From NCBI GenBank assembly GCA_045805285.1, contig JBJMLN010000135.1, positions 5,656-69,655 of the forward strand: 64,000 nucleotides of DNA, written 5' to 3'. This DNA is from Actinomycetota bacterium. GTDB taxonomy: Bacteria > Actinomycetota > UBA4738 > JBJMLN01. Shown piece by piece: positions 1-64,000 of this stretch. Numbering within the stretch: position 1 is the stretch's first letter; the number at the start of each line of letters is the position of its first letter. The position numbers and the translations under genes are program-made. A model generated the notes under the pieces. The model was not told the origin of the DNA. It searched no databases and worked only from the letters and a program-made list of their open reading frames with translations.

Positions 1-15
1 CCGATCGAAGCCGGG

Positions 16-810
16 CTACGCCTCCATGCGGGCGCCGGCGAGCGCGGTCGCGCAAGGGCACGCGCGCTCCTCCGGCAGCGCCGGCACGAGTGTGAACAGC
101 AGATCACGCAGCCGTGCGTTGTTCGCACCGAAGACGCGAACGACGTCCTCGTGCGTTACGGGCGGCGCTCCCTCGACACCGACGTCGTAGTCGGTGATGA
201 GCGAGACGTTCGCGTAGCAGATCTCCAGCTCCCGGGCGAGGAGCGCCTCCGGATATCCGGTCATGTTGATCGTCCGCCACCCGAGACCCGAGAACCACGC
301 CGACTCCGCGCGCGTGGAGAAGCGCGGTCCCTCGATCACGACCATCGTGCCGCCGTCGTGCATCGTGATGCCGAGTTCGCGGCCCTCCTCGAGCGCGACG
401 CTTCGCATCGTCGGGCAGTACGGGTCGGCGAAGGAGATGTGGGTCGTCTCGGGCCCGTCGTAGAAGGTGTGCGGGCGCGTGCGAGTGCGGTCCACGAGCT
501 GGTCGCAGACGACGAAGTCTCCGAGCTCCACGTCAGTCTGCAGCGAACCGGCGGCGCACGGTCCGAGGATCCGCTCCACTCCCAGCTCCTTCATCGCCCA
601 CAGGTTCGCGCGGTACGGGATCCGGTGTGGTGGAAGCTCGTGCTTTCGCCCGTGCCGCGGAAGGAAAGCGACCTCGACGCCACCGACGTCTCCGACGTGC
701 AGCGGGGCGGAGGGATCTCCGTACGGCGTCTCGACGGCGACCTCCTCCACGTCGTCGAGAAACGAGTAGAAGCCGGAGCCTCCGAATATCCCGACGCGGG
801 CGGAGGTCAG
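16..810 (-). CDS. mtnP: S-methyl-5'-thioadenosine phosphorylase (MTAP). The region homologous to the conserved MTAP N-terminus begins at codon VGIFGGSGFY, but no in-frame ATG/GTG/TTG lies upstream. The only candidate start is a CTG at 808-810, which forms a CTGA overlap with the stop codon of the upstream gene.
   Basis: The C-terminal 259 aa of track ORF 16..2574(-) match MTAP motifs: GGSGFY, PYGDPSAP, FLPRHG, YRANLWA, GPRFSTRAES, NMTGYPEA and CYA..TDYD. Confidence 0.8.
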   Translation of the reverse strand: MTSARVGIFGGSGFYSFLDDVEEVAVETPYGDPSAPLHVGDVGGVEVAFLPRHGRKHELPPHRIPYRANLWAMKELGVERILGPCAAGSLQTDVELGDFVVCDQLVDRTRTRPHTFYDGPETTHISFADPYCPTMRSVALEEGRELGITMHDGGTMVVIEGPRFSTRAESAWFSGLGWRTINMTGYPEALLARELEICYANVSLITDYDVGVEGAPPVTHEDVVRVFGANNARLRDLLFTLVPALPEERACPCATALAGARMEA

Positions 811-1265
811 GCCGAACGCTCCTTGGCGCTCCCGGAGGAAGACGAAGGCGAGCTGTCTTTGCTTCCCGAGCCGGAGCTGCCCGAGCCGGAGTTGCCCGAG
901 CCGGAGTTGCCCGAGCCGGAGCTTCCCGAGCCGGAGCTTCCCGAGCCGGAGCTTCCCGAGCCGGAGCTTCCGGAGCCGTCCGAGGAGGACTTCCCGCTGC
1001 CGGAGTCCGACTTCTTCTCGGATGACGACGACTTCTCCGAGCTCGAGCCGTCGCTGCTCTTCTTCGAACCGCCCTCGCCGGAGGACTTCGACCGGTTGTC
1101 GGTCGAGTAGAACCCGGAGCCCTTGAACAGGATGCCCGCGGGATGGAACACCTTCCGCAGCGGTCCGCCGCAGACGCCGCACTCGGTGAGTGGCTCGTCC
1201 GACACCCGCTGGAACACCTCGACGTGCTGGCCGCACTTGGTGCACGCGTACTCGTAGGTAGGCAC
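807..1265 (-). CDS. FmdB-family zinc-ribbon protein (two CxxC pairs) with a GTG start. It carries a ~90-aa Ser/Gly-rich low-complexity C-terminal tail.
   Basis: Track ORF 807..1535(-) contains VPTYEYACTKCGQHVEVFQRVSDEPLTECGVCGGPLRKVFHPAGILFKGSGFYSTD, the FmdB regulatory zinc-ribbon signature. The tail is (SGSGS)n, encoded by 15-bp tandem repeats. Confidence 0.7.
   Translation of the reverse strand: MPTYEYACTKCGQHVEVFQRVSDEPLTECGVCGGPLRKVFHPAGILFKGSGFYSTDNRSKSSGEGGSKKSSDGSSSEKSSSSEKKSDSGSGKSSSDGSGSSGSGSSGSGSSGSGSSGSGNSGSGNSGSGSSGSGSKDSSPSSSSGSAKERSA
861..978. repeat. About eight tandem copies of a 15-bp unit (cccgagccggagntg). The repeat encodes the Ser/Gly tail of the FmdB-like protein on the minus strand.
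   Basis: Direct reading of the sequence: gagctgcccgagccg gagttgcccgagccg ... gagcttccggagccg. Confidence 0.85.
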
Positions 1266-1356
1266 GAATGAGATTGTAGCTACCGTCCCGTGCGTATGGG
1301 CCCGAGAACTCCGGGACGATAGACTTCCCGTCCCCCCACCCGTGAGGGAGCGCACC

Positions 1357-2235
1357 ATGAAGGTCAAGAAGGCCATCGTTCCCGCGGCCGGCCTCGGCAC
1401 CCGATTCCTTCCCGCGACCAAGGCGCAGCCGAAAGAGATGCTCGCGATCGTCGACAAACCGGCGATCCAGTACGTGGTGGAGGAGGCCGTCGGCGTCGGC
1501 ATCAACGACCTCCTGATCATCTCCGGACGCGGCAAGCGAACGATCGAGGACCACTTCGACCGCTCCTTCGAGCTCGAGTACTACCTCGAGAACAAGGGCA
1601 AGTTCGACGAGCTGAAGGAGGTCCGCGAGATCTCCGAGATGGCGTCGATCCATTACATCCGTCAGCGCGATCCGCTCGGCCTCGGGCACGCCGTGCTGAT
1701 CGCAGAGCAGCACGTCGGCAACGAACCGTTCGCGTGTCTCCTCGGCGACGACCTGATCGCGGAGGACACGCCGCTGCTGCAGGAGATGCTCGCCGTCCAC
1801 GAGCGCTACGGAAGAAGCGTGGTCGCCGTCCAGGAGGTCCCCCGCCAGGACATCAACCTCTACGGTTGCATCCAGCCGGAGTGGGCGGAGGACAACCTTG
1901 CGCGCATCGTCTCGATCGTGGAGAAGCCGGAGCCGGACGAGGCGCCGTCGAACCTCGCGGTGATCGGACGCTACGTGCTGACGCCGGAGATCTTCGACGC
2001 GCTCCACCAGATCGACCCCGGCGTCGGCGGAGAGCTCCAGCTCACCGACGCGATCAACGTCCTCGCGCGGGAGCAGGCGGTGTACGCGTACGTGTTCGAG
2101 GGGGGACGCTTCGACATCGGGAACAAGCTCGATTACCTCAAGGCGACCGTGGAGCTCGCACAGCGGCGCGAGGACATGGGCGAAGAGTTCGGGCAGTTCC
2201 TGTCCGACTTCGTCCAGCGCAAACGACTCGTCTAG
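1357..2235 (+). CDS. galU: UTP--glucose-1-phosphate uridylyltransferase.
   Basis: MKVKKAIVPAAGLGTRFLPATKAQPKEMLAIVDKPAIQYVVEEA carries the nucleotidyltransferase G-x-G-T-R motif. The ATG is at 1357 within track ORF 1342..2235. Confidence 0.9.
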   Translation: MKVKKAIVPAAGLGTRFLPATKAQPKEMLAIVDKPAIQYVVEEAVGVGINDLLIISGRGKRTIEDHFDRSFELEYYLENKGKFDELKEVREISEMASIHYIRQRDPLGLGHAVLIAEQHVGNEPFACLLGDDLIAEDTPLLQEMLAVHERYGRSVVAVQEVPRQDINLYGCIQPEWAEDNLARIVSIVEKPEPDEAPSNLAVIGRYVLTPEIFDALHQIDPGVGGELQLTDAINVLAREQAVYAYVFEGGRFDIGNKLDYLKATVELAQRREDMGEEFGQFLSDFVQRKRLV

Positions 2236-2249
2236 GTAGACTGCGCCCC

Positions 2250-3509
2250 ATGGCGCACTCCGCACCGCCCGAGACCGAGCAGCCGGGCGCCGAAGGACTC
2301 CTCTCCGTCGCGCAGGCGCGAGAGCGTGTCCTGCAACGGATCCAACCGCTCGCGCCGATCGCGCTGCCGCTGCAGGAAACTTTCGGCTGCACGCTCGCGG
2401 AGGACATGTTCGCGGAGGGAGACCTTCCGCCGTTCTCCTCCTCCGCGATGGACGGATTCGCGGTGCGCTCGAGCGACGTCGCGGACGCGGGTTCCGGTGG
2501 GGTGGACCTCCGCGTCGTCGGGCGCGCGTTGATCGGCCAGCGGCCGGAAGGAACGGTCGGACGCGGCGAGGCATTCCGCATCGCCACCGGCGCGCCGATC
2601 CCCGCGGGTGCCGACGCGATCGTGCCGGTCGAGAACACGGTCCCGGGCGAGGACGCCGTTCGGGTCCTCGAGTCGGTTCCGCCAGGACGGCACATCCGCC
2701 CGGTGGGAGAGGACGTCAAGGAGGGTTCCGTCCTCGTCCGCGCGGGTCGCAAGCTCGGTGCGCCGGAGATGGGGCTGCTCGCGTCGGCCGGCCACTCCCA
2801 GGTGTTGGCGAACCCGCGCCCGCGCGTGATCGTGCTCTCCACCGGCGACGAGCTGGTGGAGCCTGGCCGGGAGCCGCGCTACGGCCAGATCCCCGACTCG
2901 AACGCCTACACGTTGTTCGGAGCGCTCCGCGAAGCAGGAGCCGTTCCGTACCTCGCCGGCATCGTGCGTGACGACGTCGACCAGCTGCGGGACACGATCT
3001 TCAACCACCTCGTGCAGGCGGACGCCTTCATCTCCTCCGGGGGCGTATCGATGGGGGACCGCGACGTCGTGAAGGCCGCGTTCTTCCGGCGTGGAGATCT
3101 CGATTTCTTCCGCGTCGCGATGCAGCCCGGCATGCCGCAGGCCTTCGGGCTGATTGAGGGGAAGCCGTACTGGGGACTGCCGGGGAACCCGGTCTCCGTG
3201 TTCGCGTCGTTCGAGGTGTTCATCCGTCCCGCGCTCATGAAGATGATGAACCGCCGTGAGCTCTTCCGGCCGGAGATCACCGCGAAGCTCTCGGCCGACA
3301 TCAGCGGGCCGCGCGGAAAGACGCAGTTCGCGCGGGTGCTCGTGCGACGCACGCCGCAGGGAAGGGTGGCCGAGCCGACCGGTGGGAGCGGCTCCAACCT
3401 GATCTCCACGATCGCCAGGGCGAACGGGCTCGCGATCGTGCCGCCCGGTGTCGAGACGCTCCGCGCGGGCGCCGACTGCCGCGTGATGCTCTTCCGCCCG
3501 CCCGAATGA
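2250..3509 (+). CDS. moeA: Molybdopterin molybdotransferase MoeA.
   Basis: The 420-aa tail of track ORF 1734..3509 matches MoeA, including GGVSMGDRD and the PGNPVS C-terminal domain. The ATG is at 2250. Confidence 0.85.
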   Translation: MAHSAPPETEQPGAEGLLSVAQARERVLQRIQPLAPIALPLQETFGCTLAEDMFAEGDLPPFSSSAMDGFAVRSSDVADAGSGGVDLRVVGRALIGQRPEGTVGRGEAFRIATGAPIPAGADAIVPVENTVPGEDAVRVLESVPPGRHIRPVGEDVKEGSVLVRAGRKLGAPEMGLLASAGHSQVLANPRPRVIVLSTGDELVEPGREPRYGQIPDSNAYTLFGALREAGAVPYLAGIVRDDVDQLRDTIFNHLVQADAFISSGGVSMGDRDVVKAAFFRRGDLDFFRVAMQPGMPQAFGLIEGKPYWGLPGNPVSVFASFEVFIRPALMKMMNRRELFRPEITAKLSADISGPRGKTQFARVLVRRTPQGRVAEPTGGSGSNLISTIARANGLAIVPPGVETLRAGADCRVMLFRPPE

Positions 3510-3985
3510 CCGTTCGCGGCGCGCCGGACCCCGCACAGGAGCAGCCGGCAAGGATCGTCGAGGTCGGCGGCAAGGAGGTCACCGACCGGCTCGCCGTCGC
3601 GGAATGCACGCTCTACACGACGCCCGCGGCGGTCGCGCACCTCCTCGAGGGCACGGAGAAGGGAAAGCCGATCGAGGCGGCTCGCATCGCGGGCATCCTC
3701 GGCGTGAAGCGGACGCCCGACCTCCTTCCGTTCTGCCATCCGATTGCCGTGACGGGCGCCGAGCTCGCGATCGAGCCCGACACCGCCGCGGGACGGATCG
3801 TCGTACGTGCGACCGTCCGAGCCCGAGACCGCACGGGGGTCGAGATGGAGGCCCTCACGGGCGCCGCGGTCGCGGCCCTGTCCCTCTACGACACCGCCAA
3901 ACCGTTCGACCGGTCGGCCTCGATCGGGGATCTCCGCCTCCGGGAGAAGCGAGGCGGCAAGAGCGGCGCCTACAACGCGCCGTGA
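3506..3985 (+). CDS. moaC: Cyclic pyranopterin monophosphate synthase accessory protein MoaC.
   Basis: The 159-aa product shows the MoaC fold signature (KGKPIEAARIAGILGVKRT, ALTGAAVAALSLYD). The start overlaps the moeA stop in an ATGA arrangement. Confidence 0.85.
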   Translation: MTVRGAPDPAQEQPARIVEVGGKEVTDRLAVAECTLYTTPAAVAHLLEGTEKGKPIEAARIAGILGVKRTPDLLPFCHPIAVTGAELAIEPDTAAGRIVVRATVRARDRTGVEMEALTGAAVAALSLYDTAKPFDRSASIGDLRLREKRGGKSGAYNAP

Positions 3986-4132
3986 GGGGTCTCCGCGGGA
4001 AAGGCGATATCCGACCCGGGGCCAGCGAATTCCATGCCTGGTATTTGAGGCCCAAGATGTTGGGTGGTAGCCTCGGTTTCCAGCCCAGATGTGGCCGGAC
4101 GAGCACGTCGGGGGCACCGGAGGACATGGGCT

Positions 4133-4741
4133 GTGAGTTGGCTTTTCGTGGCTGCCTTGGGCATCCTGTGGGTGGCCTTCATGGTTCCGGCAGGACGACG
4201 AAGGCATTCCCCAGGAGCGAGCGTCGAGGGGTTCGAGCGCGACATGGAAGTGCTTGCGGAAACTGATTCGCCACGGGGGCGCTGGATCATCGCGCCGAAG
4301 AAGGCCACGCCCTTCCTCGGATCGCACAAGCGCCGGGTTGCCCGCGTGCGTGAGCGCCGCCGCCGCGTTCTCGTCTTCCTCCTCGAGAGCATCGGCATCA
4401 CGTTCCTGATCGGGGCGGTTCCGCCGCTGCGGCCGGTCTGGACGATCACGGCGCTCTTCGCAGGACTCCTGATCGCGTACGTGTTCCTGCTGCTCTCGCT
4501 CAAGAACGTCGAGCATCCGCGCGACCGCACCGTGCACGACGCGGTCGACGAGATGACGCCGTCTCCGGAGAACGCGCGGTACGCGAGCGCGCGTGGATAC
4601 GCGAGCGGGCGCCGCTACGTCGCGGAGGGCCAGAGCCGCTCCGCGCGCCCGACGTACAACGGGCTCGGAGCGCTCGACGAGGGCGATCGCGTGCACGTGG
4701 TCGTACGGTCCGCGCGCGAGTTCAACGTCGCGCGCGCCTGA
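4133..4741 (+). CDS. Hypothetical membrane protein with 3-4 predicted transmembrane segments. Start position is uncertain.
   Basis: High GC3 codon bias in this frame from the GTG at 4133. Hydrophobic helices WLFVAALGILWVAFMV, VLVFLLESIGITFLIGAV and ITALFAGLLIAYVFLLL. No family recognised. Confidence 0.4.
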   Translation: MSWLFVAALGILWVAFMVPAGRRRHSPGASVEGFERDMEVLAETDSPRGRWIIAPKKATPFLGSHKRRVARVRERRRRVLVFLLESIGITFLIGAVPPLRPVWTITALFAGLLIAYVFLLLSLKNVEHPRDRTVHDAVDEMTPSPENARYASARGYASGRRYVAEGQSRSARPTYNGLGALDEGDRVHVVVRSAREFNVARA

Positions 4742-4754
4742 CGGCCCGGCGCGC

Positions 4755-5396
4755 GTGAGCCTGGACGATCTCACCCTCGAGTTCCAGCGCCGCTTCGACG
4801 ACAAGACCGCCGCCCGGGAGCAGGCGCTGATCGCGTCGCGTTCCGCGATCCGCTCGTCGGCGAACGCGATCCGCGCCGTCCATCGCGGAGAAGCAGAGAA
4901 AGCGTCCGAGTTGATGGGCGAGGCGCGCGCCGCCCTCGATCGCGGGCTCGCCGCGGTGGAAAGGCATCAGGACGTTCGCTACGCGGGCTACCTCCAGGAC
5001 GCTCAGAAGGAGTACGCCGAGGCGCGCATCACGGCGGCCTTGGTCGCTGGCGACGAGATCCCGGACCCCGACGACGTCGGCGTCGAGCCCGCTCCCTACC
5101 TGAACGGCATGGCGGAGGCGATCGGAGAGATCCGGCGCCACATCCTCGATCTTCTCCGAGCGGGGGAGACCGAGCGCGGGGAGGAGCTCCTGACCGCGAT
5201 GGAGGACATGTACGCGGTCCTCGTCGCGATCGACTATCCGGACGCGATCACCATGCATCTGCGACGCTCCACCGACATCGCGCGAGGGATCATGGAGAAG
5301 ACGCGCGGTGACCTTTCCCTCTCGCTGGTGCAGAAGGATCTCCGCGACGCGCTGGAGCGTCACGCGGGGCGAGTGCTCGGGTCGGATGATTCCTAG
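4755..5396 (+). CDS. Translin-family (COG2178-like) all-alpha protein.
   Basis: The 214-aa product starts at an in-frame GTG. The VRYAGYLQDAQKEYAEA and YLNGMAEAIGEIRRH segments resemble the translin Y-x-G-L-Q-D/E-A motif. The family call rests on motif recall only. Confidence 0.45.
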   Translation: MSLDDLTLEFQRRFDDKTAAREQALIASRSAIRSSANAIRAVHRGEAEKASELMGEARAALDRGLAAVERHQDVRYAGYLQDAQKEYAEARITAALVAGDEIPDPDDVGVEPAPYLNGMAEAIGEIRRHILDLLRAGETERGEELLTAMEDMYAVLVAIDYPDAITMHLRRSTDIARGIMEKTRGDLSLSLVQKDLRDALERHAGRVLGSDDS

Positions 5397-5411
5397 AAGC
5401 GCGCGCTCCTC

Positions 5412-5430
5412 AGGCCTCGCAGAGGCCTCT
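5412..5430 (+). terminator. GC-rich hairpin (AGGCCTC gca GAGGCCT) downstream of the translin-like gene.
   Basis: Perfect 7-bp inverted repeat lying between the stop at 5396 and the tRNA. Confidence 0.4.
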
Positions 5431-5449
5431 GCTACCCTTCGAACTCCCG

Positions 5450-5523
5450 GGGGGTGTAGCTCAGCCCGGTAGAGCGCTGCCCTCGCACGGCAGAAGTCAG
5501 GGGTTCAAATCCCCTCACCTCCA
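5450..5523 (+). tRNA. tRNA-Ala, anticodon CGC.
   Basis: Manual fold: acceptor GGGGGTG/CACCTCC with a G3:U70 wobble (the alanine identity element). D arm GCTC-AGCCCGGTA-GAGC. Anticodon stem CTGCC/GGCAG with loop CTCGCAC. T arm AGGGG-TTCAAAT-CCCCT. Discriminator A. CCA is not encoded. Confidence 0.85.
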
Positions 5524-5981
5524 CCCGCCGTTCCAGCAGGTCGGGAGCCCGCTCCGTCGGTGTCAGGACGCGGGTCGCTTGTGCCGGTTCCGCCCGCCGC
5601 ATGCTTCTGTCGTTTGAGGTAGTCGCGCATCCGCTGTGGATAGCCGACGCGCGCGGCGTCGAGGATCGGGATCTCGCGCTCTCTAGCCAGCTCGCGGAGG
5701 TACGCGTCGTCCGAGAGCGTGAAGCGTCGATGCTCTCCGTCTCCGGCGACGAGCACCTGGGAGAGCGGGTGCATCACCGTCTTCGGTTCCACGTACGCCT
5801 CGACGCCGCTGCGCGACTCGATGTACTCCGTCATCTCGTCGCGATGCTCGTACGGCCCTTGCACACCCTTGAGTCGCCGTGACATCCGGTCGGCACGCGA
5901 CTCGAACTCGTATTTCCCTCCGGTGCCGTCGTTGCGCTGGAGGTACTTGCCGGCATCCTCGAATCGTTTGCGCCATCCCAC
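5505..5981 (-). CDS. Hypothetical protein with a Gly/Thr/Ala-rich C-terminal tail. Its last ~19 nt overlap the 3' end of tRNA-Ala on the opposite strand.
   Basis: Track ORF with a GTG start. Strong GC3 codon bias throughout. Conserved-looking core: EMTEYIESRSGVEAYVEPKTVMHPLSQVLVAGDGEHRRFTLSDDAYLRELA. Confidence 0.55.
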   Translation of the reverse strand: MGWRKRFEDAGKYLQRNDGTGGKYEFESRADRMSRRLKGVQGPYEHRDEMTEYIESRSGVEAYVEPKTVMHPLSQVLVAGDGEHRRFTLSDDAYLRELAREREIPILDAARVGYPQRMRDYLKRQKHAAGGTGTSDPRPDTDGAGSRPAGTAGGGEGI

Positions 5982-6036
5982 GACGCGGAGCGTATCCCGT
6001 AGGCAGGGCCGGGGAAAATCGGCCCCTTTGCCGGGA

Positions 6037-6753
6037 TCAGATGCGCGGAAGCACCAGCACGCCCCCGATCGCGTAAGTCATCAATACGACCGCGACCGTG
6101 TCGGCCGCGATCCGAACCCCGCGTACGCGAAAGCGTTGTGCCACCGCGATCAGGAACAGAACGGTCGCGAGGAGCACCGTCTGCCGGACGTAGCGGTCCG
6201 CTGTGCCGCGAGCCTTCGTTCCGTCCGCGAACACGTGCTCGGCTTCAGCGCTGACGCGCGCCGCCTCCTCCGTCTTCGAGTTGTGGTACTCGGGCATGTA
6301 GCTCGGTCCCGGCGGGGCCTTCGGGTCGTGGAACGGATCCGTCTTGAGCCAGGCCTCGAAGGCGACGTGGTACTCGGGGCTGAACCGTCGGATGTAGAGC
6401 GCTGCGAGCTTCTCGTCGCCCGACTGTTCCGCCTGGATCCACGTGTTGAAGGTCGAGACGTCGAGGAGCTTCTGCTGGCCGCCGAGCGTCCCGGCGGAGT
6501 CGGCCTGGACGTGCAGCCTGGAGGCCTCTCCGTACTCGAAGGCCTGATGCCCCTCCCACTTCGCTGCCTGGTAGCCGCTCCACGCCGTCGTGACGGCGAC
6601 GATCGCGAGGAGGAACACCTCCACGATCTCCAGGACCTCGACCCAACGTTCGGGCCGCCCGTCATGGTGTTCGGTCAGCTGGTGCGCGGTACCGATGTTC
6701 GGGTTCTCGGCCACGGCACCGAACTCTAGGCGGTCGAGGCGCGCGGTTCGCAC
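6037..6753 (-). CDS. Membrane protein, DUF4337-like. N-terminal transmembrane segment followed by the WSGYQAAKW motif, and a C-terminal transmembrane segment.
   Basis: Track ORF with a GTG at 6753. High GC3. Hydrophobic segments VFLLAIVAVTTAW and VLLATVLFLIAVA. Confidence 0.55.
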   Translation of the reverse strand: MRTARLDRLEFGAVAENPNIGTAHQLTEHHDGRPERWVEVLEIVEVFLLAIVAVTTAWSGYQAAKWEGHQAFEYGEASRLHVQADSAGTLGGQQKLLDVSTFNTWIQAEQSGDEKLAALYIRRFSPEYHVAFEAWLKTDPFHDPKAPPGPSYMPEYHNSKTEEAARVSAEAEHVFADGTKARGTADRYVRQTVLLATVLFLIAVAQRFRVRGVRIAADTVAVVLMTYAIGGVLVLPRI

Positions 6754-6790
6754 GGACGACCTGCGATGTGGGAGCAGGCCCGAGAACGCG

Positions 6791-6822
6791 AAGAGGGCCC
6801 GGGCAACTGCCCGGGCCCTCTT
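6791..6822 (-). terminator. Strong GC hairpin (AAGAGGGCCCGGGC aact GCCCGGGCCCTCTT) immediately 3' of the small lysine-rich ORF.
   Basis: Perfect 14-bp inverted repeat located 16 nt after the TAA at 6838. Confidence 0.6.
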
Positions 6823-6837
6823 CGGAAGCTCTGGGTC

Positions 6838-6960
6838 TTACCTGGCGTTACGCTTCTTCAAGGTCTTCTTCTTGGTCACGCGGGTGGCGGCGGTCTTCGC
6901 ATCGCTCTTCGCGGGCTTGGTCGTCGCCGGCTTCGCCGGAGCAATCTTCTTCTCTGCCAT
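6838..6960 (-). CDS. Unannotated 40-aa lysine-rich basic protein (MAEKKIAPAKPATTKPAKSDAKTAATRVTKKKTLKKRNAR). It falls below the ORF-track length cutoff.
   Basis: ATG preceded by GCAGGAGGTAGGGAA, an AGGAGG Shine-Dalgarno with 7-nt spacing. TAA stop. Followed directly by the hairpin terminator. Confidence 0.55.
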   Translation of the reverse strand: MAEKKIAPAKPATTKPAKSDAKTAATRVTKKKTLKKRNAR

Positions 6961-7063
6961 TTCCCTACCTCCTGCTCGAACGGTGAGGTCATTTTCATGA
7001 CGCGGTCGTCCCGGTGTCTGTGTTGGCCGTCACGAGCCCGGTGTGCTCTTCGTCACGCCGTGG

Positions 7064-7079
7064 ATGTGACGTACGTCAC
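7064..7079. promoter_or_regulatory. CRP/GlxR-type site TGTGAcgtacgTCACc (TGTGA-N6-TCACA, 9/10 match) containing the perfect 14-bp palindrome GTGACGTACGTCAC. It sits in the divergent region between the 40-aa ORF and the sulfite-oxidase-like gene.
   Basis: Seen directly. Flanked by further GTCAC half-sites at ~7030 and ~7052. Confidence 0.4.
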
Positions 7080-7157
7080 CCCGGAACGTCCCCAGCGGGC
7101 GATCCCTCGCGGCCACGGTTGAGGCTCGCCCGCGGTCTGGCGCATCATCCTCGAAGG

Positions 7158-8237
7158 ATGGACCGGCCGGCCGACGACATCTCGAGGGACGAGCTCCAGC
7201 TTGCCGCGCGCAACGCGGGCATGCCGCAGGAGGCGCTGGCCTACGACCTGACGCCGGTCGGCCTGCATTACCTCCTGATCCACTACGACGTCCCCGAGGT
7301 CGACGTCGACGCGTGGCGTCTCCGGGTCGACGGGGGAGTCGGCCGCTCGCTCGAGCTTTCCTTGGACGATCTGCGGAACCGCGAACGGCGAACGGTCGCG
7401 GTCACGATGGAGTGCGCGGGGAACGGCCGCACCCTCTACGACCCACGCGCGATCAGCCAGCCGTGGCTCCTCGACGCGGTCGGAACCGCGGAGTGGACGG
7501 GAACTCCGCTCGTTCCGCTGCTGGAGGAGGCCGGCGTCGACGAGAACGCGACCGAGGTGGTGTTCACGGGCCTCGACCGCGGCATCGAAGGCGGAGAGGT
7601 CCAGACCTACGCGCGGAGTCTCCCGATCGAGGAAGTCCGTCGCGACGAGCTCCTGCTCGCCGACGAGATGAACGGCGCTCCGCTCTTGCCGCAGCACGGC
7701 GCTCCGCTCCGCCTGCTCGTCCCCGGTTGGTACGGGATGGCGTCGGTCAAATGGCTCGCCCGCATCACGCCGGTGCTCGAGCCGTTCGACGGCTACCAGA
7801 ACCGCGCGGGCTACCGGTTCCGGCGTTCCGAAGAGGAGGCCGGTGAATCCGTCACGCGGATCGAGCCACGTTCGCTCATGGTCCCTCCCGGGATCCCGGA
7901 GTTCATGACGCGCGCGCGTCATCTCGCGCCCGGAACGGTCACGCTCCGCGGCCGCGCGTGGTCGGGGTGGGGACACATCGAACGCGTCGAGATAAGTACC
8001 GACGGCGAGACGACGTGGAGTGACGCCCGGGTCGACCGGCGAGGAACCTCCGACCGCGCCTGGGTCGGGTGGTCCTTCGAGTGGAACGCCGAGGAGGGGG
8101 AGCACGTGCTGTGCTCCCGTGCGACGGATGCGACCGGCCGCACCCAGCCGGATCAAGCGAACTGGAACGTCGGCGGCTACGCGAACAACGCTGTCCAACG
8201 CATGCCGGTGACCGTCTCGGCGGCGGTCGACGGCTAG
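7158..8237 (+). CDS. Sulfite-oxidase-family molybdopterin oxidoreductase (Mo-co binding domain plus dimerisation domain).
   Basis: TMECAGNGRT carries the Mo-ligand Cys loop. LLADEMNGAPLLPQHGAPLRLLVPGWYGMASVKWL is the sulfite oxidase / YedY-type signature. ATG at 7158 preceded by GAAGGA. Confidence 0.8.
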   Translation: MDRPADDISRDELQLAARNAGMPQEALAYDLTPVGLHYLLIHYDVPEVDVDAWRLRVDGGVGRSLELSLDDLRNRERRTVAVTMECAGNGRTLYDPRAISQPWLLDAVGTAEWTGTPLVPLLEEAGVDENATEVVFTGLDRGIEGGEVQTYARSLPIEEVRRDELLLADEMNGAPLLPQHGAPLRLLVPGWYGMASVKWLARITPVLEPFDGYQNRAGYRFRRSEEEAGESVTRIEPRSLMVPPGIPEFMTRARHLAPGTVTLRGRAWSGWGHIERVEISTDGETTWSDARVDRRGTSDRAWVGWSFEWNAEEGEHVLCSRATDATGRTQPDQANWNVGGYANNAVQRMPVTVSAAVDG

Positions 8238-8294
8238 GTTCGGGAAGTCCCAGCTGTCACCCTCCGGGAGGGGTGGGGGCATAGGGTTGAGGCG

Positions 8295-9149
8295 ATGACG
8301 CGCTTTCTGGTCCGCACCGTTTTCTCGGTCGCCGTGTCGATCTGCCTGGTCGTCCCCGCGGGCTGGAGCGTGACCGCTGCGGAGCGCTGCACGATCGACG
8401 GAACGTCCGGAGCGGACGTCCTTGTCGGGACCGACGGACGTGACGTCCTGTGCGGCCACGGCGGAGCGGATCTCCTCAAGGCTCGCGCGGGCGACGACCT
8501 TCTCCTCGGCGCCGACGGCCGAGACCGCTTGAACGGCGGCAATGGAAACGACCGCCTCCGGGGCGGCGCCGGAGCGGACAGCGCGGTCGGCGGAAAGGGC
8601 TCCGACCGCGTGGACGGTGGTGCCGGAGCGGACATATGTCTGTCCGCGTTCGACCACACCGTCGGCAACGATGTCATCGTCGGCGGTCCCGGTCGCGACT
8701 CGTACGTTGCGGACCACGGCGACGTCGCGAACGGAGCGAACGCCAGCCGGCCGTGCACGCTGCGAGCCAAGCTCGTCGGCGATCGCAAGGGTCCCTCCGG
8801 GTCGCTCGACGTGAATGGCAAGTCCTCCCCGGGTGCTGCCGAGAGTTGGTGCTGGCGCGAAAGCAGTCGCTCTTCCTACTGCGCCGACACCGGGATCGAC
8901 TTCTCGAACCTTCCGGCGTTCGACGTCCCGCGGGACGCCGCACTCTTCGTCCATGGCAACGCCGATTCGGCCGGAGCGGAGCTGTGGCGACCCACCGACG
9001 GCGTTTTCCCCAGCCACCGGATCGCGACGGTCGATCTGCGAGGCGGCTCGGATGCGCTGCGGGTCCCACCCGGCGCGTATCTCCTCCGCGTCAGCGGTCG
9101 TTGGAGCCGTGGCACCGCGGCGTACTGGTTCGAGCTCGACGTCGCCTGA
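8295..9149 (+). CDS. Secreted protein with an N-terminal signal peptide and six or more hemolysin-type (RTX) calcium-binding nonapeptide repeats (GGxGxDxL).
   Basis: MTRFLVRTVFSVAVSICLVVPAGWSVTAAE is a signal peptide. Repeats: GTDGRDVLCGHGGADLLKARAGDDLLLGADGRDRLNGGNGNDRLRGGAGADSAVGGKGSDRVDGGAGAD. Confidence 0.7.
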   Translation: MTRFLVRTVFSVAVSICLVVPAGWSVTAAERCTIDGTSGADVLVGTDGRDVLCGHGGADLLKARAGDDLLLGADGRDRLNGGNGNDRLRGGAGADSAVGGKGSDRVDGGAGADICLSAFDHTVGNDVIVGGPGRDSYVADHGDVANGANASRPCTLRAKLVGDRKGPSGSLDVNGKSSPGAAESWCWRESSRSSYCADTGIDFSNLPAFDVPRDAALFVHGNADSAGAELWRPTDGVFPSHRIATVDLRGGSDALRVPPGAYLLRVSGRWSRGTAAYWFELDVA

Positions 9150-9156
9150 GACGCTC

Positions 9157-9996
9157 GTGCGGTTCGGGCTGAGCGTCCAGAACTTCGGAACCTACGGCGA
9201 CCCAGCTCTCCTGGCGGATCTCGCTCGTGACGCCGAGGCGGCGGGCTGGGACGGCTTCTTCGTGTGGGATCACCTCCTCCGCGGAGACGCGCCCGTCGCG
9301 GACCCGTGGATCTCTCTCGCCGCCATCGCCGTCGCGACGGAACGCGTGAGGATCGGCCCGATGGTGACGCCGCTTCCTCGCCGCCGGCCGTGGCAGGTCG
9401 CGCGCCAGGCGGTGACGCTCGATCACCTCTCGGACGGAAGGGTGACCCTCGGCGTCGGGCTCGGTTCGTCTCCGCAGATGGAGTTCGCTCCGTTCGGCGA
9501 GGCGACGCAGAACGCGGAACGTGCCGCGGTCGCCGACGAGGCACTTGAGATCATCACGTGCCTGTGGACCGGAGACCCGGTCGACGCCCGTGGCCGATTC
9601 ATGCTCAGAGGAGCGAGGTCACTGCCGCTCCCGGTTCAGCGGCCGCGCATCCCGATCTGGGTCGCGGGCAACTGGCCGAACCGTGGTCCGCTCCGTCGCG
9701 CCGCGCGCTACGACGGCGTGTTCCCGCAGCGCATCGCGACGGATCCGGACGATTGGATGCTCTCTCCGGACGACGTCCGTGCCGTCCTGGCAGTCGTCGG
9801 TGAGTACCGAGAACTGGATGAACCGTTCGACGTCGCGGTCGCGCTTTCCGACGAGGGCGACGCCTCTCGGCGGCCGGATCTGATCGCCGAATACGCCGGT
9901 GCCGGCGTCACCTGGTGGATGGAGGGCGTGCTCGAAGACGCGGGAGACCTCGCCGAGATGCGAGCGCTGATCCGCCGCGGTCCGGTGGCCGCCTGA
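9157..9996 (+). CDS. LLM-class (luciferase-like) F420-dependent oxidoreductase.
   Basis: VRFGLSVQNFG, LGVGLGSSPQMEFAPFG and the IWVAGNWP C-terminal motif match TIGR03619-type LLM proteins. GTG start. Confidence 0.75.
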   Translation: MRFGLSVQNFGTYGDPALLADLARDAEAAGWDGFFVWDHLLRGDAPVADPWISLAAIAVATERVRIGPMVTPLPRRRPWQVARQAVTLDHLSDGRVTLGVGLGSSPQMEFAPFGEATQNAERAAVADEALEIITCLWTGDPVDARGRFMLRGARSLPLPVQRPRIPIWVAGNWPNRGPLRRAARYDGVFPQRIATDPDDWMLSPDDVRAVLAVVGEYRELDEPFDVAVALSDEGDASRRPDLIAEYAGAGVTWWMEGVLEDAGDLAEMRALIRRGPVAA

Positions 9997-10005
9997 CGCG
10001 GACGA

Positions 10006-10404
10006 TCAATACTGCCCGTACGTTCGGTCGACCGTGAACTCGTAGATCAGGCGCTCCTCGCGGACCATCGCCGCGAGGTACTCCTCCACGTCGTCGGGCT
10101 CCCCGGCCAGCGCGCGGTAGAGCTCGAGGTTCTGCTCGGGCGCGTCGGGGCCGTCCAGGATCCGGACGTGCGACTCGATGCCCATCCACGCCTGCCAACG
10201 TCTCGGATCGAACACGAAGAGCGTCGCGCGCGGATCGCGACGGAGGTTCCGGGTGCGCACGCGGTTCCGCGTCCCGGAGCTCCAGACGACGTCACCCATC
10301 AGCCCGATGCCGATGCGGGCGACGTGCGGCGTTCCGTCGGCCTTGATCGTCGCGACGGCGGCGCTGTGATTGTGTTCGAGGAAGGCGCAGACCTTGTCGT
10401 CCAC
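10006..10404 (-). CDS. PPOX-class F420-dependent / pyridoxamine-5'-phosphate-oxidase-family protein.
   Basis: HSAAVATIKADGTPHVARIGIGLMGDVVWSSG and the C-terminal YEFTVDR are typical of the split-barrel PPOX family. Confidence 0.7.
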   Translation of the reverse strand: MDDKVCAFLEHNHSAAVATIKADGTPHVARIGIGLMGDVVWSSGTRNRVRTRNLRRDPRATLFVFDPRRWQAWMGIESHVRILDGPDAPEQNLELYRALAGEPDDVEEYLAAMVREERLIYEFTVDRTYGQY

Positions 10405-10412
10405 GCCGACGA

Positions 10413-10772
10413 TCAGGCGGCAGCCGCGGTCCGACGGCTCGCCGAGCGCTTGCGTCCGGCGCGCTTCGCGGAGGTCCGCTTCGCAGATGAACGCTTCGCC
10501 GTTGAACGCTTCGCCGAGCGGCGCTTCGCGGACGAGCGCTTCGACGTCGACCCCTTCGGCCGGCTGGGTCCGCGACGTTCGCCGATCTCGCTCGGGGCGA
10601 GAACCGTTCCGGGCTTCCTTCCGCGCTTCGGCGCCCGAGCGTTACGGACGAGCGCGCGCGCGTCCTGGTCGCAAAGATCCTTGACCAGATTGCGACCGTT
10701 GATGCGGATCGTCACCGACGTCGTCGCCGGTCGACCGCAGTCGTCGCATACGAGAATCGTTCGTTCGGCCAC
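10413..10772 (-). CDS. Small basic nucleoid-associated-like protein. The N-terminal ~45 aa resemble the Lsr2 dimerisation fold. The C-terminal tail is a KRS(A/T)AKR repeat.
   Basis: GTG start preceded by a perfect SD (CCCCTCAGGAGGAGAAC GTG). Sequence: VAERTILVCDDCGRPATTSVTIRINGRNLVKDLCDQDARAL...KRSSAKRRSAKRSTAKRSSAKRTSAKRAGRKR. The tail is encoded by 15-bp tandem repeats. Confidence 0.6.
   Translation of the reverse strand: MAERTILVCDDCGRPATTSVTIRINGRNLVKDLCDQDARALVRNARAPKRGRKPGTVLAPSEIGERRGPSRPKGSTSKRSSAKRRSAKRSTAKRSSAKRTSAKRAGRKRSASRRTAAAA
10463..10552. repeat. Six tandem 15-bp units (gcttcgcNNNNNNNN) encoding the (AKRS) basic repeat tail.
   Basis: Direct reading. Confidence 0.8.
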
Positions 10773-10965
10773 GTTCTCCTCCTGAGGGGATGGTTGTTCA
10801 CGGGGTGTCGTTCCGCTTCGATGATAAACGACTGGGACGCAAAACGAACGCGAAGTGAATGCGCCGCGCGTTGGCTCTTCAGTCAGCTCTGCATACCGAG
10901 CGACGACATTCCGACCATCGCTACACTGCAGTCGTTCGTTCGCGACCGCATCTGTAGGAGGATCG

Positions 10966-12237
10966 ATGACGACCACGGGAGTTTCCGCGCAGCGAGATGC
11001 GGGGCCTCGAACGTGGTGGACGCGGCCGGGTCTCGAGATCGTCGACGGCCGCCTGCGCATCGCGGGCCGGGACGCGGAGGCCCTTGCGCGGCAACACGGA
11101 ACGCCGCTCTACGTCTACGAGCTCGGCATCATCGGCTCCAACGTGCGCGCGCTGCAGTCGGCGTTCGGGCGGATCGGCGTGACGGGGCGCGTGCGATACG
11201 CGCTCAAGGCGAACCGGGAACCGGAAATCCTGCGTTTCCTCCGCGGCTTAGCCTCCCCGGGAACGCCCGAGAGCGTCGGCATCGACGCCTGCTCTCCGGG
11301 AGAGGTTCTCTATGCGATCGAGCACGGTTGGAAGCCACACGAGATCTCCTTCACCGGCACGAACGTCTCCGAGCGCGATCTCGACGTCCTGCTTTCACAG
11401 CCGATCCTCATCAACGTCGATCTGCTGAGCCAGCTCGATCGCATCGGACGTCGCGCGCCGGGAGGCGCCGTCGGATTGCGATTGAACCCGCGGGCCGGCG
11501 CCGGCTGGAGTGGAGAGGGAGCCACCCTCTACAGCGGCACGAAGCCCGGGAAGTTCGGGATCTACGACGAGAACCTCGACGACGCCCTCGAGATCGCCCG
11601 ACGCCACGATCTCTCGATCGTCCGTGCACACGTCCACGTCGGCGACGGGTTCCTCACACGCGGGCTGCCCAAGTTCGAGGGCGCGATCGAGCGGCTCGCG
11701 GCGATGGTCCGTCGCCTGGTCGACGCCGGCTGTCCGATCGAGGAGATCAACACCGGCGGCGGGCTCGGGGTCCCGCTCCAGGACGGAGACGAGCCGCTGG
11801 ACGTCGACGCCTACGCGGAGGTCCTCGCGCGATACCTCGGGGACTTCGGCGTGACGATCGCGTGTGAGCCCGGCGACTTCATCGTCAAGCAGAGCGGGAC
11901 GCTCCTCGCCGAGATCGTGACGGTGGAGGACCGCCTCGGAACGACCTTCGTCGGCCTCGACGTCGGTTGGAACGTCGTGAGCGACCACTTCGTGTACAAG
12001 ATGCCGATCGAGCAGGTCCTCTGCCGCGCCGCCGACGCGCCGAGGACCGAGCGGCTGACGATGTCCGGCCACATCAACGAGGGGAACGACCTCTTCGCGG
12101 AGGACTATCCGTTCCCCCCGGTGAAGGAGGGCGATGTCGTTGCGATGATGAGCGTGGGCGGTTACAACCAGGCGATGGCGATGCCGCACTGTCTCCGGCC
12201 CGTTCCGCCCGCGATCGTTCTCCGCGATGCCGAATAG
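10966..12237 (+). CDS. PLP-dependent fold-III decarboxylase (diaminopimelate / ornithine / carboxynorspermidine decarboxylase family).
   Basis: Motifs YALKAN (Lys-PLP), HVHVGDG, EINTGGGLGVP and CEPGDFIV. ATG at 10966 preceded by GTAGGAGGA. Confidence 0.8.
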   Translation: MTTTGVSAQRDAGPRTWWTRPGLEIVDGRLRIAGRDAEALARQHGTPLYVYELGIIGSNVRALQSAFGRIGVTGRVRYALKANREPEILRFLRGLASPGTPESVGIDACSPGEVLYAIEHGWKPHEISFTGTNVSERDLDVLLSQPILINVDLLSQLDRIGRRAPGGAVGLRLNPRAGAGWSGEGATLYSGTKPGKFGIYDENLDDALEIARRHDLSIVRAHVHVGDGFLTRGLPKFEGAIERLAAMVRRLVDAGCPIEEINTGGGLGVPLQDGDEPLDVDAYAEVLARYLGDFGVTIACEPGDFIVKQSGTLLAEIVTVEDRLGTTFVGLDVGWNVVSDHFVYKMPIEQVLCRAADAPRTERLTMSGHINEGNDLFAEDYPFPPVKEGDVVAMMSVGGYNQAMAMPHCLRPVPPAIVLRDAE

Positions 12238-13837
12238 GAAACGCCGCTACGACGCCGTCATCGTCGGCGGCGGCCACAACGGCCTCGTCGCCGGCTTCTA
12301 TCTCGCGCGCGCCGGGGTGAAGACGCTGATCCTGGAGCGCCGCGACATCCTCGGCGGCGCCTGCAACACGGAGGAGTTCGCGCCCGGGTTTCGTGCGTCC
12401 ACGGGCGCGTACGTGCTGAGCATGCTGCGGCGCTCCATCTGGAAGGACATGGACCTCGTCCGCCGCGGCATCCGCGTCGACGAGGCGGGTCCGTCGCTCA
12501 ACCTGTTTCCGGACGGGGCGCGGTTCATGCTCCACGATGAGGCGGACCGCGCGGTGGAGGAGATCGCACGGTACTCCCGCCGCGACGCGCGCGAGTTCCC
12601 GGCGTTCGAAGCCGACCTCGCGCGCCTCGCGCAGGGCGTCACCCCTGCGTTCGACTGGACGCCCCCGGACCCGCGGGTGCGGAAGCTCGGCGACCTCCGC
12701 GGTCTCGCGCGCTACGGGTGGCAGGGAGCGAAGCACCGCGGAGACATCCAGGACGCCACGTTCCTGTTCACGACCTCGGTGAGTCAGTATCTGGGCGAGC
12801 GCTTCGAGTCAGAACACGTGAAGGCCGCGCTCGGCTGGCACGCGATCAACGACAGCCTCTCCGGTCCGTCGACGCAGGGGACCGCGTACGTCGTCCTCCA
12901 CGACCACGCGGCGGAGGACGCGGGCGGAGGCGTGCGCCAGTGGGGCTTCGTCCGCGGAGGGATGGGAGAGCTCACCGCTCGCATGGCCGATGCGGCGCGC
13001 GAGGCGGGGGCGGAGATCCGCACGGGCGCGGAGGTCGAGCAGATCACGCTCCGCCGCGGCCGCGCGAGCGGTGTGGTGTTGAACGGCGGCGAGGAGATCC
13101 GCTCGAAGATCGTGCTCTCCAACGCGGACCCAAAGCGGACGTTCCTCGGACTCGTGGAACCGGGCGCGCTCCCGGAGCGGTTCCTGGGCCAGATCCGCGC
13201 GTACCGCTCTGAGGGCACCAGTATGAAGATCAATCTCGGCGTCGCGGAACTTCCGATGGTGCGCGGACTGCCGTCGAACGGCGCGCAGGAGTATCACCGC
13301 GGCATCATGGAGATCAACTCCACGCTCGCCGACATGGACTGGGACCAGGCGCAGGCGCGTCGCGGCCGCTCGGCGGAGAACTCCCACATCGAGGTCTGCT
13401 TCCCGACGGTGCACGACCCGTCGCTCGCGCCGGAGGGAAAGCACGTCGTGACGATCGACGTGAACTCCCAGCCGTACTCGCTCCGCGAGGGCTCGTGGGA
13501 CGAGCGGAAGGACGCCATCGCGGACCGGGCGATCGGCCAGCTCGCGGAGTACTTCCCGAACCTGCCGGGCGCGATCCTCCACCGGCAGGTGCTGTCGCCG
13601 CTCGATCTCGAACGGCTGATCGGCCTGACGGGAGGGCACGCGCTCCACGGCGACATGTCGCCGGATCAGCTGCTGTTCATGCGGCCGGTGCGCGGATACG
13701 GCGACTACCGCACGCCGGTGCCGAACCTCTATCTCTGCGGAGCGGGAACGCACCCGGGAGGCGGCGTCACCGGCGCGAACGGAAGGAACTGCGTCCGGGA
13801 GGTGCTGAAGGACCGGCGCCGCCGCCGCTGGCGCTGA
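12227..13837 (+). CDS. FAD-dependent oxidoreductase of the phytoene-desaturase / CrtI amine-oxidase-like family. Its start overlaps the decarboxylase stop by 11 nt.
   Basis: YDAVIVGGGHNGLVAGFYLARAG is a Rossmann GxGxxG motif. The C-terminal CGAGTHPGGGVTGANGRN is typical of the CrtI family. Confidence 0.8.
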   Translation: MPNRKRRYDAVIVGGGHNGLVAGFYLARAGVKTLILERRDILGGACNTEEFAPGFRASTGAYVLSMLRRSIWKDMDLVRRGIRVDEAGPSLNLFPDGARFMLHDEADRAVEEIARYSRRDAREFPAFEADLARLAQGVTPAFDWTPPDPRVRKLGDLRGLARYGWQGAKHRGDIQDATFLFTTSVSQYLGERFESEHVKAALGWHAINDSLSGPSTQGTAYVVLHDHAAEDAGGGVRQWGFVRGGMGELTARMADAAREAGAEIRTGAEVEQITLRRGRASGVVLNGGEEIRSKIVLSNADPKRTFLGLVEPGALPERFLGQIRAYRSEGTSMKINLGVAELPMVRGLPSNGAQEYHRGIMEINSTLADMDWDQAQARRGRSAENSHIEVCFPTVHDPSLAPEGKHVVTIDVNSQPYSLREGSWDERKDAIADRAIGQLAEYFPNLPGAILHRQVLSPLDLERLIGLTGGHALHGDMSPDQLLFMRPVRGYGDYRTPVPNLYLCGAGTHPGGGVTGANGRNCVREVLKDRRRRRWR

Positions 13838-13843
13838 TCTCTA

Positions 13844-14641
13844 CTACAGCGGCGCGTCCGGAACCGGCGGGGCGTCGTCCCGGTCCCACCAGTCGCCCGT
13901 GAGCTCTCCGCCGTCGACGAGGATCGTCTCTCCGGTCACGAACGCGGCGTCCTCGGAAGCGAGGAACAGCACGACGTTCGCCTGATCCTGGGGTTTTCCG
14001 ACCCGCCTCAGCGGAACGCGTTCGAGGTACGCGCGCTCGCGATCCAGGTCCTCTCCCGAGGCGCTGGCCTGCTCCTCGGGCGTGAGCGTCTCCCCGGGCG
14101 CGATGCAGTTCGCGCGGATGCCGAGGTGGCCGAGCTCGTGTGCGAAGGCGCGGGTGAGCATCACGAGCGCGGCCTTGGAGGCGTTGTACGGCGCCTCGGG
14201 CGACTCCACGCGGAAGGCATTCGCCGACGCGACGTTCACGAACGCGCCGCCGCCGTGCTCGATCATGTGCGCGGCGGCTCGCTGCATCGCGAAGAACGGC
14301 GCTCGCGCATTGACGGAGAAGGCGGCGTCGAACGTCTCCGGTGAGACCTCGAGGATCGCGCCGTCCGGCATGACGCCCGCGTTGTTGACGAGCACGTCGA
14401 GGCCGCCGAGCTCGCGGATGCCGTCGTCGACCACGCGCATGGCTTCGTCCACCGACGACAGATCGGCGACGCCGGTGCGCAGCCGATCGCTGCCGAGCTC
14501 GCTCTCGAGCCGCTCGAGACCAGCGGCGTTTCGATCGACGGCGTAGACGTGCGCGCCCTCACCGAGGAACGCCGTGACGATCGCGCGACCGATGCCGCGC
14601 GCCGCTCCCGTGACGATCACGCGTGTGCCTTCGAACCGCAT
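13844..14641 (-). CDS. SDR-family NAD(P)-dependent oxidoreductase.
   Basis: TGAARGIGRA (TGxxxGxG), NNAG, and the YNASKAA catalytic Y-x3-K. Confidence 0.85.
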   Translation of the reverse strand: MRFEGTRVIVTGAARGIGRAIVTAFLGEGAHVYAVDRNAAGLERLESELGSDRLRTGVADLSSVDEAMRVVDDGIRELGGLDVLVNNAGVMPDGAILEVSPETFDAAFSVNARAPFFAMQRAAAHMIEHGGGAFVNVASANAFRVESPEAPYNASKAALVMLTRAFAHELGHLGIRANCIAPGETLTPEEQASASGEDLDRERAYLERVPLRRVGKPQDQANVVLFLASEDAAFVTGETILVDGGELTGDWWDRDDAPPVPDAPL

Positions 14642-14693
14642 CCTGGAGATCCTTCCGACCGGTGATGCCGGCGAACGCTAGGATTCGGCCCCG

Positions 14694-15491
14694 ATGTCGT
14701 CAAGCGCGGATCTTCCGGTTGCGGATCGCTGGTTCGAGACGGCCGAGGCCGGAAGCGGCGTCACGATGATCACCGAGCCGCACCTGCATCCCTACATCCA
14801 GTCCAACCTCTGGTTGGTCCGCGGAAGCGACCGCGACCTGCTCGTTGACGCTGGGAACGGGCTCGCGAGCCTCAAGGGCGATCTCCCGGAGCTCTTCGAG
14901 CCCGGCCGCGAGATCGTCGCCGTCGTTACGCACGGACACGCCGACCACATGGGCGGGCTGCACGAGTTCGACGAGCGCGTGTGCCATCGCCAGGAGGCCG
15001 GAGACGTCGAGCGTCCGCCGATCTCCTCGCTGCTCGACGCCGACACCTACCCCGAGGAGGAGCGCGCGGCGGCGATCGAGAGCGGGTATGGAGAGCTGCC
15101 GCGTTTCCTGCTCGATGCGCTGCCGTCGCCGGACTTCGATCCGCAGTCCTTCGCGATGGCGCCGACCGCGCCTACGCGGACCGTGCAGGAGGGCGACGTG
15201 ATCGATCTCGGCGACCGATCGTTCGACGTGCTGCATCTCCCGGGGCACACTCCGGGCAGCCTCGCGCTCTGGGAGGCGGAGACGGCGACGCTGTATTCGG
15301 GAGACACGATCTACGCGGGAGAGCCGCTCCTCGACGAGCTTCCGGAATCGAACATCGCCGACTACGTGGACTCGATGCGCCGGCTCCGATCGCTGCCCGT
15401 CAGGATCGTCCACGCCGGCCACGATCCGAGCTTCGGCCGCGAGGAGCTCATCCGCATCGTGGACGCCTACATCGCGAGACGAGAGCAGTAG
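14694..15491 (+). CDS. MBL-fold metallo-hydrolase.
   Basis: THGHADHMGG (HxHxDH), a later HLPGHTPGS, and HAGHD. Confidence 0.85.
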   Translation: MSSSADLPVADRWFETAEAGSGVTMITEPHLHPYIQSNLWLVRGSDRDLLVDAGNGLASLKGDLPELFEPGREIVAVVTHGHADHMGGLHEFDERVCHRQEAGDVERPPISSLLDADTYPEEERAAAIESGYGELPRFLLDALPSPDFDPQSFAMAPTAPTRTVQEGDVIDLGDRSFDVLHLPGHTPGSLALWEAETATLYSGDTIYAGEPLLDELPESNIADYVDSMRRLRSLPVRIVHAGHDPSFGREELIRIVDAYIARREQ

Positions 15492-16922
15492 CTATGTACC
15501 CGGTATGAACACCTTCAGGAGCTGACCGCCCTCTCCGACAGCGGTGTTCGGGCGAAGGCTCGGACCGGGCTGCGGAACGTTCGTGTCGTGCGCCTGCACG
15601 TCCATCAGCCACCAGCCCTTGCCGAAGAAGCTCGACGCGTCGATGACTCCGCTCGACTCCCAGTCTCCGCGGCCCTCGCGCCGGATCACGCTCTCGGTCG
15701 GTTGAGTGCGGGCAACCGTTCGGAGCGTTCCGTCGCCAAGGTCGTAGACGAGCACGCGGTCGAATCCCGACTTCGGGTAGTTCCGATCCTCCTGGATGAC
15801 GAGCGCGTGTTTGGAGACGGCGAGGTTGTCCGGGTTGAACATGTCGTCTCCGTGGCTCCCGTCGAGCACCACCTGCAGCGACGCGCGCGTCGGATGCTCC
15901 GGATCGAGCTGCACCCGGTAGATGCGACCGCGGAACGTCTCCCGGTCCGCCGCGCCGGTGTCGGAGAAGTACACCGTGCCGGGATGCATGGGGTCTGCCT
16001 CCGCGTCCTCGATCCGGACGAAGTCGAACGCGCCCTTGCGCTGCGACGCTGCCTCGAGCGAATCGATGCTCGTGTTGCGGCCCTGGGAGATGCGGACGAG
16101 CTTGCCGTCGAGCGTCTGTCCCTTGGAGATGTGGTCGGGGGAGGGGTTGGCGTCCGTGTGACCGGTCGGAACGAACACGCGGAGCACGCCCTGCCCGCGG
16201 ATCGCTCCCTTGAACGTCGGCGCCGTGTACGCGTAGAGCTGCGAGTGACCGGCGCTGCCGTCCTCGGAGAGGAAGAAGGTCGCTTTCGAGAGGCCCTTGA
16301 CCGGCACGACGTTCTCGTGCAGCAGCATCCCGAACTGCGGCGTTTCCATCCAACGGCCGGTCTCCGCATTGAGCGCGATTGACATGCCGCCGTGACCCTG
16401 CTTGCACTCCTCCCCGGTGAAGTACCACGGCTGTCCTCCGAGGATCCGGAGCGTGCTCGAGCAGAAGCACGTGAAGCTCTCCGTTCCGTCGACGGGATAG
16501 CTCCCGCGGAGCACCGAGCCGTCGTTGTTGAGGGTGAGATGCGAGATCCGCGAGTTCGACGGATCGCCGTCGACCTGCTCGAGCTCGTGGTTCATAAACA
16601 ACTGGATCCGTGCCTTCGAGCTCCGATACGCGCCGAGGCCGTCGGGGATCCCGGTCATCTCATATCCGCCGACGACGTCGCCGGTCGTCAGTAGCGGCTC
16701 GACCCGGACGCCGTTCACGAGCGGAACGACGTACGGGCGACGCGAGGTGAGGAAACCGGCCGGCCTGCCGCCCGGGACGTCGACCGATCCTGCGAACGCT
16801 CCGGACGCTGTCAACAGGCGATCGCGAGCGCGAGTGTGATGGAACGGCGCATATGAAGCTCCCCCTTCTGCATCTCGAGCATCCGTCGAGCCCGAACGCA
16901 CAGCATCGGGGATGCGACGCAT
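15492..16922 (-). CDS. PhoX-like / DUF839-family secreted protein (predicted phosphatase beta-propeller), possibly exported by the Tat pathway.
   Basis: 476-aa track ORF. Motifs GIPDGLGAY, FVRIEDAEADP and IYRVQLDP are characteristic of COG3211/PhoX. An N-terminal RDRLLTASGAFAGS segment resembles a Tat signal. The family call is from recall only. Confidence 0.5.
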   Translation of the reverse strand: MRRIPDAVRSGSTDARDAEGGASYAPFHHTRARDRLLTASGAFAGSVDVPGGRPAGFLTSRRPYVVPLVNGVRVEPLLTTGDVVGGYEMTGIPDGLGAYRSSKARIQLFMNHELEQVDGDPSNSRISHLTLNNDGSVLRGSYPVDGTESFTCFCSSTLRILGGQPWYFTGEECKQGHGGMSIALNAETGRWMETPQFGMLLHENVVPVKGLSKATFFLSEDGSAGHSQLYAYTAPTFKGAIRGQGVLRVFVPTGHTDANPSPDHISKGQTLDGKLVRISQGRNTSIDSLEAASQRKGAFDFVRIEDAEADPMHPGTVYFSDTGAADRETFRGRIYRVQLDPEHPTRASLQVVLDGSHGDDMFNPDNLAVSKHALVIQEDRNYPKSGFDRVLVYDLGDGTLRTVARTQPTESVIRREGRGDWESSGVIDASSFFGKGWWLMDVQAHDTNVPQPGPSLRPNTAVGEGGQLLKVFIPGT

Positions 16923-16945
16923 CGTCGTCGAATCGAACGCGGATA

Positions 16946-16958
16946 GTCAACGGTTGAC
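16946..16958. promoter_or_regulatory. Perfect 13-bp palindrome GTCAACgGTTGAC, a candidate operator in the divergent region between the PhoX-like gene and the ABC operon.
   Basis: Seen directly. Lies 89 nt upstream of the SBP start. Confidence 0.3.
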
Positions 16959-17046
16959 AATCGACCGACCGGCGGATACGGTCGCGCACCGAGTGGCGAG
17001 GCACCGACCCGACGCTCCGAGCCGCTCCGACGCAGGGGGAACGCTG

Positions 17047-18165
17047 ATGAAGCGCCGTGTCCTCGCCCGAGTCGCAGCCGCGTCCGTCGTCCTCGTGATC
17101 GCCGCAGCGTGTTCGAACGGTGGGTCGAGCGCGCCGGAGGCCAGCGGAGGCGGTTCCTCGGCGTCGACGAACCCCGCAGACATCACGGGAACGATCCGGT
17201 TGCTCTCCTACAGCGACGGGTTCGACCCGAAGTACCTCGCGAGCTTCCATCAGGAGTACCCCAACATCAAGCTCGAGACGGCGAGCATGGATTCCAACGA
17301 GGGCGCGATCGCGAAGATCCAGGCCGGGTTCCAGGTCGACGTGATCAACAGCTGCGTCGACGAGGCGACGCTGGAGATGGTCCAGAAGGGCCTCTACATG
17401 CCGCTCGATCCGGCGAAGCTCACGAACTGGCCGGATCTGTTCCCGACGATGAAGGAGCTGCCCGGTGTGCAGGTCGACGGGAAGATCTACATGGTCCCGG
17501 TCGACGCCGGCACTGCCGGTGTGCTCTACAACGCGGACGTCGTGAACCCCCCGCCTGACTCCTGGACCGATCTGTTCAACCCGGAGTGGCAGGGCCGCGT
17601 CGGCATGGAGGACAACGCGACGACCGCGCTGATGATCGGGGCGCTCGCTACCGGCATCACGGATCCGCTCCACATGACGGGCACGCAGCTCGACTCCGTG
17701 AAGAGCTACCTGATCGCCCACAAGGACCAGTTCCGAACGTTCTGGCACGGCGACGCCGAGGTGAAGTCGCTGTTCAAGTCCGGGGAGATCGTCATCTCCT
17801 CCGGCTACCCGGACAACGCGAAGTTCCTCCAGAAGGAGGGCGTGAACGTGAAGTTCGCCGTCGCCAAGGAGGGCCAGTTCCTCTGGGCGTGCGGCTATGG
17901 GATCTCTCCGCAGATCGCACCGGAGAACCTTCCCGCAGCGTACGCGCTGCTGAACTGGTACTCGAGCGTGAAGGCGGAGATGTTCGAGGCGAGCTACTGG
18001 AACTACCAGATCGCGAACGAGAAGGTCCTCGACGTCGCGCCGAAGAGCCTGATCGAGGAGGCGGGGCTCGACGCGCCGTTCCACATGGAGAATGCGATCC
18101 CCGCGAGCCCGCCCGAGAACCGGGATGCCTGGGTCGCCGCGTGGACCGAGGTGAAGGCGTCCTAG
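17047..18165 (+). CDS. ABC transporter substrate-binding lipoprotein, PotD/PotF (polyamine/amine) family.
   Basis: MKRRVLARVAAASVVLVIAAACSNGG gives a lipobox (IAAAC). PotD-like fold segments are present. Confidence 0.75.
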   Translation: MKRRVLARVAAASVVLVIAAACSNGGSSAPEASGGGSSASTNPADITGTIRLLSYSDGFDPKYLASFHQEYPNIKLETASMDSNEGAIAKIQAGFQVDVINSCVDEATLEMVQKGLYMPLDPAKLTNWPDLFPTMKELPGVQVDGKIYMVPVDAGTAGVLYNADVVNPPPDSWTDLFNPEWQGRVGMEDNATTALMIGALATGITDPLHMTGTQLDSVKSYLIAHKDQFRTFWHGDAEVKSLFKSGEIVISSGYPDNAKFLQKEGVNVKFAVAKEGQFLWACGYGISPQIAPENLPAAYALLNWYSSVKAEMFEASYWNYQIANEKVLDVAPKSLIEEAGLDAPFHMENAIPASPPENRDAWVAAWTEVKAS

Positions 18166-18166
18166 C

Positions 18167-19051
18167 GTGGCCGATCAGGTCATACGGCCGGCGGGCCTCG
18201 GGATCGATCTGCCCTCGCCCGCGCAGGTCCGCACGCGAGCGCTCGTCAACACCACGCTGTGGAGAGCCTTCCTCGCGTTCGTGTTCCTCGCGCTCTTCGG
18301 TCCGCTCCTGATCCTGCTGCTGTTCTCGTTCAACGACTCCTCGATCCTCGCGTTCCCGCTCGCCGGGTTCACGACGCACTGGTACTCCCTCGCGTGGCAG
18401 GACACGCTGCTGCGACAGTCGCTCGTCAACTCCACGACGGTGGCGCTCGTCGTTACGCCGTTCTGTCTGGTGCTGGGAACGCTAACGGCGTTCGGTCTGA
18501 CCCGGTTCCGCTTCCGCGGCCGTGGAGCCGTCGGCGGCCTGGTCGGCGCACCGCTGATCCTGCCGTGGCTGATCATCGGCATCGCCGCGCTGATGGCGTA
18601 CGGACGGCTCCACGTCGCCTTGAACCTGCGGACGGTGATCGCGACGCAGACGATCTGCACGTTCCCGCTGGTCACCGCCATCATCGCGGCGCAGCTTTTC
18701 CGCTTCGAGCGGGAGCAGGAGGAGGCGGCGATCGATCTCGGCTGCTCGCGTCTCCAGGTGCTGCGCCACATCATCCTGCCGCACATCGCCTCGGCGCTCG
18801 CGGCCTCGGCGATCTTCGCGTTCACATGGTCGTTCAACAACTTCGAGATCAGCTTCTTCACGATCGGGTTCCAGCAGACGTTTCCGATCTGGGTGTACTC
18901 CTCCGTACGGAACCCCGACCACACCGCGGTCGTCAACGCGATCTCCGTGGTGATCTCCGTCGTGCAGGTCGCGCTGATCTACCTCGCGGTGCGGCTCCTT
19001 CGACGCGGGAGCGACGACGAGACCGGCGTCATCGTGGCGGTGGCAGCCTGA
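18167..19051 (+). CDS. ABC transporter permease (PotC/PotB-like).
   Basis: Six transmembrane segments. EAA-like loop AIDLGCSRLQVLRHIILP. GTG start 1 nt after the SBP stop. Confidence 0.8.
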   Translation: MADQVIRPAGLGIDLPSPAQVRTRALVNTTLWRAFLAFVFLALFGPLLILLLFSFNDSSILAFPLAGFTTHWYSLAWQDTLLRQSLVNSTTVALVVTPFCLVLGTLTAFGLTRFRFRGRGAVGGLVGAPLILPWLIIGIAALMAYGRLHVALNLRTVIATQTICTFPLVTAIIAAQLFRFEREQEEAAIDLGCSRLQVLRHIILPHIASALAASAIFAFTWSFNNFEISFFTIGFQQTFPIWVYSSVRNPDHTAVVNAISVVISVVQVALIYLAVRLLRRGSDDETGVIVAVAA

Positions 19052-19923
19052 TGGCGGCGGTCTCGGAGGCCGTCGCAGCCGAGCGCCCTCGTCGCCGTTC
19101 CGGACGCGGAGTGTTCGGGATCCTGTTCATCCCGGTCGTGCTGCTGATCGTGCTGTTCCTCGCGCCGATGCTGATCATGGTCGTGATGAGCATCGTCCGG
19201 TTCCCGCCGAACACCTCGAGCGGCTATACGTTGTCGCACTACCAGCAGGTGCTCACCGACCCGATCAACCTCAAGGTCGCGTGGACCACGATGTTCATCG
19301 GCACGACCGCGATGCTGATCATGCTGGCGATCGGACTTCCGCTCGCGTACTACATGGCGTTCAAGGCCGGAAAGCTGGAGCTGTTCCTGCTCCTTGCGCT
19401 CGTTCTCGCCGACGAGCTTGCGCCCGTCGTGAAGGTCTACGCGTGGCAGGTGATCCTCGGCAAGGACGGTCTGGTCAACTGGTTGATCCCGGGGCCGCCG
19501 GTGAACTGGCTGCTGTTCAGCCGGTTCGCGGTCATCGTGACGCTCGCCGCGTCGTACATCACGTACACGACGATCCCGATCTACGCCGCGATGAAGGCGA
19601 TCGACAAACGGATGTTCGAGGCGGCCGTCGATCTCGGCGCCGGCTGGTGGACGCAGGCGCGCCGGATCCTGATCCCGCTCGCCGCGCCCGGCATCTTCAT
19701 CGCGCTGATCCTCGTGTACCTGCCGATGCTCACCGACTTCGTCACCGCGGACATCGTCGGCGGCACCGGCTCCTACATGATGGGGCAGCGCGTCCGCGAT
19801 CTGATCCTCCTGCAGGGAGATTGGGGCGCCGGCGCGGCATTGAACTTCCTGCTGCTCGCGATCACGCTCGTCTTCTCCTGGGTGGCGTACCGCTTCGCGA
19901 AGCTGAATCGGATCGAGGCATGA
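19051..19923 (+). CDS. ABC transporter permease (second membrane subunit).
   Basis: AVDLGAGWWTQARRILIPLAAPG EAA motif. Its ATG overlaps the upstream stop. Confidence 0.8.
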   Translation: MAAVSEAVAAERPRRRSGRGVFGILFIPVVLLIVLFLAPMLIMVVMSIVRFPPNTSSGYTLSHYQQVLTDPINLKVAWTTMFIGTTAMLIMLAIGLPLAYYMAFKAGKLELFLLLALVLADELAPVVKVYAWQVILGKDGLVNWLIPGPPVNWLLFSRFAVIVTLAASYITYTTIPIYAAMKAIDKRMFEAAVDLGAGWWTQARRILIPLAAPGIFIALILVYLPMLTDFVTADIVGGTGSYMMGQRVRDLILLQGDWGAGAALNFLLLAITLVFSWVAYRFAKLNRIEA

Positions 19924-21098
19924 GCGAGAACGGGTCACGGCTCGACGGAGACCGCACGGGGGAGATCCTCGTCCAGTCGGCCACGAAGCGCTTCGGAGAC
20001 GTCACCGCCGTCGACGACGTCTCCATCACGATCCCGGGCGGAGAGTTCTTCTCCATGCTCGGGCCTTCCGGCTGCGGAAAGACGACGACGCTCCGCCTGA
20101 TCGCGGGGTTCGAGCAACCGGACGAGGGGAAGGTCCTGCTCCAGGGCCAGGACGTGACGCACGTTCCGCCCTCGAAACGGAACGTGAACATGGTGTTCCA
20201 GGCCTACGCCCTGTTCCCGCACATGACCGTCGCGGAGAACATCGCGTTCGGCCCGCGCATCAAGAGGCTCGGCTCGGAGGAGATCCGCTCGCGCACGCAG
20301 GAGATCCTCCGCACCGTCCAGCTGGAGGCGATGGCGGACCGGCGCCCCGGACAGCTCTCGGGCGGCCAGCAGCAGCGGGTCGCGCTCGCGCGGGCCTTGG
20401 TGAACCGTCCGGCCGCGCTGCTGCTCGACGAGCCGCTCGGCGCGCTCGACCTGAAGCTCCGCAAGGAGATGCAGCTCGAGCTGAAGGAGCTCCAGTCGCG
20501 TACGAGAACCACGTTCGTCTACGTCACGCACGACCAGGAGGAAGCGATGACGATGTCGGACCGGATCGCCGTGATGAACGGCGGCGTGGTCGAGCAGCTC
20601 GCGACGCCGCGGGAGCTCTACCAGCGTCCCGCGAGCGCCTTCGTCGCGGGCTTCATCGGCACGTCGAACCTGATCTCGGTGCGCGCCGACCGGCGCGACG
20701 ACGGGCTGGTGGTCATGGACCTGGGACCGGAGGAGCGGATCCTCGCTCCGGATCCCGGCGGCTTCGACGAGGCGATCCAGATCACCGTCCGGCCGGAGTG
20801 GATCAAGCTCGGCGCCTCCGCAGACACGCGCGCGTCACAGGTGAGCGCGACCGTCTCGGACGTCGTCTACCTCGGCTCGCTCACCCAGATGATCGTGCAG
20901 CTGAAAACCGGGGAGCGCCTCACCGTCCACCGCCTGAACGACGAGGTCGGCGCGATCGATCCGCGGCCCGGAGACGTGGTCACGCTCCGCTGGGCCGCGG
21001 AGCACAGCTTCGTGATCGGCTCCGACGCGACCAATCCGGCTATCGCGCCCGGCACCGATCGCAAGGAAGGCATCGAGAGGGAGGGACTACCCACATGA
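19920..21098 (+). CDS. ABC transporter ATP-binding protein (PotA-like, with a C-terminal TOBE domain).
   Basis: Walker A GPSGCGKTT, LSGGQQQRVALARAL signature, Walker B LLLDEPLGALD. Confidence 0.9.
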   Translation: MSENGSRLDGDRTGEILVQSATKRFGDVTAVDDVSITIPGGEFFSMLGPSGCGKTTTLRLIAGFEQPDEGKVLLQGQDVTHVPPSKRNVNMVFQAYALFPHMTVAENIAFGPRIKRLGSEEIRSRTQEILRTVQLEAMADRRPGQLSGGQQQRVALARALVNRPAALLLDEPLGALDLKLRKEMQLELKELQSRTRTTFVYVTHDQEEAMTMSDRIAVMNGGVVEQLATPRELYQRPASAFVAGFIGTSNLISVRADRRDDGLVVMDLGPEERILAPDPGGFDEAIQITVRPEWIKLGASADTRASQVSATVSDVVYLGSLTQMIVQLKTGERLTVHRLNDEVGAIDPRPGDVVTLRWAAEHSFVIGSDATNPAIAPGTDRKEGIEREGLPT

Positions 21099-22438
21099 GT
21101 GACGTCGCCGGCAACGAATCCGAGCACCTCTCCGCCGAGGAGATCGTCGAGCTCTCCTTGCGCCACACGCTCTACGACTGGCAGGCGCAGGACGGGCTGA
21201 AGCCGATCCCGGTCGACTCCGCCAGCGGCGCGGAGTTTTTCACGACCGACGGCAAGCGCTATCTCGACTTCAACAGCCAGCTGATGGGCGTCAACGTCGG
21301 CCATGGCGACAAGCGCGTCGTCGACGCGATCGCGCGCCAGGCGGAGAAACTCCCGTACATCTCGCCGTTCATGGCGCACGAGCCACGCGCGCTGCTCGGG
21401 CGGGAGCTCGCGAAGATCCTTCCCGGTGACATCGACAAGGTGTTCTTCACGCTGGGCGGCTCGGAGGCGAACGAAACCGCGATCAAGATCGCCAAGCTCG
21501 TCACCGGGCGGCAGAAGATCCTCGCGCGGTATCGCTCGTACCACGGCGCGACGAGCGGAACGATGACGCTGACGGGAGATCCCCGCCGCTGGGCGAACGA
21601 GCCCGGCATCCCGGGCGTCGTGCACGTCCTCGATCCGTACCACGGCCCGCAGCGCGAGGTGGACTCCGCGGAGGAGTCGCTGCGCTATCTCCGCGAGACG
21701 ATCGAGCTCGAGGGACCGGCAACGATCGCGGCGTTCTTCCTGGAGCCGGTGACCGGGACGAACGGCATCCTGATCCCGCCGGATGGCTATCTCGAAGGAG
21801 TGCGAGAGCTCTGCGACGAGTTCGGCATCCTGATGGTCGCCGACGAGGTGATGTCGGGCTTCGGCCGCACCGGAGAGTGGTTCGCCGTCGACCACTGGGG
21901 TGTTGTTCCCGACATGCTCACGATGGCGAAGGGGCTGACGAGCTCGTACGTGCCGCTCGGCGCCGTCGGGATGCGGCCGCATGTCGCGGATCACTTCCGG
22001 CAGAACGTGTTCTGGGGAGGGCTGACGTACAACTCCCACCCGCTCGCGTGTGCGGCGGCGCTCGCGAACCTCCAGATCTACGAGGAGGACGACCTGATCG
22101 CGAACGCGAAGCGCCTCGGCGGGGTCCTCGCGGAGCATCACGAGCGGATGCTCGCGAACCATGCCTCCGTCGGGCTCGTCCGGAACATCGGACTGTTCGG
22201 CATCCTGGAGCTCGTCCGCGACCGCTCCACGATGGAGCCGCTCGCGCCGTTCGGCGGCACCAGCGAAGAGATGAAACAGATCGCCGCGTACCTCGACGAC
22301 CACGGGCTCTACACGTTCATCCGCTGGCACTCCGTGATGACGAACCCGCCGCTGATGATCTCCGAGGAGCAGCTCGCGGAGGGCTTCGACATCATCGACG
22401 GCGCGCTCTCGCTAGCCGACCGCGCGGTGCGGAGCTGA
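21095..22438 (+). CDS. Class-III (omega) aminotransferase, PLP-dependent.
   Basis: FTLGGSEANETAIKIAK, DEVMSGFGRTGEWFA and TMAKGLTSSY (PLP lysine). ATGA overlap with the ATPase gene. Confidence 0.85.
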   Translation: MSDVAGNESEHLSAEEIVELSLRHTLYDWQAQDGLKPIPVDSASGAEFFTTDGKRYLDFNSQLMGVNVGHGDKRVVDAIARQAEKLPYISPFMAHEPRALLGRELAKILPGDIDKVFFTLGGSEANETAIKIAKLVTGRQKILARYRSYHGATSGTMTLTGDPRRWANEPGIPGVVHVLDPYHGPQREVDSAEESLRYLRETIELEGPATIAAFFLEPVTGTNGILIPPDGYLEGVRELCDEFGILMVADEVMSGFGRTGEWFAVDHWGVVPDMLTMAKGLTSSYVPLGAVGMRPHVADHFRQNVFWGGLTYNSHPLACAAALANLQIYEEDDLIANAKRLGGVLAEHHERMLANHASVGLVRNIGLFGILELVRDRSTMEPLAPFGGTSEEMKQIAAYLDDHGLYTFIRWHSVMTNPPLMISEEQLAEGFDIIDGALSLADRAVRS

Positions 22439-22440
22439 GG

Positions 22441-23322
22441 ATGGGGGAGCGCATCGGCTTCATCGGGCTCGGCATCATGGGGAAGCCCATGGCGCTCAAT
22501 CTGTTGCGTGCGGGCTACCCAATGACGGTGCACTCGCGGTCCGCGCCGCCGGTCGACGAGGTCGTCGACGGGGGAGCGGCGCGCGCGTCGTCTCCGCGCG
22601 AGGTGGCGGAGGCCTCCGACATCGTGATCACGATGCTTCCCGACACGCCCGACGTGGAGCAGGTGCTCTTCGGCGACGACGGCGTCGCTTCAGGGCTCTC
22701 TCCCGGAGCGCTCGTGATCGACATGAGCACGATCTCCCCGATCGCGACGCGGCGGTTCGCGCAGCAGCTCTCCGATAGGGGAGCTTCCCTGCTCGACGCG
22801 CCCGTCTCCGGCGGGGAGAAGGGGGCGATCGACGGAACCCTCTCCATCATGGTCGGCGGAGCGCAGTCCGATTTCGACCGTGCGAAGCCGCTGTTCGACG
22901 TGATGGGCGGAAACATCGTGCTCGTCGGCGACTCCGGGGCGGGTCAGATCGCGAAGGCATGCAACCAGCTCGTCGTCGCGGGAACGATCGAGGCCGTGGC
23001 CGAGGCGCTCACGCTCGCCTCCGCGGCAAACGTGGACGCGGCGCGCGTGCGGGAGGCGCTCCTCGGCGGCTTCGCCGGCTCGAAGATCCTGGAGGTGCAC
23101 GGGCAACGCATGCTCGACCAGGCGTTCACGCCCGGCTTCCGCGCGCGGCTGCACCTCAAGGACGCGCGCATCGTCTCCGACACGGCTCGGGAGCTGGGCG
23201 TTCCGACGCCGGGATTCGCTCCGGTGGAGGAGGAGCTTCAGCGCCTCGTCGACGAAGGGAAGGGAGACCTCGACCACTCCGCACTGATCACGCTGCTCCA
23301 GGAGGACACCGCGAAGGAGTAG
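22441..23322 (+). CDS. NAD(P)-dependent 3-hydroxyacid dehydrogenase (HIBADH / tartronate-semialdehyde reductase family).
   Basis: GFIGLGIMGKPMALNL Rossmann motif, and the GAGQIAKACNQL catalytic region. Confidence 0.85.
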   Translation: MGERIGFIGLGIMGKPMALNLLRAGYPMTVHSRSAPPVDEVVDGGAARASSPREVAEASDIVITMLPDTPDVEQVLFGDDGVASGLSPGALVIDMSTISPIATRRFAQQLSDRGASLLDAPVSGGEKGAIDGTLSIMVGGAQSDFDRAKPLFDVMGGNIVLVGDSGAGQIAKACNQLVVAGTIEAVAEALTLASAANVDAARVREALLGGFAGSKILEVHGQRMLDQAFTPGFRARLHLKDARIVSDTARELGVPTPGFAPVEEELQRLVDEGKGDLDHSALITLLQEDTAKE

Positions 23323-23325
23323 CGC

Positions 23326-23565
23326 TCAGGCCGCGACCGGCGGCTGTGGGCTCGGCGGCGGTTCGGGGTCCGGCCGCTCGGGCTGCGGAATCGGAGGACG
23401 CTCCGGCATGGGCGGCTGCGGAGGCTCCGGCTGTGGGACCGGCGGTGGTTCGGGCTGCGGAACGGGAGGCGGACCCGGAGGACGTTCCGGCGTCGGTACT
23501 GGCGGCTGCGGGGCGGGCGGTTGCGGCTCCGGCTGTGGAACGGGTTGCGGTGTCGGATCTCCCAT
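23326..23565 (-). CDS. Possible 79-aa proline-rich (PQPEP-repeat) peptide.
   Basis: ATG preceded by GAGGAG at -9. Encoded by imperfect short DNA repeats. The mirror ORF on the plus strand is Gly/Cys-rich. Confidence 0.3.
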   Translation of the reverse strand: MGDPTPQPVPQPEPQPPAPQPPVPTPERPPGPPPVPQPEPPPVPQPEPPQPPMPERPPIPQPERPDPEPPPSPQPPVAA

Positions 23566-23629
23566 GCTCGATCTCTCCTCGGTGCGTCGACGACGACTCG
23601 TCTTCTCCCAGACGCGCTTCCCCTAACCG

Positions 23630-23648
23630 CTAGTCTGGCCGAGACTAG
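23630..23648 (-). terminator. Hairpin CTAGTCT ggccg AGACTAG overlapping the mocA stop codon.
   Basis: Perfect 7-bp inverted repeat. Confidence 0.35.
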
Positions 23649-24202
23649 ATCGCGTCAGGAGGCACATCGAGGTCCGGAGGCGCGTCGCGGTCGATCTTCA
23701 CGTCGTCGACCTCGTGAGGGCCGAAAAGAGCACGCGCGCCCGAGTCTCCCGTCAGCGCGAGCGCATCGGGCCAGATCTCTCTCGAGAGGAGCGCCGGACC
23801 GGGCGCGTTCCGGTACCGGAGTCGAACGATCGGTGCGCGGGTCTGGCTGAACCGCTCGACGAGCGCGCGGATCTCCTCCGGATCGACCCCGGGCTGGTCG
23901 GCGAGGAGGACGACAACCCCTTCGCTCGATGGATCGAGTGCTCGGAGGCCAGTCGCGAGCGACGTCGATTGGCCCTGCGCGAAGCGTTCGTTCACCACGA
24001 TGCGCGCGTTCGGGGGGAGCGTGATCGCCGCCTGAACCCGTTCAGCGTCGTGGCCGAGGACGACGACGATCTCGTCGAGTTCCGCCGCCGCAGCTGCGTC
24101 GATCGCGTGTTGGACGAGCGGCTTCCCTTCGAACTCGAAGAGCTGCTTCGTGGAACCGAAGCGTGACGCCGTCCCCGCCGCGAGGACGATCGCGGAGATC
24201 AA
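23645..24202 (-). CDS. mocA: MobA-like nucleotidyltransferase (molybdenum cofactor cytidylyltransferase MocA-like).
   Basis: LISAIVLAAGTASRFGSTKQL matches the GT-A NTP-transferase motif. TTG start with GAAGGA at -5. Forms a TTGA overlap with coxG. Confidence 0.7.
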   Translation of the reverse strand: MISAIVLAAGTASRFGSTKQLFEFEGKPLVQHAIDAAAAAELDEIVVVLGHDAERVQAAITLPPNARIVVNERFAQGQSTSLATGLRALDPSSEGVVVLLADQPGVDPEEIRALVERFSQTRAPIVRLRYRNAPGPALLSREIWPDALALTGDSGARALFGPHEVDDVKIDRDAPPDLDVPPDAI

Positions 24203-24816
24203 CGATCCTTCGCGTCGATCCCGAACAGCTTTCGGAACCAGCGCACGATCGACGACACCAGCGCCGAGAGGCCGAGCCGGAGGCCACCGACGGGAGCGGC
24301 CGCCTGTGGCGGAGCCGGTGCCAGCTCGGGCGACTCCTCCGTCCCCTCCGGAACCGCGGGTGTTGCCGCCTCCGCGGCCATGTTCGTCCGAAGGCAGCTG
24401 GCGAACTGCTGGGTCAGCTTTGCCGAGACGTCGGGCAGCAATCCTCGGGAGAGTTGCGCGACCGCTCCGGTCAGCGTGACGTCGGCCTGCATGCGGACCT
24501 TCGTCGAGTCTCCGTCCCGTTCCAACGTCGATGTGACCGTCGCGTTGGCGGCTCCCTTTCCGCGCTGCTCCATCCCAGACGCATGGAGGACCACACGGTG
24601 CGTCGCGTCGACGCGATCCTGCATCGTCACGGTCCCCGCGAATGCCAGCGCCACGGGCCCGAACTTCATCGTCACTCGGCCTTTCCAGTTGCGGTCGTCG
24701 ATCGTCTCCGTCAGCTGTGCGCCCGGCATGCACGGTGCGACCTTGTCGACGTCGAGGAGATACCGCCAGACGTCGTCGATCGGCGCGGGAACCTCGAACT
24801 CGTTCGTGATCTCCAT
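24199..24816 (-). CDS. coxG: CoxG-family SRPBCC protein (carbon monoxide dehydrogenase subunit G-like).
   Basis: MEITNEFEVPAPIDDVWRYLLDVDKVAPCMPGA is the classic CoxG N-terminus. Confidence 0.8.
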   Translation of the reverse strand: MEITNEFEVPAPIDDVWRYLLDVDKVAPCMPGAQLTETIDDRNWKGRVTMKFGPVALAFAGTVTMQDRVDATHRVVLHASGMEQRGKGAANATVTSTLERDGDSTKVRMQADVTLTGAVAQLSRGLLPDVSAKLTQQFASCLRTNMAAEAATPAVPEGTEESPELAPAPPQAAAPVGGLRLGLSALVSSIVRWFRKLFGIDAKDR

Positions 24817-24818
24817 GG

Positions 24819-25823
24819 TCAGCCTTCCCCGTGGATGGGCCCGCGGCGATCGCGGAGCGAACCTCCGCTGCGGCCCCGATCGACGGCGATGATCTCCGCG
24901 GTGATGGAGCTCGCGATCTCCCGTGGACCCTCCGCGCCGACGTCGAGCCCGGCGGGAGCGAACACGCGATCGAGGCCAGGATGCCCCTCGACCTCGACGA
25001 GGAGACGCTCTGTTCGTCCACGCGGTCCGAGCATGCCGATGTAGGGAACGGACGAGTCGAGCAGCGTGCGAAGTCGTTCGCCATCCGTCAGATAGGCGTG
25101 ATTCATCACGACCGCGAACGTCCGGTCGTCGAGAAGAACATCTGGAACCGGTTCCGACCGCGAGACGCACGCGACGTCCCATCCGAGCGCGCGACCGGCA
25201 TCGGCGAGCGCGGGGGCGTCGGATCGATCTCCGAAGAGCGCGAGCCGGATCGGCCGGCGGAGGAGCTCCACGAACGCCCGCGCACCGGTCGCGAACGAAA
25301 CGATCCGCGGCGCGCTCTGAGAAAGCGCCCGCTCCGCTGTGTCCGCGGCGTCCTCCGGCATCCAGCCGACCTGTGATGCGACGCCGTCCGCAGACAGCGC
25401 TAGGCGCGAGCCGGCGGAGTCGCCGTCCAGGAGCGTCACCAGCGCATGGTCGGAACGCTCACGAGCGACGGCCCGGACGTGATGAGCGAACGTGCGCGCG
25501 CTCGAGGACGGTTCCACGAACACCTCGATGACGCCCTGGCAGCCCATGCCGTAGCCGAGCTCCACCTCGTCGTCTGCGGTGAGATCGAACTCGCGGAGCA
25601 TCGGCATTCCACTCTCGGCGACGGCTCGAGCGTCGTCGACGAGCTCCGCCTCCAGGCAGCCGGGGCTGAGCGAGCCGATCGGATCTCCGCCAACGGGGAG
25701 CATCGCCCGCGCGCCGGGACGCCGGTACGAAGATCCACGGACGCCGACCACGGTCGCCAGCGCGAACGGTGCATCCCGTTCCACGAGAAGCTCGATTGCG
25801 GCGGCGATGTCGGGCGTTGCCAC
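24819..25823 (-). CDS. xdhC: XdhC/CoxI-family molybdoenzyme maturation factor.
   Basis: FALATVVGVRGSSYRRPGARM matches the XdhC_CoxI N-terminal domain, with a C-terminal Rossmann-like domain. GTG start selected by homology. Confidence 0.75.
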   Translation of the reverse strand: MATPDIAAAIELLVERDAPFALATVVGVRGSSYRRPGARAMLPVGGDPIGSLSPGCLEAELVDDARAVAESGMPMLREFDLTADDEVELGYGMGCQGVIEVFVEPSSSARTFAHHVRAVARERSDHALVTLLDGDSAGSRLALSADGVASQVGWMPEDAADTAERALSQSAPRIVSFATGARAFVELLRRPIRLALFGDRSDAPALADAGRALGWDVACVSRSEPVPDVLLDDRTFAVVMNHAYLTDGERLRTLLDSSVPYIGMLGPRGRTERLLVEVEGHPGLDRVFAPAGLDVGAEGPREIASSITAEIIAVDRGRSGGSLRDRRGPIHGEG

Positions 25824-25965
25824 GTTCGGATAGTAGCTATCTCCACCGCCCGCGACCGCCGCACGCTCGCGCTTTGAACGTGCTCGAACCTCCGTGTTAG
25901 AAAGGAGATTCCAGCGCCCGGGTCCCTTTTCCCGGCGCGCGCGTCCCCGTGGAAGGGGTGCTGCA

Positions 25966-26382
25966 ATGGCCTCGCTCAGCACGAAGGACATCAGCCTCGA
26001 TCAGGCGAACGCCGCAGTCGAGGCCGCAACGAAGAAGGCCGAGGAGATCGGCACGACGATGGACATCGCCATCGTCGACGCCGGCGCCAACCTCAAGGCG
26101 TTCGCGCGGATGGACGGCGCCTGGCTCGGCAGCATCGACATCGCGATCAAGAAGGCCAGCACCGCACGGTGGTTCGATATGAACACCGGCGACATCGGCG
26201 GCCTCTCCCAGCCGGGCGGCGCGCTGTACAACATCGAGCACTCGAATGAGGGCCTGATCACGTTCCCCGGCGGCATCCCGATCAAGGACGGCGACACGGT
26301 GATCGGCGCGATCGGCGTCTCGGGCTCGACCGTGGAGAACGACCACACCGTCGCGGCGGCCGGCGCAGCAGCCGTCCAGTAG
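25966..26382 (+). CDS. GlcG / HbpS-like heme-binding protein (DUF336).
   Basis: [43 protein letters not shown] and [20 protein letters not shown]. Confidence 0.75.
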
Positions 26383-26428
26383 GTCCACCCACCCACGCAT
26401 TCGAACACACTCGGGAGGGAGGACGGAC

Positions 26429-27619
26429 ATGCCTGACAACCGCGGCGTTGCCTACATGGGCCCCGGCAAGGTGGAGGTCCAGGACATCGCCTATCCGGAG
26501 CTCGCGCTCGGCAACCGCAAGACCGAGCACGGCGCGATCCTCAAGATCGTGGCGACGAACATCTGCGGGAGCGACCAGCACATGGTGCGCGGCCGCACGA
26601 CCGCTCCGGAGGGACTGATCCTCGGCCACGAGATCACCGGCGAGGTGGTCGAGACCGGCCGGGACGTGGAGTTCGTCAACGTCGGCGACCTCGTATCTGT
26701 TCCGTTCAACATCGCGTGTGGCCGGTGCCGTAACTGCAAGGAGGGCAAGACCGGCGTCTGCCTGAACGTGAACACCTCCCGCCCGGGAGCGGCCTACGGC
26801 TACGTCGACATGGGCGGCTGGATCGGCGGACAGGCGGAGTACGTCATGACGCCGTACGCCGACTGGAACCTGTTGGTGTTCCCGGACCGCGACCAGGCGA
26901 TGGAGAAGATCAAGGATCTGGCGCTGCTCTCGGACATCTTTCCGACGGGCTATCACGGAGCGGTCTCCGCGGGCGTGGGTCCGGGTTCGGTCGTCTACGT
27001 CGCGGGAGCGGGACCCGTCGGTCTCGCGTGCGCCACGGCGTGCCAGCTCCTCGGCGCCGCGGTCGTGATCGTCGGTGACATGATCGACGAGCGCCTTCGT
27101 CAAGCGGCCTCGTTCGGTTGCGAGACGATCGACCTGAAGACCGACGCCTCGCTCGCCGACCAGATCGAGCAGATCACCGGGGTTCCGGAGGTCGACCAGG
27201 CCGTCGACTGCGTGGGGTTCGAGGCGAAGGGCCACGGAGCCGACAGCGGCCACGAGCAGCCGGCGACCGTCCTCAACGCGCTGATGGAGATCACGCGCGC
27301 GGGCGGCGCGATCGGGATCCCGGGCCTGTACGTGACGGGCGACCCGGGCGGCGTCGACGAGAACGCGAAGATCGGCCAGCTCGGGATCCGGATCGGTCTC
27401 GGATGGGCGAAGTCGCACACGTTCACGACCGGTCAGTGCCCGGTGATGCGGTACCACCGGCAGCTGATGCAGGCGATCCTGAACGACAAGACCCACCCGG
27501 CGCGGAACGTCAACGTGGAGACGATCCCGCTCGATCGCGCGCCGGAGGGCTACCGCGACTTCGACCAGGGCGCCGCGAAGAAGTACGTGATCGACCCGCA
27601 CGGGGTCATCGCGAACTGA
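26429..27619 (+). CDS. fdhA: Glutathione-independent formaldehyde dehydrogenase (zinc-dependent).
   Basis: Near-colinear match to Pseudomonas putida FdhA motifs: NRGVAYMGPGKVEVQ, ICGSDQHMVRGRTTA, VPFNIACGRCRNCKE, GYVDMGGWIGGQAEYV. Confidence 0.9.
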   Translation: MPDNRGVAYMGPGKVEVQDIAYPELALGNRKTEHGAILKIVATNICGSDQHMVRGRTTAPEGLILGHEITGEVVETGRDVEFVNVGDLVSVPFNIACGRCRNCKEGKTGVCLNVNTSRPGAAYGYVDMGGWIGGQAEYVMTPYADWNLLVFPDRDQAMEKIKDLALLSDIFPTGYHGAVSAGVGPGSVVYVAGAGPVGLACATACQLLGAAVVIVGDMIDERLRQAASFGCETIDLKTDASLADQIEQITGVPEVDQAVDCVGFEAKGHGADSGHEQPATVLNALMEITRAGGAIGIPGLYVTGDPGGVDENAKIGQLGIRIGLGWAKSHTFTTGQCPVMRYHRQLMQAILNDKTHPARNVNVETIPLDRAPEGYRDFDQGAAKKYVIDPHGVIAN

Positions 27620-27620
27620 G

Positions 27621-28478
27621 TTAGGCCTGCGAGGAGGCGTTCGCGCGCGCGGACGCCTCCTCCAGCGCGCGTCGCACGAGGATCTCGGCCAGCGCTCTTC
27701 GGTACTCCGCGCTGCCCGAGATGTCGCTCGGCGGGCTGGTTCCCTCCGCCGCCGTGGTGGCCGCGGTTCCGGCGTCCGCGCCGTCCGAGAGCGCCTGTTC
27801 GACTCGTGTCGCGCGGATCGGCCGGTCGCCCATGTTCGTGAGGGCGACCCGGGCGGTTCCGTCAGCGTGCGTGAGGGCGGCGACGCCGACCAGCGCCCAG
27901 TCCGCAGCGCGGCGGTGGAACTTGATCGCGCTCCAACCCGTTCCCGGCCGGAGCTTCGGGACGCGGACCTCCGTCAGCATCTCCGTGGGGGAGAGTTCCG
28001 TCTCGAAGAGTCCGGTGAAGAACGTCGTCCCCGGCTGCGTCCGCGTGCTTCCGTCCACGCCGCGGATCCTCAGCTCCGCGTCGAGCGCGACGACGGCCGC
28101 GGGGAGATCCGACGCCGGGTCCGCATGCGAGAGCGAGCCGCCGATCGTTCCGCGATGCCGGACCTGGGGGTCGCCGATGTCCGCCGCGACGGCTTGCAGG
28201 AGCGGACACCAGCGTTCGAGAAGGTCGCTTCGCTCGAGGTCCGCGTGACGCGTGAGCGCGCCGATCGCGATCACGTCGTCCTCCTCGCGGATGTAGCGGA
28301 GCTCGTCGAGACGCCCGATGTCGACGAGAAGAGCAGGCTGCGCAAGCCGGAGCTTCATCAGCGGCAGAAGCGAGTGACCTCCCGCGAGGAGCTTTGCCTC
28401 GTCTCCTCGGTCGGCCAGGATGCCGAGCGCGTCGTCGATCGTCGCCGCGCGCTCGTACTCGAACGCCGCCGGGATCAC
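27621..28478 (-). CDS. coxM: FAD-binding molybdopterin dehydrogenase subunit (CoxM/XdhB family).
   Basis: [18 protein letters not shown] start region, [16 protein letters not shown], and the CO dehydrogenase flavoprotein C-terminal domain. GTGA overlap with coxS. Confidence 0.8.
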
Positions 28479-28954
28479 GTCGAACGCTCCGCGCCGGCGG
28501 CGTCGAGCACTGCGCGGACGATGTTGTGGTAGCCCGTGCAGCGGCAGAGGTTTCCCTCGAGACCGCGCCGGACGTCCTCCTCGGTGGGCGAAGGGTTGTC
28601 CTTCAGGAGGGCGACCGAGGCCATCACCATGCCGGGCGTGCAGAACCCGCATTGAAGCGCGTGGTTGTTCCGGAAGGCCGCCTGAACGGGGTGCATCTCT
28701 TCGAGCTCCGCGCCGGCTGCGAGGCCTTCGATCGTCGTGATCTCCGTCCCGTCCGCTTGGACGGCGAGCACGGTGCAAGACTTCACCGACTCTCCGTCGA
28801 TGAGGACCGTGCACGCACCGCAGGACGTCGTGTCGCACCCGACGTTCGTTCCCGTGAGAGCGAGCGTCTCCCGCAGGAAGGAGACGAGGAGCGTGCGCGG
28901 CTCCACCTCCGCCTCGCGGACCGAATCGTTGACGGTGACGCGGACCGACCGCAC
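28475..28954 (-). CDS. coxS: (2Fe-2S)-binding small subunit (CoxS/XdhC family).
   Basis: [11 protein letters not shown] and [11 protein letters not shown] cysteine clusters. Confidence 0.9.
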
Positions 28955-29062
28955 TCAGGCGCGAGGAGGAGGCATCGACAGACGATAGGGTTCGCCGCGC
29001 CGGAGGGTCAACCTGGCCCGCGCCTCAGTCCGGGCGTGGAGGCGCAGCCGGAGGAGGCGCAC

Positions 29063-29575
29063 TCACCGGCCGATCTCGTCGCTCGCTGCCGGAGTGATCC
29101 GCAGGCTTGGATCGATGCGGCCGTCCACTGCGAGCTGGTTCGGAACGACCACGGTCCTCGCCGCGATGTCGCCGACCCGCTGCCGCAGCGGTGATCGCCA
29201 CATGATGATGGCGCCCACCAGGTAGAAGAAGAGTCCATCGACCGCTCGAAGGACGTTCCGGACCACGGAGGTAAAGAAGTCCATGGGCGTTCCGTCGACC
29301 CTCACGACCCGGACGCCGAGCGCGAACTTGCCGAGCGACGCTCCATATCGACTCTCGAAGACACTCATGTATGCGAGCCACACGAGGGCCGCGAGACCGC
29401 CCGGCACTCCGGTGAGGTTCAGGTGCCAGGATTCGGACGTGCCGTAGCGAGCGTGTTCGACCCCGACGGCGCCCGCGCCGCTGATCTTCAGGACGATCGC
29501 GACGGCCGCTACGAGCAGGACGGAGTCGATCAGGATCGCGACCGCCCTTCGCCCAACTCCGACGTACGTCGTCAC
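29063..29575 (-). CDS. RDD-family membrane protein.
   Basis: RRAVAILIDSVLLVAAVAIV and the FESRYGASLGKFALGVRVV signature. Confidence 0.7.
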   Translation of the reverse strand: MTTYVGVGRRAVAILIDSVLLVAAVAIVLKISGAGAVGVEHARYGTSESWHLNLTGVPGGLAALVWLAYMSVFESRYGASLGKFALGVRVVRVDGTPMDFFTSVVRNVLRAVDGLFFYLVGAIIMWRSPLRQRVGDIAARTVVVPNQLAVDGRIDPSLRITPAASDEIGR

Positions 29576-30207
29576 GCGACGCTGAACGTCGTGACGATCT
29601 GCTCACAGCCTGAATCGAGCGCGTCGTTAGACTCGCCGGTGCTCTGACAGTTCACGAAGTACTCCGTCTTTCCGTTGAACGCCAGCACGATCTTGGTCTT
29701 GACCGAAACGGCCTGCGGGTTGACCGCCGTGCCGCTGTAGCCGAGCGCCGGGAATCCCGCCATCGTGAGCTTCGTCGGCCCCGACTGCATCGAGCCGCCG
29801 GCCTGCGTGAAGAGGTTCTGGATCTGGGTCGTCAGCTCGCTCGTGTGCTGGTCGATGTTGCTCGGCGTGATCGACAGGTTGATCCCGTACTGGGACACGA
29901 GCACGAAGTTCGCGTTGTCGATGCCGAAGGCCTCCGACCAGGCCTGACTCCCCTGAGACGCGCTCGAGCCCGAGGTCTGGATGGGTTTCCAGTCCCCCGG
30001 GTACTGGAACTTCACACCGTGCCCGTCGAAGGTCTGGCTCCCGCTCGCCGATGACGACGGGTTGTTCGTCGGAAGGGTGGCGACGGCGGCCGGCTTCGAG
30101 CTGCTCGTCGAACTGCTGTCGCCGTTGCTGCAGGCGGTAAAGAGCGCCGCCGCGGCAAGGATGACGCACAAAAAGGAACGTTTCGCGAACAGCGTGGACC
30201 TCCTCAT
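29572..30207 (-). CDS. Lipoprotein of unknown function.
   Basis: MRRSTLFAKRSFLCVILAAAALFTACSNG contains a lipobox. The mature region is Ser-rich. Confidence 0.6.
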   Translation of the reverse strand: MRRSTLFAKRSFLCVILAAAALFTACSNGDSSSTSSSKPAAVATLPTNNPSSSASGSQTFDGHGVKFQYPGDWKPIQTSGSSASQGSQAWSEAFGIDNANFVLVSQYGINLSITPSNIDQHTSELTTQIQNLFTQAGGSMQSGPTKLTMAGFPALGYSGTAVNPQAVSVKTKIVLAFNGKTEYFVNCQSTGESNDALDSGCEQIVTTFSVA

Positions 30208-30217
30208 GGCTCGAGTG

Positions 30218-30568
30218 TCAGACAACGTGTCCGGGTGCGCCATCGGGCGTTGTTAGGGGGAGGCCGTCTCGCTCCCAGGCCTCGAGGCCTCCCTCGAGGT
30301 TATGCGCGTCGTAGCCCCGGGCCTGGAGCATGATCGCTGCAAGCTCGCTGCGGTTGCCGACGCGGCAGACGACGACGACGGGGCGTTCTCGGTCGAGATC
30401 GTCGTCGCCCGCGCCTCCCATCACGTCGTTCAACGGCAGGTGCACCGAACCGTCGATGCGGCCGGCATCCCATTCGTACGGCTCGCGAACGTCCACGATC
30501 TGGACGTCGGAGAGGTGGGTCGAGAGACCTTTCGGCTGGCTGAGCTCGTCGATCATCGGTTTCGGCAT
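30218..30568 (-). CDS. Rhodanese-domain sulfurtransferase (single domain).
   Basis: DVREPYEWDAGRIDGSVHLP and the active-site loop CRVGNRS. Confidence 0.75.
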   Translation of the reverse strand: MPKPMIDELSQPKGLSTHLSDVQIVDVREPYEWDAGRIDGSVHLPLNDVMGGAGDDDLDRERPVVVVCRVGNRSELAAIMLQARGYDAHNLEGGLEAWERDGLPLTTPDGAPGHVV

Positions 30569-30606
30569 CCTAGCAGCAGGTTTGCGGCCGCCGGATCCGC
30601 GGTTTG

Positions 30607-31128
30607 TCACGGGCCCGCAGCCTCGAGCGCCTCCGCGAAGACGTCGTGGGCACGCCGGTCGAACAGCACGAAACGCACCTCGTCCAGCGACGACGGCGCG
30701 TCGCGAACGGCATCTAGCGCCACGGGGGCGGCGAGCTCCAGCGGATAGCCGTAGATCCCCGTGGAGATCGCCGGGAACGCGACGGTCCGCGCGCCGAGTT
30801 CCTCCGCAACGCGGAGCGATTCCCGGTGGCAGCTCGCGAGCTTGACCGCGTCGTCCTCGGAGCCGGAGTACACCGGGCCGACCGTGTGGATCACCCACCG
30901 CGCGGGAAGATCGCCCGCGGTCGTCGCGACGGCCTGTCCCGTCGGAAGACCTTGCGGAAAGCGCTCCGCCCGAACACGCTTGCACTCCTGCAGGATGGCC
31001 GGGCCGCCGGCTCGGTGGATCGCGCCGTCGACGCCTCCGCCGCCCATCAGGGAGCCGTTCGCGGCGTTCACGATCGCGTCGACGTCCTGCGTCGTGATGT
31101 CTCCGACGACGACGGCGATGCGGGCCAC
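30607..31128 (-). CDS. Macro-domain protein (O-acetyl-ADP-ribose deacetylase, YmdB/Af1521-like).
   Basis: [39 protein letters not shown] is the canonical macrodomain motif. Confidence 0.85.
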
Positions 31129-31151
31129 AGCGTTATCGTAGCGGCGAGCCG

Positions 31152-32093
31152 ATGCCCGACTTCGACGTCCTCGTCCTCGGCGACTGCAACCCGGACCTGA
31201 TCCTTTCCGGGGGAGACGTCGAGCCCGCGTTCGGGCAGGTGGAGAAGCTCGTCGAACGAGCGAGCCTCGCGGTCGGCGGGTCCGGAGCGATCTTCGCGTG
31301 CGGAGCCGCGCGTCTCGGGCTGAAGACGGCCTTTGCCTCCGTCGTCGGTGACGACGTCTTCGGCCGGTTCATGCTCGACGCTCTGCGAGAGCGAGGAGTC
31401 GACACGCGCGGAGTGCTCGTCGACCCCCACCGGCCGACCGGCGTGACGGTGGTTTTGTCCAAGCCGTCGGACCGGGCGATGATCACCGCTCCCGGAACGA
31501 TCGGCGACATGCGGAGCGGTCTCGTCGATCCCGAGCTCGTCCGCAGCGCCCGTCACGTACACGTGAGCTCCTACTACCTCCAGCGCGGGCTGCACGAGGG
31601 CCTCCGGGACGTCTTCGCGGAGGCTCACGCCGCGGACGCGACGACCTCGCTCGACCCCAACTGGGATCCGCGCGGGGAGTGGAACTCCGGCCTGCTCGGC
31701 CTCCTCGGAGAGACGGACTGGTTCCTCCCGAACTCCGCAGAGGCGAGACAGATCACGGGCGTCGACGACATCGAGATCGCGGCGACGGCCCTCGCGGAGA
31801 ACGGCTGCACGCTCGCGGTGAAGCTCGGCGCCGGCGGAGGGTTGGCCGCGCGCGGAAGCGAGGTCGTCCAGGTTTCCGCCTACAAGGTCCGGGTGGAAGA
31901 CACGACGGGCGCAGGGGACAGCTTCGACGCGGGCCTCGTTGCCGCCGTCCTCGCCGGAGAGTCGCTGCGGCGCGCGCTCGAGGTCGCGATCGTCTGCGGC
32001 TCGCTCTCCACGCGGGCGCGTGGTGGCGTGGACGCGCAGCCGACGATGGAGGAGGTGCGCGCGGCGCTCGAGTCGTTCCGCGCCGCGTCGTGA
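31152..32093 (+). CDS. PfkB-family carbohydrate kinase.
   Basis: N-terminal GG motif ([18 protein letters not shown]) and C-terminal DTTGAGDSF. Confidence 0.8.
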
Positions 32094-32112
32094 CCCCGGC
32101 TCGGGCTGCCGC

Positions 32113-33051
32113 GTGATCGTCTGCGCGTGCGCGCATCCGTCGATCGACAAGCTGTTCGAGGTCGAGCGTCTCACGCTCGGCGCGATCCACCGTCCGTCGT
32201 CGTTCGTCCAGGTGCCGGGCGGAAAGGGACTCAACGCCGCGCGAGCAGCGGCATCGATCGGCGCCGACGTGCGCGCCGTCGCCCTCGTCGGCGGACACGC
32301 GGGAGCTTGGATCGAGGACGCGCTGTCGGAGGAAGGCTTCGACGCGCGGTTCGCGTGGGGCTCGCACGAGACGCGTTCGTGCCTCTCGGTCGCGGACGTG
32401 GCGACGGGCGAGCTGACGGAGTTCTATGAGGAGGGTTCTCCGGTCGACCCCGACGTGTGGGATGCCTTCGAGGCGGAGATCGAGGAGGCGCTCGTCGACG
32501 CGGCGTGGATCGCCATCTCCGGCTCCATCCCGGCCGGCGCTCCGGAAAGCGGTCTCGCGACGATCGCGTCGTCGGCGCGCCGGAGCGGCGTCCGCGTCGC
32601 GATCGACACACGCGGAGTTTTCCTCCAGAACGCGCTGGAGGCAGCGCCCGACGTCGTCAAGGTGAACGCGGGCGAGGCCGCGGAGCTCCTCGGGATCGAG
32701 ATCCGCAACGATGCCGACGCGGCGAAAGCGACCGAAGCGCTCCGGGCGCGCGCGGGCGGAGACGGACACGCCGCGGTCATCACGCTCGGAGTAGAGGGCG
32801 TCGTGGCGGTCGACGCATCCGGCCGCGGGTTGCGGGGAACGCTCGACGCCCGCGGACGCTATCCCGTGGCAAGCGGCGACTCGTTTCTGGCGGGTCTCGT
32901 GGCGACGCTCGATCGAGGAGGAACCTTCGAGGAGGCGCTCTCGAACGGACTCGGAACGGCCGCGGCGAACGCGGAGATGCCGGGCGCGGGCCGCCTGAAC
33001 GCCGAGCGCGCCCGAGCGCTGAGCGCTCGGGCGCGCGTCGAAACGATCTGA
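32113..33051 (+). CDS. PfkB-family kinase (1-phosphofructokinase / tagatose-6-P kinase-like). GTG start.
   Basis: VIVCACAHPSIDKLFEV, QVPGGKGLNAARAAASIG, and the C-terminal SGDSFLAGL. Confidence 0.75.
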   Translation: MIVCACAHPSIDKLFEVERLTLGAIHRPSSFVQVPGGKGLNAARAAASIGADVRAVALVGGHAGAWIEDALSEEGFDARFAWGSHETRSCLSVADVATGELTEFYEEGSPVDPDVWDAFEAEIEEALVDAAWIAISGSIPAGAPESGLATIASSARRSGVRVAIDTRGVFLQNALEAAPDVVKVNAGEAAELLGIEIRNDADAAKATEALRARAGGDGHAAVITLGVEGVVAVDASGRGLRGTLDARGRYPVASGDSFLAGLVATLDRGGTFEEALSNGLGTAAANAEMPGAGRLNAERARALSARARVETI

Positions 33052-33058
33052 GCGGACG

Positions 33059-33433
33059 CTACATCTCGAACACGGCGACGATGTTGCCCTCGGTGTCGGT
33101 GAACCAGGCGCCCTTGAGCCCCTCGATCTCCGCGATGCTGTCCTTGGTCTGGACCGGGCCGGAGTCGTACTCCAGGAACTGCACGCCCTTGGACTTCAGG
33201 TCCTTGACCTCCTGAACCGCGTCATCGACGCGGAACGCCATCGCCGTGTTCTTCGCGGTCCCTGCGAACTCCGTCGGGAACACGAGGAACCGGGTGCCTT
33301 CGCCGGCGGTGAACATGGTGCCGTCCGCGCGCTCCTCCTCGACCGGTAATCCGAGCGTGTCGCGGTAGAACGCGACCGCGCGGTTCAGGTCCTTCGCCGG
33401 GAGCGTCGGTGCGACCATCTTTCCTTGCAGCAT
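33059..33433 (-). CDS. VOC-family (glyoxalase/bleomycin-resistance fold) protein.
   Basis: 124 aa with the paired beta-alpha-beta-beta-beta pattern. NRAVAFYRDTLGL is present. Confidence 0.7.
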   Translation of the reverse strand: MLQGKMVAPTLPAKDLNRAVAFYRDTLGLPVEEERADGTMFTAGEGTRFLVFPTEFAGTAKNTAMAFRVDDAVQEVKDLKSKGVQFLEYDSGPVQTKDSIAEIEGLKGAWFTDTEGNIVAVFEM

Positions 33434-33602
33434 CGTTGCCTCCTCCTGTGTGCGCGGCGCTGTTCGCCGCCGAGGACCGAAACCTATCCCTCAAGGAGCG
33501 ACGTTCGCCAGTCCCCCGCGGACGCGACAGCGGGGCACGGCGGACGCGCCCGACGCTCCGGAAACTTGTTCCGCGAGGCGGAACCGGCATAGCATCGGCC
33601 TC

Positions 33603-34385
33603 GTGGCCCGGGTGGAGACTCCGCCGATCGAGAGCGTTGACCGCGCCCTACGGCTCCTTCAGGAGCTGGGACGGCACGGTTCCGGAGCGATGTTGGAGGA
33701 GCTCGCGGACGCGACCGGTCTTCCGAAGAGCTCCGCGCATCGCACGCTCGCAGCGCTCCGGGGGAGAGGCTTCGCGTTCCAGCAGGAGGACGGCCGGTAC
33801 CTCGCGGGCTCGGAGCTCCTCCGCGTCGCCTTCGACTTCTACGACCGCGTAGACGTGCGAGTGATGCTCCAGCCGCTGCTGCTGCGCCTCCGCGACGACC
33901 TCAACGAGACCGTGCACCTCGGCGTGCTGGAGGGCGCCGACGTGGTGTATCTCGACAAGCTGGAGTCGCGCCACCCGCTTCGGCTCACCTCCACGATCGG
34001 CGGGCGGAACCCGGCGCACTGCACCGCGGTGGGCAAGGCGATGCTCGCGTGGACCTACCCGAGCGACGCGGAGCTCCGCGCGTGGATCGCGCGTTCTCGG
34101 CCGCTCGTTCGCCGCACGCCCTCCTCGATCACCGATCCGCCGGCGCTCGCAAAGGAGATGGCGAGCATCCGTGCGGACGGCTTCGCCCGCGACATGGAGG
34201 AGAGCGAGGTCGGCGTCCGCTGCATCGCGGCGCCCGTCTTCGTCGGAACGTCGCGGCCGCGCGCGGCGGTTTCGATCTCGGCGCCGCGGGACCGGATGTC
34301 CTCCGTCCGGATCCGGGAGGTCGCGCCGCTCCTCATGCGCGGCGCCGCCGATTCCTCCGGGGCGAACGGAGATGCTGCGCGCTGA
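33603..34385 (+). CDS. IclR-family transcriptional regulator.
   Basis: The N-terminal HTH (SVDRALRLLQELGRHGSGAMLEELADATGLPKSSAHRTL) and the C-terminal effector domain match IclR. GTG start chosen; the first GTG is at 33603 and a second lies at 33612. Confidence 0.8.
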   Translation: MARVETPPIESVDRALRLLQELGRHGSGAMLEELADATGLPKSSAHRTLAALRGRGFAFQQEDGRYLAGSELLRVAFDFYDRVDVRVMLQPLLLRLRDDLNETVHLGVLEGADVVYLDKLESRHPLRLTSTIGGRNPAHCTAVGKAMLAWTYPSDAELRAWIARSRPLVRRTPSSITDPPALAKEMASIRADGFARDMEESEVGVRCIAAPVFVGTSRPRAAVSISAPRDRMSSVRIREVAPLLMRGAADSSGANGDAAR

Positions 34386-34387
34386 CG

Positions 34388-35482
34388 ATGTTCCCCGAGC
34401 TCGACACGCCGGCGCTGTTGATCGACCTCGAGGTGATGGAGGCGAACATCACCGAGATGGCGAAGGTCGCGAGCGACGCCGGCGTGCGCCTGCGACCGCA
34501 CACGAAGACGCACAAGTGTCCGGAGATCGCGCAGCTGCAGATCGACGCCGGCGCGACGGGCATCACGGTCGCGAAGGTCGGCGAGGCGGAGGTGATGGCC
34601 GACGCGGGCCAGACGGACCTCCTCGTCGCCTATCCGATCGTGGGGGAGCAGAAGCTTCGCCGGCTGCGCGCGGTGTGCGAGGCGGCGTCGGTTCGTTTGA
34701 GCCTCGACTCCGTCGAGGTCGCGGAGGGGATCGGAGCCGTCGGCCGGGACGTCGGCCGTGACATCCCCGTCCTCGTGGAGGTCGACACCGGCCTGCACCG
34801 GCTCGGCCGTCCGCCGGGCGAAGCGACGGTCGAGCTTGTGGAAGACGTCGCTCGGATCGACGGCGTCGAGGTGATCGGTCTGCTCACCCACGCCGGTCAC
34901 GCGTATCGCTCCACGTCGGTGGAGGAGCTCCGCCTGGCCGCGGAGCGGGAGGTCCTCGACCTCGTGGAGACGGCCGAGGCCTGCGCGCGGAGCGGCATCG
35001 AGCTTCAGGAGATCAGCGCGGGCTCCACGCCGACCGCGCGCGTCGCGGCGACGGTCGCGGGGGCGGCGGAGATCCGCCCCGGCACGTACGTCTTCAACGA
35101 CGTGCAGCAGCTGCGGCTCGGCGTCGCGACGGAGGAGACCTGCGCCGCACGGGTGCTCGTGACGGTCGTCGCCCGCCCGTCCGCGGAGCGCTTCGTCGTC
35201 GACGGCGGGACGAAGACGTTCACTTCCGACGGCGGCGACGGCCCCCCGTTCCCGGGGCGCGGCGTCGTGCTCGGCCGCCCGGATCTCGTTCTCGACTTCA
35301 TGAACGAGGAGCACGGCGTAGGCCACATCGAGGGCGACGGAGACCTCGCGATCGGCGACCGGCTCCAGGTCGTTCCGCTGCACGCGTGCGCCACCGTCAA
35401 CATGTTCGACGTCGCGGTCGGCGTCCGCGACGACGCCGTTGAGCGAGAGCTCGCGATCGCCGGACGCGGGAAGATCCGATGA
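34388..35482 (+). CDS. Alanine-racemase-fold PLP enzyme of the D-serine deaminase / D-threonine aldolase-like (DSD1) family.
   Basis: LLIDLEVMEANI, RPHTKTHKCPEIA (PLP lysine) and the C-terminal EEHG domain. Confidence 0.7.
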   Translation: MFPELDTPALLIDLEVMEANITEMAKVASDAGVRLRPHTKTHKCPEIAQLQIDAGATGITVAKVGEAEVMADAGQTDLLVAYPIVGEQKLRRLRAVCEAASVRLSLDSVEVAEGIGAVGRDVGRDIPVLVEVDTGLHRLGRPPGEATVELVEDVARIDGVEVIGLLTHAGHAYRSTSVEELRLAAEREVLDLVETAEACARSGIELQEISAGSTPTARVAATVAGAAEIRPGTYVFNDVQQLRLGVATEETCAARVLVTVVARPSAERFVVDGGTKTFTSDGGDGPPFPGRGVVLGRPDLVLDFMNEEHGVGHIEGDGDLAIGDRLQVVPLHACATVNMFDVAVGVRDDAVERELAIAGRGKIR

Positions 35483-35492
35483 AGGGTCCCCG

Positions 35493-36245
35493 ATGACGTC
35501 CGGCATCCGCGACAAGGGCGTCCTGATCTCCGGTGGCACGAGCGGCATCGGCCTCGCGACCGCGCGTCGCTTCCTGGAGGAGGGAGCCCGCGTGTTCCTC
35601 TCCGGCGTGACCGAGGAGGAGGTGGAGAAGGCGCTCGCCGACCTCGACGGCGCGGTCGACGGCATGGCTGCCGACGTCGCCGACGAGCGGGCGGTCGCGC
35701 AGCTCCTCGATCGCGCGGAAGAGTTCCTCGGCCGCGTGGACGTCCTGATCAACAACGCGGGCATCGCGCGCAAGTCGGCGTTCCTCGACACCGCCATCGA
35801 GGATTGGGATCACACGATCGCCGTGAACCTCCGCGGGATGTTCCTCGTCGCGCAGGCCGCTGCTCGCGCGATGGTCGCCGATGGCCGCGGAGGCGCCATC
35901 GTGAACATGGCCTCGACGAACGCGCTCGGCGGCGAAGAGGAGTTCGCGGGCTACAACGCCTCCAAGGGCGGGGTGCTCCAGCTCACCCGAACGATGGCCG
36001 TGGAGCTGGGGCCGATGGGCGTCCGCGTGAACTGCGTGTGCCCGGGGTTCATCGACACGCCGCTCAATCGGGCGCTCGCGACCGAGGAGGAGTTCCAGGT
36101 CTACGAGCAGGAGCGGATCCCGCTTCGGCGCCGCGGCCGTCCCGAGGAGGTCGCGAGCGCGTATCTGTTCCTGGCGTCCGACGACGCCTCGTTCGTCCAC
36201 GGCGCGGCGCTGGTCGTCGACGGCGGACAGACGGCGGTCATGTGA
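35493..36245 (+). CDS. SDR-family oxidoreductase.
   Basis: SGGTSGIGLA, NNAG, YNASKGG. Confidence 0.85.
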   Translation: MTSGIRDKGVLISGGTSGIGLATARRFLEEGARVFLSGVTEEEVEKALADLDGAVDGMAADVADERAVAQLLDRAEEFLGRVDVLINNAGIARKSAFLDTAIEDWDHTIAVNLRGMFLVAQAAARAMVADGRGGAIVNMASTNALGGEEEFAGYNASKGGVLQLTRTMAVELGPMGVRVNCVCPGFIDTPLNRALATEEEFQVYEQERIPLRRRGRPEEVASAYLFLASDDASFVHGAALVVDGGQTAVM

Positions 36246-36288
36246 TGGCCGGTCACGCGATCGGGGGGCGAGTGAGGGGAGCCGCCAC

Positions 36289-37290
36289 GTGAAGGCGTTG
36301 GTCTATCTCGGTCCAGGGCGGATGGAGCTCCAGGACCTCGCAGAGCCCGAGCCGGGTCCGAACGAGGCGCGCGTGCGCGTCTCCACGGCGGCGATCTGCG
36401 GCTCGGATCTCCACGGTTTCCGAGAGGCGAGCCCGCGGAGGATCCCGCCGCTCGTGATGGGCCATGAGGTCGTCGGAACGGTGGAGGCCGTCGGGAGCTC
36501 CGTCGACCCGGGCCTCGAGGGAACACGCGTCGTCGTCATGCCGGTCGTCTCGGACGGCACCTGCGCGCGGTGTCTCGAGGGCCGTCCGAACCTGTGCCCG
36601 CAAAGGCAGCTGATGGGGATGAACTTTCCCGGCGGCTTCGCGGAGTCGTACACGATCGGCGCGTCGCAGCTCCTTCCGGTGCCGCCCGGTCTCGAGGACG
36701 AGGAGGGCTCGCTCACCGAGCCGTTCGCGAACTCGATCCACTCCGTGGAGCGAGCGGTGCGGGAGGGCGACGACGTGCTCGTGATCGGAGCGGGCCCGAT
36801 CGGTCTCCTCGCCATCCGCGCGGCGGTTCTGAAAGGCGCCGGCCGCGTGTTCGCGGTCGACACCGTGAAGGACCGGCTGGAGCTCGCGCGGGAACAGGGA
36901 GGCATCCCGATCGATGCGTCGGAAGCCGCCGCGACGCTCGAGGAGGCCACGAGCGGCGCCGGCGTCGACGCCGTGATCGACGCTGCGGGCTATCCGTCGA
37001 CGTGGGAGCTCGGTCTTCGAGCGGTGCGGTGGGGCGGACGGATCGACGTGATCGGACTCGGCGCCGTCGAGGGCCCGGTCAGCTACCACGCCGTCGTCTC
37101 CAAGGGCGCCACCGTCGTCGGCTCCTACGCGTGCGTCCGGAGTGATTTCGACCGCGCGCTGGAGCTCCTAGCGGACGGCTCCGCCGACGTCTCCGGCTGG
37201 ATCACGAGGATGCCGCTCGCCGACGGGCAGGCGGCCTTCGAAGGCCTCGTGGAGAACCCGAGGTTCACGAAGGTGGTGCTGGTGCCGTGA
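36289..37290 (+). CDS. Zinc-dependent medium-chain alcohol dehydrogenase (threonine/sorbitol dehydrogenase-like).
   Basis: ICGSDLHGF, GHEVVGTV, and the GAGPIGLLA Rossmann motif. Confidence 0.85.
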   Translation: MKALVYLGPGRMELQDLAEPEPGPNEARVRVSTAAICGSDLHGFREASPRRIPPLVMGHEVVGTVEAVGSSVDPGLEGTRVVVMPVVSDGTCARCLEGRPNLCPQRQLMGMNFPGGFAESYTIGASQLLPVPPGLEDEEGSLTEPFANSIHSVERAVREGDDVLVIGAGPIGLLAIRAAVLKGAGRVFAVDTVKDRLELAREQGGIPIDASEAAATLEEATSGAGVDAVIDAAGYPSTWELGLRAVRWGGRIDVIGLGAVEGPVSYHAVVSKGATVVGSYACVRSDFDRALELLADGSADVSGWITRMPLADGQAAFEGLVENPRFTKVVLVP

Positions 37291-38108
37291 AGCTCGCGAG
37301 CTGCGACGACGGGTTCGGTCGCGTGGAGGGCAGCACGTTCATCCCCATGGGCCCGGACCTGCTGAGTTACCTCCGGACGGGTGTTTCCGAGGACGCCGAG
37401 GCGCGACTCCTCCGCGACGTGGAGCTCCACGCTCCGATCGCCCGTCCCGGGAAGGTGGTCTGCGTCGGCCTGAACTACCGCGACCACGCGGAGGAGTCCG
37501 GCCAGCCCATCCCGGAGGAGCCGATCCTGTTCCCGAAATTCGCGAACAGCGTCGTCGGTCCGAACGCGGAGATCGAGATCCCGCCGGTCGTGGAGCAGTG
37601 CGACTACGAGGCGGAGCTTCTCGTCGTGATGGGGCGCCGGGCCACTCGCGTGAGTGAAGAGCGGGCGCTCGAGCACGTCGCGGGCTACACGTGCGCGAAC
37701 GACGTCTCGGCGCGCGACCTGCAGTTCCGTTCGCCCCAGTGGATGCTCGGCAAGGCGATCGACACGTTCCTGCCGATCGGGCCGTGGATCGTGACGCCGG
37801 ATGAGCTTGCCGATCCGCAGGACCTCGGGATCCGCTGCGTCGTGGACGGCGAGACGCTGCAGGACTCCTCGACCAAGCAGATGATCTTCGGCGTCGCGGA
37901 GCTGATCGCGTTCATCACGCGGACGCTCACGCTCGAGCCGGGCGACGTCATCGCGACGGGAACCCCGCCCGGCGTCGGCATGGCCCGCAAGCCGCCTCGA
38001 TGGCTCCGGGACGGCGACGAGGTGACCGTGGAGATCGAGCGCATCGGCGCGCTCACGAACCGGGTGCGGGCTCTCGAAGCCCCTGCCCGAGAGGGAGGTT
38101 CGGGATGA
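37287..38108 (+). CDS. Fumarylacetoacetate hydrolase (FAH) family protein.
   Basis: KVVCVGLNYRDHAEE and YEAELLVVMG motifs. Confidence 0.8.
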   Translation: MKLASCDDGFGRVEGSTFIPMGPDLLSYLRTGVSEDAEARLLRDVELHAPIARPGKVVCVGLNYRDHAEESGQPIPEEPILFPKFANSVVGPNAEIEIPPVVEQCDYEAELLVVMGRRATRVSEERALEHVAGYTCANDVSARDLQFRSPQWMLGKAIDTFLPIGPWIVTPDELADPQDLGIRCVVDGETLQDSSTKQMIFGVAELIAFITRTLTLEPGDVIATGTPPGVGMARKPPRWLRDGDEVTVEIERIGALTNRVRALEAPAREGGSG

Positions 38109-39436
38109 GACGGTTGAGGCTCGTGTTGCCGGTGGCGGTGCTCCTGATCGCGGTCGCGTGCACCGGAGGCTCCGACAACGGCGGAAGCACCGGCGGATCG
38201 ACGTCGGGGAGCGCGTCCGGCGGCCAGGTGGAGCTCACGATGTGGATGGGCTACACGCCCCCGCCGCCGGCCAGCCAGTCCTACGAGTACAACTCCATCA
38301 AGCGGATGGTGGACGACTTCGAGAAGCAGAACCCGAACATCTCCATCAACCTCCAGTACGTGAACAGCGACTACGCCCTCCAGAAGGTGACGGTCGCCCT
38401 CCAAGGCGACAAGGCGCCCGACCTGTCCTACCAGTACGGAACGAACATGCCGCAGCTGGCGCAGACGCCGAAGGTCGTCGACCTGACCCAGAAGGTGCAG
38501 GACCCGGGCTTCAACTGGAGCGACTTCTTCGAAGGGGAGCGCACCGCGGCGACGATCGACGGGAAGGTCCTCGGCGTTCCGGCGCTCGTCGACAACCTCT
38601 GCGTCGTCTACAACAAGGACCTGTTCCAGAAGGCTGGCGTTCCGACGCCGACCCCCGACTGGACCTGGGACGACTTCCGAAGCGCTGCGAAGGCCGTCAC
38701 CGACCCCGCGAACAAGGTCTTCGGCCTCGCGTTCCCCGCGGACGCGAGCGAGACCATGGTGTGGCAGTACGAGGCGATGCTGTGGGAGGCGGGTGGCGAC
38801 ATCCTGAACGCCGACAACACGCAGGCGGTGTTCAACTCCGACGCGGGCGTCCGTGCGCTCACGATGCTCAAGGACATCAAGGACGACGGCTCGATGCATC
38901 TTGACTTCCATCCGGACGCCGGCGTGAGCGAGAACCTGTTCAACGCCGGCAAGATCGGCATGATCATCACCGGGCCGTGGGACCTGTCCGCGTTCCCGGA
39001 CGCCAACTACGGCGTGCAGGTCATGCCGTCGTTCGACCCGGGTGGCAGCCATGCCTCGATCGCGGGGCCGGACAACTGGGTGATCTTCGACAACGGCCCC
39101 GAGCGCGTGGACGCGGCGTGGAAGTTCCTGACGTTCATGTCGTCGCCGGACCAGGTGCTGCAGGACTCTCTGGACACCGGCCACCTTCCGACGCGGGCGT
39201 CCGTCGAGAAGATGCCCGAGTTCAAGCAGTTCGACCAGAAGTATCCGGGAGAGGGGACGTTCGCCTCGAACCTCGAGAACGTCACGAAGGCGAGGCCGCA
39301 GATCCCGCAGTACCCGCAGGTTTCCTCGGCGCTCGGTCAGGCGCTCTCGAAGGTGCTGACCTCGGACGCGGATCCGAAGCAGGCGCTCGACGAGGCCGCG
39401 CAGACGGCGAACGGCAAGCTGGCGATCCCGGCCTAG
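38105..39436 (+). CDS. ABC sugar transporter substrate-binding lipoprotein.
   Basis: MRRLRLVLPVAVLLIAVACTGG lipobox. Family-1 SBP layout. Confidence 0.8.
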   Translation: MRRLRLVLPVAVLLIAVACTGGSDNGGSTGGSTSGSASGGQVELTMWMGYTPPPPASQSYEYNSIKRMVDDFEKQNPNISINLQYVNSDYALQKVTVALQGDKAPDLSYQYGTNMPQLAQTPKVVDLTQKVQDPGFNWSDFFEGERTAATIDGKVLGVPALVDNLCVVYNKDLFQKAGVPTPTPDWTWDDFRSAAKAVTDPANKVFGLAFPADASETMVWQYEAMLWEAGGDILNADNTQAVFNSDAGVRALTMLKDIKDDGSMHLDFHPDAGVSENLFNAGKIGMIITGPWDLSAFPDANYGVQVMPSFDPGGSHASIAGPDNWVIFDNGPERVDAAWKFLTFMSSPDQVLQDSLDTGHLPTRASVEKMPEFKQFDQKYPGEGTFASNLENVTKARPQIPQYPQVSSALGQALSKVLTSDADPKQALDEAAQTANGKLAIPA

Positions 39437-39460
39437 AAGCGGAACGAGAGGGGAGACGGC

Positions 39461-40351
39461 GTGGCGAGCGTCCGGAAAGCGCTCCAGTCCGACCACGCGG
39501 CCGGCTGGGCGTTCGCGTTCCCCGCCGTCTTCCTGATCGTCCTGTTCGGGGTCGTGCCGATCATCTGGTCGGCGGTGATCTCGTTCCAGCGCACGAACCT
39601 GCTGTCGCCGCCGGAGTGGATCGGCTTCGGGAACTACAAGGCGCTCGCGAAGGACCCGCTGTTCAAGCAGTCGGTCGTCCACAGCGTGATCTACACGGCC
39701 CTGTTCGTGCCGATCTCCATCACGGGAGGACTGCTCGCCGCGGTCGCGCTGAACCGGAAGGTGCGCGGCATCCGCTGGTACCGGACGGCGGTGTTCGTGC
39801 CGGTCGTCGTCTCCACGATCGCGACCGTGATCATCTTCCTGTGGCTGTTCGATCCGACGTACGGGATCGCGAGCTGGGTCCTCACCAAGCTCGGATTCGG
39901 TCCGGTCGGGTTCCTGGAGAGTTCGAACGGGGCGCTCTACTCGATCGTCGGGCTTACGGTCTGGGGGTGGATCGGCTTCGACGTCATCATCTATCTGGCT
40001 GCGCTGCAAGGGATCCCACACGAACTCGTGGAGGCTGCCGAGATAGACGGGGCGGGAACGTGGGGGATCTTCCGCAACATCACCGTTCCGCTCCTCGGGC
40101 CGGTGACGCTGTTCCTCGTGATCTGGTCGTCGATCAACGCGCTGCAGCTGTTCGACGAGGTCTACCTGGCGACCAACGGCGGGCCCGGGACGTCGACGTA
40201 CGTCATCGTCTTCTACCTGTACGACCTCGCGTTTCGGCAGGGTGTCGCGGGGTACGCCGCCGCGATCGCGTACGTGTTGTTCATCGCGATCCTCGTCCTC
40301 ACGTCGGTGCAGCTGCTCGCCGGCAAGCGATTGGTGCATTACTCCTCATGA
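39461..40351 (+). CDS. ABC sugar permease (MalF/UgpA-like).
   Basis: Six transmembrane segments and the AAEIDGAGTWGIFRNITVPL EAA motif. Confidence 0.85.
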   Translation: MASVRKALQSDHAAGWAFAFPAVFLIVLFGVVPIIWSAVISFQRTNLLSPPEWIGFGNYKALAKDPLFKQSVVHSVIYTALFVPISITGGLLAAVALNRKVRGIRWYRTAVFVPVVVSTIATVIIFLWLFDPTYGIASWVLTKLGFGPVGFLESSNGALYSIVGLTVWGWIGFDVIIYLAALQGIPHELVEAAEIDGAGTWGIFRNITVPLLGPVTLFLVIWSSINALQLFDEVYLATNGGPGTSTYVIVFYLYDLAFRQGVAGYAAAIAYVLFIAILVLTSVQLLAGKRLVHYSS

Positions 40352-41244
40352 GCCGCTCCACGGTCTCCGTCGAGGAAACGCCCGCCGCCGCGGCCCCAGC
40401 GGAGGAGTACGAGGAGCCGAAGCCGCGGCATCGCTTCCTGTTCAGCGGGTGGCACCTCGTCCTGATCCCGATCGCGCTCGTGATGATCCTCCCGCTCCTC
40501 TGGATGGTCGTGACCTCGCTGGAGACGCTGAACGAGACGCGGACGTTCCCGCCGGTGCTATTCCCGCACTCCGCGCAGGTCGGGAACTACTCCGAGGTGC
40601 TCCGCCAGGTTCCGTTCGCGCGGTGGTTCACGAACACGCTGATCGTGACCAGCCTGTCGGTGATCGGGAACCTCGTGTTCTGCTCGCTGGCAGGCTACGC
40701 GTTCGCCCGGATCAAGTTCTTCGGCCGCGACGTGATCTTCCTCATCGTGCTCGCGACGCTGATGATCCCGTTCCAGGTCGTGATCATCCCGACGTTCCTG
40801 ATCGTGAAGGACCTGGGTCTGATCGACACGCTCGGCGCGCTCGTCGTTCCGAACCTCGCCGGGGCGTTCGGCATCTTCATGCTCCGCCAGTTCTTCAAGA
40901 CGCTCCCCGTCGAGCTTGAGGAGGCCGCCCGCATCGATGGTGCCTCGCGTCTGGGAGTCCTGGTCAAGATCGTGCTGCCGCTCTCGGGCCCCGCGCTCGC
41001 GACGCTCGCCGTCATCACGTTCATGTGGACGTGGAACGACTTCCTGTGGCCGCTCGTGGTGATCTTCAGCCCGCAGAACTACACGCTTCAGCTCGGGCTC
41101 GCGACGTTCCAGGGCGCGCATGCGTCGAACACGAATCTCTTGATGGCGGCCAATGTCATGAGCCTGGTGCCGGTGCTCGTGCTGTTCTTCGTGGCGCAGC
41201 GGTACTTCATCCGCGGCATCGCGACGACAGGGCTGAAGGGTTGA
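40348..41244 (+). CDS. ABC sugar permease (MalG/UgpE-like).
   Basis: EAARIDGASRLGVLVKIVLPLSGPA EAA motif. ATGA overlap with the upstream permease. Confidence 0.85.
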   Translation: MSRSTVSVEETPAAAAPAEEYEEPKPRHRFLFSGWHLVLIPIALVMILPLLWMVVTSLETLNETRTFPPVLFPHSAQVGNYSEVLRQVPFARWFTNTLIVTSLSVIGNLVFCSLAGYAFARIKFFGRDVIFLIVLATLMIPFQVVIIPTFLIVKDLGLIDTLGALVVPNLAGAFGIFMLRQFFKTLPVELEEAARIDGASRLGVLVKIVLPLSGPALATLAVITFMWTWNDFLWPLVVIFSPQNYTLQLGLATFQGAHASNTNLLMAANVMSLVPVLVLFFVAQRYFIRGIATTGLKG

Positions 41245-41248
41245 TCGC

Positions 41249-42364
41249 ATGGCGCTCGTGAGGCTGGAGCACGTCACGAAGCGGTTCTCCTCCGACGCGG
41301 TGGCTCTCGACGACCTCTCACTGGAGGTACAGGACGGGGAGTTCCTGATCCTCGTCGGCCCCTCCGGCTGCGGAAAGACGACGGCGCTCCGGATCGTCGC
41401 GGGACTCGAGAAGCCGACGTCGGGGAGGATCTCGATCGGCGAGCGCGTCGTGAATGACGTCTCTCCGCGGGACCGCGACATCGCGATGGTGTTCCAGAAC
41501 TACGCGCTCTATCCGCACATGACGGTGTATCGAAACCTCGCGTTCGGCCTCAAGGAGCGCCGCACGCCGAAGCAGGAGATCGACCGCCGCGTCCGCGAGG
41601 TGAGCTCGATCCTGGGCCTGGACGCGTTGTTGAAGCGGCGGCCGGCGCAGCTCTCCGGTGGGCAGCGGCAGCGGGTCGCGATGGGCCGCGCGCTGGTGCG
41701 CGAGCCGAAGGCGTTCCTGATGGACGAACCGCTCTCGAATCTCGACGCGAAGCTCCGCGTGCAGATGCGGGCGGAGCTGAAGCGGATCCACCATCGTCTC
41801 GGCATCACCACGATCTACGTGACGCACGACCAGGTGGAGGCGATGACGCTCGGCGACCGCATCGTCGTGATGTCGGCGGGGGAGGTCCAGCAGATCGGAC
41901 GACCGCAGGAGGTCTACCGGCAGCCGGCGAACGTGTTCGTCGCCGGGTTCATCGGGTCGCCCCCGATGAATCTCCTGCGCGGGTCGGCGCGCGACGGCGA
42001 GGTGCAGGCGGGGGATCTCCGCTTCTCGCGGAACGGCGTTCCCGACGGCGACGTCGTCGTGGGCGTCCGGCCCGAGGCGCTCACCATGGCGAACGACGGG
42101 CTTGCCTCCTTCGACTTCACCGTCGACGTCGTCGAGCCGCTCGGAGACGAAGCGGTGATCCACGGCACGACCGCGGGATCCGTCGTGGAGAGCGGCGCCG
42201 AGGAGATGGACGAGCTCCCGCTCCTCGCCGCAGGTTCCCGCGCGCCGGTCGTGGCGCGTTTCCAGCCCGAGGATGAGCCGGCGCCGGGCGACACGCTCCG
42301 GCTCGGTCTCCCTGCCGAGCGGATCATGCTGTTCGACGCGCGGAGCGGGGCCGCGATCTCGTGA
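41249..42364 (+). CDS. ABC sugar ATP-binding protein (MalK/MsiK-like).
   Basis: GPSGCGKTT, LSGGQRQRVAMGRAL, FLMDEPLSNLD. Confidence 0.9.
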   Translation: MALVRLEHVTKRFSSDAVALDDLSLEVQDGEFLILVGPSGCGKTTALRIVAGLEKPTSGRISIGERVVNDVSPRDRDIAMVFQNYALYPHMTVYRNLAFGLKERRTPKQEIDRRVREVSSILGLDALLKRRPAQLSGGQRQRVAMGRALVREPKAFLMDEPLSNLDAKLRVQMRAELKRIHHRLGITTIYVTHDQVEAMTLGDRIVVMSAGEVQQIGRPQEVYRQPANVFVAGFIGSPPMNLLRGSARDGEVQAGDLRFSRNGVPDGDVVVGVRPEALTMANDGLASFDFTVDVVEPLGDEAVIHGTTAGSVVESGAEEMDELPLLAAGSRAPVVARFQPEDEPAPGDTLRLGLPAERIMLFDARSGAAIS

Positions 42365-43695
42365 TGCTCGAGAAGCCACGGATCGTGGTCGTCGGTGCGG
42401 GCGGCTGGGTGTTTCCGATGGAGCTGACGCGGGACATCCTCTCGTTCCCGGCGCTCGCGTCCTCGACGCTCGTCTACTACGACATCGACATCGCAGCGTC
42501 GGAGCGAACGGCGGCGTCGGCGCGCGAGTTGATCGGGGTGGCCGGCGCCGACATGGCGCTGGAGATCGCTCCGACTCTCGCGGAGGCTTTGGCCGGTGCC
42601 GACTTCGTCATCACGGTGTTCCAGGTCGGCGGCCTCGAGGCGTACGCGATCGACGTGGAGATCCCGCGCGAGTACGGCGTCGACCAGACGGTCGGGGACA
42701 CGCTGGGGCCGGGCGGGTGCTTCCGGGGGTTGCGGAGCGTCGCGGCGCTCCGCGAGGTCGCGGAGACGATGCTGGAGATCTGTCCGGACGCGCTGCTGTT
42801 GAACTACGCGAACCCGATGTCGGTGAACTGCTGGGCGACGGATCTCCTCGGCGTCCGGGTCGTCGGGCTCTGTCACAGCGTGCAGGGAACCTCGGAACTG
42901 CTGGCGCACGAGCTCGGCGTTCCGTACGAGGACGTCACGTTCGACTGCGCGGGGGTGAACCACACAGCGTGGTTCACGACGTTCCGTCGCGGAGACGAGG
43001 ACCTGATCCCGCGGATCCGCGAGGTGATGAAGGCGCGGTACATCGACGGGACGATGCCGCTCCTGCCGCGCTCGGACGATCCGTACGAGAGCGTGGAGAA
43101 GGTGCGCACCGCGTTGATGCTGCTCACCGGCTATTTCCACACGGAGTCGAGCCATCACGCGAGCGAGTACTGGGCATGGTTCCGCAAGACGCCGGAGCTC
43201 GTGCACAAGTACCTCGACCGGGAGTGGAACTACCTCGAAGTCTCGCGGTCGACCGACGCGAGGGGCTGGAACTCCTCACTGGTGGAGGCGGCGCGACGCG
43301 AGGGAGTGCGCCACGGCGGAGAGTTCGCCGCGCCGATCATGGACAGCGTCATCACCGGTGTTCCGCGCGTGGTCTACGGCAACGTGAGGAACGATGGCCT
43401 GATCGAGAACCTCCCGTTCGACGCGTGCGTGGAGGTGGCGTGCGCGGTGGATCGCAACGGCGCGCGGCCGGTGCGGTACGGGTCGTTGCCATCGGCGTGC
43501 GCGGCGCTGAACGACGTGCAGATCAACGTGCAGCGGCTGACGGTCGAGGCGGCGATGGAGGGCGACCGGTCGCTCGTGCGTGCGGCGGTCGCGCTGGATC
43601 CGCTGACGAGCGCGGTCTGCACGCTGCCTCAGATCTCCGAGATGGTCGAGCGGATGCTGGAGGCGGAGGCGCAGTGGCTTCCGCAGTTTTCATAG
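42361..43695 (+). CDS. Glycoside hydrolase family 4 (NAD+/Mn2+-dependent alpha-glucosidase / alpha-galactosidase).
   Basis: PRIVVVGAGG..., LLNYANPMSVNCWAT, and the GLCHSV catalytic Cys-His region. Confidence 0.85.
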   Translation: MMLEKPRIVVVGAGGWVFPMELTRDILSFPALASSTLVYYDIDIAASERTAASARELIGVAGADMALEIAPTLAEALAGADFVITVFQVGGLEAYAIDVEIPREYGVDQTVGDTLGPGGCFRGLRSVAALREVAETMLEICPDALLLNYANPMSVNCWATDLLGVRVVGLCHSVQGTSELLAHELGVPYEDVTFDCAGVNHTAWFTTFRRGDEDLIPRIREVMKARYIDGTMPLLPRSDDPYESVEKVRTALMLLTGYFHTESSHHASEYWAWFRKTPELVHKYLDREWNYLEVSRSTDARGWNSSLVEAARREGVRHGGEFAAPIMDSVITGVPRVVYGNVRNDGLIENLPFDACVEVACAVDRNGARPVRYGSLPSACAALNDVQINVQRLTVEAAMEGDRSLVRAAVALDPLTSAVCTLPQISEMVERMLEAEAQWLPQFS

Positions 43696-43758
43696 CGAGC
43701 CGCTCCGTAGCTGCGCGGCGTGCCTGCGTGCCGTGCCGCGCCTGCGTGCCACGCCGGA

Positions 43759-43803
43759 GCACTGTCCACTATTTGGACTCGCGTTTCACATGTTGGACAG
43801 TCC
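43759..43803. repeat. Inverted pair of a ~17-bp motif (gcACTGTCCACTATTTGgac ... tCACATGTTGGACAGTcc) in the convergent intergenic region between the GH4 and SIS genes.
   Basis: Seen directly. One arm matches 16 of 17 positions of the motif copy at 47140-47158. Confidence 0.5.
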
Positions 43804-43829
43804 GCCGGCTGACCACCGGTGGCCGCGGG

Positions 43830-44708
43830 TCAGGAAAGAACGACCGAGCGCGTGAGGTTCCGCGGCTTGTCCGGGTCGAGCCCTCGAGCCTCCGCCAGCG
43901 CCACCGCCGTCCGCTGCGCGAGGACCAGATGCGCCATCGGGTCGATGCCGGGCTCGTTGATGACGGTCGCACCGGTGTTGTGGATCTGATCGAGGAGCGA
44001 GCGTTCGACCTCTCCGAACGCCCAGACGACGGTCCGGTCGGTCGCGACGGAGATCGGGCCGTGTCGGTACTCCATCGCCGGGTAGGCCTCCGCCCACGCG
44101 CCGGTCGCCTCACGGATCTTCAAGCCGGCCTCGCTCGCGATCGCTGCGCGCCAACCCGTTCCGAGGAAGACGAACTGTTCGAACGCGCCCGGATCGAACA
44201 GCAGCGGCGCCGTGACCATCCGCTCCGCGTCGGCGATCGCGGCCTCGAGCTGCTCGCCGAGATGGGCGCGGAACAGCGCGAGCGCGCTCGTGGCGAAACG
44301 GGTCTGCACGACCGACTGCTCGTCGGCGAAGCCGAGGACGACGGTCCTGGACGCCTCCTCCACGATGGGCGTCCGGTCCACCGCGGTCACCGCGAGGGTC
44401 GGCGTGCCCTCGATCCCCTCGAGAGCGCGCACCACCTCCGTCGTCGTTCCCGATCTGGAGATCGCGACGATCAGATCATAGTTGCGGCCGCTCGGGAACT
44501 CCGAAGCGGGGAAGGCGTCGGACTCTCCGTCGCCGGAGGACTCCCGCAGCGCAGCGATCGCCTGGCTCATGTAGAGCGACGTTCCGCAGCCGATGAAGGC
44601 GACGCGAGCGCCGAACGCCGGGAGCTTCTCGACCTCGCGGTCGGCGGCCTCGACGGCGAGGCGCCAGGCGTTCGGCTGGTCGGCGATCTCCTCTTCGATA
44701 TAGCTCAT
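43830..44708 (-). CDS. SIS-domain sugar-phosphate isomerase / deaminase-like protein (AgaS/GlmS isomerase-domain type).
   Basis: FIGCGTSLYMSQAIA, VVAISRSGTTTE. Confidence 0.7.
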   Translation of the reverse strand: MSYIEEEIADQPNAWRLAVEAADREVEKLPAFGARVAFIGCGTSLYMSQAIAALRESSGDGESDAFPASEFPSGRNYDLIVAISRSGTTTEVVRALEGIEGTPTLAVTAVDRTPIVEEASRTVVLGFADEQSVVQTRFATSALALFRAHLGEQLEAAIADAERMVTAPLLFDPGAFEQFVFLGTGWRAAIASEAGLKIREATGAWAEAYPAMEYRHGPISVATDRTVVWAFGEVERSLLDQIHNTGATVINEPGIDPMAHLVLAQRTAVALAEARGLDPDKPRNLTRSVVLS

Positions 44709-44735
44709 GGCCGGAGACTGTAGCGAAGAACGCCG

Positions 44736-46034
44736 TCAGCGAGGGCGGCGGATGCCGGTCGGCAGGAGGTTTCCGTGCGCCTCGATCAGCTCGTCGCACA
44801 TCTCCACGATCTGGGAAACGGTGAGCGTCGCGGCGGCGTTCGGGTCGAGCATCGCGGCCTGGTAGACGTGGTCGCGTGACTCCTCGAGGGCGGCGCGCAG
44901 CGTGAGCTCCACGACGTTCAGGAACGTGCGGTTCAGCGCCGTGAGCTGCGGCGGCATCGCGCCGACCGCCTGCGGATGGATGCCCGTCTCGCCGATCTCG
45001 CAGGGGACCTCCACGCAACACGCGTCGGGCAATCCCTCGATCAGGCCGTCGTTGCGGACGTTGCAGTAGACCTCCCGCTCCGTCCCGGTCTCGATGGAGT
45101 GGATCACCTCCGACGCGAGCTCGCTCGTCGGCTCCACGCTGATCGCGCCGCCGGCCGCCAGCTCCTTCTTGATCTCCTCGTACTCGTCGAGGTTCTCGTC
45201 GCTCCGGCGGATGTACTCGTCGACCGGGATCCGGAAGCGCTCGATCTGTTCGTCGCTCTTCATGAACCAGGGCACGTACTCCGCCGAGTGCTCGCTCGAC
45301 TCTGTCGGGAAGTAACCGAAGCGGCGGAAGATCTCCACCCGCACGCGGCGCTGGAGGTCGGGGTCGTTCTCCACGATGCGGCGCAGCATCGGATAGAGGT
45401 CCTCGCCGCCGAGGGAGAACGTCAGCACGAACGCCTGGTGGTTGAACCCCGCGGTGACGAAGGTGAGGTCCTCTTCCCGCTCGTCGACGAGCGAGGCGAG
45501 GAAGTGGTGGGTATCCCGCACGGAATGGCAGAGACCGACGACCTTCCGATGCGGTGTCGCCTCGTACACCGCCCACGGCAGCATCGCCATCGGGTTGGAG
45601 TAATTCAGCAGCCACGCGTCGGGACAGAGCTCGGCCATGTCGTTGCCGATGCCGACGAGGACCGGGATCGTGCGGAGCCCGCGGAAGATGCCGCCGACGC
45701 CGATCGTGTCGGCGATCGTCTGGCGGAGACCGAACCGTTTCGGGATCTCGAAGTCCTTGAGCGTCGCGTCGTAGCCGCCGACCTGGATCTCGTTGACGAC
45801 GTAGTCGGCGCCCTCCACCGCGGGCCGGCGTTCGAGGTGCGCTTCCACGTCGACGACGCGGCCGACGACCTCCGCCGTCGCGTGCGCCATCGCCTCCGCC
45901 GTCTCCAGGCGCTCGGGGCTCACGTCGTGCAGCGCGATCGTCAGCCGCTCCAGGTCGGGGAACGTCAGCAGGTCCGCGAGGACGTTCCGCGTGAACTCCA
46001 CGCTGCCGGCGCCGATGAACGCGATCCGAGGCAC
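44736..46034 (-). CDS. Second glycoside hydrolase family 4 enzyme. Start is uncertain; a GTG at 46034 is chosen by homology to the RIAFIGAGS N-terminus.
   Basis: LLNYSNPMAMLPWAVYE, GLCHSV and C-terminal domain motifs parallel to the first GH4. Confidence 0.75.
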   Translation of the reverse strand: MPRIAFIGAGSVEFTRNVLADLLTFPDLERLTIALHDVSPERLETAEAMAHATAEVVGRVVDVEAHLERRPAVEGADYVVNEIQVGGYDATLKDFEIPKRFGLRQTIADTIGVGGIFRGLRTIPVLVGIGNDMAELCPDAWLLNYSNPMAMLPWAVYEATPHRKVVGLCHSVRDTHHFLASLVDEREEDLTFVTAGFNHQAFVLTFSLGGEDLYPMLRRIVENDPDLQRRVRVEIFRRFGYFPTESSEHSAEYVPWFMKSDEQIERFRIPVDEYIRRSDENLDEYEEIKKELAAGGAISVEPTSELASEVIHSIETGTEREVYCNVRNDGLIEGLPDACCVEVPCEIGETGIHPQAVGAMPPQLTALNRTFLNVVELTLRAALEESRDHVYQAAMLDPNAAATLTVSQIVEMCDELIEAHGNLLPTGIRRPR

Positions 46035-46134
46035 GGCGCGGAGTGTTCCACGCGCCCGCTCGGGCGACAAACCCGCTCCGAGACCGGGACGAGTACGATG
46101 GCGGCTCTCAGCGGCCGGCAGAGGGAGGCGATCG

Positions 46135-46368
46135 GTGGTCAGCGCGTACATCCTCATCCAGGCGGAGGTCGGGAAGGCCACACAGGTCACGAACGAGCTC
46201 AAGAGCATCAAGGGGATCGTCCAGGTCGACGGCGTCACCGGGCCCTACGACGTGATCGCGCGCGCGGAGGCGAACGACCTCGACGACCTCGCGAAGTCGG
46301 TCGTGATGCGTCTCCAGAGCGTGGAGGGCGTCACGCGGACGCTCACCTGTCCGGTCCTTCAGCTCTAG
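46135..46368 (+). CDS. Stand-alone Lrp/AsnC C-terminal (RAM) ligand-binding domain protein of 77 aa, with no HTH.
   Basis: GTG start preceded by GAGGGAGG. VVSAYILIQAEVGKATQVTNELKSIKGIVQVDGVTGPYDVIARAEANDLDDLAKSVV. Confidence 0.65.
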   Translation: MVSAYILIQAEVGKATQVTNELKSIKGIVQVDGVTGPYDVIARAEANDLDDLAKSVVMRLQSVEGVTRTLTCPVLQL

Positions 46369-46372
46369 CCCC

Positions 46373-47098
46373 ATGATCACGGTTCGGCCCGACGCGGAGA
46401 TCTCCGACGTCGAGGGCGACTGGTTCCGCGCGCGCTGGCACTTCTCCTTCGACTCCTACTACGACCCGGACTGGGTGCAGTTCGGAACGCTCCGGGTGTT
46501 CAACGACGACCGGTTGATCCCGGGTGCGATCTGGCCGCTCCATCCGCATCGCGACATCGAAGGGCTGACGTACGTCGTCGAGGGGTCCTTCCGCCACGAG
46601 GACGACCACGGAGGAGCGCCGGGGCCGCTTCCGGCCGGCTCGGTGCAGCGGATGACGCTTGGGTCGGGCGCGTGGCACTCGGAGCAGAACGCGTCGGAGA
46701 CCGAACCGATGCGTTTCATCCAGATGTGGATCATGCCGGCGAAGCGCGGCCTGGAGCCCGGTGTCGAGCAGAAGGTGTTCACGACGGAGGACCGCACCGA
46801 CAAGCTGCTCAAGGTCATCTCCGGCGAAGGTGGAGATGCGGTGCTCGTCCATCAGGATGCGAACGTATACGTCTCCCGGATGTCAGCGGGAACGGAGCTG
46901 CCACACGCGTTCGACAGCGATCAAGGCGCGTACCTCTACGTGATCGGCGGATCGCTCGAGCTGAACGGCGAGAAGCTCGAGACCGGCGATGCCGCGAAGG
47001 TCGAGGGCGAGCGCGAGATCCGTTTGCGTGCGGCGGAGCCGACGGAGCCGTCGGAGCTCATCGTGGCGGAGGTCCGTGTGTCGTCGGACCGCACCTAA
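46373..47098 (+). CDS. Pirin-family cupin protein.
   Basis: FRARWHFSFDSYYDP, HPHRDIEGLTYVVEG (metal-binding His), QMWIMP. Confidence 0.85.
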   Translation: MITVRPDAEISDVEGDWFRARWHFSFDSYYDPDWVQFGTLRVFNDDRLIPGAIWPLHPHRDIEGLTYVVEGSFRHEDDHGGAPGPLPAGSVQRMTLGSGAWHSEQNASETEPMRFIQMWIMPAKRGLEPGVEQKVFTTEDRTDKLLKVISGEGGDAVLVHQDANVYVSRMSAGTELPHAFDSDQGAYLYVIGGSLELNGEKLETGDAAKVEGEREIRLRAAEPTEPSELIVAEVRVSSDRT

Positions 47099-47119
47099 AG
47101 GCTTCGGTCGGCGAGGTGT

Positions 47120-47158
47120 CCACATACTGGACACGCGTCTCACATAGTGGACAGTGCT
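47120..47158. repeat. Two direct copies of the same ~17-bp motif (cCACATACTGGACAcgcg, tCACATAGTGGACAGTGc) in the convergent intergenic region between the pirin and GNAT genes.
   Basis: Seen directly. Consensus is cACAT-nn-TGGACAGTGc. Confidence 0.5.
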
Positions 47159-47186
47159 CCGCACGAGGCTCGATTCCGACACTCCG

Positions 47187-47714
47187 TTATCCGAGGGATC
47201 GGCGATACCGGATCTCCTCGAGGACCACCGGAACCGTCGGATGCATCTCCTGCTTGGCCGATCCGTCGGGAAGCAGGCCTGCCGCCTCGTAGAAGCGGCG
47301 AGCGCGCGCATTCCGCTCCAGGACCCAGAGCGTGAGCTCCCTGAAGCCGGTGCTCCGCGCGAACTCGATCGCTGCGGTCATCAACGCGCGACCGACGCCG
47401 GTGCCGGCAACCTCCTCCTCGACGTAGAGGGAGGAGAGCTCTGCGCTGCCGGCGTGGGCGTCCTCGTCGCGCGAAGGCCCCGTCCCGGCGAAGCCGACGA
47501 TCCGTCCGCGGACTTCGGCTACGAGAACGGCCGCCCCCGGAGGGAGCGATCCGAGGATCTCGTTCCAACCCTGCTCTCGACGTTCGACGGAGAGGGAGTC
47601 GAGCACCTCCGGCGGCAAGATGTCGCGGTAGCCCCACCGCCACCCGCGGACGTGGACCTCCGCGATCTGGCGCGCATCCGAGATGCCGGCTCGCCGAATT
47701 GACGGTTCCGTCAC
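47187..47714 (-). CDS. GNAT-family N-acetyltransferase.
   Basis: Acetyl-CoA-binding motif VGRALMTAAIEFAR. Confidence 0.8.
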   Translation of the reverse strand: MTEPSIRRAGISDARQIAEVHVRGWRWGYRDILPPEVLDSLSVERREQGWNEILGSLPPGAAVLVAEVRGRIVGFAGTGPSRDEDAHAGSAELSSLYVEEEVAGTGVGRALMTAAIEFARSTGFRELTLWVLERNARARRFYEAAGLLPDGSAKQEMHPTVPVVLEEIRYRRSLG

Positions 47715-47990
47715 GGATCGTCGACGGCTGCGTGTCTGCGAACCGCGATGTCATGACGGTTCCAGATCCACGCGAGGACTGCCGCGGCGCAGGCTGCCAA
47801 CAGGCAGCCGACTGCCCACCGGTAGAGGGTCTGCCCCCGTTGGACATACGCCTTGCCCAAAGCGATGCATTCAGTAGGCGTTTCGGTGTCTACCCATCGG
47901 GGCTCGTGGGGGAGCTGAGACGCGTGAACCGCGTGGCCGCAATCGCCGCCACCGTACGCGTAGATCGGATGGAAGAGGTTCATCGGCGCG
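47711..47990 (-). CDS. Possible small membrane protein. Start uncertain; the ORF extends to 48163.
   Basis: GC3 ~75%. C-terminal transmembrane segment WAVGCLLAACAAAVLAWIW. 4-nt overlap with the GNAT start. Confidence 0.3.
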
Positions 47991-48196
47991 ACAACGAAGA
48001 GCACCGCTGCGGCTGCGAGGAAACCAAACCGAGGATTCGCAGGAGGTGCGAGTACGCGTGAAGGACGAGCGTCACAACTACGATGATGCCTGCGACGAAA
48101 GCAAGAGCGGTTCCGACCATCACGAGCGATACCGCGTTTTCCGAGGCGTCCCTGAGAAAGCACCCGCTACAACCGGCCACGCCGAGGACGATCTCC

Positions 48197-49411
48197 TTAC
48201 TTTTCGTCGCCGGTCGAAACGGGATACGGCAGCGCGATCGGATCCGTTGCGAGGTTGCTCCTGCCGTGCTCGTCGAAGCGATCGATCCCCAGATCGGAGA
48301 CGTCGATGAGCTTCGTCTTGCCCTTCACCGCGAGATCCGCCGCGATCTTCGCGACCGCCGGACCCCACATCATCCCGTGGCCAGCGCATCCCGCGATCGT
48401 GGTTCCCTCCACAGGAAGACCGTCCGCGCCGATCACGGGGCCGAGGATCGGCATGTGGTCCGGAGTGAACTCGATCGTTGCCGCCCAGGCCTTCCGGATG
48501 CCGAGGCCCTTCGTCACGGGAACGAGCGCGTTGAGGCGCTCCTCCATCGTGCGGAGATACGGCCAGTCGATCTCCTTCGCCTCGCCCGGTGTCTCGTCCG
48601 GATTGCTCATGCCCCAGAGGAGGCCTCCCTCCTCGAGACGCCAGTAGATGCCCGCACCGACGTCGAAGATCATCGTCTGGCGGTCGACGTCGAAGGCGTC
48701 GTGCGGCGACGTCACGACCACCTGGTGACGCGCGCCGCTCGCGAACACCTTCGCTCCGGCTGCTCTGCCGACGTTCCTGAGCAACGGGCCGCCGGTGAGA
48801 AGAACGCGCTCCGTCGCGATCGGGCCGGCCGAGGTCTCCACGCCGGTCACTCGCTTCCCGTTCCGCGATTTCTTCAGCCCGAGGAACGTGACACCCTCGC
48901 GGAGCTCCACCTTCTTCTGCTGCATCGCGAGGGAGTAGGCGCGCACGTTCCGCGGAGGGTCGATCGCTCCATCGGTCGCAACGTACGAGCCGCCGAGGTG
49001 TCCTTCCTTGGAGAGGGTCGGGTTGAGCTCGACGGCTTCCGCCGGGTCGATCCATCGGACGTCGAGGCCCGCCGCCTGCTGCATCGCGACGCGCTCCTTG
49101 CCCGCGATCACGTCGTCCTCCGTGTCCGCGAGGATCAGGTAGCCATGCTCGCGGAAACCCGAGTCGGTGCCGAGGAGTCCCCGCTGCCGGTTGTAGAAGT
49201 CGATGCTCCACTGCCCGAGCTTGACCGTTCTCGGGTTGCCGCCCTGCGCGCGCACGATCCCGGCGGCGCGGCTGCTCGCGCCCTGTCCGGCGCGCCACTG
49301 TTCGAGGACGACGACACCCTTCGCGCCGTTCCCGCGCGCGAAGTAGGAGCCCCAGCCTCCGAGCGTTCCGGCACCGACGACGACGAGATCGGCAACGTCT
49401 TTCCTCGACAA
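48197..49411 (-). CDS. FAD-dependent oxidoreductase (DAO family; sarcosine / glycine oxidase-like).
   Basis: DLVVVGAGTLGG Rossmann motif and DAO-domain motifs throughout. TTG start preceded by CAGGAGAACGCG is chosen; the alternative ATG at 49546 would add an Arg-rich leader. Confidence 0.75.
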   Translation of the reverse strand: MSRKDVADLVVVGAGTLGGWGSYFARGNGAKGVVVLEQWRAGQGASSRAAGIVRAQGGNPRTVKLGQWSIDFYNRQRGLLGTDSGFREHGYLILADTEDDVIAGKERVAMQQAAGLDVRWIDPAEAVELNPTLSKEGHLGGSYVATDGAIDPPRNVRAYSLAMQQKKVELREGVTFLGLKKSRNGKRVTGVETSAGPIATERVLLTGGPLLRNVGRAAGAKVFASGARHQVVVTSPHDAFDVDRQTMIFDVGAGIYWRLEEGGLLWGMSNPDETPGEAKEIDWPYLRTMEERLNALVPVTKGLGIRKAWAATIEFTPDHMPILGPVIGADGLPVEGTTIAGCAGHGMMWGPAVAKIAADLAVKGKTKLIDVSDLGIDRFDEHGRSNLATDPIALPYPVSTGDEK

Positions 49412-49865
49412 CGCGTTCTCCTGAACGATCGTCCGGGCGGTGGAGTCTAGTCGGGCGAGTCTCGACGTCGCCCGCGTGGGTTCATCCGTCCACCTGTGTC
49501 TCAAGCATCCGGGAGGCAACGTCGATGCTCTCCGTGTCTCTCTCACGGGCTGATGAGGAGAGCGGCGAGATGGTGGGTTCCGGCGCGTTGATCATCGGAG
49601 GACTCCTCCCGCTGCTTCCTGCGAGCGGCTTTCTCTTCGGCGCGGAGGTGACGATCGTTCCGGTGCGAGACCCTGAGAGGCGTGCGCGCATACAGCGGGC
49701 CTCGTCTGTTGCGGGACGGGTCATTCTGGCCCTGGCTGTCCTACTTCTCTTGGTTGGCGGAGTCGGCCTCATCGTGACCGCCGTGATGTGACTGCGCAGG
49801 ACTGCGAGCCCGAACGATAACGCTCCACGCGAAGCCCGGTGACGCTGGTCGCCATCCCGGCGAAA

Positions 49866-50630
49866 ATGCTCGACGTGGAAGAGGTGGAGGTCGTCGTCGC
49901 CCATCGCGAGCGGGTGACCCTGCGCGTCGGCGACGTCTTCCTGAAGATCGACACTGACCAGGCGCGCACGGACCGCGAGGTCGAGGCGATGGGCCTTGCG
50001 CCGATCCCGACTCCGGAGGTCCTCTGGCGGAAGCCGCCCGTGCTCGCACTCTCGGCCCTCCGCGGAACGGCACTCGGCCGCCTCGGTGAGCGCTCGAACG
50101 CGTCCGCGGAGGCTTGGGCCGCTGCCGGCGCCGCCGCACGGATGTTGCACGATGCGCCGCTTCCGCCATGGCCAGGCGAAAGCATCGACGAGATCGCATC
50201 GCAACTCGAGAGGGAATGCGACTGGCTCGTCACGAACGATGTCCTTCCGACCGAGATGGTCACGCGCAACCGCCGGATCGCTGAGACCGCGCTCCAACCG
50301 TGGACGCCAGTATTTGCGCACGGCGACCTGCAGATCACCCACGTGTTCGCCGACGGTGACGAGATCACCGGAGTTATCGACTGGTCAGAAGCGGCCCAAG
50401 GCGATGCCCTCTACGACCTCGCCACGTTGACGCTCGGACACGAGGAGCGCCTTGCCGACGTTGTCGCCGGCTACGGCACCGACGTCGACCTCGACGTCAT
50501 CCGGGCGTGGTGGTCGCTTCGAAGCCTGCTTGCGGCGCGCTGGCTGATCGACCACGGCTTCGATCCGTCCTCGCCAGGTTGCGAGTTCGACGTGTTGAGA
50601 TCTTCGTCAAGCTGGACGACTGAAGCCTGA
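49866..50630 (+). CDS. Aminoglycoside / antibiotic phosphotransferase (APH) family protein.
   Basis: HGDLQITHVF (Brenner HGD) and GVIDWSEAAQGDALYDLA (D-x-x-E). Confidence 0.75.
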   Translation: MLDVEEVEVVVAHRERVTLRVGDVFLKIDTDQARTDREVEAMGLAPIPTPEVLWRKPPVLALSALRGTALGRLGERSNASAEAWAAAGAAARMLHDAPLPPWPGESIDEIASQLERECDWLVTNDVLPTEMVTRNRRIAETALQPWTPVFAHGDLQITHVFADGDEITGVIDWSEAAQGDALYDLATLTLGHEERLADVVAGYGTDVDLDVIRAWWSLRSLLAARWLIDHGFDPSSPGCEFDVLRSSSSWTTEA

Positions 50631-50632
50631 CC

Positions 50633-51022
50633 TCACGACCAGAACTCGTCCGACGTGTAGGCGTCGCTCGGGTGCAGCCACGACTCGGTGACCTTGCCGT
50701 CCTTGAGGTGGAAGACCTGGACGGTGTTGTCGTGCAGCGTCTTTCCGTTCCGCTCGCCCATCGCGGTGAGGAGCGTCACGGCGTGCTCGTCGTCGGCCAG
50801 GATCGCGTGGATGTCGAGGTGGAACGTCCCGTTCGTCAGCTCCATGTTCTTCTGGAGGTTGCCGAACACCTCGTCCTTGCCCCGGAACGTTCCCGAGAGC
50901 TCGTTGCGTCCGGGGGTGTGCCAGACGACGTCGTCGGAGAAGAACTCGTTCAGCGTTGCCATGTCGCCGGCTGCGAACGCGTCGTAGCCCTTGCGGACGA
51001 GATCCTCGTTGGGATGAGCCAT
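50633..51022 (-). CDS. SnoaL/NTF2-like fold protein.
   Basis: LVRKGYDAFAAGDMATLNEFFSDDVVWHTPG is a typical SnoaL_2 N-terminus. Confidence 0.7.
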   Translation of the reverse strand: MAHPNEDLVRKGYDAFAAGDMATLNEFFSDDVVWHTPGRNELSGTFRGKDEVFGNLQKNMELTNGTFHLDIHAILADDEHAVTLLTAMGERNGKTLHDNTVQVFHLKDGKVTESWLHPSDAYTSDEFWS

Positions 51023-51128
51023 GGTTCCTCCTGACGGTGGCTGGAGTGGCGGGACCGCCATCCTGGGGCCCGACACCTCGCTCGTCAAACGGAGTCACCA
51101 GTCCACGGAGCGGACCTAGAGTGAACCC

Positions 51129-51875
51129 ATGCGGACTGAACCCACTCACGTGCCTGCGAGCGGCCCACCCCTTGCGGCGAGGACCCTCCGCGAAGAGCTG
51201 TTGATCGTCCTGTCGCTCTCGCTCCTCGCGAGCGCGGCGTTCGCGGTCGTCAGCCTGCTCTCCGGGCCGGTGAAGGGCGCCACGGTCGCCGTCTATCCAC
51301 AGGTCGGTCTCGCCACACAGCTGCTCGATATCGCGTTCGGTCTGGCACCGGTCTGGCTCGTGATCTATCTCGTCCGCCGGAGCGGTGAGGGCGTGCAAGG
51401 CATCGGCCTCGCGCTCGACCGGCCTCTCGGGGACATCGGAGCGGGCGTCGTCCTCGCGGTCGTCGTCGGCGTCGTCGGCATCCTGATCTACCTCGGAGCG
51501 GTCGCCCTCGGCGTGAACCGATACGTGATCCCGGTTCCGCTCGGATATTGGTGGACGGTTCCCGTGCTGATCCTCGGCGCGGCGCAGACCGCGCTCCTCG
51601 AGGAGGTCATCGTCGTCGGCTATCTGATCACGCGTCTTCGGCAGATCGGATGGAGTCCCGTCGTCGCGCTCGCCGCGAGCGCGGCGCTCCGCGCCTCGTA
51701 CCACCTGTACCAGGGTTGGGGAGGGTTCCTCGGGAACCTCCTCCTCGGCCTCTTCTTCGGATGGAACTTCCTCCGCCGCAAGCGAACGTGGCCGCTCGTC
51801 GTCGCGCATTTCCTCGTGGACGTCGGAGCGGGCCTCGGCTACCTGGCGTTCCGCTCGCATCTCCCCGGCGCCTGA
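51129..51875 (+). CDS. CPBP-family (CAAX / Abi) intramembrane metalloprotease.
   Basis: EEVIVVGY (EExxxR-like), FxxxH and HFLVD motifs across five or more transmembrane segments. Confidence 0.7.
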   Translation: MRTEPTHVPASGPPLAARTLREELLIVLSLSLLASAAFAVVSLLSGPVKGATVAVYPQVGLATQLLDIAFGLAPVWLVIYLVRRSGEGVQGIGLALDRPLGDIGAGVVLAVVVGVVGILIYLGAVALGVNRYVIPVPLGYWWTVPVLILGAAQTALLEEVIVVGYLITRLRQIGWSPVVALAASAALRASYHLYQGWGGFLGNLLLGLFFGWNFLRRKRTWPLVVAHFLVDVGAGLGYLAFRSHLPGA

Positions 51876-51966
51876 CGCGCCCTTTCGACGCCGCCGTTCG
51901 TTGCAACGTGCGAACGGAGTGCCACAATGCCGACGCGGTCCCTTGGAGTGAAGGAGGCGTTCCTCC

Positions 51967-52473
51967 ATGGCAGCCGTCCTCGATTACCTCCAGGGCCGCG
52001 GCGTCACGTTCCAGGTCATCCCGCATGCTTCGGCGTCCTCTGCGGAGGAGGCTGCCACGCTGATCGGCGTCGATCCCGCGGAGATGGCGAACACCGTCGC
52101 GATGATCGAGGGCCTCGACGTCTCCTTGGCCGTGATCCCGGCGAGCGACCGGCTCGACCCACGCGCGGTCGCCGCGGCGATTGGTGATCGAGCCCGGCCC
52201 GCCGACCCCGACGAGATCCGGCACGCGTTCCCCGACATCCAACCGCGCGCCCTTCCTCCGCTCGGTTTGCTGCTGCACGTGCCGATGTACGTCGACCCGG
52301 CGCTGTACGAGCGGGAGACGATCGTGTTCCCGGCCGGGAGGAGCACGCAATCGATCCGCATCCGCACCGAGGACCTGTTCCGTGGAGATCCCATCGTGGT
52401 GACGCCGCTGACCCGCAGGGAACCGGATCAGGTCGTGAAGGTGGAGGAGGCCGTGGAGATCCTCGACCAGTAG
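51967..52473 (+). CDS. YbaK / ProX-family aminoacyl-tRNA deacylase domain protein.
   Basis: VLDYLQGRGVTFQVIPH N-terminus and overall size fit the family. Confidence 0.7.
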   Translation: MAAVLDYLQGRGVTFQVIPHASASSAEEAATLIGVDPAEMANTVAMIEGLDVSLAVIPASDRLDPRAVAAAIGDRARPADPDEIRHAFPDIQPRALPPLGLLLHVPMYVDPALYERETIVFPAGRSTQSIRIRTEDLFRGDPIVVTPLTRREPDQVVKVEEAVEILDQ

Positions 52474-52995
52474 CTACTGGAGCTTTCGGGGGATCGAGCG
52501 CTCCCAGCTCCGCGACCATTTCGGCTCATCGTTCTCGAGCGCGTCGAGCTCCATCTTGAGGTGGTACGTCGATGCGTCGCTCCGGAGCGTCAGCCGCGCC
52601 TCCGTCTTGACGTGCACGTCTCCGTATCGGATGTCGAACGACCCCAGCCCGACCGCGCCGGCGTCGCCGGGATCCTCGGTGGAGACGTCGATCGTTCCCG
52701 CGTAGCGCTCGTGCACGATCGTTCCCGGTCTCGCCTCCGCCGGCTCTCCGCCGTGATCGATCGTCGTGGAGGTCCGATTGCCCATCACGTCGTGGTCGAC
52801 TCGCCAGACGATGCCCTTGCGCGCCTGCGGGTCGGTGTCGGAGCTCGCCGTCGGTCCCTCTCCCATCTCCAGGGTCCGCTCCAACACCGGAGCGAGCTGC
52901 GGCTTCTCCGAAACGGGCGTCGGGCCGTTCAGCACCGGCAGCACGAGCGTCGCGTCTCGGCGCCGGAAAGAGATCCCCGCGGGCGTCGGGGGGGC
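52474..52995 (-). other. Downstream-frame continuation (~150 aa) of the CocE/NonD gene. Codon bias switches from the upstream frame to this frame exactly at a C8 run on the minus strand (G8 on the plus strand, 52988-52995).
   Basis: This frame shows high GC3 from the homopolymer onward: ...PPTPAGISF...GIVWRVDHDVMGN...HLKMELDALENDEPKW. Adding one C yields a single ~650-aa reading frame. Confidence 0.5.
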
Positions 52996-54482
52996 CACGC
53001 GTTCGGCCAGTCCGCTCCGGAGAGATCGAGCCGCACGCGGTGGCCCTTCTCGAAGATCCACGACGTCGCTTCGAGCTCCAGCGTCACGCGATACTCGGCG
53101 CCGGGCTCGAGCGGCGACGGATCCGTGCGCGACTCCCGCTGCGTGAGGTTCAACAGCCCGCGGGTCACGAGCGCGCTCGTTCCGTCCTCGAAGACGTCGC
53201 AGAGCTTCGCGTTCAGGTACGTCACGGGAACCGACGAGCGAAGCGTGATCTCCACGCGTGGATGGCCGAGGATGTCGAGCTCCTCGTCCAAAGGCCCCCA
53301 GTCGTAGACGAGCGAGTACGCCTCGTCCTCGCGCTGGTCGATCGGCTGCCCGAACGGGAGATGTCCGGCGCAGGAGATCCACGCCGTCCACCCGACGTCG
53401 CCGCGAACCTTCAGAGCGTCGAAGCCGTCACGCGCGACGACGTCGGAGTGCGCCTCCGACAACGCGTACGGCGTCTCCCTCATGCGCTCCAGGGGCCATC
53501 CCGGCTCGAACCGCCACTCGCCGCGCATCTCCTCGAGGTCGGCCTTCGGACGAGTGGAGCGTCGCGCGAACAGCACGATCGGCGGCTCCTCGTCGATGCC
53601 GTTGCGATCGTCCCTCAGCCAGCGGTCCCACCAGCGCACCATCTCCGGAACGAGGTCGATGTGCGGACCCGGCAGCGACGTGGCGGGAGACGCGTGCGCC
53701 CACGGGCCGAACAGCAGCCGCTTCGGACACTGCAACCGCTCCATCGTCCGGAAGGAGTTGTTGCGGTACCCGTCGGCCCAGCCGGCGACGATCATCGTGG
53801 CGGCCCAGATGCTCCCGTAGTCGGTGTTGAGCGACCCGTGGTCCCAGTACTCGCCTTTGGTCTGCTCCTCCAGCCAGGTGATCAGCCACGGTTCGTTGCC
53901 CTCGAACCGTTCCCGCCAGCGCTCTCGCCAGTTCTCGCCGGCGAGCGCGGGGACGGGCGGCAGCGCGTTCATCGCGAGCATGTACGTCGGATAGTCGATC
54001 GTGTCGAGCGCCTTGAAGGCGCCGCCGAAGTAGTGGACGTCGTCCATGTAGCGGTCATCCGTCGCGAAGATCGGGATGATCGCCTTCAGCGCCGGCGGCT
54101 GCTCCATCGCCACCTGGATCGAGTTGAAGCCCGAGTACGACGTTCCGAACATCCCGACGTTGCCCGTGGACCACTCCTGGGAGGCCAGCCACTCGATGAC
54201 CTGCACCATGTCCTTCTGCTCTTCCACCGGGTACTCGTCGGTCGCGAGCCCCTCCGAGGAGCCGGTGCCGCGGACGTCGACGCGCGCGACGGCGTAGCCG
54301 AACTCCTCCGCAAGGCGTTCGTACTCGCTCCGGTAGCTCGCGGTGACGTCGTCCTTCCGGTAGGGGAGCGCCTCCAACAGCGCGGGCCACGGGCCTTCGC
54401 GCTCGGGGAGATAGAGCGACGCCGCGAGCCGGACCCCGTCTCGCATCTCGATGAAGACGTCGGATTCGGACAAACCGACCAT
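52929..54482 (-). CDS. CocE/NonD (S15, Xaa-Pro dipeptidyl-peptidase-like) alpha/beta hydrolase, upstream reading frame of 517 aa. It is interrupted near its 3' end by a frameshift.
   Basis: GTSYSGF nucleophile elbow, MRDGVRLAASLYLP, and the C-terminal GHRVRLDLSGADWPNAWP (the CocE SSSNFP-region analogue). Confidence 0.8.
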   Translation of the reverse strand: MVGLSESDVFIEMRDGVRLAASLYLPEREGPWPALLEALPYRKDDVTASYRSEYERLAEEFGYAVARVDVRGTGSSEGLATDEYPVEEQKDMVQVIEWLASQEWSTGNVGMFGTSYSGFNSIQVAMEQPPALKAIIPIFATDDRYMDDVHYFGGAFKALDTIDYPTYMLAMNALPPVPALAGENWRERWRERFEGNEPWLITWLEEQTKGEYWDHGSLNTDYGSIWAATMIVAGWADGYRNNSFRTMERLQCPKRLLFGPWAHASPATSLPGPHIDLVPEMVRWWDRWLRDDRNGIDEEPPIVLFARRSTRPKADLEEMRGEWRFEPGWPLERMRETPYALSEAHSDVVARDGFDALKVRGDVGWTAWISCAGHLPFGQPIDQREDEAYSLVYDWGPLDEELDILGHPRVEITLRSSVPVTYLNAKLCDVFEDGTSALVTRGLLNLTQRESRTDPSPLEPGAEYRVTLELEATSWIFEKGHRVRLDLSGADWPNAWPPRRPRGSLSGAETRRSCCRC

Positions 54483-54521
54483 GGGCAGACGAATCCTACC
54501 TTCACACGGAATGCCCGCAGG

Positions 54522-56072
54522 TCATATCCACGAGCCGAACCACTGGCGCGCCTGCCACGCCTTCTCCGAGAGCGGAACCGCCGCGAGGACCGGATAGAAG
54601 AAGACGAACGCGGCCAGCGCGACGAGGACGAACGCGACGGTGACGGGGAGGTACGGCCTCGCCCGAGATCCCGCCAGATGGACGGTCGCGAGGTCTCGAG
54701 CCATGTACGTCAGCGCGAGGACGAAGAACGGAACGATCGGCAGCACGTAGAAGAAGAACTGCGGCCGCGAGACGAGGAACCACGGAAGGTACTGTCCGAC
54801 GGCGGCGACGATCACGAATCCCGCGACCCAGTCACGCCTCCTCCGCCATTGGAGCGCGACGTAGGGGAGCGCGATCAGGCTCCCCCAAAAGATCGCGGGG
54901 TTGCCGAGGTCGGTGACCTCCGTTCCGGGGCCGGCGAAGTAGTACACGACCGGCCGGCCCACGAAGATCCATTTCCACGCGGGGGAGAGGTACGGGTGGA
55001 TCGGCTGATGCGTCTTCGGATCGATCCCCTGCAGATGGAAATGGAACGACGCCATCGACTCCTGCAGGTTCCAGAAGTGCCCGAGGTCGAACCCGTTCTG
55101 CACCCAGAAGCGCGCGTACGCGACGAGGTAGACCGCGATCGGAACGAGCACCATCCACAGAACGATGCCGAAGCTCTCCTGTTGGATCGCCGCCCAGAGC
55201 GGCCGGCGCGTGCGTCCTTTCCGGCGCGTGCGTTCCCAGATGATCGAGATGAGTCCGGCGGCGAGGATCGCGTTGACGCCGGACCACTTCGTCGCGATCG
55301 CGCAGCCGAACGCCAGTCCGGCCGCGAGCCTCCACGGCCGGAAGATCGGTGACGGCGGGGGCTCCTGAGGAGGCTCCGTCTCGTCGGTGATCGTCGCCGT
55401 CGCGATCGCTCCGTCGGCCTCGAGCGCTCCCTGCGGTTCCGGCGCGACGGAGCTCGGCGCGGCGAAACCGCTCGCGACGTCCGCGGAGACGGGTTCGGAC
55501 GTTCCGAGGTGTCGCGTTCCCTCTTCCGGCGGCGGCCCCGATCGTCGCTCGATCCACCTTCGGTCGAGCAGGAGGAACACGAACGCGAGCAGGATCCACG
55601 TCGTGAGGAAGATGTCGAGCATCGCGGTGCGCGACTGCACGAAGTCGAGTCCCTCGACGGCGAGCAGCAGTCCGGCGACGGACGTCCAGAGCGGTTTCCT
55701 GAAAAGCAGCTGCGCGACGACCGCTGTCAACGCGACCCCTGCGGTTCCTGCCACGGCCGCGGCGAAGCGCCATCCGAACGGTGTGTTGCCGAACGCCATC
55801 ACGCCGAGCGCGACGGCCCACTTTCCGAGCTGCGGGTGCTCCCACGAGCTCTCGCCCCAGACGCCGACCCAGTACTTCTCCGTGTCGCCGTGGATGCCGC
55901 ACTCCGACGGCGGATAGCCCGCGTACATGCAGCCGTCCTTGGAATAGAAATGCTCGTCGAAGATCCGCTCGGCCGGCGTGGAGAGGTGATACAGCCGCAG
56001 GCCTCCCGCGATCGCGGTGACGGCGACGATCGCGACGACGGGGCGGTCGAGCCGGCGAAGGAACTCGTACAT
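54522..56072 (-). CDS. pmt: Protein O-mannosyltransferase (PMT / GT39 family).
   Basis: N-terminal DE motif (IFDEHFY) and multiple transmembrane segments. Sits in conserved synteny with rsmI. Confidence 0.85.
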   Translation of the reverse strand: MYEFLRRLDRPVVAIVAVTAIAGGLRLYHLSTPAERIFDEHFYSKDGCMYAGYPPSECGIHGDTEKYWVGVWGESSWEHPQLGKWAVALGVMAFGNTPFGWRFAAAVAGTAGVALTAVVAQLLFRKPLWTSVAGLLLAVEGLDFVQSRTAMLDIFLTTWILLAFVFLLLDRRWIERRSGPPPEEGTRHLGTSEPVSADVASGFAAPSSVAPEPQGALEADGAIATATITDETEPPQEPPPSPIFRPWRLAAGLAFGCAIATKWSGVNAILAAGLISIIWERTRRKGRTRRPLWAAIQQESFGIVLWMVLVPIAVYLVAYARFWVQNGFDLGHFWNLQESMASFHFHLQGIDPKTHQPIHPYLSPAWKWIFVGRPVVYYFAGPGTEVTDLGNPAIFWGSLIALPYVALQWRRRRDWVAGFVIVAAVGQYLPWFLVSRPQFFFYVLPIVPFFVLALTYMARDLATVHLAGSRARPYLPVTVAFVLVALAAFVFFYPVLAAVPLSEKAWQARQWFGSWI

Positions 56073-56133
56073 CGGACGGTCATGCTAGGGCAGCGGTCGC
56101 CTTCCGGAGGCGGCCCGAGCGCCTCCGGCGGGC

Positions 56134-56553
56134 TCAGCGCGTCGGACGGTCCTCGAGCCGGAAGACGAACCGAACCCCTTGCCAGTCGGCGTCGAGCGCC
56201 GCCGACTTGTTGTCGACGAGACCGGCGGCCAGGCCGAGCCCCTGGACCTCCTCGAACGTCAGGTCCGTCACGATCCCGGACGTCTTCTTGGGCCATCCGA
56301 CCCAGAGCCCGCCGGCCCGATCGAGCGCCCTCACGAGCGGCGGGAAGCGCCTCGCGAGGTCGGAGCGACGCGTCGCGAACAGCACGGCGACGTCGAGCGG
56401 TTTCCTCGCGCGGGGGAAGATCACCGCCTCCGCGGGCCACGGAACGAGGAGATCCGTGAACCCCTCGGGAGCTCCGATGAGGACGACGCGGCCACCCTCC
56501 TTGATGCCGAGCTTCTTCGGCAGCGGTGTTCCCGAATGGTCCTTCTCCGGCAT
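56134..56553 (-). CDS. DUF3052-domain protein.
   Basis: MPEKDHSGTPLPKKLGIKEGGRVVLIGAPEGF is the typical DUF3052 N-terminus. Confidence 0.6.
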   Translation of the reverse strand: MPEKDHSGTPLPKKLGIKEGGRVVLIGAPEGFTDLLVPWPAEAVIFPRARKPLDVAVLFATRRSDLARRFPPLVRALDRAGGLWVGWPKKTSGIVTDLTFEEVQGLGLAAGLVDNKSAALDADWQGVRFVFRLEDRPTR

Positions 56554-56596
56554 CGGGCGACGGTAGCTCTGTCGATGCCGTGCCACCATCTAGAGG

Positions 56597-57424
56597 ATGG
56601 CCGGAACGCTGCACCTCGTCGGAACGCCGATCGGGAACCTCGGCGACATCAGCCAACGCGCGAAGGAGACGCTCGCGCGCGTCGACGTCGTCGCCGCGGA
56701 GGACACCCGCCGTGCCCGGAAGCTCCTGTCCCATCTCCGCGTCCGAGCGGAGCTCACCACGCTCTTCGAGGGCAACGAGCGTTCGCGAACGGAGACGCTG
56801 CTCGACGCGCTCCGCGCGGGGCGCGACGTCGCCGTGATCTCCGATGCGGGGATGCCGGGACTTTCCGATCCGGGGTACCGACTGGTCCGCGCGTGCGCGG
56901 GCGAGGGGATCGAGGTGCGCGTCGTCCCCGGTCCGTCCGCGGCGATCGCGGCGCTCGTCGTGTCCGGGCTCCCGTCCGACCGCTTCGTCTTCGAGGGCTT
57001 CCTTCCGAAGAAGGAGGGAGAGCGGAGCGCCCGCCTGGAGGCGCTCGCCACCGAACGGAGGACGATCGTGCTGTTCGAATCTCCACGGCGCGTGTCCGCT
57101 ACGCTCGACGCGATCGCGTCGGCCCTCGGGCCGGAGCGGCCGGTGGCGGTCGCCCGGGAGCTCACCAAGGTGCACGAGGAAGTGCTCCGCGGAAACGCCT
57201 CGGAGCTGGCGGAGAACCTCCGCGACCAGGAGCTGCGTGGCGAGGTCGTCCTCGTCGTCGGGGGGGCGACGCGAGGCCCGGCCCCGGAGCTCTCGGAGCT
57301 CGTCGATGAGGCGGCGGAGCTGACCCGCGCCGGCAGTAAGAAGCGCGAGGCCGCCGCCGAGATCGCGCGCCGGCATCACGTCTCTGCCAACTCGATCTAT
57401 CGGGCGCTGCTCGAGGAGCGCTGA
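56597..57424 (+). CDS. rsmI: 16S rRNA (cytidine1402-2'-O)-methyltransferase.
   Basis: LHLVGTPIGNLGDISQRAKETLARVDVVAAEDTRRARKLL. Confidence 0.9.
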   Translation: MAGTLHLVGTPIGNLGDISQRAKETLARVDVVAAEDTRRARKLLSHLRVRAELTTLFEGNERSRTETLLDALRAGRDVAVISDAGMPGLSDPGYRLVRACAGEGIEVRVVPGPSAAIAALVVSGLPSDRFVFEGFLPKKEGERSARLEALATERRTIVLFESPRRVSATLDAIASALGPERPVAVARELTKVHEEVLRGNASELAENLRDQELRGEVVLVVGGATRGPAPELSELVDEAAELTRAGSKKREAAAEIARRHHVSANSIYRALLEER

Positions 57425-58239
57425 TGCGGTTCCCCGAGCCGCCGGATGGGCTCCCTTCGCCTCCGCGGCCGGCAGAGATGCCGCCCCCGCCGAATCCGCT
57501 CGGACCGGGTCTCGGCAGCCCACCTCGATCGCCGTGGTTCCTGCGCGGGGCGTGGCTTCCGGCCGTGCTCGTGGTCGTGCTCGTGGCGGTGGTGGGCGCG
57601 GCGATCGCAGGGCCGCTCGTCGCCTCGAGCGACCACTCGGGCGAGTACTCCTTCCTCCAGCGTCGCGCCGACGGCTCGCCCGTGCGATGGGATCCGTGCG
57701 CGCCGATCCACTTCGTCACGAACCTGAGCGGCGCGCCGCAGAACGAGTTCGCCGACGTGCAGGAGGCCCTCCGCCGCATCACGGGGGCGACCGGCATCCG
57801 GTTCGTCTACGACGGTCCGACCCGCGCGCTTCCGCGCGGCGTTCCGAACGCGAGCGAGGTCGCGACTCCGCCGGGAGAGGATGCGCCGCCGGTGCTGATC
57901 GCGTGGCTCGATAGCGAGGAGTTCATCGACGTCGGCGGAAGGAGCTCGCAGGTCGGTCTCGCCGTCACCTCGACCGAGCCCGACGGCTTCTACTACGACA
58001 CCGGCTTCGTCGCGCTCAACGGCGGACAGGACCTGGTCCCCGGTTTCGGCATCGGGCCGACCTGGGGACCGGTGATCCTCCACGAGCTCGGTCACATCAT
58101 GGGACTCGGGCACACTCCGGCGACCGACGAGCTGATGAACCCGCAGGAGAATCCCGTCGTCACGGGCTTCGGCGACGGCGATCTCGCGGGTTTGCGGATC
58201 CTCGGGCGCCACGGGTCCTGCGCCGCCGCGACTCCCTGA
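57424..58239 (+). CDS. Membrane-anchored zinc metalloprotease with a metzincin HExxHxxGxxH motif.
   Basis: HELGHIMGLGH. The N-terminus is Pro-rich and followed by a transmembrane segment LPAVLVVVLVAVVGAAIAG. Confidence 0.75.
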   Translation: MRFPEPPDGLPSPPRPAEMPPPPNPLGPGLGSPPRSPWFLRGAWLPAVLVVVLVAVVGAAIAGPLVASSDHSGEYSFLQRRADGSPVRWDPCAPIHFVTNLSGAPQNEFADVQEALRRITGATGIRFVYDGPTRALPRGVPNASEVATPPGEDAPPVLIAWLDSEEFIDVGGRSSQVGLAVTSTEPDGFYYDTGFVALNGGQDLVPGFGIGPTWGPVILHELGHIMGLGHTPATDELMNPQENPVVTGFGDGDLAGLRILGRHGSCAAATP

Positions 58240-58291
58240 CGCCGTTCCTGCGTGACGCGGCCGCGAAGCGCCGCCTCGTTAGGATGGTCCG

Positions 58292-59824
58292 ATGGGACGC
58301 GAGACCTTCTATGTGACGTCGGCGATCCCCTACGTCAACGCCGAGCCGCACGTCGGAACCGCCTACGGCCACGTCGCCTGTGACGTCATCGCGCGCTATC
58401 ACCGTCTCCGCGGCGACGACACCTTCTTCCTGACGGGAACCGACGAGCACAGCCAGAACGTCGCCCGCTCAGCCGAGGAGCAGGGCATCACGCCCCAGGA
58501 GTGGGTCGACACGATGGTGCCGAAGTGGAAGGACGTCTGGCGTCGGCTCGACATCTCCTTCGACGACTTCATCAGGACCTCCGAGGAGCGCCACGCCGAG
58601 CGCGTCCAGGCGTTCGTCCAGCGTCTCCACGACCGCGGGGAGGTGTACCTGGGCTTCTACGAGGGCCCGTACTGCGTCTCCTGCGAGGAGTTCAAGGTCG
58701 ACAAGGAGCTCGTGGACGGCAAGTGTCCGATCCACCTGATCCCGGTGGAGCAGCTCCGGGAGGAGAACTGGTTCTTCCCGCTCTCGGCCTACCGGGACAA
58801 GCTCCTCGCTCTCTACGAGGACCACCCCGAGTTCGTGGAGCCGGAGACGCGGCGGAACGAGGTCGTCTCGTTCGTGGGAGGCGGGCTCCAGGACCTCTCG
58901 ATCTCGCGATCCGGCTCGAGCTGGGGGATCCCGCTGCCGTGGGACTCCGCCCACGTCATCTACGTCTGGGTCGACGCGCTCCTGAACTACATCACCGCCC
59001 CGGGGTTCGGCACGGACGACCCCCTGTTCGACCGCGTGTGGCCGGCCGACGTCCAGGTGATCGGAAAGGACATCACGCGCTTCCACGCCGTCATCTGGCC
59101 GGCGCTGCTGATGGCGGCCGGGCTGGAGGTGCCGAAGACGATCCTCGCCCACGGCTTCCTCTATCTGTCGGGGGAGAAGATGTCGAAGAGCCGCGGGAAC
59201 GTCGTCCATCCGCTGGAGCTCGTCGACCGCTTCGGCGTCGACTCCTACCGGTACTTCTTCATGCGGGAGGTGCCGTTCGGACAGGACGGGAACTACTCCC
59301 TCGAGGCGATCCTCGACCGGCACAACGCCGATCTCGCCAACGGCCTCGGGAACCTGGCGAGCCGAGTCCTCGCGATGCTCGGCTCGAACTACGACGGCGT
59401 CGTGCCGGACGCGAACGACCCCTCGGAGGCGGGCGCGCTTCCGGGCCTGGTCGCCGACGTGGTGGAGCGTCTCGACGCCGCGATGGAGACGTTCTCGCTC
59501 ACCGCCGCCATCGCCGCCGTATGGGAGGTCGTGTCCGAGGCGAACCGATACCTCGTCGAGCGGGCTCCGTGGAGGCTCGCCAAGGAGGGGGGCCACGACG
59601 AGGAGCTCGCGGCGGTTCTCTACGCGTCCGCGGAGACGTTGCGGATCCTCGCGGTCCTCATCCAGCCCGTCATGCCGTCCGCCGCCGACCGGCTGTGGAA
59701 GCAGCTCGGGATCGCGGAGCCACTCGCCGCCCAGCGGCTGCCGGATGCCGCCCGTTGGGGCGGGCTCGAGGCCGGCACGAAGACGAGCAAGGGCGAGCCG
59801 CTGTTCCCGCGCCTCGACGAGTGA
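58292..59824 (+). CDS. metG: Methionine--tRNA ligase.
   Basis: HVGTAYGH (HIGH), KMSKS, and the zinc knuckle CVSCEEF...GKCPIH. Confidence 0.95.
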   Translation: MGRETFYVTSAIPYVNAEPHVGTAYGHVACDVIARYHRLRGDDTFFLTGTDEHSQNVARSAEEQGITPQEWVDTMVPKWKDVWRRLDISFDDFIRTSEERHAERVQAFVQRLHDRGEVYLGFYEGPYCVSCEEFKVDKELVDGKCPIHLIPVEQLREENWFFPLSAYRDKLLALYEDHPEFVEPETRRNEVVSFVGGGLQDLSISRSGSSWGIPLPWDSAHVIYVWVDALLNYITAPGFGTDDPLFDRVWPADVQVIGKDITRFHAVIWPALLMAAGLEVPKTILAHGFLYLSGEKMSKSRGNVVHPLELVDRFGVDSYRYFFMREVPFGQDGNYSLEAILDRHNADLANGLGNLASRVLAMLGSNYDGVVPDANDPSEAGALPGLVADVVERLDAAMETFSLTAAIAAVWEVVSEANRYLVERAPWRLAKEGGHDEELAAVLYASAETLRILAVLIQPVMPSAADRLWKQLGIAEPLAAQRLPDAARWGGLEAGTKTSKGEPLFPRLDE

Positions 59825-59903
59825 GTGAGACTCCGGCGCGCATGCGCCGCTCCCGTCGCGCCGAGCTTCGAGCGCCGGTCGAGCTTCGAGCAGGATCGCG
59901 CCC

Positions 59904-60698
59904 TTGATGTCGGACAACCCTCGAGAGGCCGTCGAGAGAGGCGTCGTCGACACCCACTGTCACCTCTTCCTCCTCTCCGAAGAGCCCGCTGCGGCGGTCG
60001 AGGCGGCGAACGCCGCGGGCGTCGATTCCCTCGTCTGCGTCGGCATCGACCCCGAGTCGAGCCGTCGCTCCGCCGAGCTTGCGGAGACGTTCCGCGGCGT
60101 CTTCGCCACTGCGGGGATGCATCCGCACACCGCGTCGGAGCTCGACGACGAGGCGGGAGCGTTGCTCGAGGAGCTCCTCTCCAGCCCCCATGTCGTCGGG
60201 GTGGGAGAGACGGGTCTCGACCAGTACCGGAAGCTTTCGCCGCCGGAGGACCAGGAGCGCGCGCTGCGTCTCCACGTGGCGCTGTCGCGGGAACACGCCA
60301 AACCGCTCGTCGTCCACGTCCGCGAGGCATGGCCGCGGATCCTTGAAGTGCTGGATGAGGAACGAGCCGAACAGGTCGTGATCCACTGCTTCTCCGGCGA
60401 CGCGGAGATCGCGCGGGAGTGCGTCGCCCGCGGATACTTCCTGTCGTTCGCCGGGAACCTGACGTACCCCGCGAACAAGCCGATGCGCGAAGCCGTTGCG
60501 TCAGCTCCGATGGATCGACTCCTGGTCGAGACCGACAGCCCGTTCCTCTCTCCACAATCACGTCGCGGTCGAGACAACTCGCCGGCCTTCGTCGTCGCGG
60601 TCGTCGAGGAGATCGCCGCACTCCGCGGCGACACGGTGGAAAACGTCGCGGCCGCCGTGTCGGAGAACGCCGGCCGCGCGTTCCCCGGGCTCCGATAG
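59904..60698 (+). CDS. tatD: TatD-family metal-dependent hydrolase.
   Basis: VDTHCHL, GETGLDQY. Confidence 0.9.
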   Translation: MMSDNPREAVERGVVDTHCHLFLLSEEPAAAVEAANAAGVDSLVCVGIDPESSRRSAELAETFRGVFATAGMHPHTASELDDEAGALLEELLSSPHVVGVGETGLDQYRKLSPPEDQERALRLHVALSREHAKPLVVHVREAWPRILEVLDEERAEQVVIHCFSGDAEIARECVARGYFLSFAGNLTYPANKPMREAVASAPMDRLLVETDSPFLSPQSRRGRDNSPAFVVAVVEEIAALRGDTVENVAAAVSENAGRAFPGLR

Positions 60699-60862
60699 CG
60701 TCTGTGAGCGCCGGTCCGAGGGCTTCCACCGGGGCGAACGGGCGTTCCCGCTCAAGATTGATGTACAGGTTGAGGCTTTGGTAGGGTCCGCCTCGTGAGC
60801 TGGAGGCTTCGGCCCGGCCAACGCCGCTTCCCCCCGGAGCCTTCCTTCGATGAGGAGGAAGG

Positions 60863-62011
60863 TTGGCGGTATCAGCCATGCGGGTGCGCAGACTGCGCGT
60901 CCGGCGCGCGATCGCGCGCGCCTCGCTCGCCGGCATGCTTCTCGCCGCGGGCGTCCTCTACATCGCGCTTCAGAAGAACGTCACCTTGGTGGTCGACGGG
61001 CAGGCTCGCCCCGTCGCCACCTTCGACTCCAACGTGGGGGAGCTCCTCCACGGCATCTCGCTTGAGCCCGGAGACCACGTCATGCCCTCGCCGTCGACGT
61101 CGCTGTCGGACGGCATGGTCGTCGTGGTCTCCCGCGAGACGCCGGCCGCCGCGGCGGCATCGAGCTCTCCGACCGGTGGGGTCTGGGCGGTGGGGGGGGT
61201 GAGCGGGGCGCTCCGCGAGGAGCTCCTTGCTCCAGCCGAGACCGCGCTCTCCGCGGACGCGTCCACTGGGCCGTCCACGATCGTCGAGGAACGAGTCGTC
61301 GTGATGGGGAAGGTTCGCGACGTGCTCACCAACGCCTCGACGGTCGGGACACTCCTCTCGGCCATGGGGATCGAGCCCGACGGCCGCGACCGCGTCCTCC
61401 CATCGCCCAGCACCCCGCTCTCCAAGGCGGCGACGGTTCGCTACGTCGACGTCGACCAGCGCACCCGGAAGGTGACCTCCCCGATCCCGTTCACCACGTA
61501 CACGACGTACTCCTCGTCGATGGCTCCGGGATCCGTCCACGTCGTCCGCGACGGCAAGCCCGGTCGCTTCGAGCGGACGTACCGCGTGCGGACGATCGAC
61601 GGCAAGGTCGTCAGGAAGCATCAGATCGACCAGCACGTCGTCGAGACTCCGGTCGCTGAGCACCGCGTCGTCGGAGGAACCGAACCGTCCGCGCCGGCGC
61701 CGGTATCGCCGCCGGAGTCCTCGCAGCCCGCCCCCGAGGAGCCGAGCGGAACCGCGAGCGGCGACGGCGTGGAGGTCGGTGACGCCTCCTGGTACAGCTT
61801 CGCGCCGGGCTCGGGCTTCACGGCGGCGCATCCGTGGCTTCCGTTCGGGACGCACGTGACCGTCACGAATCTCACGAACGGTCGGAGCGTCACCGTGGTA
61901 ATCAACGACCGTGGACCGTTCGGCGGGCGAAGCATCGACCTCTCCGAGGAGGCGTTCGCCCAGATCGCGCCGCTCAGCCAGGGCGTCGCGCACGTCCGCC
62001 TCACCTGGTAG
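60863..62011 (+). CDS. RpfB/YabE-like cell-wall protein. It has an N-terminal transmembrane segment, DUF348 repeats, a G5 domain, and a C-terminal RlpA-like / 3D double-psi beta-barrel in place of an Rpf lysozyme-like domain.
   Basis: [23 protein letters not shown] (DUF348) and the C-terminal [58 protein letters not shown] (DPBB). Confidence 0.75.
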
Positions 62012-62846
62012 CGGCGGCGTCGGCCGGCTCGGCGCTCGGTCTCTCCGCGAGCTGGCGGAGCGCCATGGAATCTCCCCGAAGGCGGCCCTCGGTCAGCACT
62101 TCCTGATCGATCCGAACCTCGCCGATGCGATCGCCGCTGCCTCAGGGGCGGCTCCCGGGGTCAGCGTCGTGGAGATCGGAGCCGGTCTCGGCTCGCTGAC
62201 CCGCGCGCTCGCGGAACGGCGAGCGTCCGTCCTCGCGCTGGAGTTCGACCGTGCGCTGATCCCGGCGTTGACGGAGGCGGTCGGAGACCTCCCGGATGTC
62301 GCGATCCGTCAGGCGGACGCGACGTCGCTGGCATGGCAGTCGCTGCTCGGGAATGCGAGCTGGCGATGCGCGGCCAACCTTCCGTACAACGTCGGGGTGC
62401 CGATCCTGCTGCGGGCGCTGGAGGAGGCGCCCGCGATCGAGGAGTACGTGGTGATGGTGCAGCGAGAGGTCGCGGAGAGGTTGGTGGCCGGCCCCGGGGA
62501 CGACTCGTACGGAACGACGTCGCTCCGCGTCGCGTACCGAGCCGATGCGGAGATCCTCCGAACCGTTCCGCCGTCGGTGTTCTGGCCGCGGCCACACGTC
62601 GGCTCGGCGGTGGTGCGGCTGAAGCCGCATCCGCCCCGTGTGGCGACGGATCCCGGCGTGCTGTTCCGCGTGATCGACGTCTCCTTCGCCGAGCGACGCA
62701 AGACGATGCGGAGCGCGGCGCGGCGACTCGCCGTTCCAGCGGATCGCGTCGCCGACACGCTTCGCTCCGCGGAGATCGATCCGGACGCGCGGGCGGAGTC
62801 CCTGTCGCTCGATCGCTTCGCCGCGCTCGCGGAGGCGTTGGAGTGA
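61911..62846 (+). CDS. rsmA: 16S rRNA (adenine1518/1519-N6)-dimethyltransferase. The only in-frame canonical start is the ATG at 61911, which overlaps the upstream gene by 101 nt. The conserved region begins at ~62040.
   Basis: [30 protein letters not shown]. Confidence 0.8.
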
Positions 62847-63751
62847 GCGCCGTGACGCGGCGGGCGTACGGAAAGATCAACGTGTTCCTGCGCGTCGTCG
62901 GCAAGCGGCGCGACGGCTATCACGAGATCGAGAGCCTCGTCGTTCCGATCTCCCTCGCCGATCGCGTTTCGGCTCGTCTCGCACCGGCGCTCCGCCTGAA
63001 CGTCTCGGGCAACACGACGACGGGAGTTCCGCAGGGGCCGGCGAACCTCGCGTTGCTGGCCGCGTTGGCTCTCGCGGAGGCATGCGAGCCGTCGGAGGGC
63101 GCGGAGATCTCGATCACGAAGCACGTCCCGGCGGCGGGCGGTCTCGGCGGAGGGAGCTCCGACGCCGCCGCGGTTCTCCACGCGCTGAGCGAACTGTGGG
63201 AGTGCGAGCTGCGCCCTTCCGCTCTCTCGCGGATCGGAGCGGCGCTCGGCTCGGACGTCCCTGCTGCCCTGCGCGCGGCGCCAGTGGTGATGCGGGGGCG
63301 AGGGGAGACGCTTCGCCCAGCCAAGATCGGAGGCACGCAGTGGTGGACGCTCGTCCCGTTCGATTTCCCCGTCCGGTCCCCGGACGCGTACCGGTGGTGG
63401 GACGAGGACCGTGAGCGGAGCGGGCCATCTCCGACTGCGTTACTCCGCGCCGCCGCCGCCGGAAAGCTCCGGCGCCTCGGAGAGCTGCTGTTCAACGATC
63501 TCGAGGGCCCCGTCCTCCGGCGCCATCCGGAGGTCGCAGAGGTGAAGGAGCGCCTCCTGTCCGCGGGCGCCCTCGGGGCGGTCATGAGCGGAAGCGGCCC
63601 GACCGTCGTCGGTCTCGCGGAGGACCGATCGCACGCCCAGCGCCTCGCGCGGAGGTTCGAGGGAGCGAAGGTCGTCTCAGCGCCTCCCGACCGAATGACG
63701 GGCGTCGCCCTACCCGCGCGGGATAATCGAAAGCGGTCCGGGGTCGTCTAA
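62843..63751 (+). CDS. ispE: 4-(cytidine 5'-diphospho)-2-C-methyl-D-erythritol kinase.
   Basis: YGKINVFLRVVGKRRDGYHEIESL and the GHMP motif PAAGGLGGGSSDAAA. GTGA overlap with rsmA. Confidence 0.9.
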   Translation: MSAVTRRAYGKINVFLRVVGKRRDGYHEIESLVVPISLADRVSARLAPALRLNVSGNTTTGVPQGPANLALLAALALAEACEPSEGAEISITKHVPAAGGLGGGSSDAAAVLHALSELWECELRPSALSRIGAALGSDVPAALRAAPVVMRGRGETLRPAKIGGTQWWTLVPFDFPVRSPDAYRWWDEDRERSGPSPTALLRAAAAGKLRRLGELLFNDLEGPVLRRHPEVAEVKERLLSAGALGAVMSGSGPTVVGLAEDRSHAQRLARRFEGAKVVSAPPDRMTGVALPARDNRKRSGVV

Positions 63752-63810
63752 CGGCAAGACGGGGGCCTTTGGAGCCTCAGATGGAGGTTCGATCCCTCCC
63801 CCCGGAGCCA
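63737..63810 (+). tRNA. tRNA-Gln, anticodon TTG, with encoded CCA.
   Basis: Manual fold: acceptor TCCGGGG/CCCCGGA. Anticodon stem GGGGC/GCCTC with loop CTTTGGA. T arm GGAGG-TTCGATC-CCTCC. Discriminator G followed by CCA. Confidence 0.85.
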
Positions 63811-63847
63811 GCGGCTCCTCGCGCCGGCGTCGGGGACGGTGCTCGTC

Positions 63848-64000
63848 TCACCTGACGACGCGGTACCTCAGGTGCGTGACGCCCGGTGCTTCGACGACTC
63901 GCTCCTGTTCCAGCGTGACTCCTGCCAACGCGGCGTCATCGAAGACTCGAAGCCCATCGCCGAGGAACATCGGAACCAGATGGAGATCGATCTGGTCGAG
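63848..64000 (-). CDS. Dihydrofolate-reductase-like / RibD C-terminal-domain family protein. C-terminal fragment; the gene continues beyond the window.
   Basis: Reverse translation gives LDQIDLHLVPMFLGDGLRVFDD...THLRYRV, the typical YwjB / RibD_C C-terminus. Confidence 0.5.
   Translation of the reverse strand, partial: LDQIDLHLVPMFLGDGLRVFDDAALAGVTLEQERVVEAPGVTHLRYRVVR

Follow-up and report, generated by a model that had tools for sequence, protein, structure and literature searches.

The window, the whole 64-kb stretch of DNA analysed here, comes from an uncultured Actinomycetota MAG. A gene for an IclR regulator (33603–34385, plus strand; Pfam) stands upstream of a catabolic/ABC sugar operon that runs on the plus strand and ends at 43695 with a GH4 glycosidase gene (42361–43695, plus strand; Pfam). 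Facing this terminal gene is a SIS-domain (FrlB-like) gene (43830–44708, minus strand; assigned from Pfam and the names of homologs), which is the last gene of an operon headed by a second GH4 gene (44736 to about 46034, minus strand; Pfam). Beyond it, a stand-alone RAM (AsnC ligand-binding) gene (about 46135–46368, plus strand; Pfam) precedes pirin (46373–47098, plus strand; Pfam), and pirin in turn faces a GNAT acetyltransferase gene (47187–47714, minus strand; Pfam) that is followed by a DAO gene on the minus strand.

Two gaps between convergent genes result, one of 134 bp between GH4 and SIS and one of 88 bp between pirin and GNAT, and each contains a copy of the element studied here, S1 in the first and S2 in the second. 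Between S1 and S2 lies a pair of small operons that diverge from each other. From the end of the GH4 stop codon it is 61 nt to the S1 block and 67 nt to its TGTCCAC core, and the SIS stop codon begins 26 nt past S1. At the other junction, the end of the pirin stop codon is separated by 14 nt from the S2 block and by 18 nt from the core, and the GNAT stop codon begins 28 nt past S2. The first-pass annotation had placed a repeat in these two gaps, and the Pfam assignments, GH4(+)/SIS(−) and pirin(+)/GNAT(−), confirm that both are gaps between convergent genes. Its description of the repeat as non-coding, confined to convergent 3′ gaps and accounted for by no gene, also holds. Most other convergent gaps in the window measure 0–6 bp, the exceptions being one with a tRNA-Ala gene and a few larger ones where the gene calls are uncertain; all these sizes rest on approximate, GC3-based calls.

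Several other features of the region deserve mention. S1 and the SIS gene stand between the two GH4 paralogs (42361–43695 and 44736–46034), which are oppositely oriented and linked by an inverted repeat (43128–43189 and 45257–45318, 71% complementary). A GC-rich tandem repeat, GCGTGCCT, with a period of 8–18, lies directly upstream of S1 (43711–43756) and is not conserved in the orthologous gaps. Near the start of the window, in a GC-rich region, there is a near-perfect tandem repeat of 15 nt, CCCGAGCCGGAGCTT (861–977). A perfect 7-3-7 palindrome, GTTCCGC-GAG-GCGGAAC (33568–33584), precedes the GTG start of the IclR gene (33603) by about 20 bp, where the sugar-catabolic cluster begins. It is probably the IclR-family regulator's own operator, with the architecture of the S1 and S2 dyads described below and a different sequence.

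Genes for a TP_methylase (rsmI-like), metG, tatD, a G5/DPBB protein, an rRNA adenine dimethylase (ksgA-like), a GHMP kinase (ispE-like) and tRNA-Gln follow one another from 56597 to 63810, an order that resembles the mycobacterial metS-tatD-rpfB-ksgA-ispE region and gives the window the look of ordinary chromosome. A scan of about 70 window ORFs against Pfam found no transposase, integrase or RAYT domain. Rfam returned no match at E≤1 between 40 and 50 kb, and over the whole window at gathering score it returned two tRNAs only. A switch of GC skew at the element was considered and dismissed, as the skew merely tracks gene orientation.

One composite element in two copies

When the two sites are aligned, S1 and S2 prove to be copies of one composite element of 42–45 bp, collinear, in the same orientation and ungapped. 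Between the aligned sequences of S1, CTGTCCACTATTTGGACTCGCGTTTCACATGTTGGACAGTCC (43762–43803), and of S2, GTGTCCACATACTGGACACGCGTCTCACATAGTGGACAGTGC (47116–47157), 32 of 42 positions are identical with 0 gaps, and a repeat comparison gives the two as a direct pair of 45 nt with 78% identity. Pattern and repeat analysis, together with orthologs in four metagenomic loci (L081, L082, L084 and L091), delimits S1 at 43757–43803 as the composite quasi-palindrome AGCAC-TGTCCACTATTTGGACT-CGC-GTTTCACATGTTGGACA-GTCC. S2, its paralog in the same orientation, occupies 47113–47158 and reads GAGG-TGTCCACATACTGGACA-CGC-GTCTCACATAGTGGACA-GTGCT; it has an ortholog in L092. Neither element nor its dyads are assigned to a strand. 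What the two share can be written as TGTCCAC-N4-TGGAC-N-CGCGT-N-TCACAT-NN-TGGACAGT.

Each element is built of two 17-bp dyads, with the consensus GTCCAC-N3-GTGGAC and with centres 20 bp apart. The first dyad, P1, is a good palindrome (GTCCAC-N3-sTGGAC) and the second, P2, a half-degenerate one (nTyTCAC-ATr-kTGGAC). In S1, P1 (43763–43779; TGTCCAC-TAT-TTGGACT) matches on both strands and supplies the half-sites H1 and H2, while P2 (43783–43799; GTTTCAC-ATG-TTGGACA), at a centre distance of 20 bp, supplies a degenerate H3 and a strong H4. In S2, P1 (47117–47133; TGTCCAC-ATA-CTGGACA) matches on both strands with 0 mismatches, and P2 follows at 47137–47153 (GTCTCAC-ATA-GTGGACA). Because the centres of P1 and P2 are 20 bp apart, the 37-bp core that comprises both dyads, and which is wholly intergenic, is also a single long quasi-palindrome. 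The element, with a GC content of 47.5% in a genome of 68%, forms an AT-rich island. When the seven copies found here and in relatives are aligned, 20 of the 51 columns are invariant and the dyad spacers (columns 15–18 and 37–38) are variable. A small ORF running across the element was rejected, the only open frame being interrupted by a stop codon in L081.

The element had been noticed earlier as a shorter motif with four instances, two at each site, and these are where they were reported: the pattern CACATNNTGGACAG matches at 43762–43775 (minus strand, 1 mismatch) and 43787–43800 (plus strand, 0 mismatches) at the first site, and at 47121–47134 (plus strand, 1 mismatch) and 47141–47154 (plus strand, 0 mismatches) at the second. 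The 16/17 identity given for two of the instances is correct and extends to 20/21, the arms 43755–43775 and 47141–47161 being 95% complementary. The distinction drawn between an inverted pair at the first site and a direct pair at the second is nonexistent, as both sites have the same layout. The "reverse" copy is an artefact that arises because the first unit is itself palindromic: TGTCCA-N5-TGGAC matches both strands at both sites.

Whether the motif exceeds chance depends on the length considered. The short pattern alone is weak evidence, barely above chance: 1.9 matches are expected in the window and 5 are found, a count also reached in 3 of 100 shuffles. A weaker match at 30490 is a chance occurrence and not a copy, because it lies inside a rhodanese gene. 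For the full length, the best match between the two intergenic gaps is 32/42, against a maximum of 27 in 400 shuffles. The window as a whole contains 25 direct 42-mer pairs at 31/42 or better; S1/S2 aside, these are repeats within coding sequence, paralogs or GC-rich coding DNA. Conservation of the element at the equivalent junctions of other organisms settles that it is real.

Retention and loss in related lineages

Metagenomic relatives were found through the SIS and pirin proteins, with one DNA pattern match (L084) in addition. Four loci have S1 at the GH4/SIS junction: L081 and L082 (SIS 86% identical to that of the window), L084 (88%) and L091 (82%). It is absent from L085 (SIS 95%), where the gap is 9 bp; from L086 and L087 (90%), where a gap of 15 bp is filled by a small GC hairpin; from L083 (85%), where a GNAT gene is inserted (6556–7095); and from L088, L089 and L090 (78%), where the genes overlap. 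By SIS identity, the window groups with L085, L084 with L086/L087, and L081/L082 with L083, L091 being outside. Within each group one member has S1 and another does not. The split of presence and absence inside each group indicates that S1 is ancestral and has been lost independently at least three times.

For S2, an ortholog is found beyond the 3′ end of the pirin gene of L092 (pirin identity 90%), where it faces DAO, as opposed to GNAT in the window. S2 is absent from L093, which has a 10-bp gap, and from L081/L082, which have a prs gene in its place. Each of the seven copies is found between convergent stop codons, also at junctions where a neighbour has given way to another gene, and the distances from element to stop codon differ among orthologs.

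The seven-copy alignment also bears on the age of the two elements. The S1 copies share S1-specific bases and the S2 copies share S2-specific bases; since these paralog-specific bases are common to orthologs, the paralogy of S1 and S2 predates the lineage splits. S1 is 81–86% identical to its orthologs, the surrounding spacer is unalignable, and the third codon positions of SIS are 63–67% identical. Conservation above that of silent sites, amid scrambled flanks, argues for purifying selection on the element. Within the genome, S1 and S2 agree at 32/42 (76%), less than S1 agrees with its orthologs elsewhere. Paralogs less alike than orthologs are the opposite of what a recently spreading repeat would give, and they speak for no recent spread or homogenisation. 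In sum, S1 and S2 are two old paralogous AT-rich quasi-palindromes of about 45 bp between convergent stop codons.

Both junctions are also places where genes come and go. The S1 junction is a hot spot of gene insertion, with GNAT in L083 and, in the contig P0015, STAS and HATPase anti-sigma-type genes plus small ORFs. Downstream of pirin, prs, GNAT or a sulfatase gene has been gained or lost. In L081 and L082, the ribose-phosphate pyrophosphokinase gene (prs) sits between pirin and GNAT, a place equivalent to 47099–47186 of the window (L081 2820–3829, prs coding 2820–3746). The prs calls are shortened in L096 and L097, and L097 has an in-frame stop where L096 has a sense codon; prs appears to be decaying in both. 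Farther along the window, APH phosphotransferase and SnoaL-like genes (49839–51088) are found between DAO and an Rce1-like gene; they are absent from the syntenic L081 and L088, where DAO and the Rce1-like gene are adjacent.

Other small structures occur in the S1 gap of relatives. In L086 (about 2200–2216) and L087 (about 1489–1505), a compact GC-rich hairpin, GCCGAGG-CC-CTCGGC, extends across both convergent stop codons. L091 has, beside its S1 ortholog, a second, unrelated perfect palindrome with a 15-bp stem, CCCACTCTGTGGGAT-GCC-ATCCCACAGAGTGGG (2028–2060). In L084, an extra partial unit, GCACTGTCCACACTCAGATGGACACC (TGTCCAC and TGGACA with an 8-nt spacer; 324–349), lies about 34 bp downstream of the S1 ortholog.

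Searches farther afield added little. There are only two loci in the 64-kb window, and an HMM built from six copies detected nothing further in about 1.9 Mb of retrieved DNA. The composite pattern had 0 matches in 185,579 species genomes, a collection that does not contain the source lineage. The closest SIS relatives among these species genomes are Thermoleophilia/Solirubrobacterales MAGs at no more than 64% identity, and the motif was absent from their 80 loci. A pattern scan of metagenomes gave one match, which is L084, an S1 ortholog. No copy was seen in a pattern scan of viral contigs, and BLAST found no match among plasmids and phages. A comparison of the element's six-frame peptides with predicted ORFs, which other copies might overlap, scored nothing, and the half-site sequence had no relevant match in the literature.

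These results bear on the proposal, made in the first-pass annotation, that the motif belongs to a family of dispersed, REP/MITE-like repeats. Membership in such a family is not confirmed: only two loci, paralogous to each other, were found, and the window ORFs scanned lack transposase and RAYT genes. A related explanation would have S1 and S2 as a low-copy or decaying selfish palindrome that landed in two permissive convergent gaps and has little or no host function. The form and location of the element are those of an extragenic palindrome in convergent gaps, with a 45-bp unit at two junctions. Its patchy presence, with at least three clean losses among close relatives, fits as well, as do the gain and loss of genes at both junctions and the extra partial unit of L084 and extra palindrome of L091 in the same gap. 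Such an origin nevertheless seems improbable to us. A selfish palindrome would not be expected to be conserved well above the silent-site rate between scrambled flanks, which indicates constraint, nor to be more alike between orthologs than between paralogs of one genome. The absence of a transposase or RAYT gene from the window, of a further copy from the 64 kb, from about 75 kb of close relatives and from the other collections searched, and of a target-site duplication convincing by eye in the flanks weighs in the same direction.

A few more specific kinds of element were considered and set aside. S1 and S2 are not attL and attR or the ends of a mobile 3.3-kb cassette: the cassette genes occur in relatives that have one or neither element, and the window ORFs scanned include no integrase. 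An integron attC site does not fit the RYYYAAC...GTTRRRY core, as GTTGGAC occurs only in window S1 (by chance) and the other copies have GTGGAC; moreover, the genes here are convergent rather than all in one orientation, and the window lacks an integrase. Of parS there is only a GTTTCAC half-site, in S1 alone. The dif, CIRCE, CRP, Rex and NrdR boxes misfit in spacing or in the second half-site, by inspection against their consensus sequences.

A possible RNA hairpin or DNA-binding site

The palindrome can be read as RNA or as DNA. Of 8 tests in which 56-nt windows around the element were folded as RNA, 7 gave a more stable fold than the shuffles did (z −2.2 to −5.9), and the two strands had comparable energies. 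The folding energy of the core ranges from −7 to −23 kcal/mol, again alike on both strands, with AT-rich stems of moderate stability. In the RNAalifold consensus, an internal loop separates an outer stem of 7 bp (TGTCCAC/GTGGACA) from an inner stem of 5 bp, which is capped by a tetraloop. In a closely similar structure specified by hand, 89% of the cells are paired; over all structures tried with the seven sequences the value is 74–89%, and most pairs never vary. The invariant blocks coincide with the stems, and the most variable columns (15–18, 24–26 and 37) with the loops.

Where pairs do vary, pair 21–30 occurs as G-U, G-C and A-U and pair 8–44 as U-A and C-G. The covariation score observed with seven sequences is reached by 52 to 131 of 500 shuffles for two long-hairpin structures, and a structure of two local dyads has none. 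Columns 34–37 do not compensate for the changes in the P1 spacer (columns 15–18), the long stem stays unpaired at its centre in both S2 copies, and four positions (C27, T31, A35 and T36) are unpaired yet invariant. Extension of the stem by complementary flanks was rejected as a general feature; it is seen in window S1 only, and marginally so (p about 0.03–0.05). It should be noted that the RNA hairpin is not separable here from a DNA dyad, because in a palindrome the conserved stems are also the conserved half-sites.

We consider it most likely, at a probability of roughly 0.4, that S1 and S2 are sequence-conserved bidirectional 3′-end hairpins, similar in kind to TRIT and REP (see below). A transcript arriving from either side would form the same two-stem hairpin, in which a variable internal loop connects the outer stem of 7 bp, TGTCCAC/GTGGACA, with the inner stem of 5 bp, TGGAC/G.UxCA, and the apical loop has 4 nt. 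For both incoming transcripts, the hairpin may stall or terminate RNA polymerase or may block 3′-to-5′ exonucleases, and as a result the convergent operons would be kept from reading into each other. The first-pass annotation had raised the possibility of a hairpin or a bidirectional terminator, and part of this stands: because an imperfect hairpin can form on either strand, a bidirectional role at 3′ ends is plausible. A terminator of the U-tract type was not seen: the terminator scan found none at S1 or S2, and on neither strand does a T-run follow the element in any of the seven copies. The U-tract is missing, and the stems are conserved in sequence, and not only in pairing. Some factor probably recognizes the element, as has been proposed for mycobacterial TRIT.

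The hairpin is ranked first because of the exclusive position between convergent stop codons, the equal folding of both strands, the occurrence of substitute hairpins and the precedent of TRIT. As to the substitutes, other hairpins are found at the S1 junction in the absence of the element (L086/L087) or beside it (L091). Counting against the hairpin, close relatives manage without the element, with gaps of 9–15 bp or overlapping genes; significant covariation and a U-tract are lacking, the AT-rich stems are moderate, and some unpaired bases are invariant. The function at the level of RNA that we infer is accordingly best called putative, for an element that is small, lineage-restricted and conserved.

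Second in rank comes a double-stranded DNA operator, in which a dimer of dimers or a tetramer would sit on two adjacent dyads of 15–17 bp and serve as a roadblock or an insulator or control an antisense transcript. We regard it as somewhat unlikely. In its favour are the four half-sites, of which the outer H1 and H4 are strong (TGTCCACT), the variable spacers, and the 20 of 51 columns that are invariant without covariation. Protein binding is also consistent with an AT-rich island in a GC-rich genome and with the 20-bp spacing, which places both dyads on the same face of the helix. The ATA in the P1 spacer of both S2 copies breaks the long hairpin and would be harmless to a dyad-binding protein. 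The hexamer CATnnT (columns 34–39, in which the A, the first T and the last T are invariant) might serve an antisense RNA as a weak −10 box. The palindrome upstream of the IclR gene is likewise of the 7-3-7 type, and the architecture is therefore in use in this genome. All this has to be set against the location: the paralogs and all orthologs are at 3′ ends rather than at promoters, the window's promoter regions are free of the motif, and a search for sigma-70-like promoters detected none at S1 or S2. A candidate binding protein was not found, and the local IclR box, GTTCCGC-GAG-GCGGAAC, differs in sequence. Finally, S1 and S2 have in common their spacers and their asymmetry (CGCGT, TCACAT), which suggests that a 45-bp unit was copied and speaks against two binding sites having evolved independently.

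A further rival involves DnaA. Its high-affinity box in M. tuberculosis and S. coelicolor is TTGTCCACA (PMC4285127), and the element could be viewed as a cluster of DnaA boxes of the TGTCCAC type outside oriC, comparable to DARS, datA or the clusters of B. subtilis. The half-sites have the form nTGTCCACn; S2 of the window contains GTGTCCACA at 47116 (8/9), L091 a perfect TTGTCCACA, and the extra unit of L084 CTGTCCACA. In L082, a G-to-A change creates TATCCAC, a box of the E. coli type. One box opposed to two of the same orientation loosely resembles the DARS core (PMC6868365). We nevertheless hold this reading to be very improbable. Most boxes match at 6–7 of 9 positions, position 9 being usually T rather than A; in the window, one box has 1 mismatch to TTGTCCACA and two have 2. 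As 85 sites in the window have 2 mismatches or fewer to the box, such matches are common. TGTCCAC is not enriched in the window (3 observed, about 5 expected), and avoidance of it elsewhere in the window, which had been considered, is not significant by the same count. The conserved CG, TCACAT and CTAT outside the boxes are left unexplained, the inverted boxes are 1 bp apart instead of 5 bp as in DARS (PMC6868365), and close relatives dispense with the element.

A candidate protein-DNA site can also be stated more broadly: a tetramer or DnaA would occupy four TGTCCAC-type half-sites, and the dedicated site would form a chromosomal roadblock or insulator that separates convergent operons. In this form the proposal is doubtful. 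The "stoperators" of mycobacteriophages provide a comparison for a roadblock or insulator of this sort.

Returning to the bidirectional 3′-end hairpin, its interest lies in the host. Canonical terminators are scarce in high-GC actinobacteria, and the marking of 3′ ends in these organisms is for that reason poorly understood. If the hairpin reading is true, the element would be a second example, besides TRIT, of a 3′-end signal that is sequence-specific and probably factor-dependent. A protein-bound insulator or a DnaA site would be more surprising, the latter amounting to a DARS/datA-like site in a little-studied actinobacterial lineage. Whichever applies, this is a junction element that has long been kept in some lineages and dropped in others.

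Likeness to known systems

Of the systems that recall the element, clusters of DnaA boxes (DARS, datA and those of B. subtilis) are similar in being intergenic and in having three or four TGTCCAC-type boxes, one inverted relative to two others. They differ from it in that the box matches here are weak, the spacing is another one, conserved bases lie outside the boxes, and close relatives have lost the element. The tandem dyad operators of tetrameric regulators (IclR/TetR-type, ARG boxes) come nearer in architecture, with two dyads of about 15–17 bp, about 20 bp between centres and a footprint of about 40 bp. The 3′-end position here, the lack of a cognate regulator among the proteins found and the different local IclR box set them apart.

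A canonical intrinsic terminator, too, is a hairpin downstream of stop codons, and as a palindrome it can serve both strands. The element departs from this model in having no U-tract, in a stem that is AT-rich and not GC-rich, and in the conservation of its sequence across paralogs and species.

The REP/BIME/REPIN elements of proteobacteria occur in tens to hundreds of copies that are homogenised within a genome, and they are tied to a RAYT transposase and a conserved flanking tetranucleotide. Like S1 and S2, they are short imperfect extragenic palindromes (REP, 20–40 nt), common between convergent genes and patchy among relatives; they are able to stabilise the upstream mRNA or to serve as protein-binding sites. 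The present case is different, with two diverged old paralogs that are better conserved between species than within the genome, and no RAYT in the window.

Besides REP-type palindromes, the closest parallel is TRIT, the Tuberculosis Rho-independent terminator motif of Mycobacterium (Gardner et al., 2011; PMC3152330), a palindrome that is conserved in sequence, stands where genes end and is in most cases bidirectional. Its 147 copies per genome occupy a narrow position around −8 relative to the stop codon, which they overlap, and it has been reported only in Mycobacterium (PMC3152330). There are thus clear differences: 147 copies per genome against the two loci known here; a position that overlaps the stop codon against S1 and S2, which start 14–61 nt past the upstream stop codon, end 26–28 nt before the downstream one and overlap neither; and a mycobacterial host against an uncultured Actinomycetota MAG. 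Compared by description rather than by the TRIT consensus, the two nevertheless agree in being actinobacterial palindromes, conserved in both sequence and structure, located at gene ends and mostly bidirectional. Neither follows the canonical U-tract logic, and for TRIT, as for the element described here, a recognizing factor is suspected.

What the first reader, a model, noticed from the sequence alone, without database searches (positions are those of the whole stretch)
52474..54482. CocE/NonD hydrolase split by a frameshift at a G8/C8 homopolymer
The 517-aa minus-strand frame carries the full alpha/beta-hydrolase core and most of the C-terminal beta-sandwich. It terminates 19 codons after a C8 run (plus-strand G8 at 52988-52995). 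From exactly that run onward, the strong GC3 codon bias continues in the adjacent reading frame for another ~150 codons, to 52474. Inserting one C fuses both into a ~650-aa protein: ...GADWPNAWPPPTPAGISF...HLKMELDALENDEPKW. This is either a homopolymer sequencing error, a genuine recent pseudogene, or a slippage-prone phase-variable or programmed-frameshift site.
Basis: seen in the sequence. Interest (0 to 1): 0.5.

Follow-up and report, generated by a model that had tools for sequence, protein, structure and literature searches.

The report
One-base frameshift in a hydrolase gene
An ordinary CocE/NonD-type serine hydrolase gene is broken in this assembly by one missing C in a run of Cs; this is most likely a sequencing miscall or a very recent mutation, not a programmed device.

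Summary
The core observation holds, with two corrections. The run is G7 on the + strand (C7 on the coding strand) at 52988-52994, not G8. The repaired protein is 669 aa, not about 650.

The 517-aa minus-strand ORF (52929-54482) stops 19 codons after the run. The -1 frame then stays open to 52474. Adding one C gives a protein with Peptidase_S15 and PepX_C domains (TIGR00976 CocE_NonD, 267 bits) and an extra conserved C-terminal beta domain.

More than 100 orthologues are single ORFs of 643-679 aa that cover both halves. Of 162 related loci, 160 are unbroken. None of 135 surveyed has a C run longer than 6 at this site. The nearest relative reads CCT CCG CCG (Pro-Pro-Pro).

The downstream piece shows the same purifying selection as intact orthologues (dN/dS 0.11-0.21). 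It folds confidently (pLDDT 93). There is no canonical slippery heptamer in phase, no unusual downstream RNA structure and no conservation of the site.

Verdict: a non-programmed single-base loss in a lineage-specific poly-C tract. The sequence alone cannot separate a consensus miscall (about 0.5) from a very young real deletion (about 0.4). Low interest.

The parts
52929..54482 (-). Upstream ORF as it stands in the assembly: 517 aa. ATG at 54482-54480. Residues 1-498 are homologous to CocE/NonD hydrolases. They are followed by 19 out-of-frame codons and TGA.
   Evidence: ORF list. Pfam Peptidase_S15 at 15-264 and PepX_C from 294. TIGR00976 at 266.9 bits.
54138..54140 (-). Codon of Ser115, the putative nucleophile in GTSYSG. 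It aligns with CocE Ser117.
   Evidence: phmmer alignment to 1JU3. Invariant in 98 orthologues. Codon read.
53772..53774 (-). Codon of Asp237 (GWADGY). It aligns with CocE Asp259.
53694..53696 (-). Codon of His263 (GPWAH). It aligns with CocE His287.
52988..52994 (-). C7 homopolymer on the coding strand (G7 on +). This is the site of the one-base deficit. Relatives have 8 bases here, encoding Pro/Ser-Pro-Pro.
   Evidence: Regex scan. DNA alignments with L001, L002, L003 and L009 show a single uncompensated 1-nt gap here.
52929..52931 (-). Premature TGA stop, reached in the shifted frame.
52474..52986 (-). Continuation of the gene in the -1 frame: TPAGISF...RKLQ, 170 codons plus TAG. It contains the last two strands of the PepX_C beta-sandwich, a linker and the C-terminal domain.
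   Evidence: Translation. Homology across the junction. dN/dS of 0.11-0.21.
52477..52836 (-). Conserved C-terminal domain of about 110 aa: eight long antiparallel beta strands. It has no Pfam family. It lies entirely downstream of the frameshift.

Best explanation
The locus encodes an ordinary cytoplasmic-type CocE/NonD (peptidase S15) serine hydrolase of 669 aa. It has an alpha/beta-hydrolase domain with a Ser115-Asp237-His263 triad, a PepX_C beta-sandwich and a family-specific C-terminal beta domain.

In this lineage, synonymous changes turned the Pro-Pro-Pro codons after the conserved DWPNAW motif into a pure C run. The inferred intact state is CCC CCC CCG, that is C8. The assembly shows C7, one base short. 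Translation therefore leaves the frame at residue 498 and stops 19 codons later.

I take this as a non-programmed single-base length error of the tract. My nominal favourite cause (about 0.5) is an under-call of the homopolymer in the consensus sequence, in which case the organism has an intact gene. A genuine, very recent slipped-strand deletion is almost as likely (about 0.4; see rivals).

Shown: the lesion, its position, the homology of both halves, the absence of the tract and of the break in relatives, and unrelaxed selection downstream.

Inferred: the C8 ancestral state and the cause of the missing base.
For: - There is a single uncompensated 1-nt gap, located exactly in the run, against four relatives at 85-90% nt identity.
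- The repaired protein is matched end to end by more than 100 single-ORF orthologues of 643-679 aa.
- 160 of 162 related loci are unbroken.
- Downstream dN/dS of 0.11-0.21 equals that among intact orthologues over the same codons, 0.16-0.20. There is no second lesion in 172 codons.
- The window's downstream frame folds with pLDDT 93.4.
- The only two other broken copies (L070, L075) are both in Nanopore-only 'MFD' MAGs. That is 2 of 27 MFD loci against 0 of 135 others.
- Of related contigs of 64 kb or more, 26 of 28 are from that Nanopore-only set (PMC12313526). This makes a long-read origin of a 64-kb window plausible.
- Nanopore consensus indels concentrate in homopolymers and cause false frameshifts. 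Read-level accuracy drops at lengths 8-9, 'especially with cytosines', and bins below 40x need polishing (PMC9262707).
Against: - The sequencing platform and coverage of this window are unknown.
- No other frame break was found anywhere in the 64 kb by a GC3 frame scan.
- The other two long runs (G7 at 57260-57266, G8 at 61192-61199) sit in continuous ORFs, so the assembly is not generally indel-ridden.
- On the window's own branch the downstream part has 5 nonsynonymous and 7 synonymous codon changes, against 8 and 36 upstream. This hints at relaxation but is not significant (Fisher p = 0.12).
- Young frameshift pseudogenes are common enough in real genomes that one in about 60 genes is unremarkable (own knowledge).
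Confidence: 0.5

Rival explanations
1. Genuine, very recent slipped-strand deletion (C8 to C7, or loss of the interrupting base in CCCCCGCC). This would make the gene a young pseudogene. The 517-aa product keeps the catalytic triad. It lacks the last two sandwich strands and the whole C-terminal domain, so it is probably unstable.
For: - Homopolymers of 7 or more are mutational hot spots for indels in Actinomycetota (M. tuberculosis: PMC10334774; 10.1101/717272 and PMC6667613).
- The rest of the window shows no other frame breaks, including at a G8 and another G7. This argues against a generally error-prone consensus.
- There is a slight excess of nonsynonymous changes downstream on the window branch: 5:7 against 8:36.
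Against: - That excess is not significant (p = 0.12).
- Pairwise dN/dS downstream is the same as in intact orthologues.
- There is no second lesion.
- The gene is retained intact in 160 of 162 related assemblies, which implies selection to keep it.
Confidence: 0.4
2. Adaptive, reversible phase variation. The C7/C8 tract would act as a contingency switch that turns the hydrolase off and on in the population, like the 7C tract of M. tuberculosis glpK.
For: The tract length of 7 or more meets the usual operational definition (PMC10334774). One-step reversion restores a fully conserved protein. No decay has accumulated.
Against: - The tract is not conserved. None of 135 orthologous sites has a C run longer than 6, and the closest relatives read CCTCCGCCG or TCCCCTCCG.
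- The tract lies 74% of the way into the gene, in a housekeeping-type cytoplasmic enzyme, not in a surface or uptake function.
- No population data are available: no same-species sequence was found in any collection.
Confidence: 0.05
3. Programmed recoding. A -1 ribosomal frameshift on the C run, or transcriptional slippage adding a C, would make the full-length protein from the C7 template.
For: A -1 slip of tRNA-Pro on CCC CCC, or on CCC before the fairly rare CGA (7% of Arg codons), would give W-P-P-P-T. This is exactly the orthologue sequence.
Against: - In the zero frame the heptamer is G CCC CCC, not X XXY YYZ.
- The 121 nt from the run onward fold no better than shuffles: z = +0.48, with 139 of 200 shuffles at least as stable.
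- The site is absent from all relatives, which encode the protein in one frame.
- The well-known shiftiness of CCC-C is +1 (own knowledge). The +1 frame is not the homologous one.
Confidence: 0.03
4. Two separate functional genes: a naturally shorter hydrolase followed by an independent downstream ORF.
For: The listed 305-aa ORF (52474-53391) has a GTG start.
Against: - That GTG lies about 130 codons upstream of the junction, in a stretch without coding signal in that frame. The coding signal in that frame starts only at about 52956.
- The break falls inside the PepX_C sandwich, between strands.
- No orthologue is split here.
- The stop at 52474 abuts the convergent YbaK-like gene, exactly as in the intact orthologue locus L001.
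Confidence: 0.01

Closest known systems
Rhodococcus cocaine esterase CocE (PDB 1JU3, 3I2J and others); CocE/NonD family, TIGR00976 / MEROPS S15
   Same: - Same three-part core: alpha/beta hydrolase, helical insert and jelly-roll beta domain.
- phmmer E = 7e-46, with the alignment reaching the end of CocE across the frameshift.
- Foldseek of the orthologue model gives E = 6e-39, TM (target) 0.75 and 25% identity.
- The Ser/Asp/His triad residues align and are invariant.
   Different: - It has about 130 extra C-terminal residues: a linker plus an 8-stranded beta domain with no Pfam family. CocE lacks these.
- The substrate is unknown.
- The copy in this window is frame-broken.
Homopolymer indel errors in long-read (Nanopore) consensus assemblies
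   Same: A single-base under-call in a G/C run of about 8 produces a false split gene. The only other broken orthologues are in Nanopore-only MAGs (PMC9262707).
   Different: - The platform of this window is not known.
- No other indel is seen in 64 kb.
- L070 and L075 break at sites without long homopolymers.
Reversible homopolymeric-tract frameshifts in Mycobacterium tuberculosis (glpK 7C tract)
   Same: Both involve an actinobacterial high-GC genome and a poly-C tract of 7-8 inside a coding sequence, where a 1-nt length change switches the gene off (10.1101/717272, PMC6667613, PMC10334774).
   Different: There is no evidence here of length polymorphism, of tract conservation or of any selective advantage. 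The tract is unique to this lineage.

Membership tests
CocE/NonD family hydrolase (TIGR00976; Pfam Peptidase_S15 + PepX_C) | Whole-protein score above the curated cut-offs of the family models | tested here: met
   TIGR00976 scores 266.9 bits (cut-off 66.3). PF02129 scores 212.3 (cut-off 23). PF08530 scores 112.3 (cut-off 22.5). All on the repaired protein.
CocE/NonD family hydrolase (TIGR00976; Pfam Peptidase_S15 + PepX_C) | Ser-Asp-His catalytic triad at the positions of CocE Ser117, Asp259 and His287 | tested here: met
   S115, D237 and H263 align with those CocE residues in the phmmer alignment. They are invariant in 98 orthologues. The CocE triad numbering is from my own knowledge of the 1JU3 paper.
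CocE/NonD family hydrolase (TIGR00976; Pfam Peptidase_S15 + PepX_C) | Overall fold: alpha/beta hydrolase plus C-terminal jelly-roll | tested here: met
   The AF2 model of orthologue P0001 (91% identical) has pLDDT 90.5. The best PDB matches are CocE structures, with E about 1e-38 and TM 0.75.
CocE/NonD family hydrolase (TIGR00976; Pfam Peptidase_S15 + PepX_C) | Esterase or peptidase activity | not testable with these tools
   No biochemical data exist. The substrate is unknown.
Programmed -1 ribosomal frameshift site | Slippery heptamer X XXY YYZ in the zero frame | tested here: not met
   The zero-frame codons are TGG CCC CCC CGA, so the heptamer is G CCC CCC. P-site re-pairing would be imperfect.
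Programmed -1 ribosomal frameshift site | Stimulatory RNA structure a few nucleotides downstream | tested here: not met
   MFE is -52.2 kcal/mol against a shuffle mean of -53.9, giving z = +0.48.
Programmed -1 ribosomal frameshift site | Conservation of the shift site and two-frame organisation among orthologues | tested here: not met
   Of 162 related loci, 160 are single-frame. No C run longer than 6 occurs at this site in 135 loci. The nearest relatives read CCTCCGCCG or TCCCCTCCG.
Phase-variable (contingency) locus by homopolymer slippage | Homopolymeric tract of 7 or more inside, or just upstream of, the coding sequence | tested here: met
   C7 at 52988-52994.
Phase-variable (contingency) locus by homopolymer slippage | Tract-length polymorphism within the population or between strains | not testable with these tools
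   No reads are available. No same-species sequence was found: exact-protein look-ups and DNA pattern scans were empty, and the closest loci are 90-95% identical at the protein level.
Degraded pseudogene | Relaxed selection (dN/dS approaching 1) or multiple disabling lesions | tested here: not met
   There is one lesion only. Downstream dN/dS is 0.11-0.21, the same as in intact pairs. If the lesion is real, it is very young.

The most novel reading that the evidence does not exclude
The C7/C8 tract is a real, reversible slipped-strand switch in an uncultured soil actinobacterium. It would toggle a conserved CocE/NonD hydrolase off and on, in analogy to the glpK 7C tract of M. tuberculosis. Low-level -1 slippage on the run might supply residual full-length enzyme.
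Probability: 0.05. Interest if true: 0.35.

Novelty: already known. Interest (0 to 1): 0.1.

Why it matters
It matters mainly for annotation. The two ORFs should be merged and annotated as one CocE/NonD family hydrolase, frameshifted at 52988-52994, and flagged for read-level verification. They should not be called as a truncated enzyme plus a hypothetical protein.

If the missing base is real, it is one more example of homopolymer-driven gene inactivation in a high-GC actinobacterium. Nothing about the locus points to new biology. The only mildly new item is the uncharacterised C-terminal beta domain, which is conserved across this orthologue group.

Tried and rejected
- Exact-sequence look-ups of the 517-aa ORF and both neighbouring proteins found nothing on record.
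- DNA pattern scans across the site, allowing C6-C9, gave zero matches in genome contigs and metagenome contigs.
- Protein-guided scans of both collections found no relative closer than 95% or 90% aa identity. The C7-versus-C8 question therefore could not be settled from independent assemblies of the same species.
- A GC3/GC2 frame scan of the whole window looked for other split genes. The suspicious same-strand neighbours turned out to be ordinary adjacent genes. These were at 27621-28954, 24199-26000, 30218-31368 and 61902-63751.
- The branch-specific substitution test for relaxed constraint was underpowered.
- The RNA fold downstream of the run showed nothing unusual.
- The afdb50 fold library was unavailable.
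- I considered the +1 shiftiness of CCC-C and rejected it, because the +1 frame is not the homologous one.

Full report
**Observation**

The minus strand of 52300-54700 was read directly and the ORFs were listed. A 517-aa ORF runs from ATG at 54482 to TGA at 52931-52929.

A regex scan shows that the homopolymer is G7 on the + strand at 52988-52994, which is C7 on the coding strand. The window holds only three runs of 7 or more: this one, G7 at 57260-57266 and G8 at 61192-61199.

After the run, the zero frame reads RRPRGSLSGAETRRSCCRC and stops (19 codons). The -1 frame is open down to TAG at 52476-52474. A position-specific GC scan gives GC3 of 0.92 for 53022-54461 and 0.89 for 52522-52956 in the shifted frame. 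The run length (7, not 8) and the protein length (669, not about 650) need correcting.

**What the gene is**

The repaired protein matches:
- Pfam Peptidase_S15 (residues 15-264, 212 bits);
- Pfam PepX_C (294-503, 112 bits), running past the junction at residue 498;
- NCBIfam TIGR00976 CocE_NonD at 267 bits, against a cut-off of 66;
- NF003780, which extends to residue 526.

Against solved structures the best hit is Rhodococcus cocaine esterase (1JU3, E = 7e-46). The second aligned stretch runs from query 198 to 539 and reaches the end of CocE, again across the junction. In that alignment S115, D237 and H263 sit opposite CocE S117, D259 and H287. All three are invariant in 98 orthologues.

An AlphaFold2 model of the 91%-identical orthologue P0001 is confident (pLDDT 90.5, pTM 0.92). 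Its best PDB matches are CocE structures (E about 1e-38, TM 0.75). In that model the junction lies between sandwich strands 483-489 and 503-507. The truncated product would therefore lose two strands of the jelly-roll, a linker and a C-terminal domain.

**Orthologues**

The best 120 are nearly all single proteins of 643-679 aa that cover 96-100% of the query. The one exception is a 539-aa protein from a 1.8-kb contig. The top three are 90-91% identical and 670 aa long. They align through the junction without a gap...DWPNAW(P/S)PPTPA....

Gene order is conserved. In L001 the intact gene sits between a PMT-family glycosyltransferase and a convergent YbaK/tRNA_edit gene, followed by an Rce1-like gene. 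The window has the same neighbours. The window gene's TAG at 52474 abuts the YbaK-like gene's end at 52473.

DNA alignments with four relatives give a single uncompensated 1-nt gap in the gene, exactly in the run. The four are:
- L003, an Actinomycetota MAG (95% aa, 90% nt identity);
- L001 and L002 (about 88% nt);
- L009 (85% nt).

The relatives read TGG CCT CCG CCG ACG (L003), TGG TCC CCT CCG ACG (L001, L009) or TGG TCC CCT CCC ACG (L002). The window reads TGG CCCCCCC G ACG. Among 135 related loci where the DWPNAW motif could be located, none has a C run longer than 6 at this site. Of 162 related loci, 160 encode the protein in a single frame. The tract and the break are therefore peculiar to this sequence.

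**Age of the lesion**

Nei-Gojobori dN/dS between the repaired window gene and its relatives is 0.08-0.14 upstream of the junction and 0.11-0.21 downstream. Intact relatives compared with each other over the same downstream codons give 0.16-0.20.

On the window's own branch, polarised with L001 and L002, there are 36 synonymous and 8 nonsynonymous codon changes upstream, and 7 and 5 downstream. The L003 branch has 44 and 8 upstream, 10 and 2 downstream. The window's downstream excess is not significant (Fisher p = 0.12). There is no second lesion in 172 codons. Hence the break is very recent, or not real, or bypassed.

**Programmed recoding**

A -1 slip would indeed recreate W-P-P-P-T. But several points argue against recoding:
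- The zero-frame heptamer is G CCC CCC rather than X XXY YYZ.
- The following codon, CGA, is only moderately rare (7% of Arg codons).
- The 121 nt from the run onward fold no better than shuffled sequence (z = +0.48).
- The site is not conserved in any relative.

The known +1 shiftiness of CCC-C (own knowledge) leads into the non-homologous frame. I put recoding at about 3%.

**Error or real mutation**

No independent copy of this species could be found:
- Exact look-ups of three window proteins were empty.
- DNA patterns across the site, allowing 6-9 bases, matched nothing.
- The closest loci in both collections are 90-95% identical at the protein level.

Indirect evidence points both ways.

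*For an artefact:*
- The only other frame-broken copies among the 162 loci are L070 and L075. Both come from the Nanopore-only, Medaka-polished Microflora Danica MAG set (PMC12313526). That is 2 of 27 such loci against 0 of 135 others.
- Among related contigs long enough to supply a 64-kb window, 26 of 28 come from that set.
- Nanopore consensus indels concentrate in homopolymers. Read accuracy dips at lengths 8-9, especially for cytosines, and bins below about 40x need polishing (PMC9262707).

*For a real mutation:*
- The rest of the window shows no frame break.
- The other two long runs, including a G8, are read in frame.
- Homopolymers of 7 or more are genuine indel hot spots in Actinomycetota (10.1101/717272, PMC6667613, PMC10334774).

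I estimate about 0.5 for an artefact and about 0.4 for a genuine young deletion. About 0.05 goes to the stronger claim of adaptive phase variation.

**Verdict**

This is an ordinary CocE/NonD-family hydrolase gene interrupted by one missing base in a lineage-specific poly-C tract. The evidence removes the interesting alternative (a programmed or conserved slippery site) and leaves the two mundane ones. Read-level inspection at 52988-52994 would settle which applies. Interest is low.

Noticed in passing
window 52477-52836 (-); also residues 555-669 of orthologues P0001-P0120: This orthologue group of CocE/NonD hydrolases is seen in many Actinomycetota MAGs and its members are 643-679 aa long. 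It carries a conserved C-terminal domain of about 110 aa with no Pfam family. The domain is confidently predicted as eight long antiparallel strands. PDB comparison gives only generic beta-meander matches.
   Followed up: partly
L070 5480-5640 and L075 5540-5660: Two orthologues also change reading frame in the C-terminal third, at sites without long homopolymers. They are from the Nanopore-only Microflora Danica MAGs MFD10007.bin.2.82 and MFD09779.bin.1.329. These are possibly consensus indels in those assemblies.
   Followed up: partly
window 49454-51110: Relative to the syntenic contig L001, the window has about 1.6 kb extra between the Rce1-like gene and the DAO oxidoreductase gene. The extra DNA carries a SnoaL_2-domain gene (50633-51094, -) and an APH-family phosphotransferase gene (49821-50630, +). 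L009 shares the SnoaL-like gene.
   Followed up: partly
window 57260-57266 and 61192-61199: These are the only other homopolymers of 7 or more in the window (G7 and G8). Both lie inside ORFs with an uninterrupted coding signal. The first is also colinear with the L001 orthologue.
   Followed up: yes
window 52473/52474: The hydrolase gene and the convergent YbaK/tRNA_edit-domain gene (51967-52473, +) end back to back with no intergenic base. The same tight arrangement, with 3 nt between the genes, is seen in L001.
   Followed up: no
window 5450-5525 and 63737-63810: tRNA-Ala(CGC) and tRNA-Gln(TTG) genes, both on the + strand.
   Followed up: no
window 8237-8815: This stretch of about 580 bases had no clear coding signal on either strand in the GC3 scan. 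It lies between a molybdopterin-oxidoreductase-like ORF and a luciferase-like ORF.
   Followed up: no
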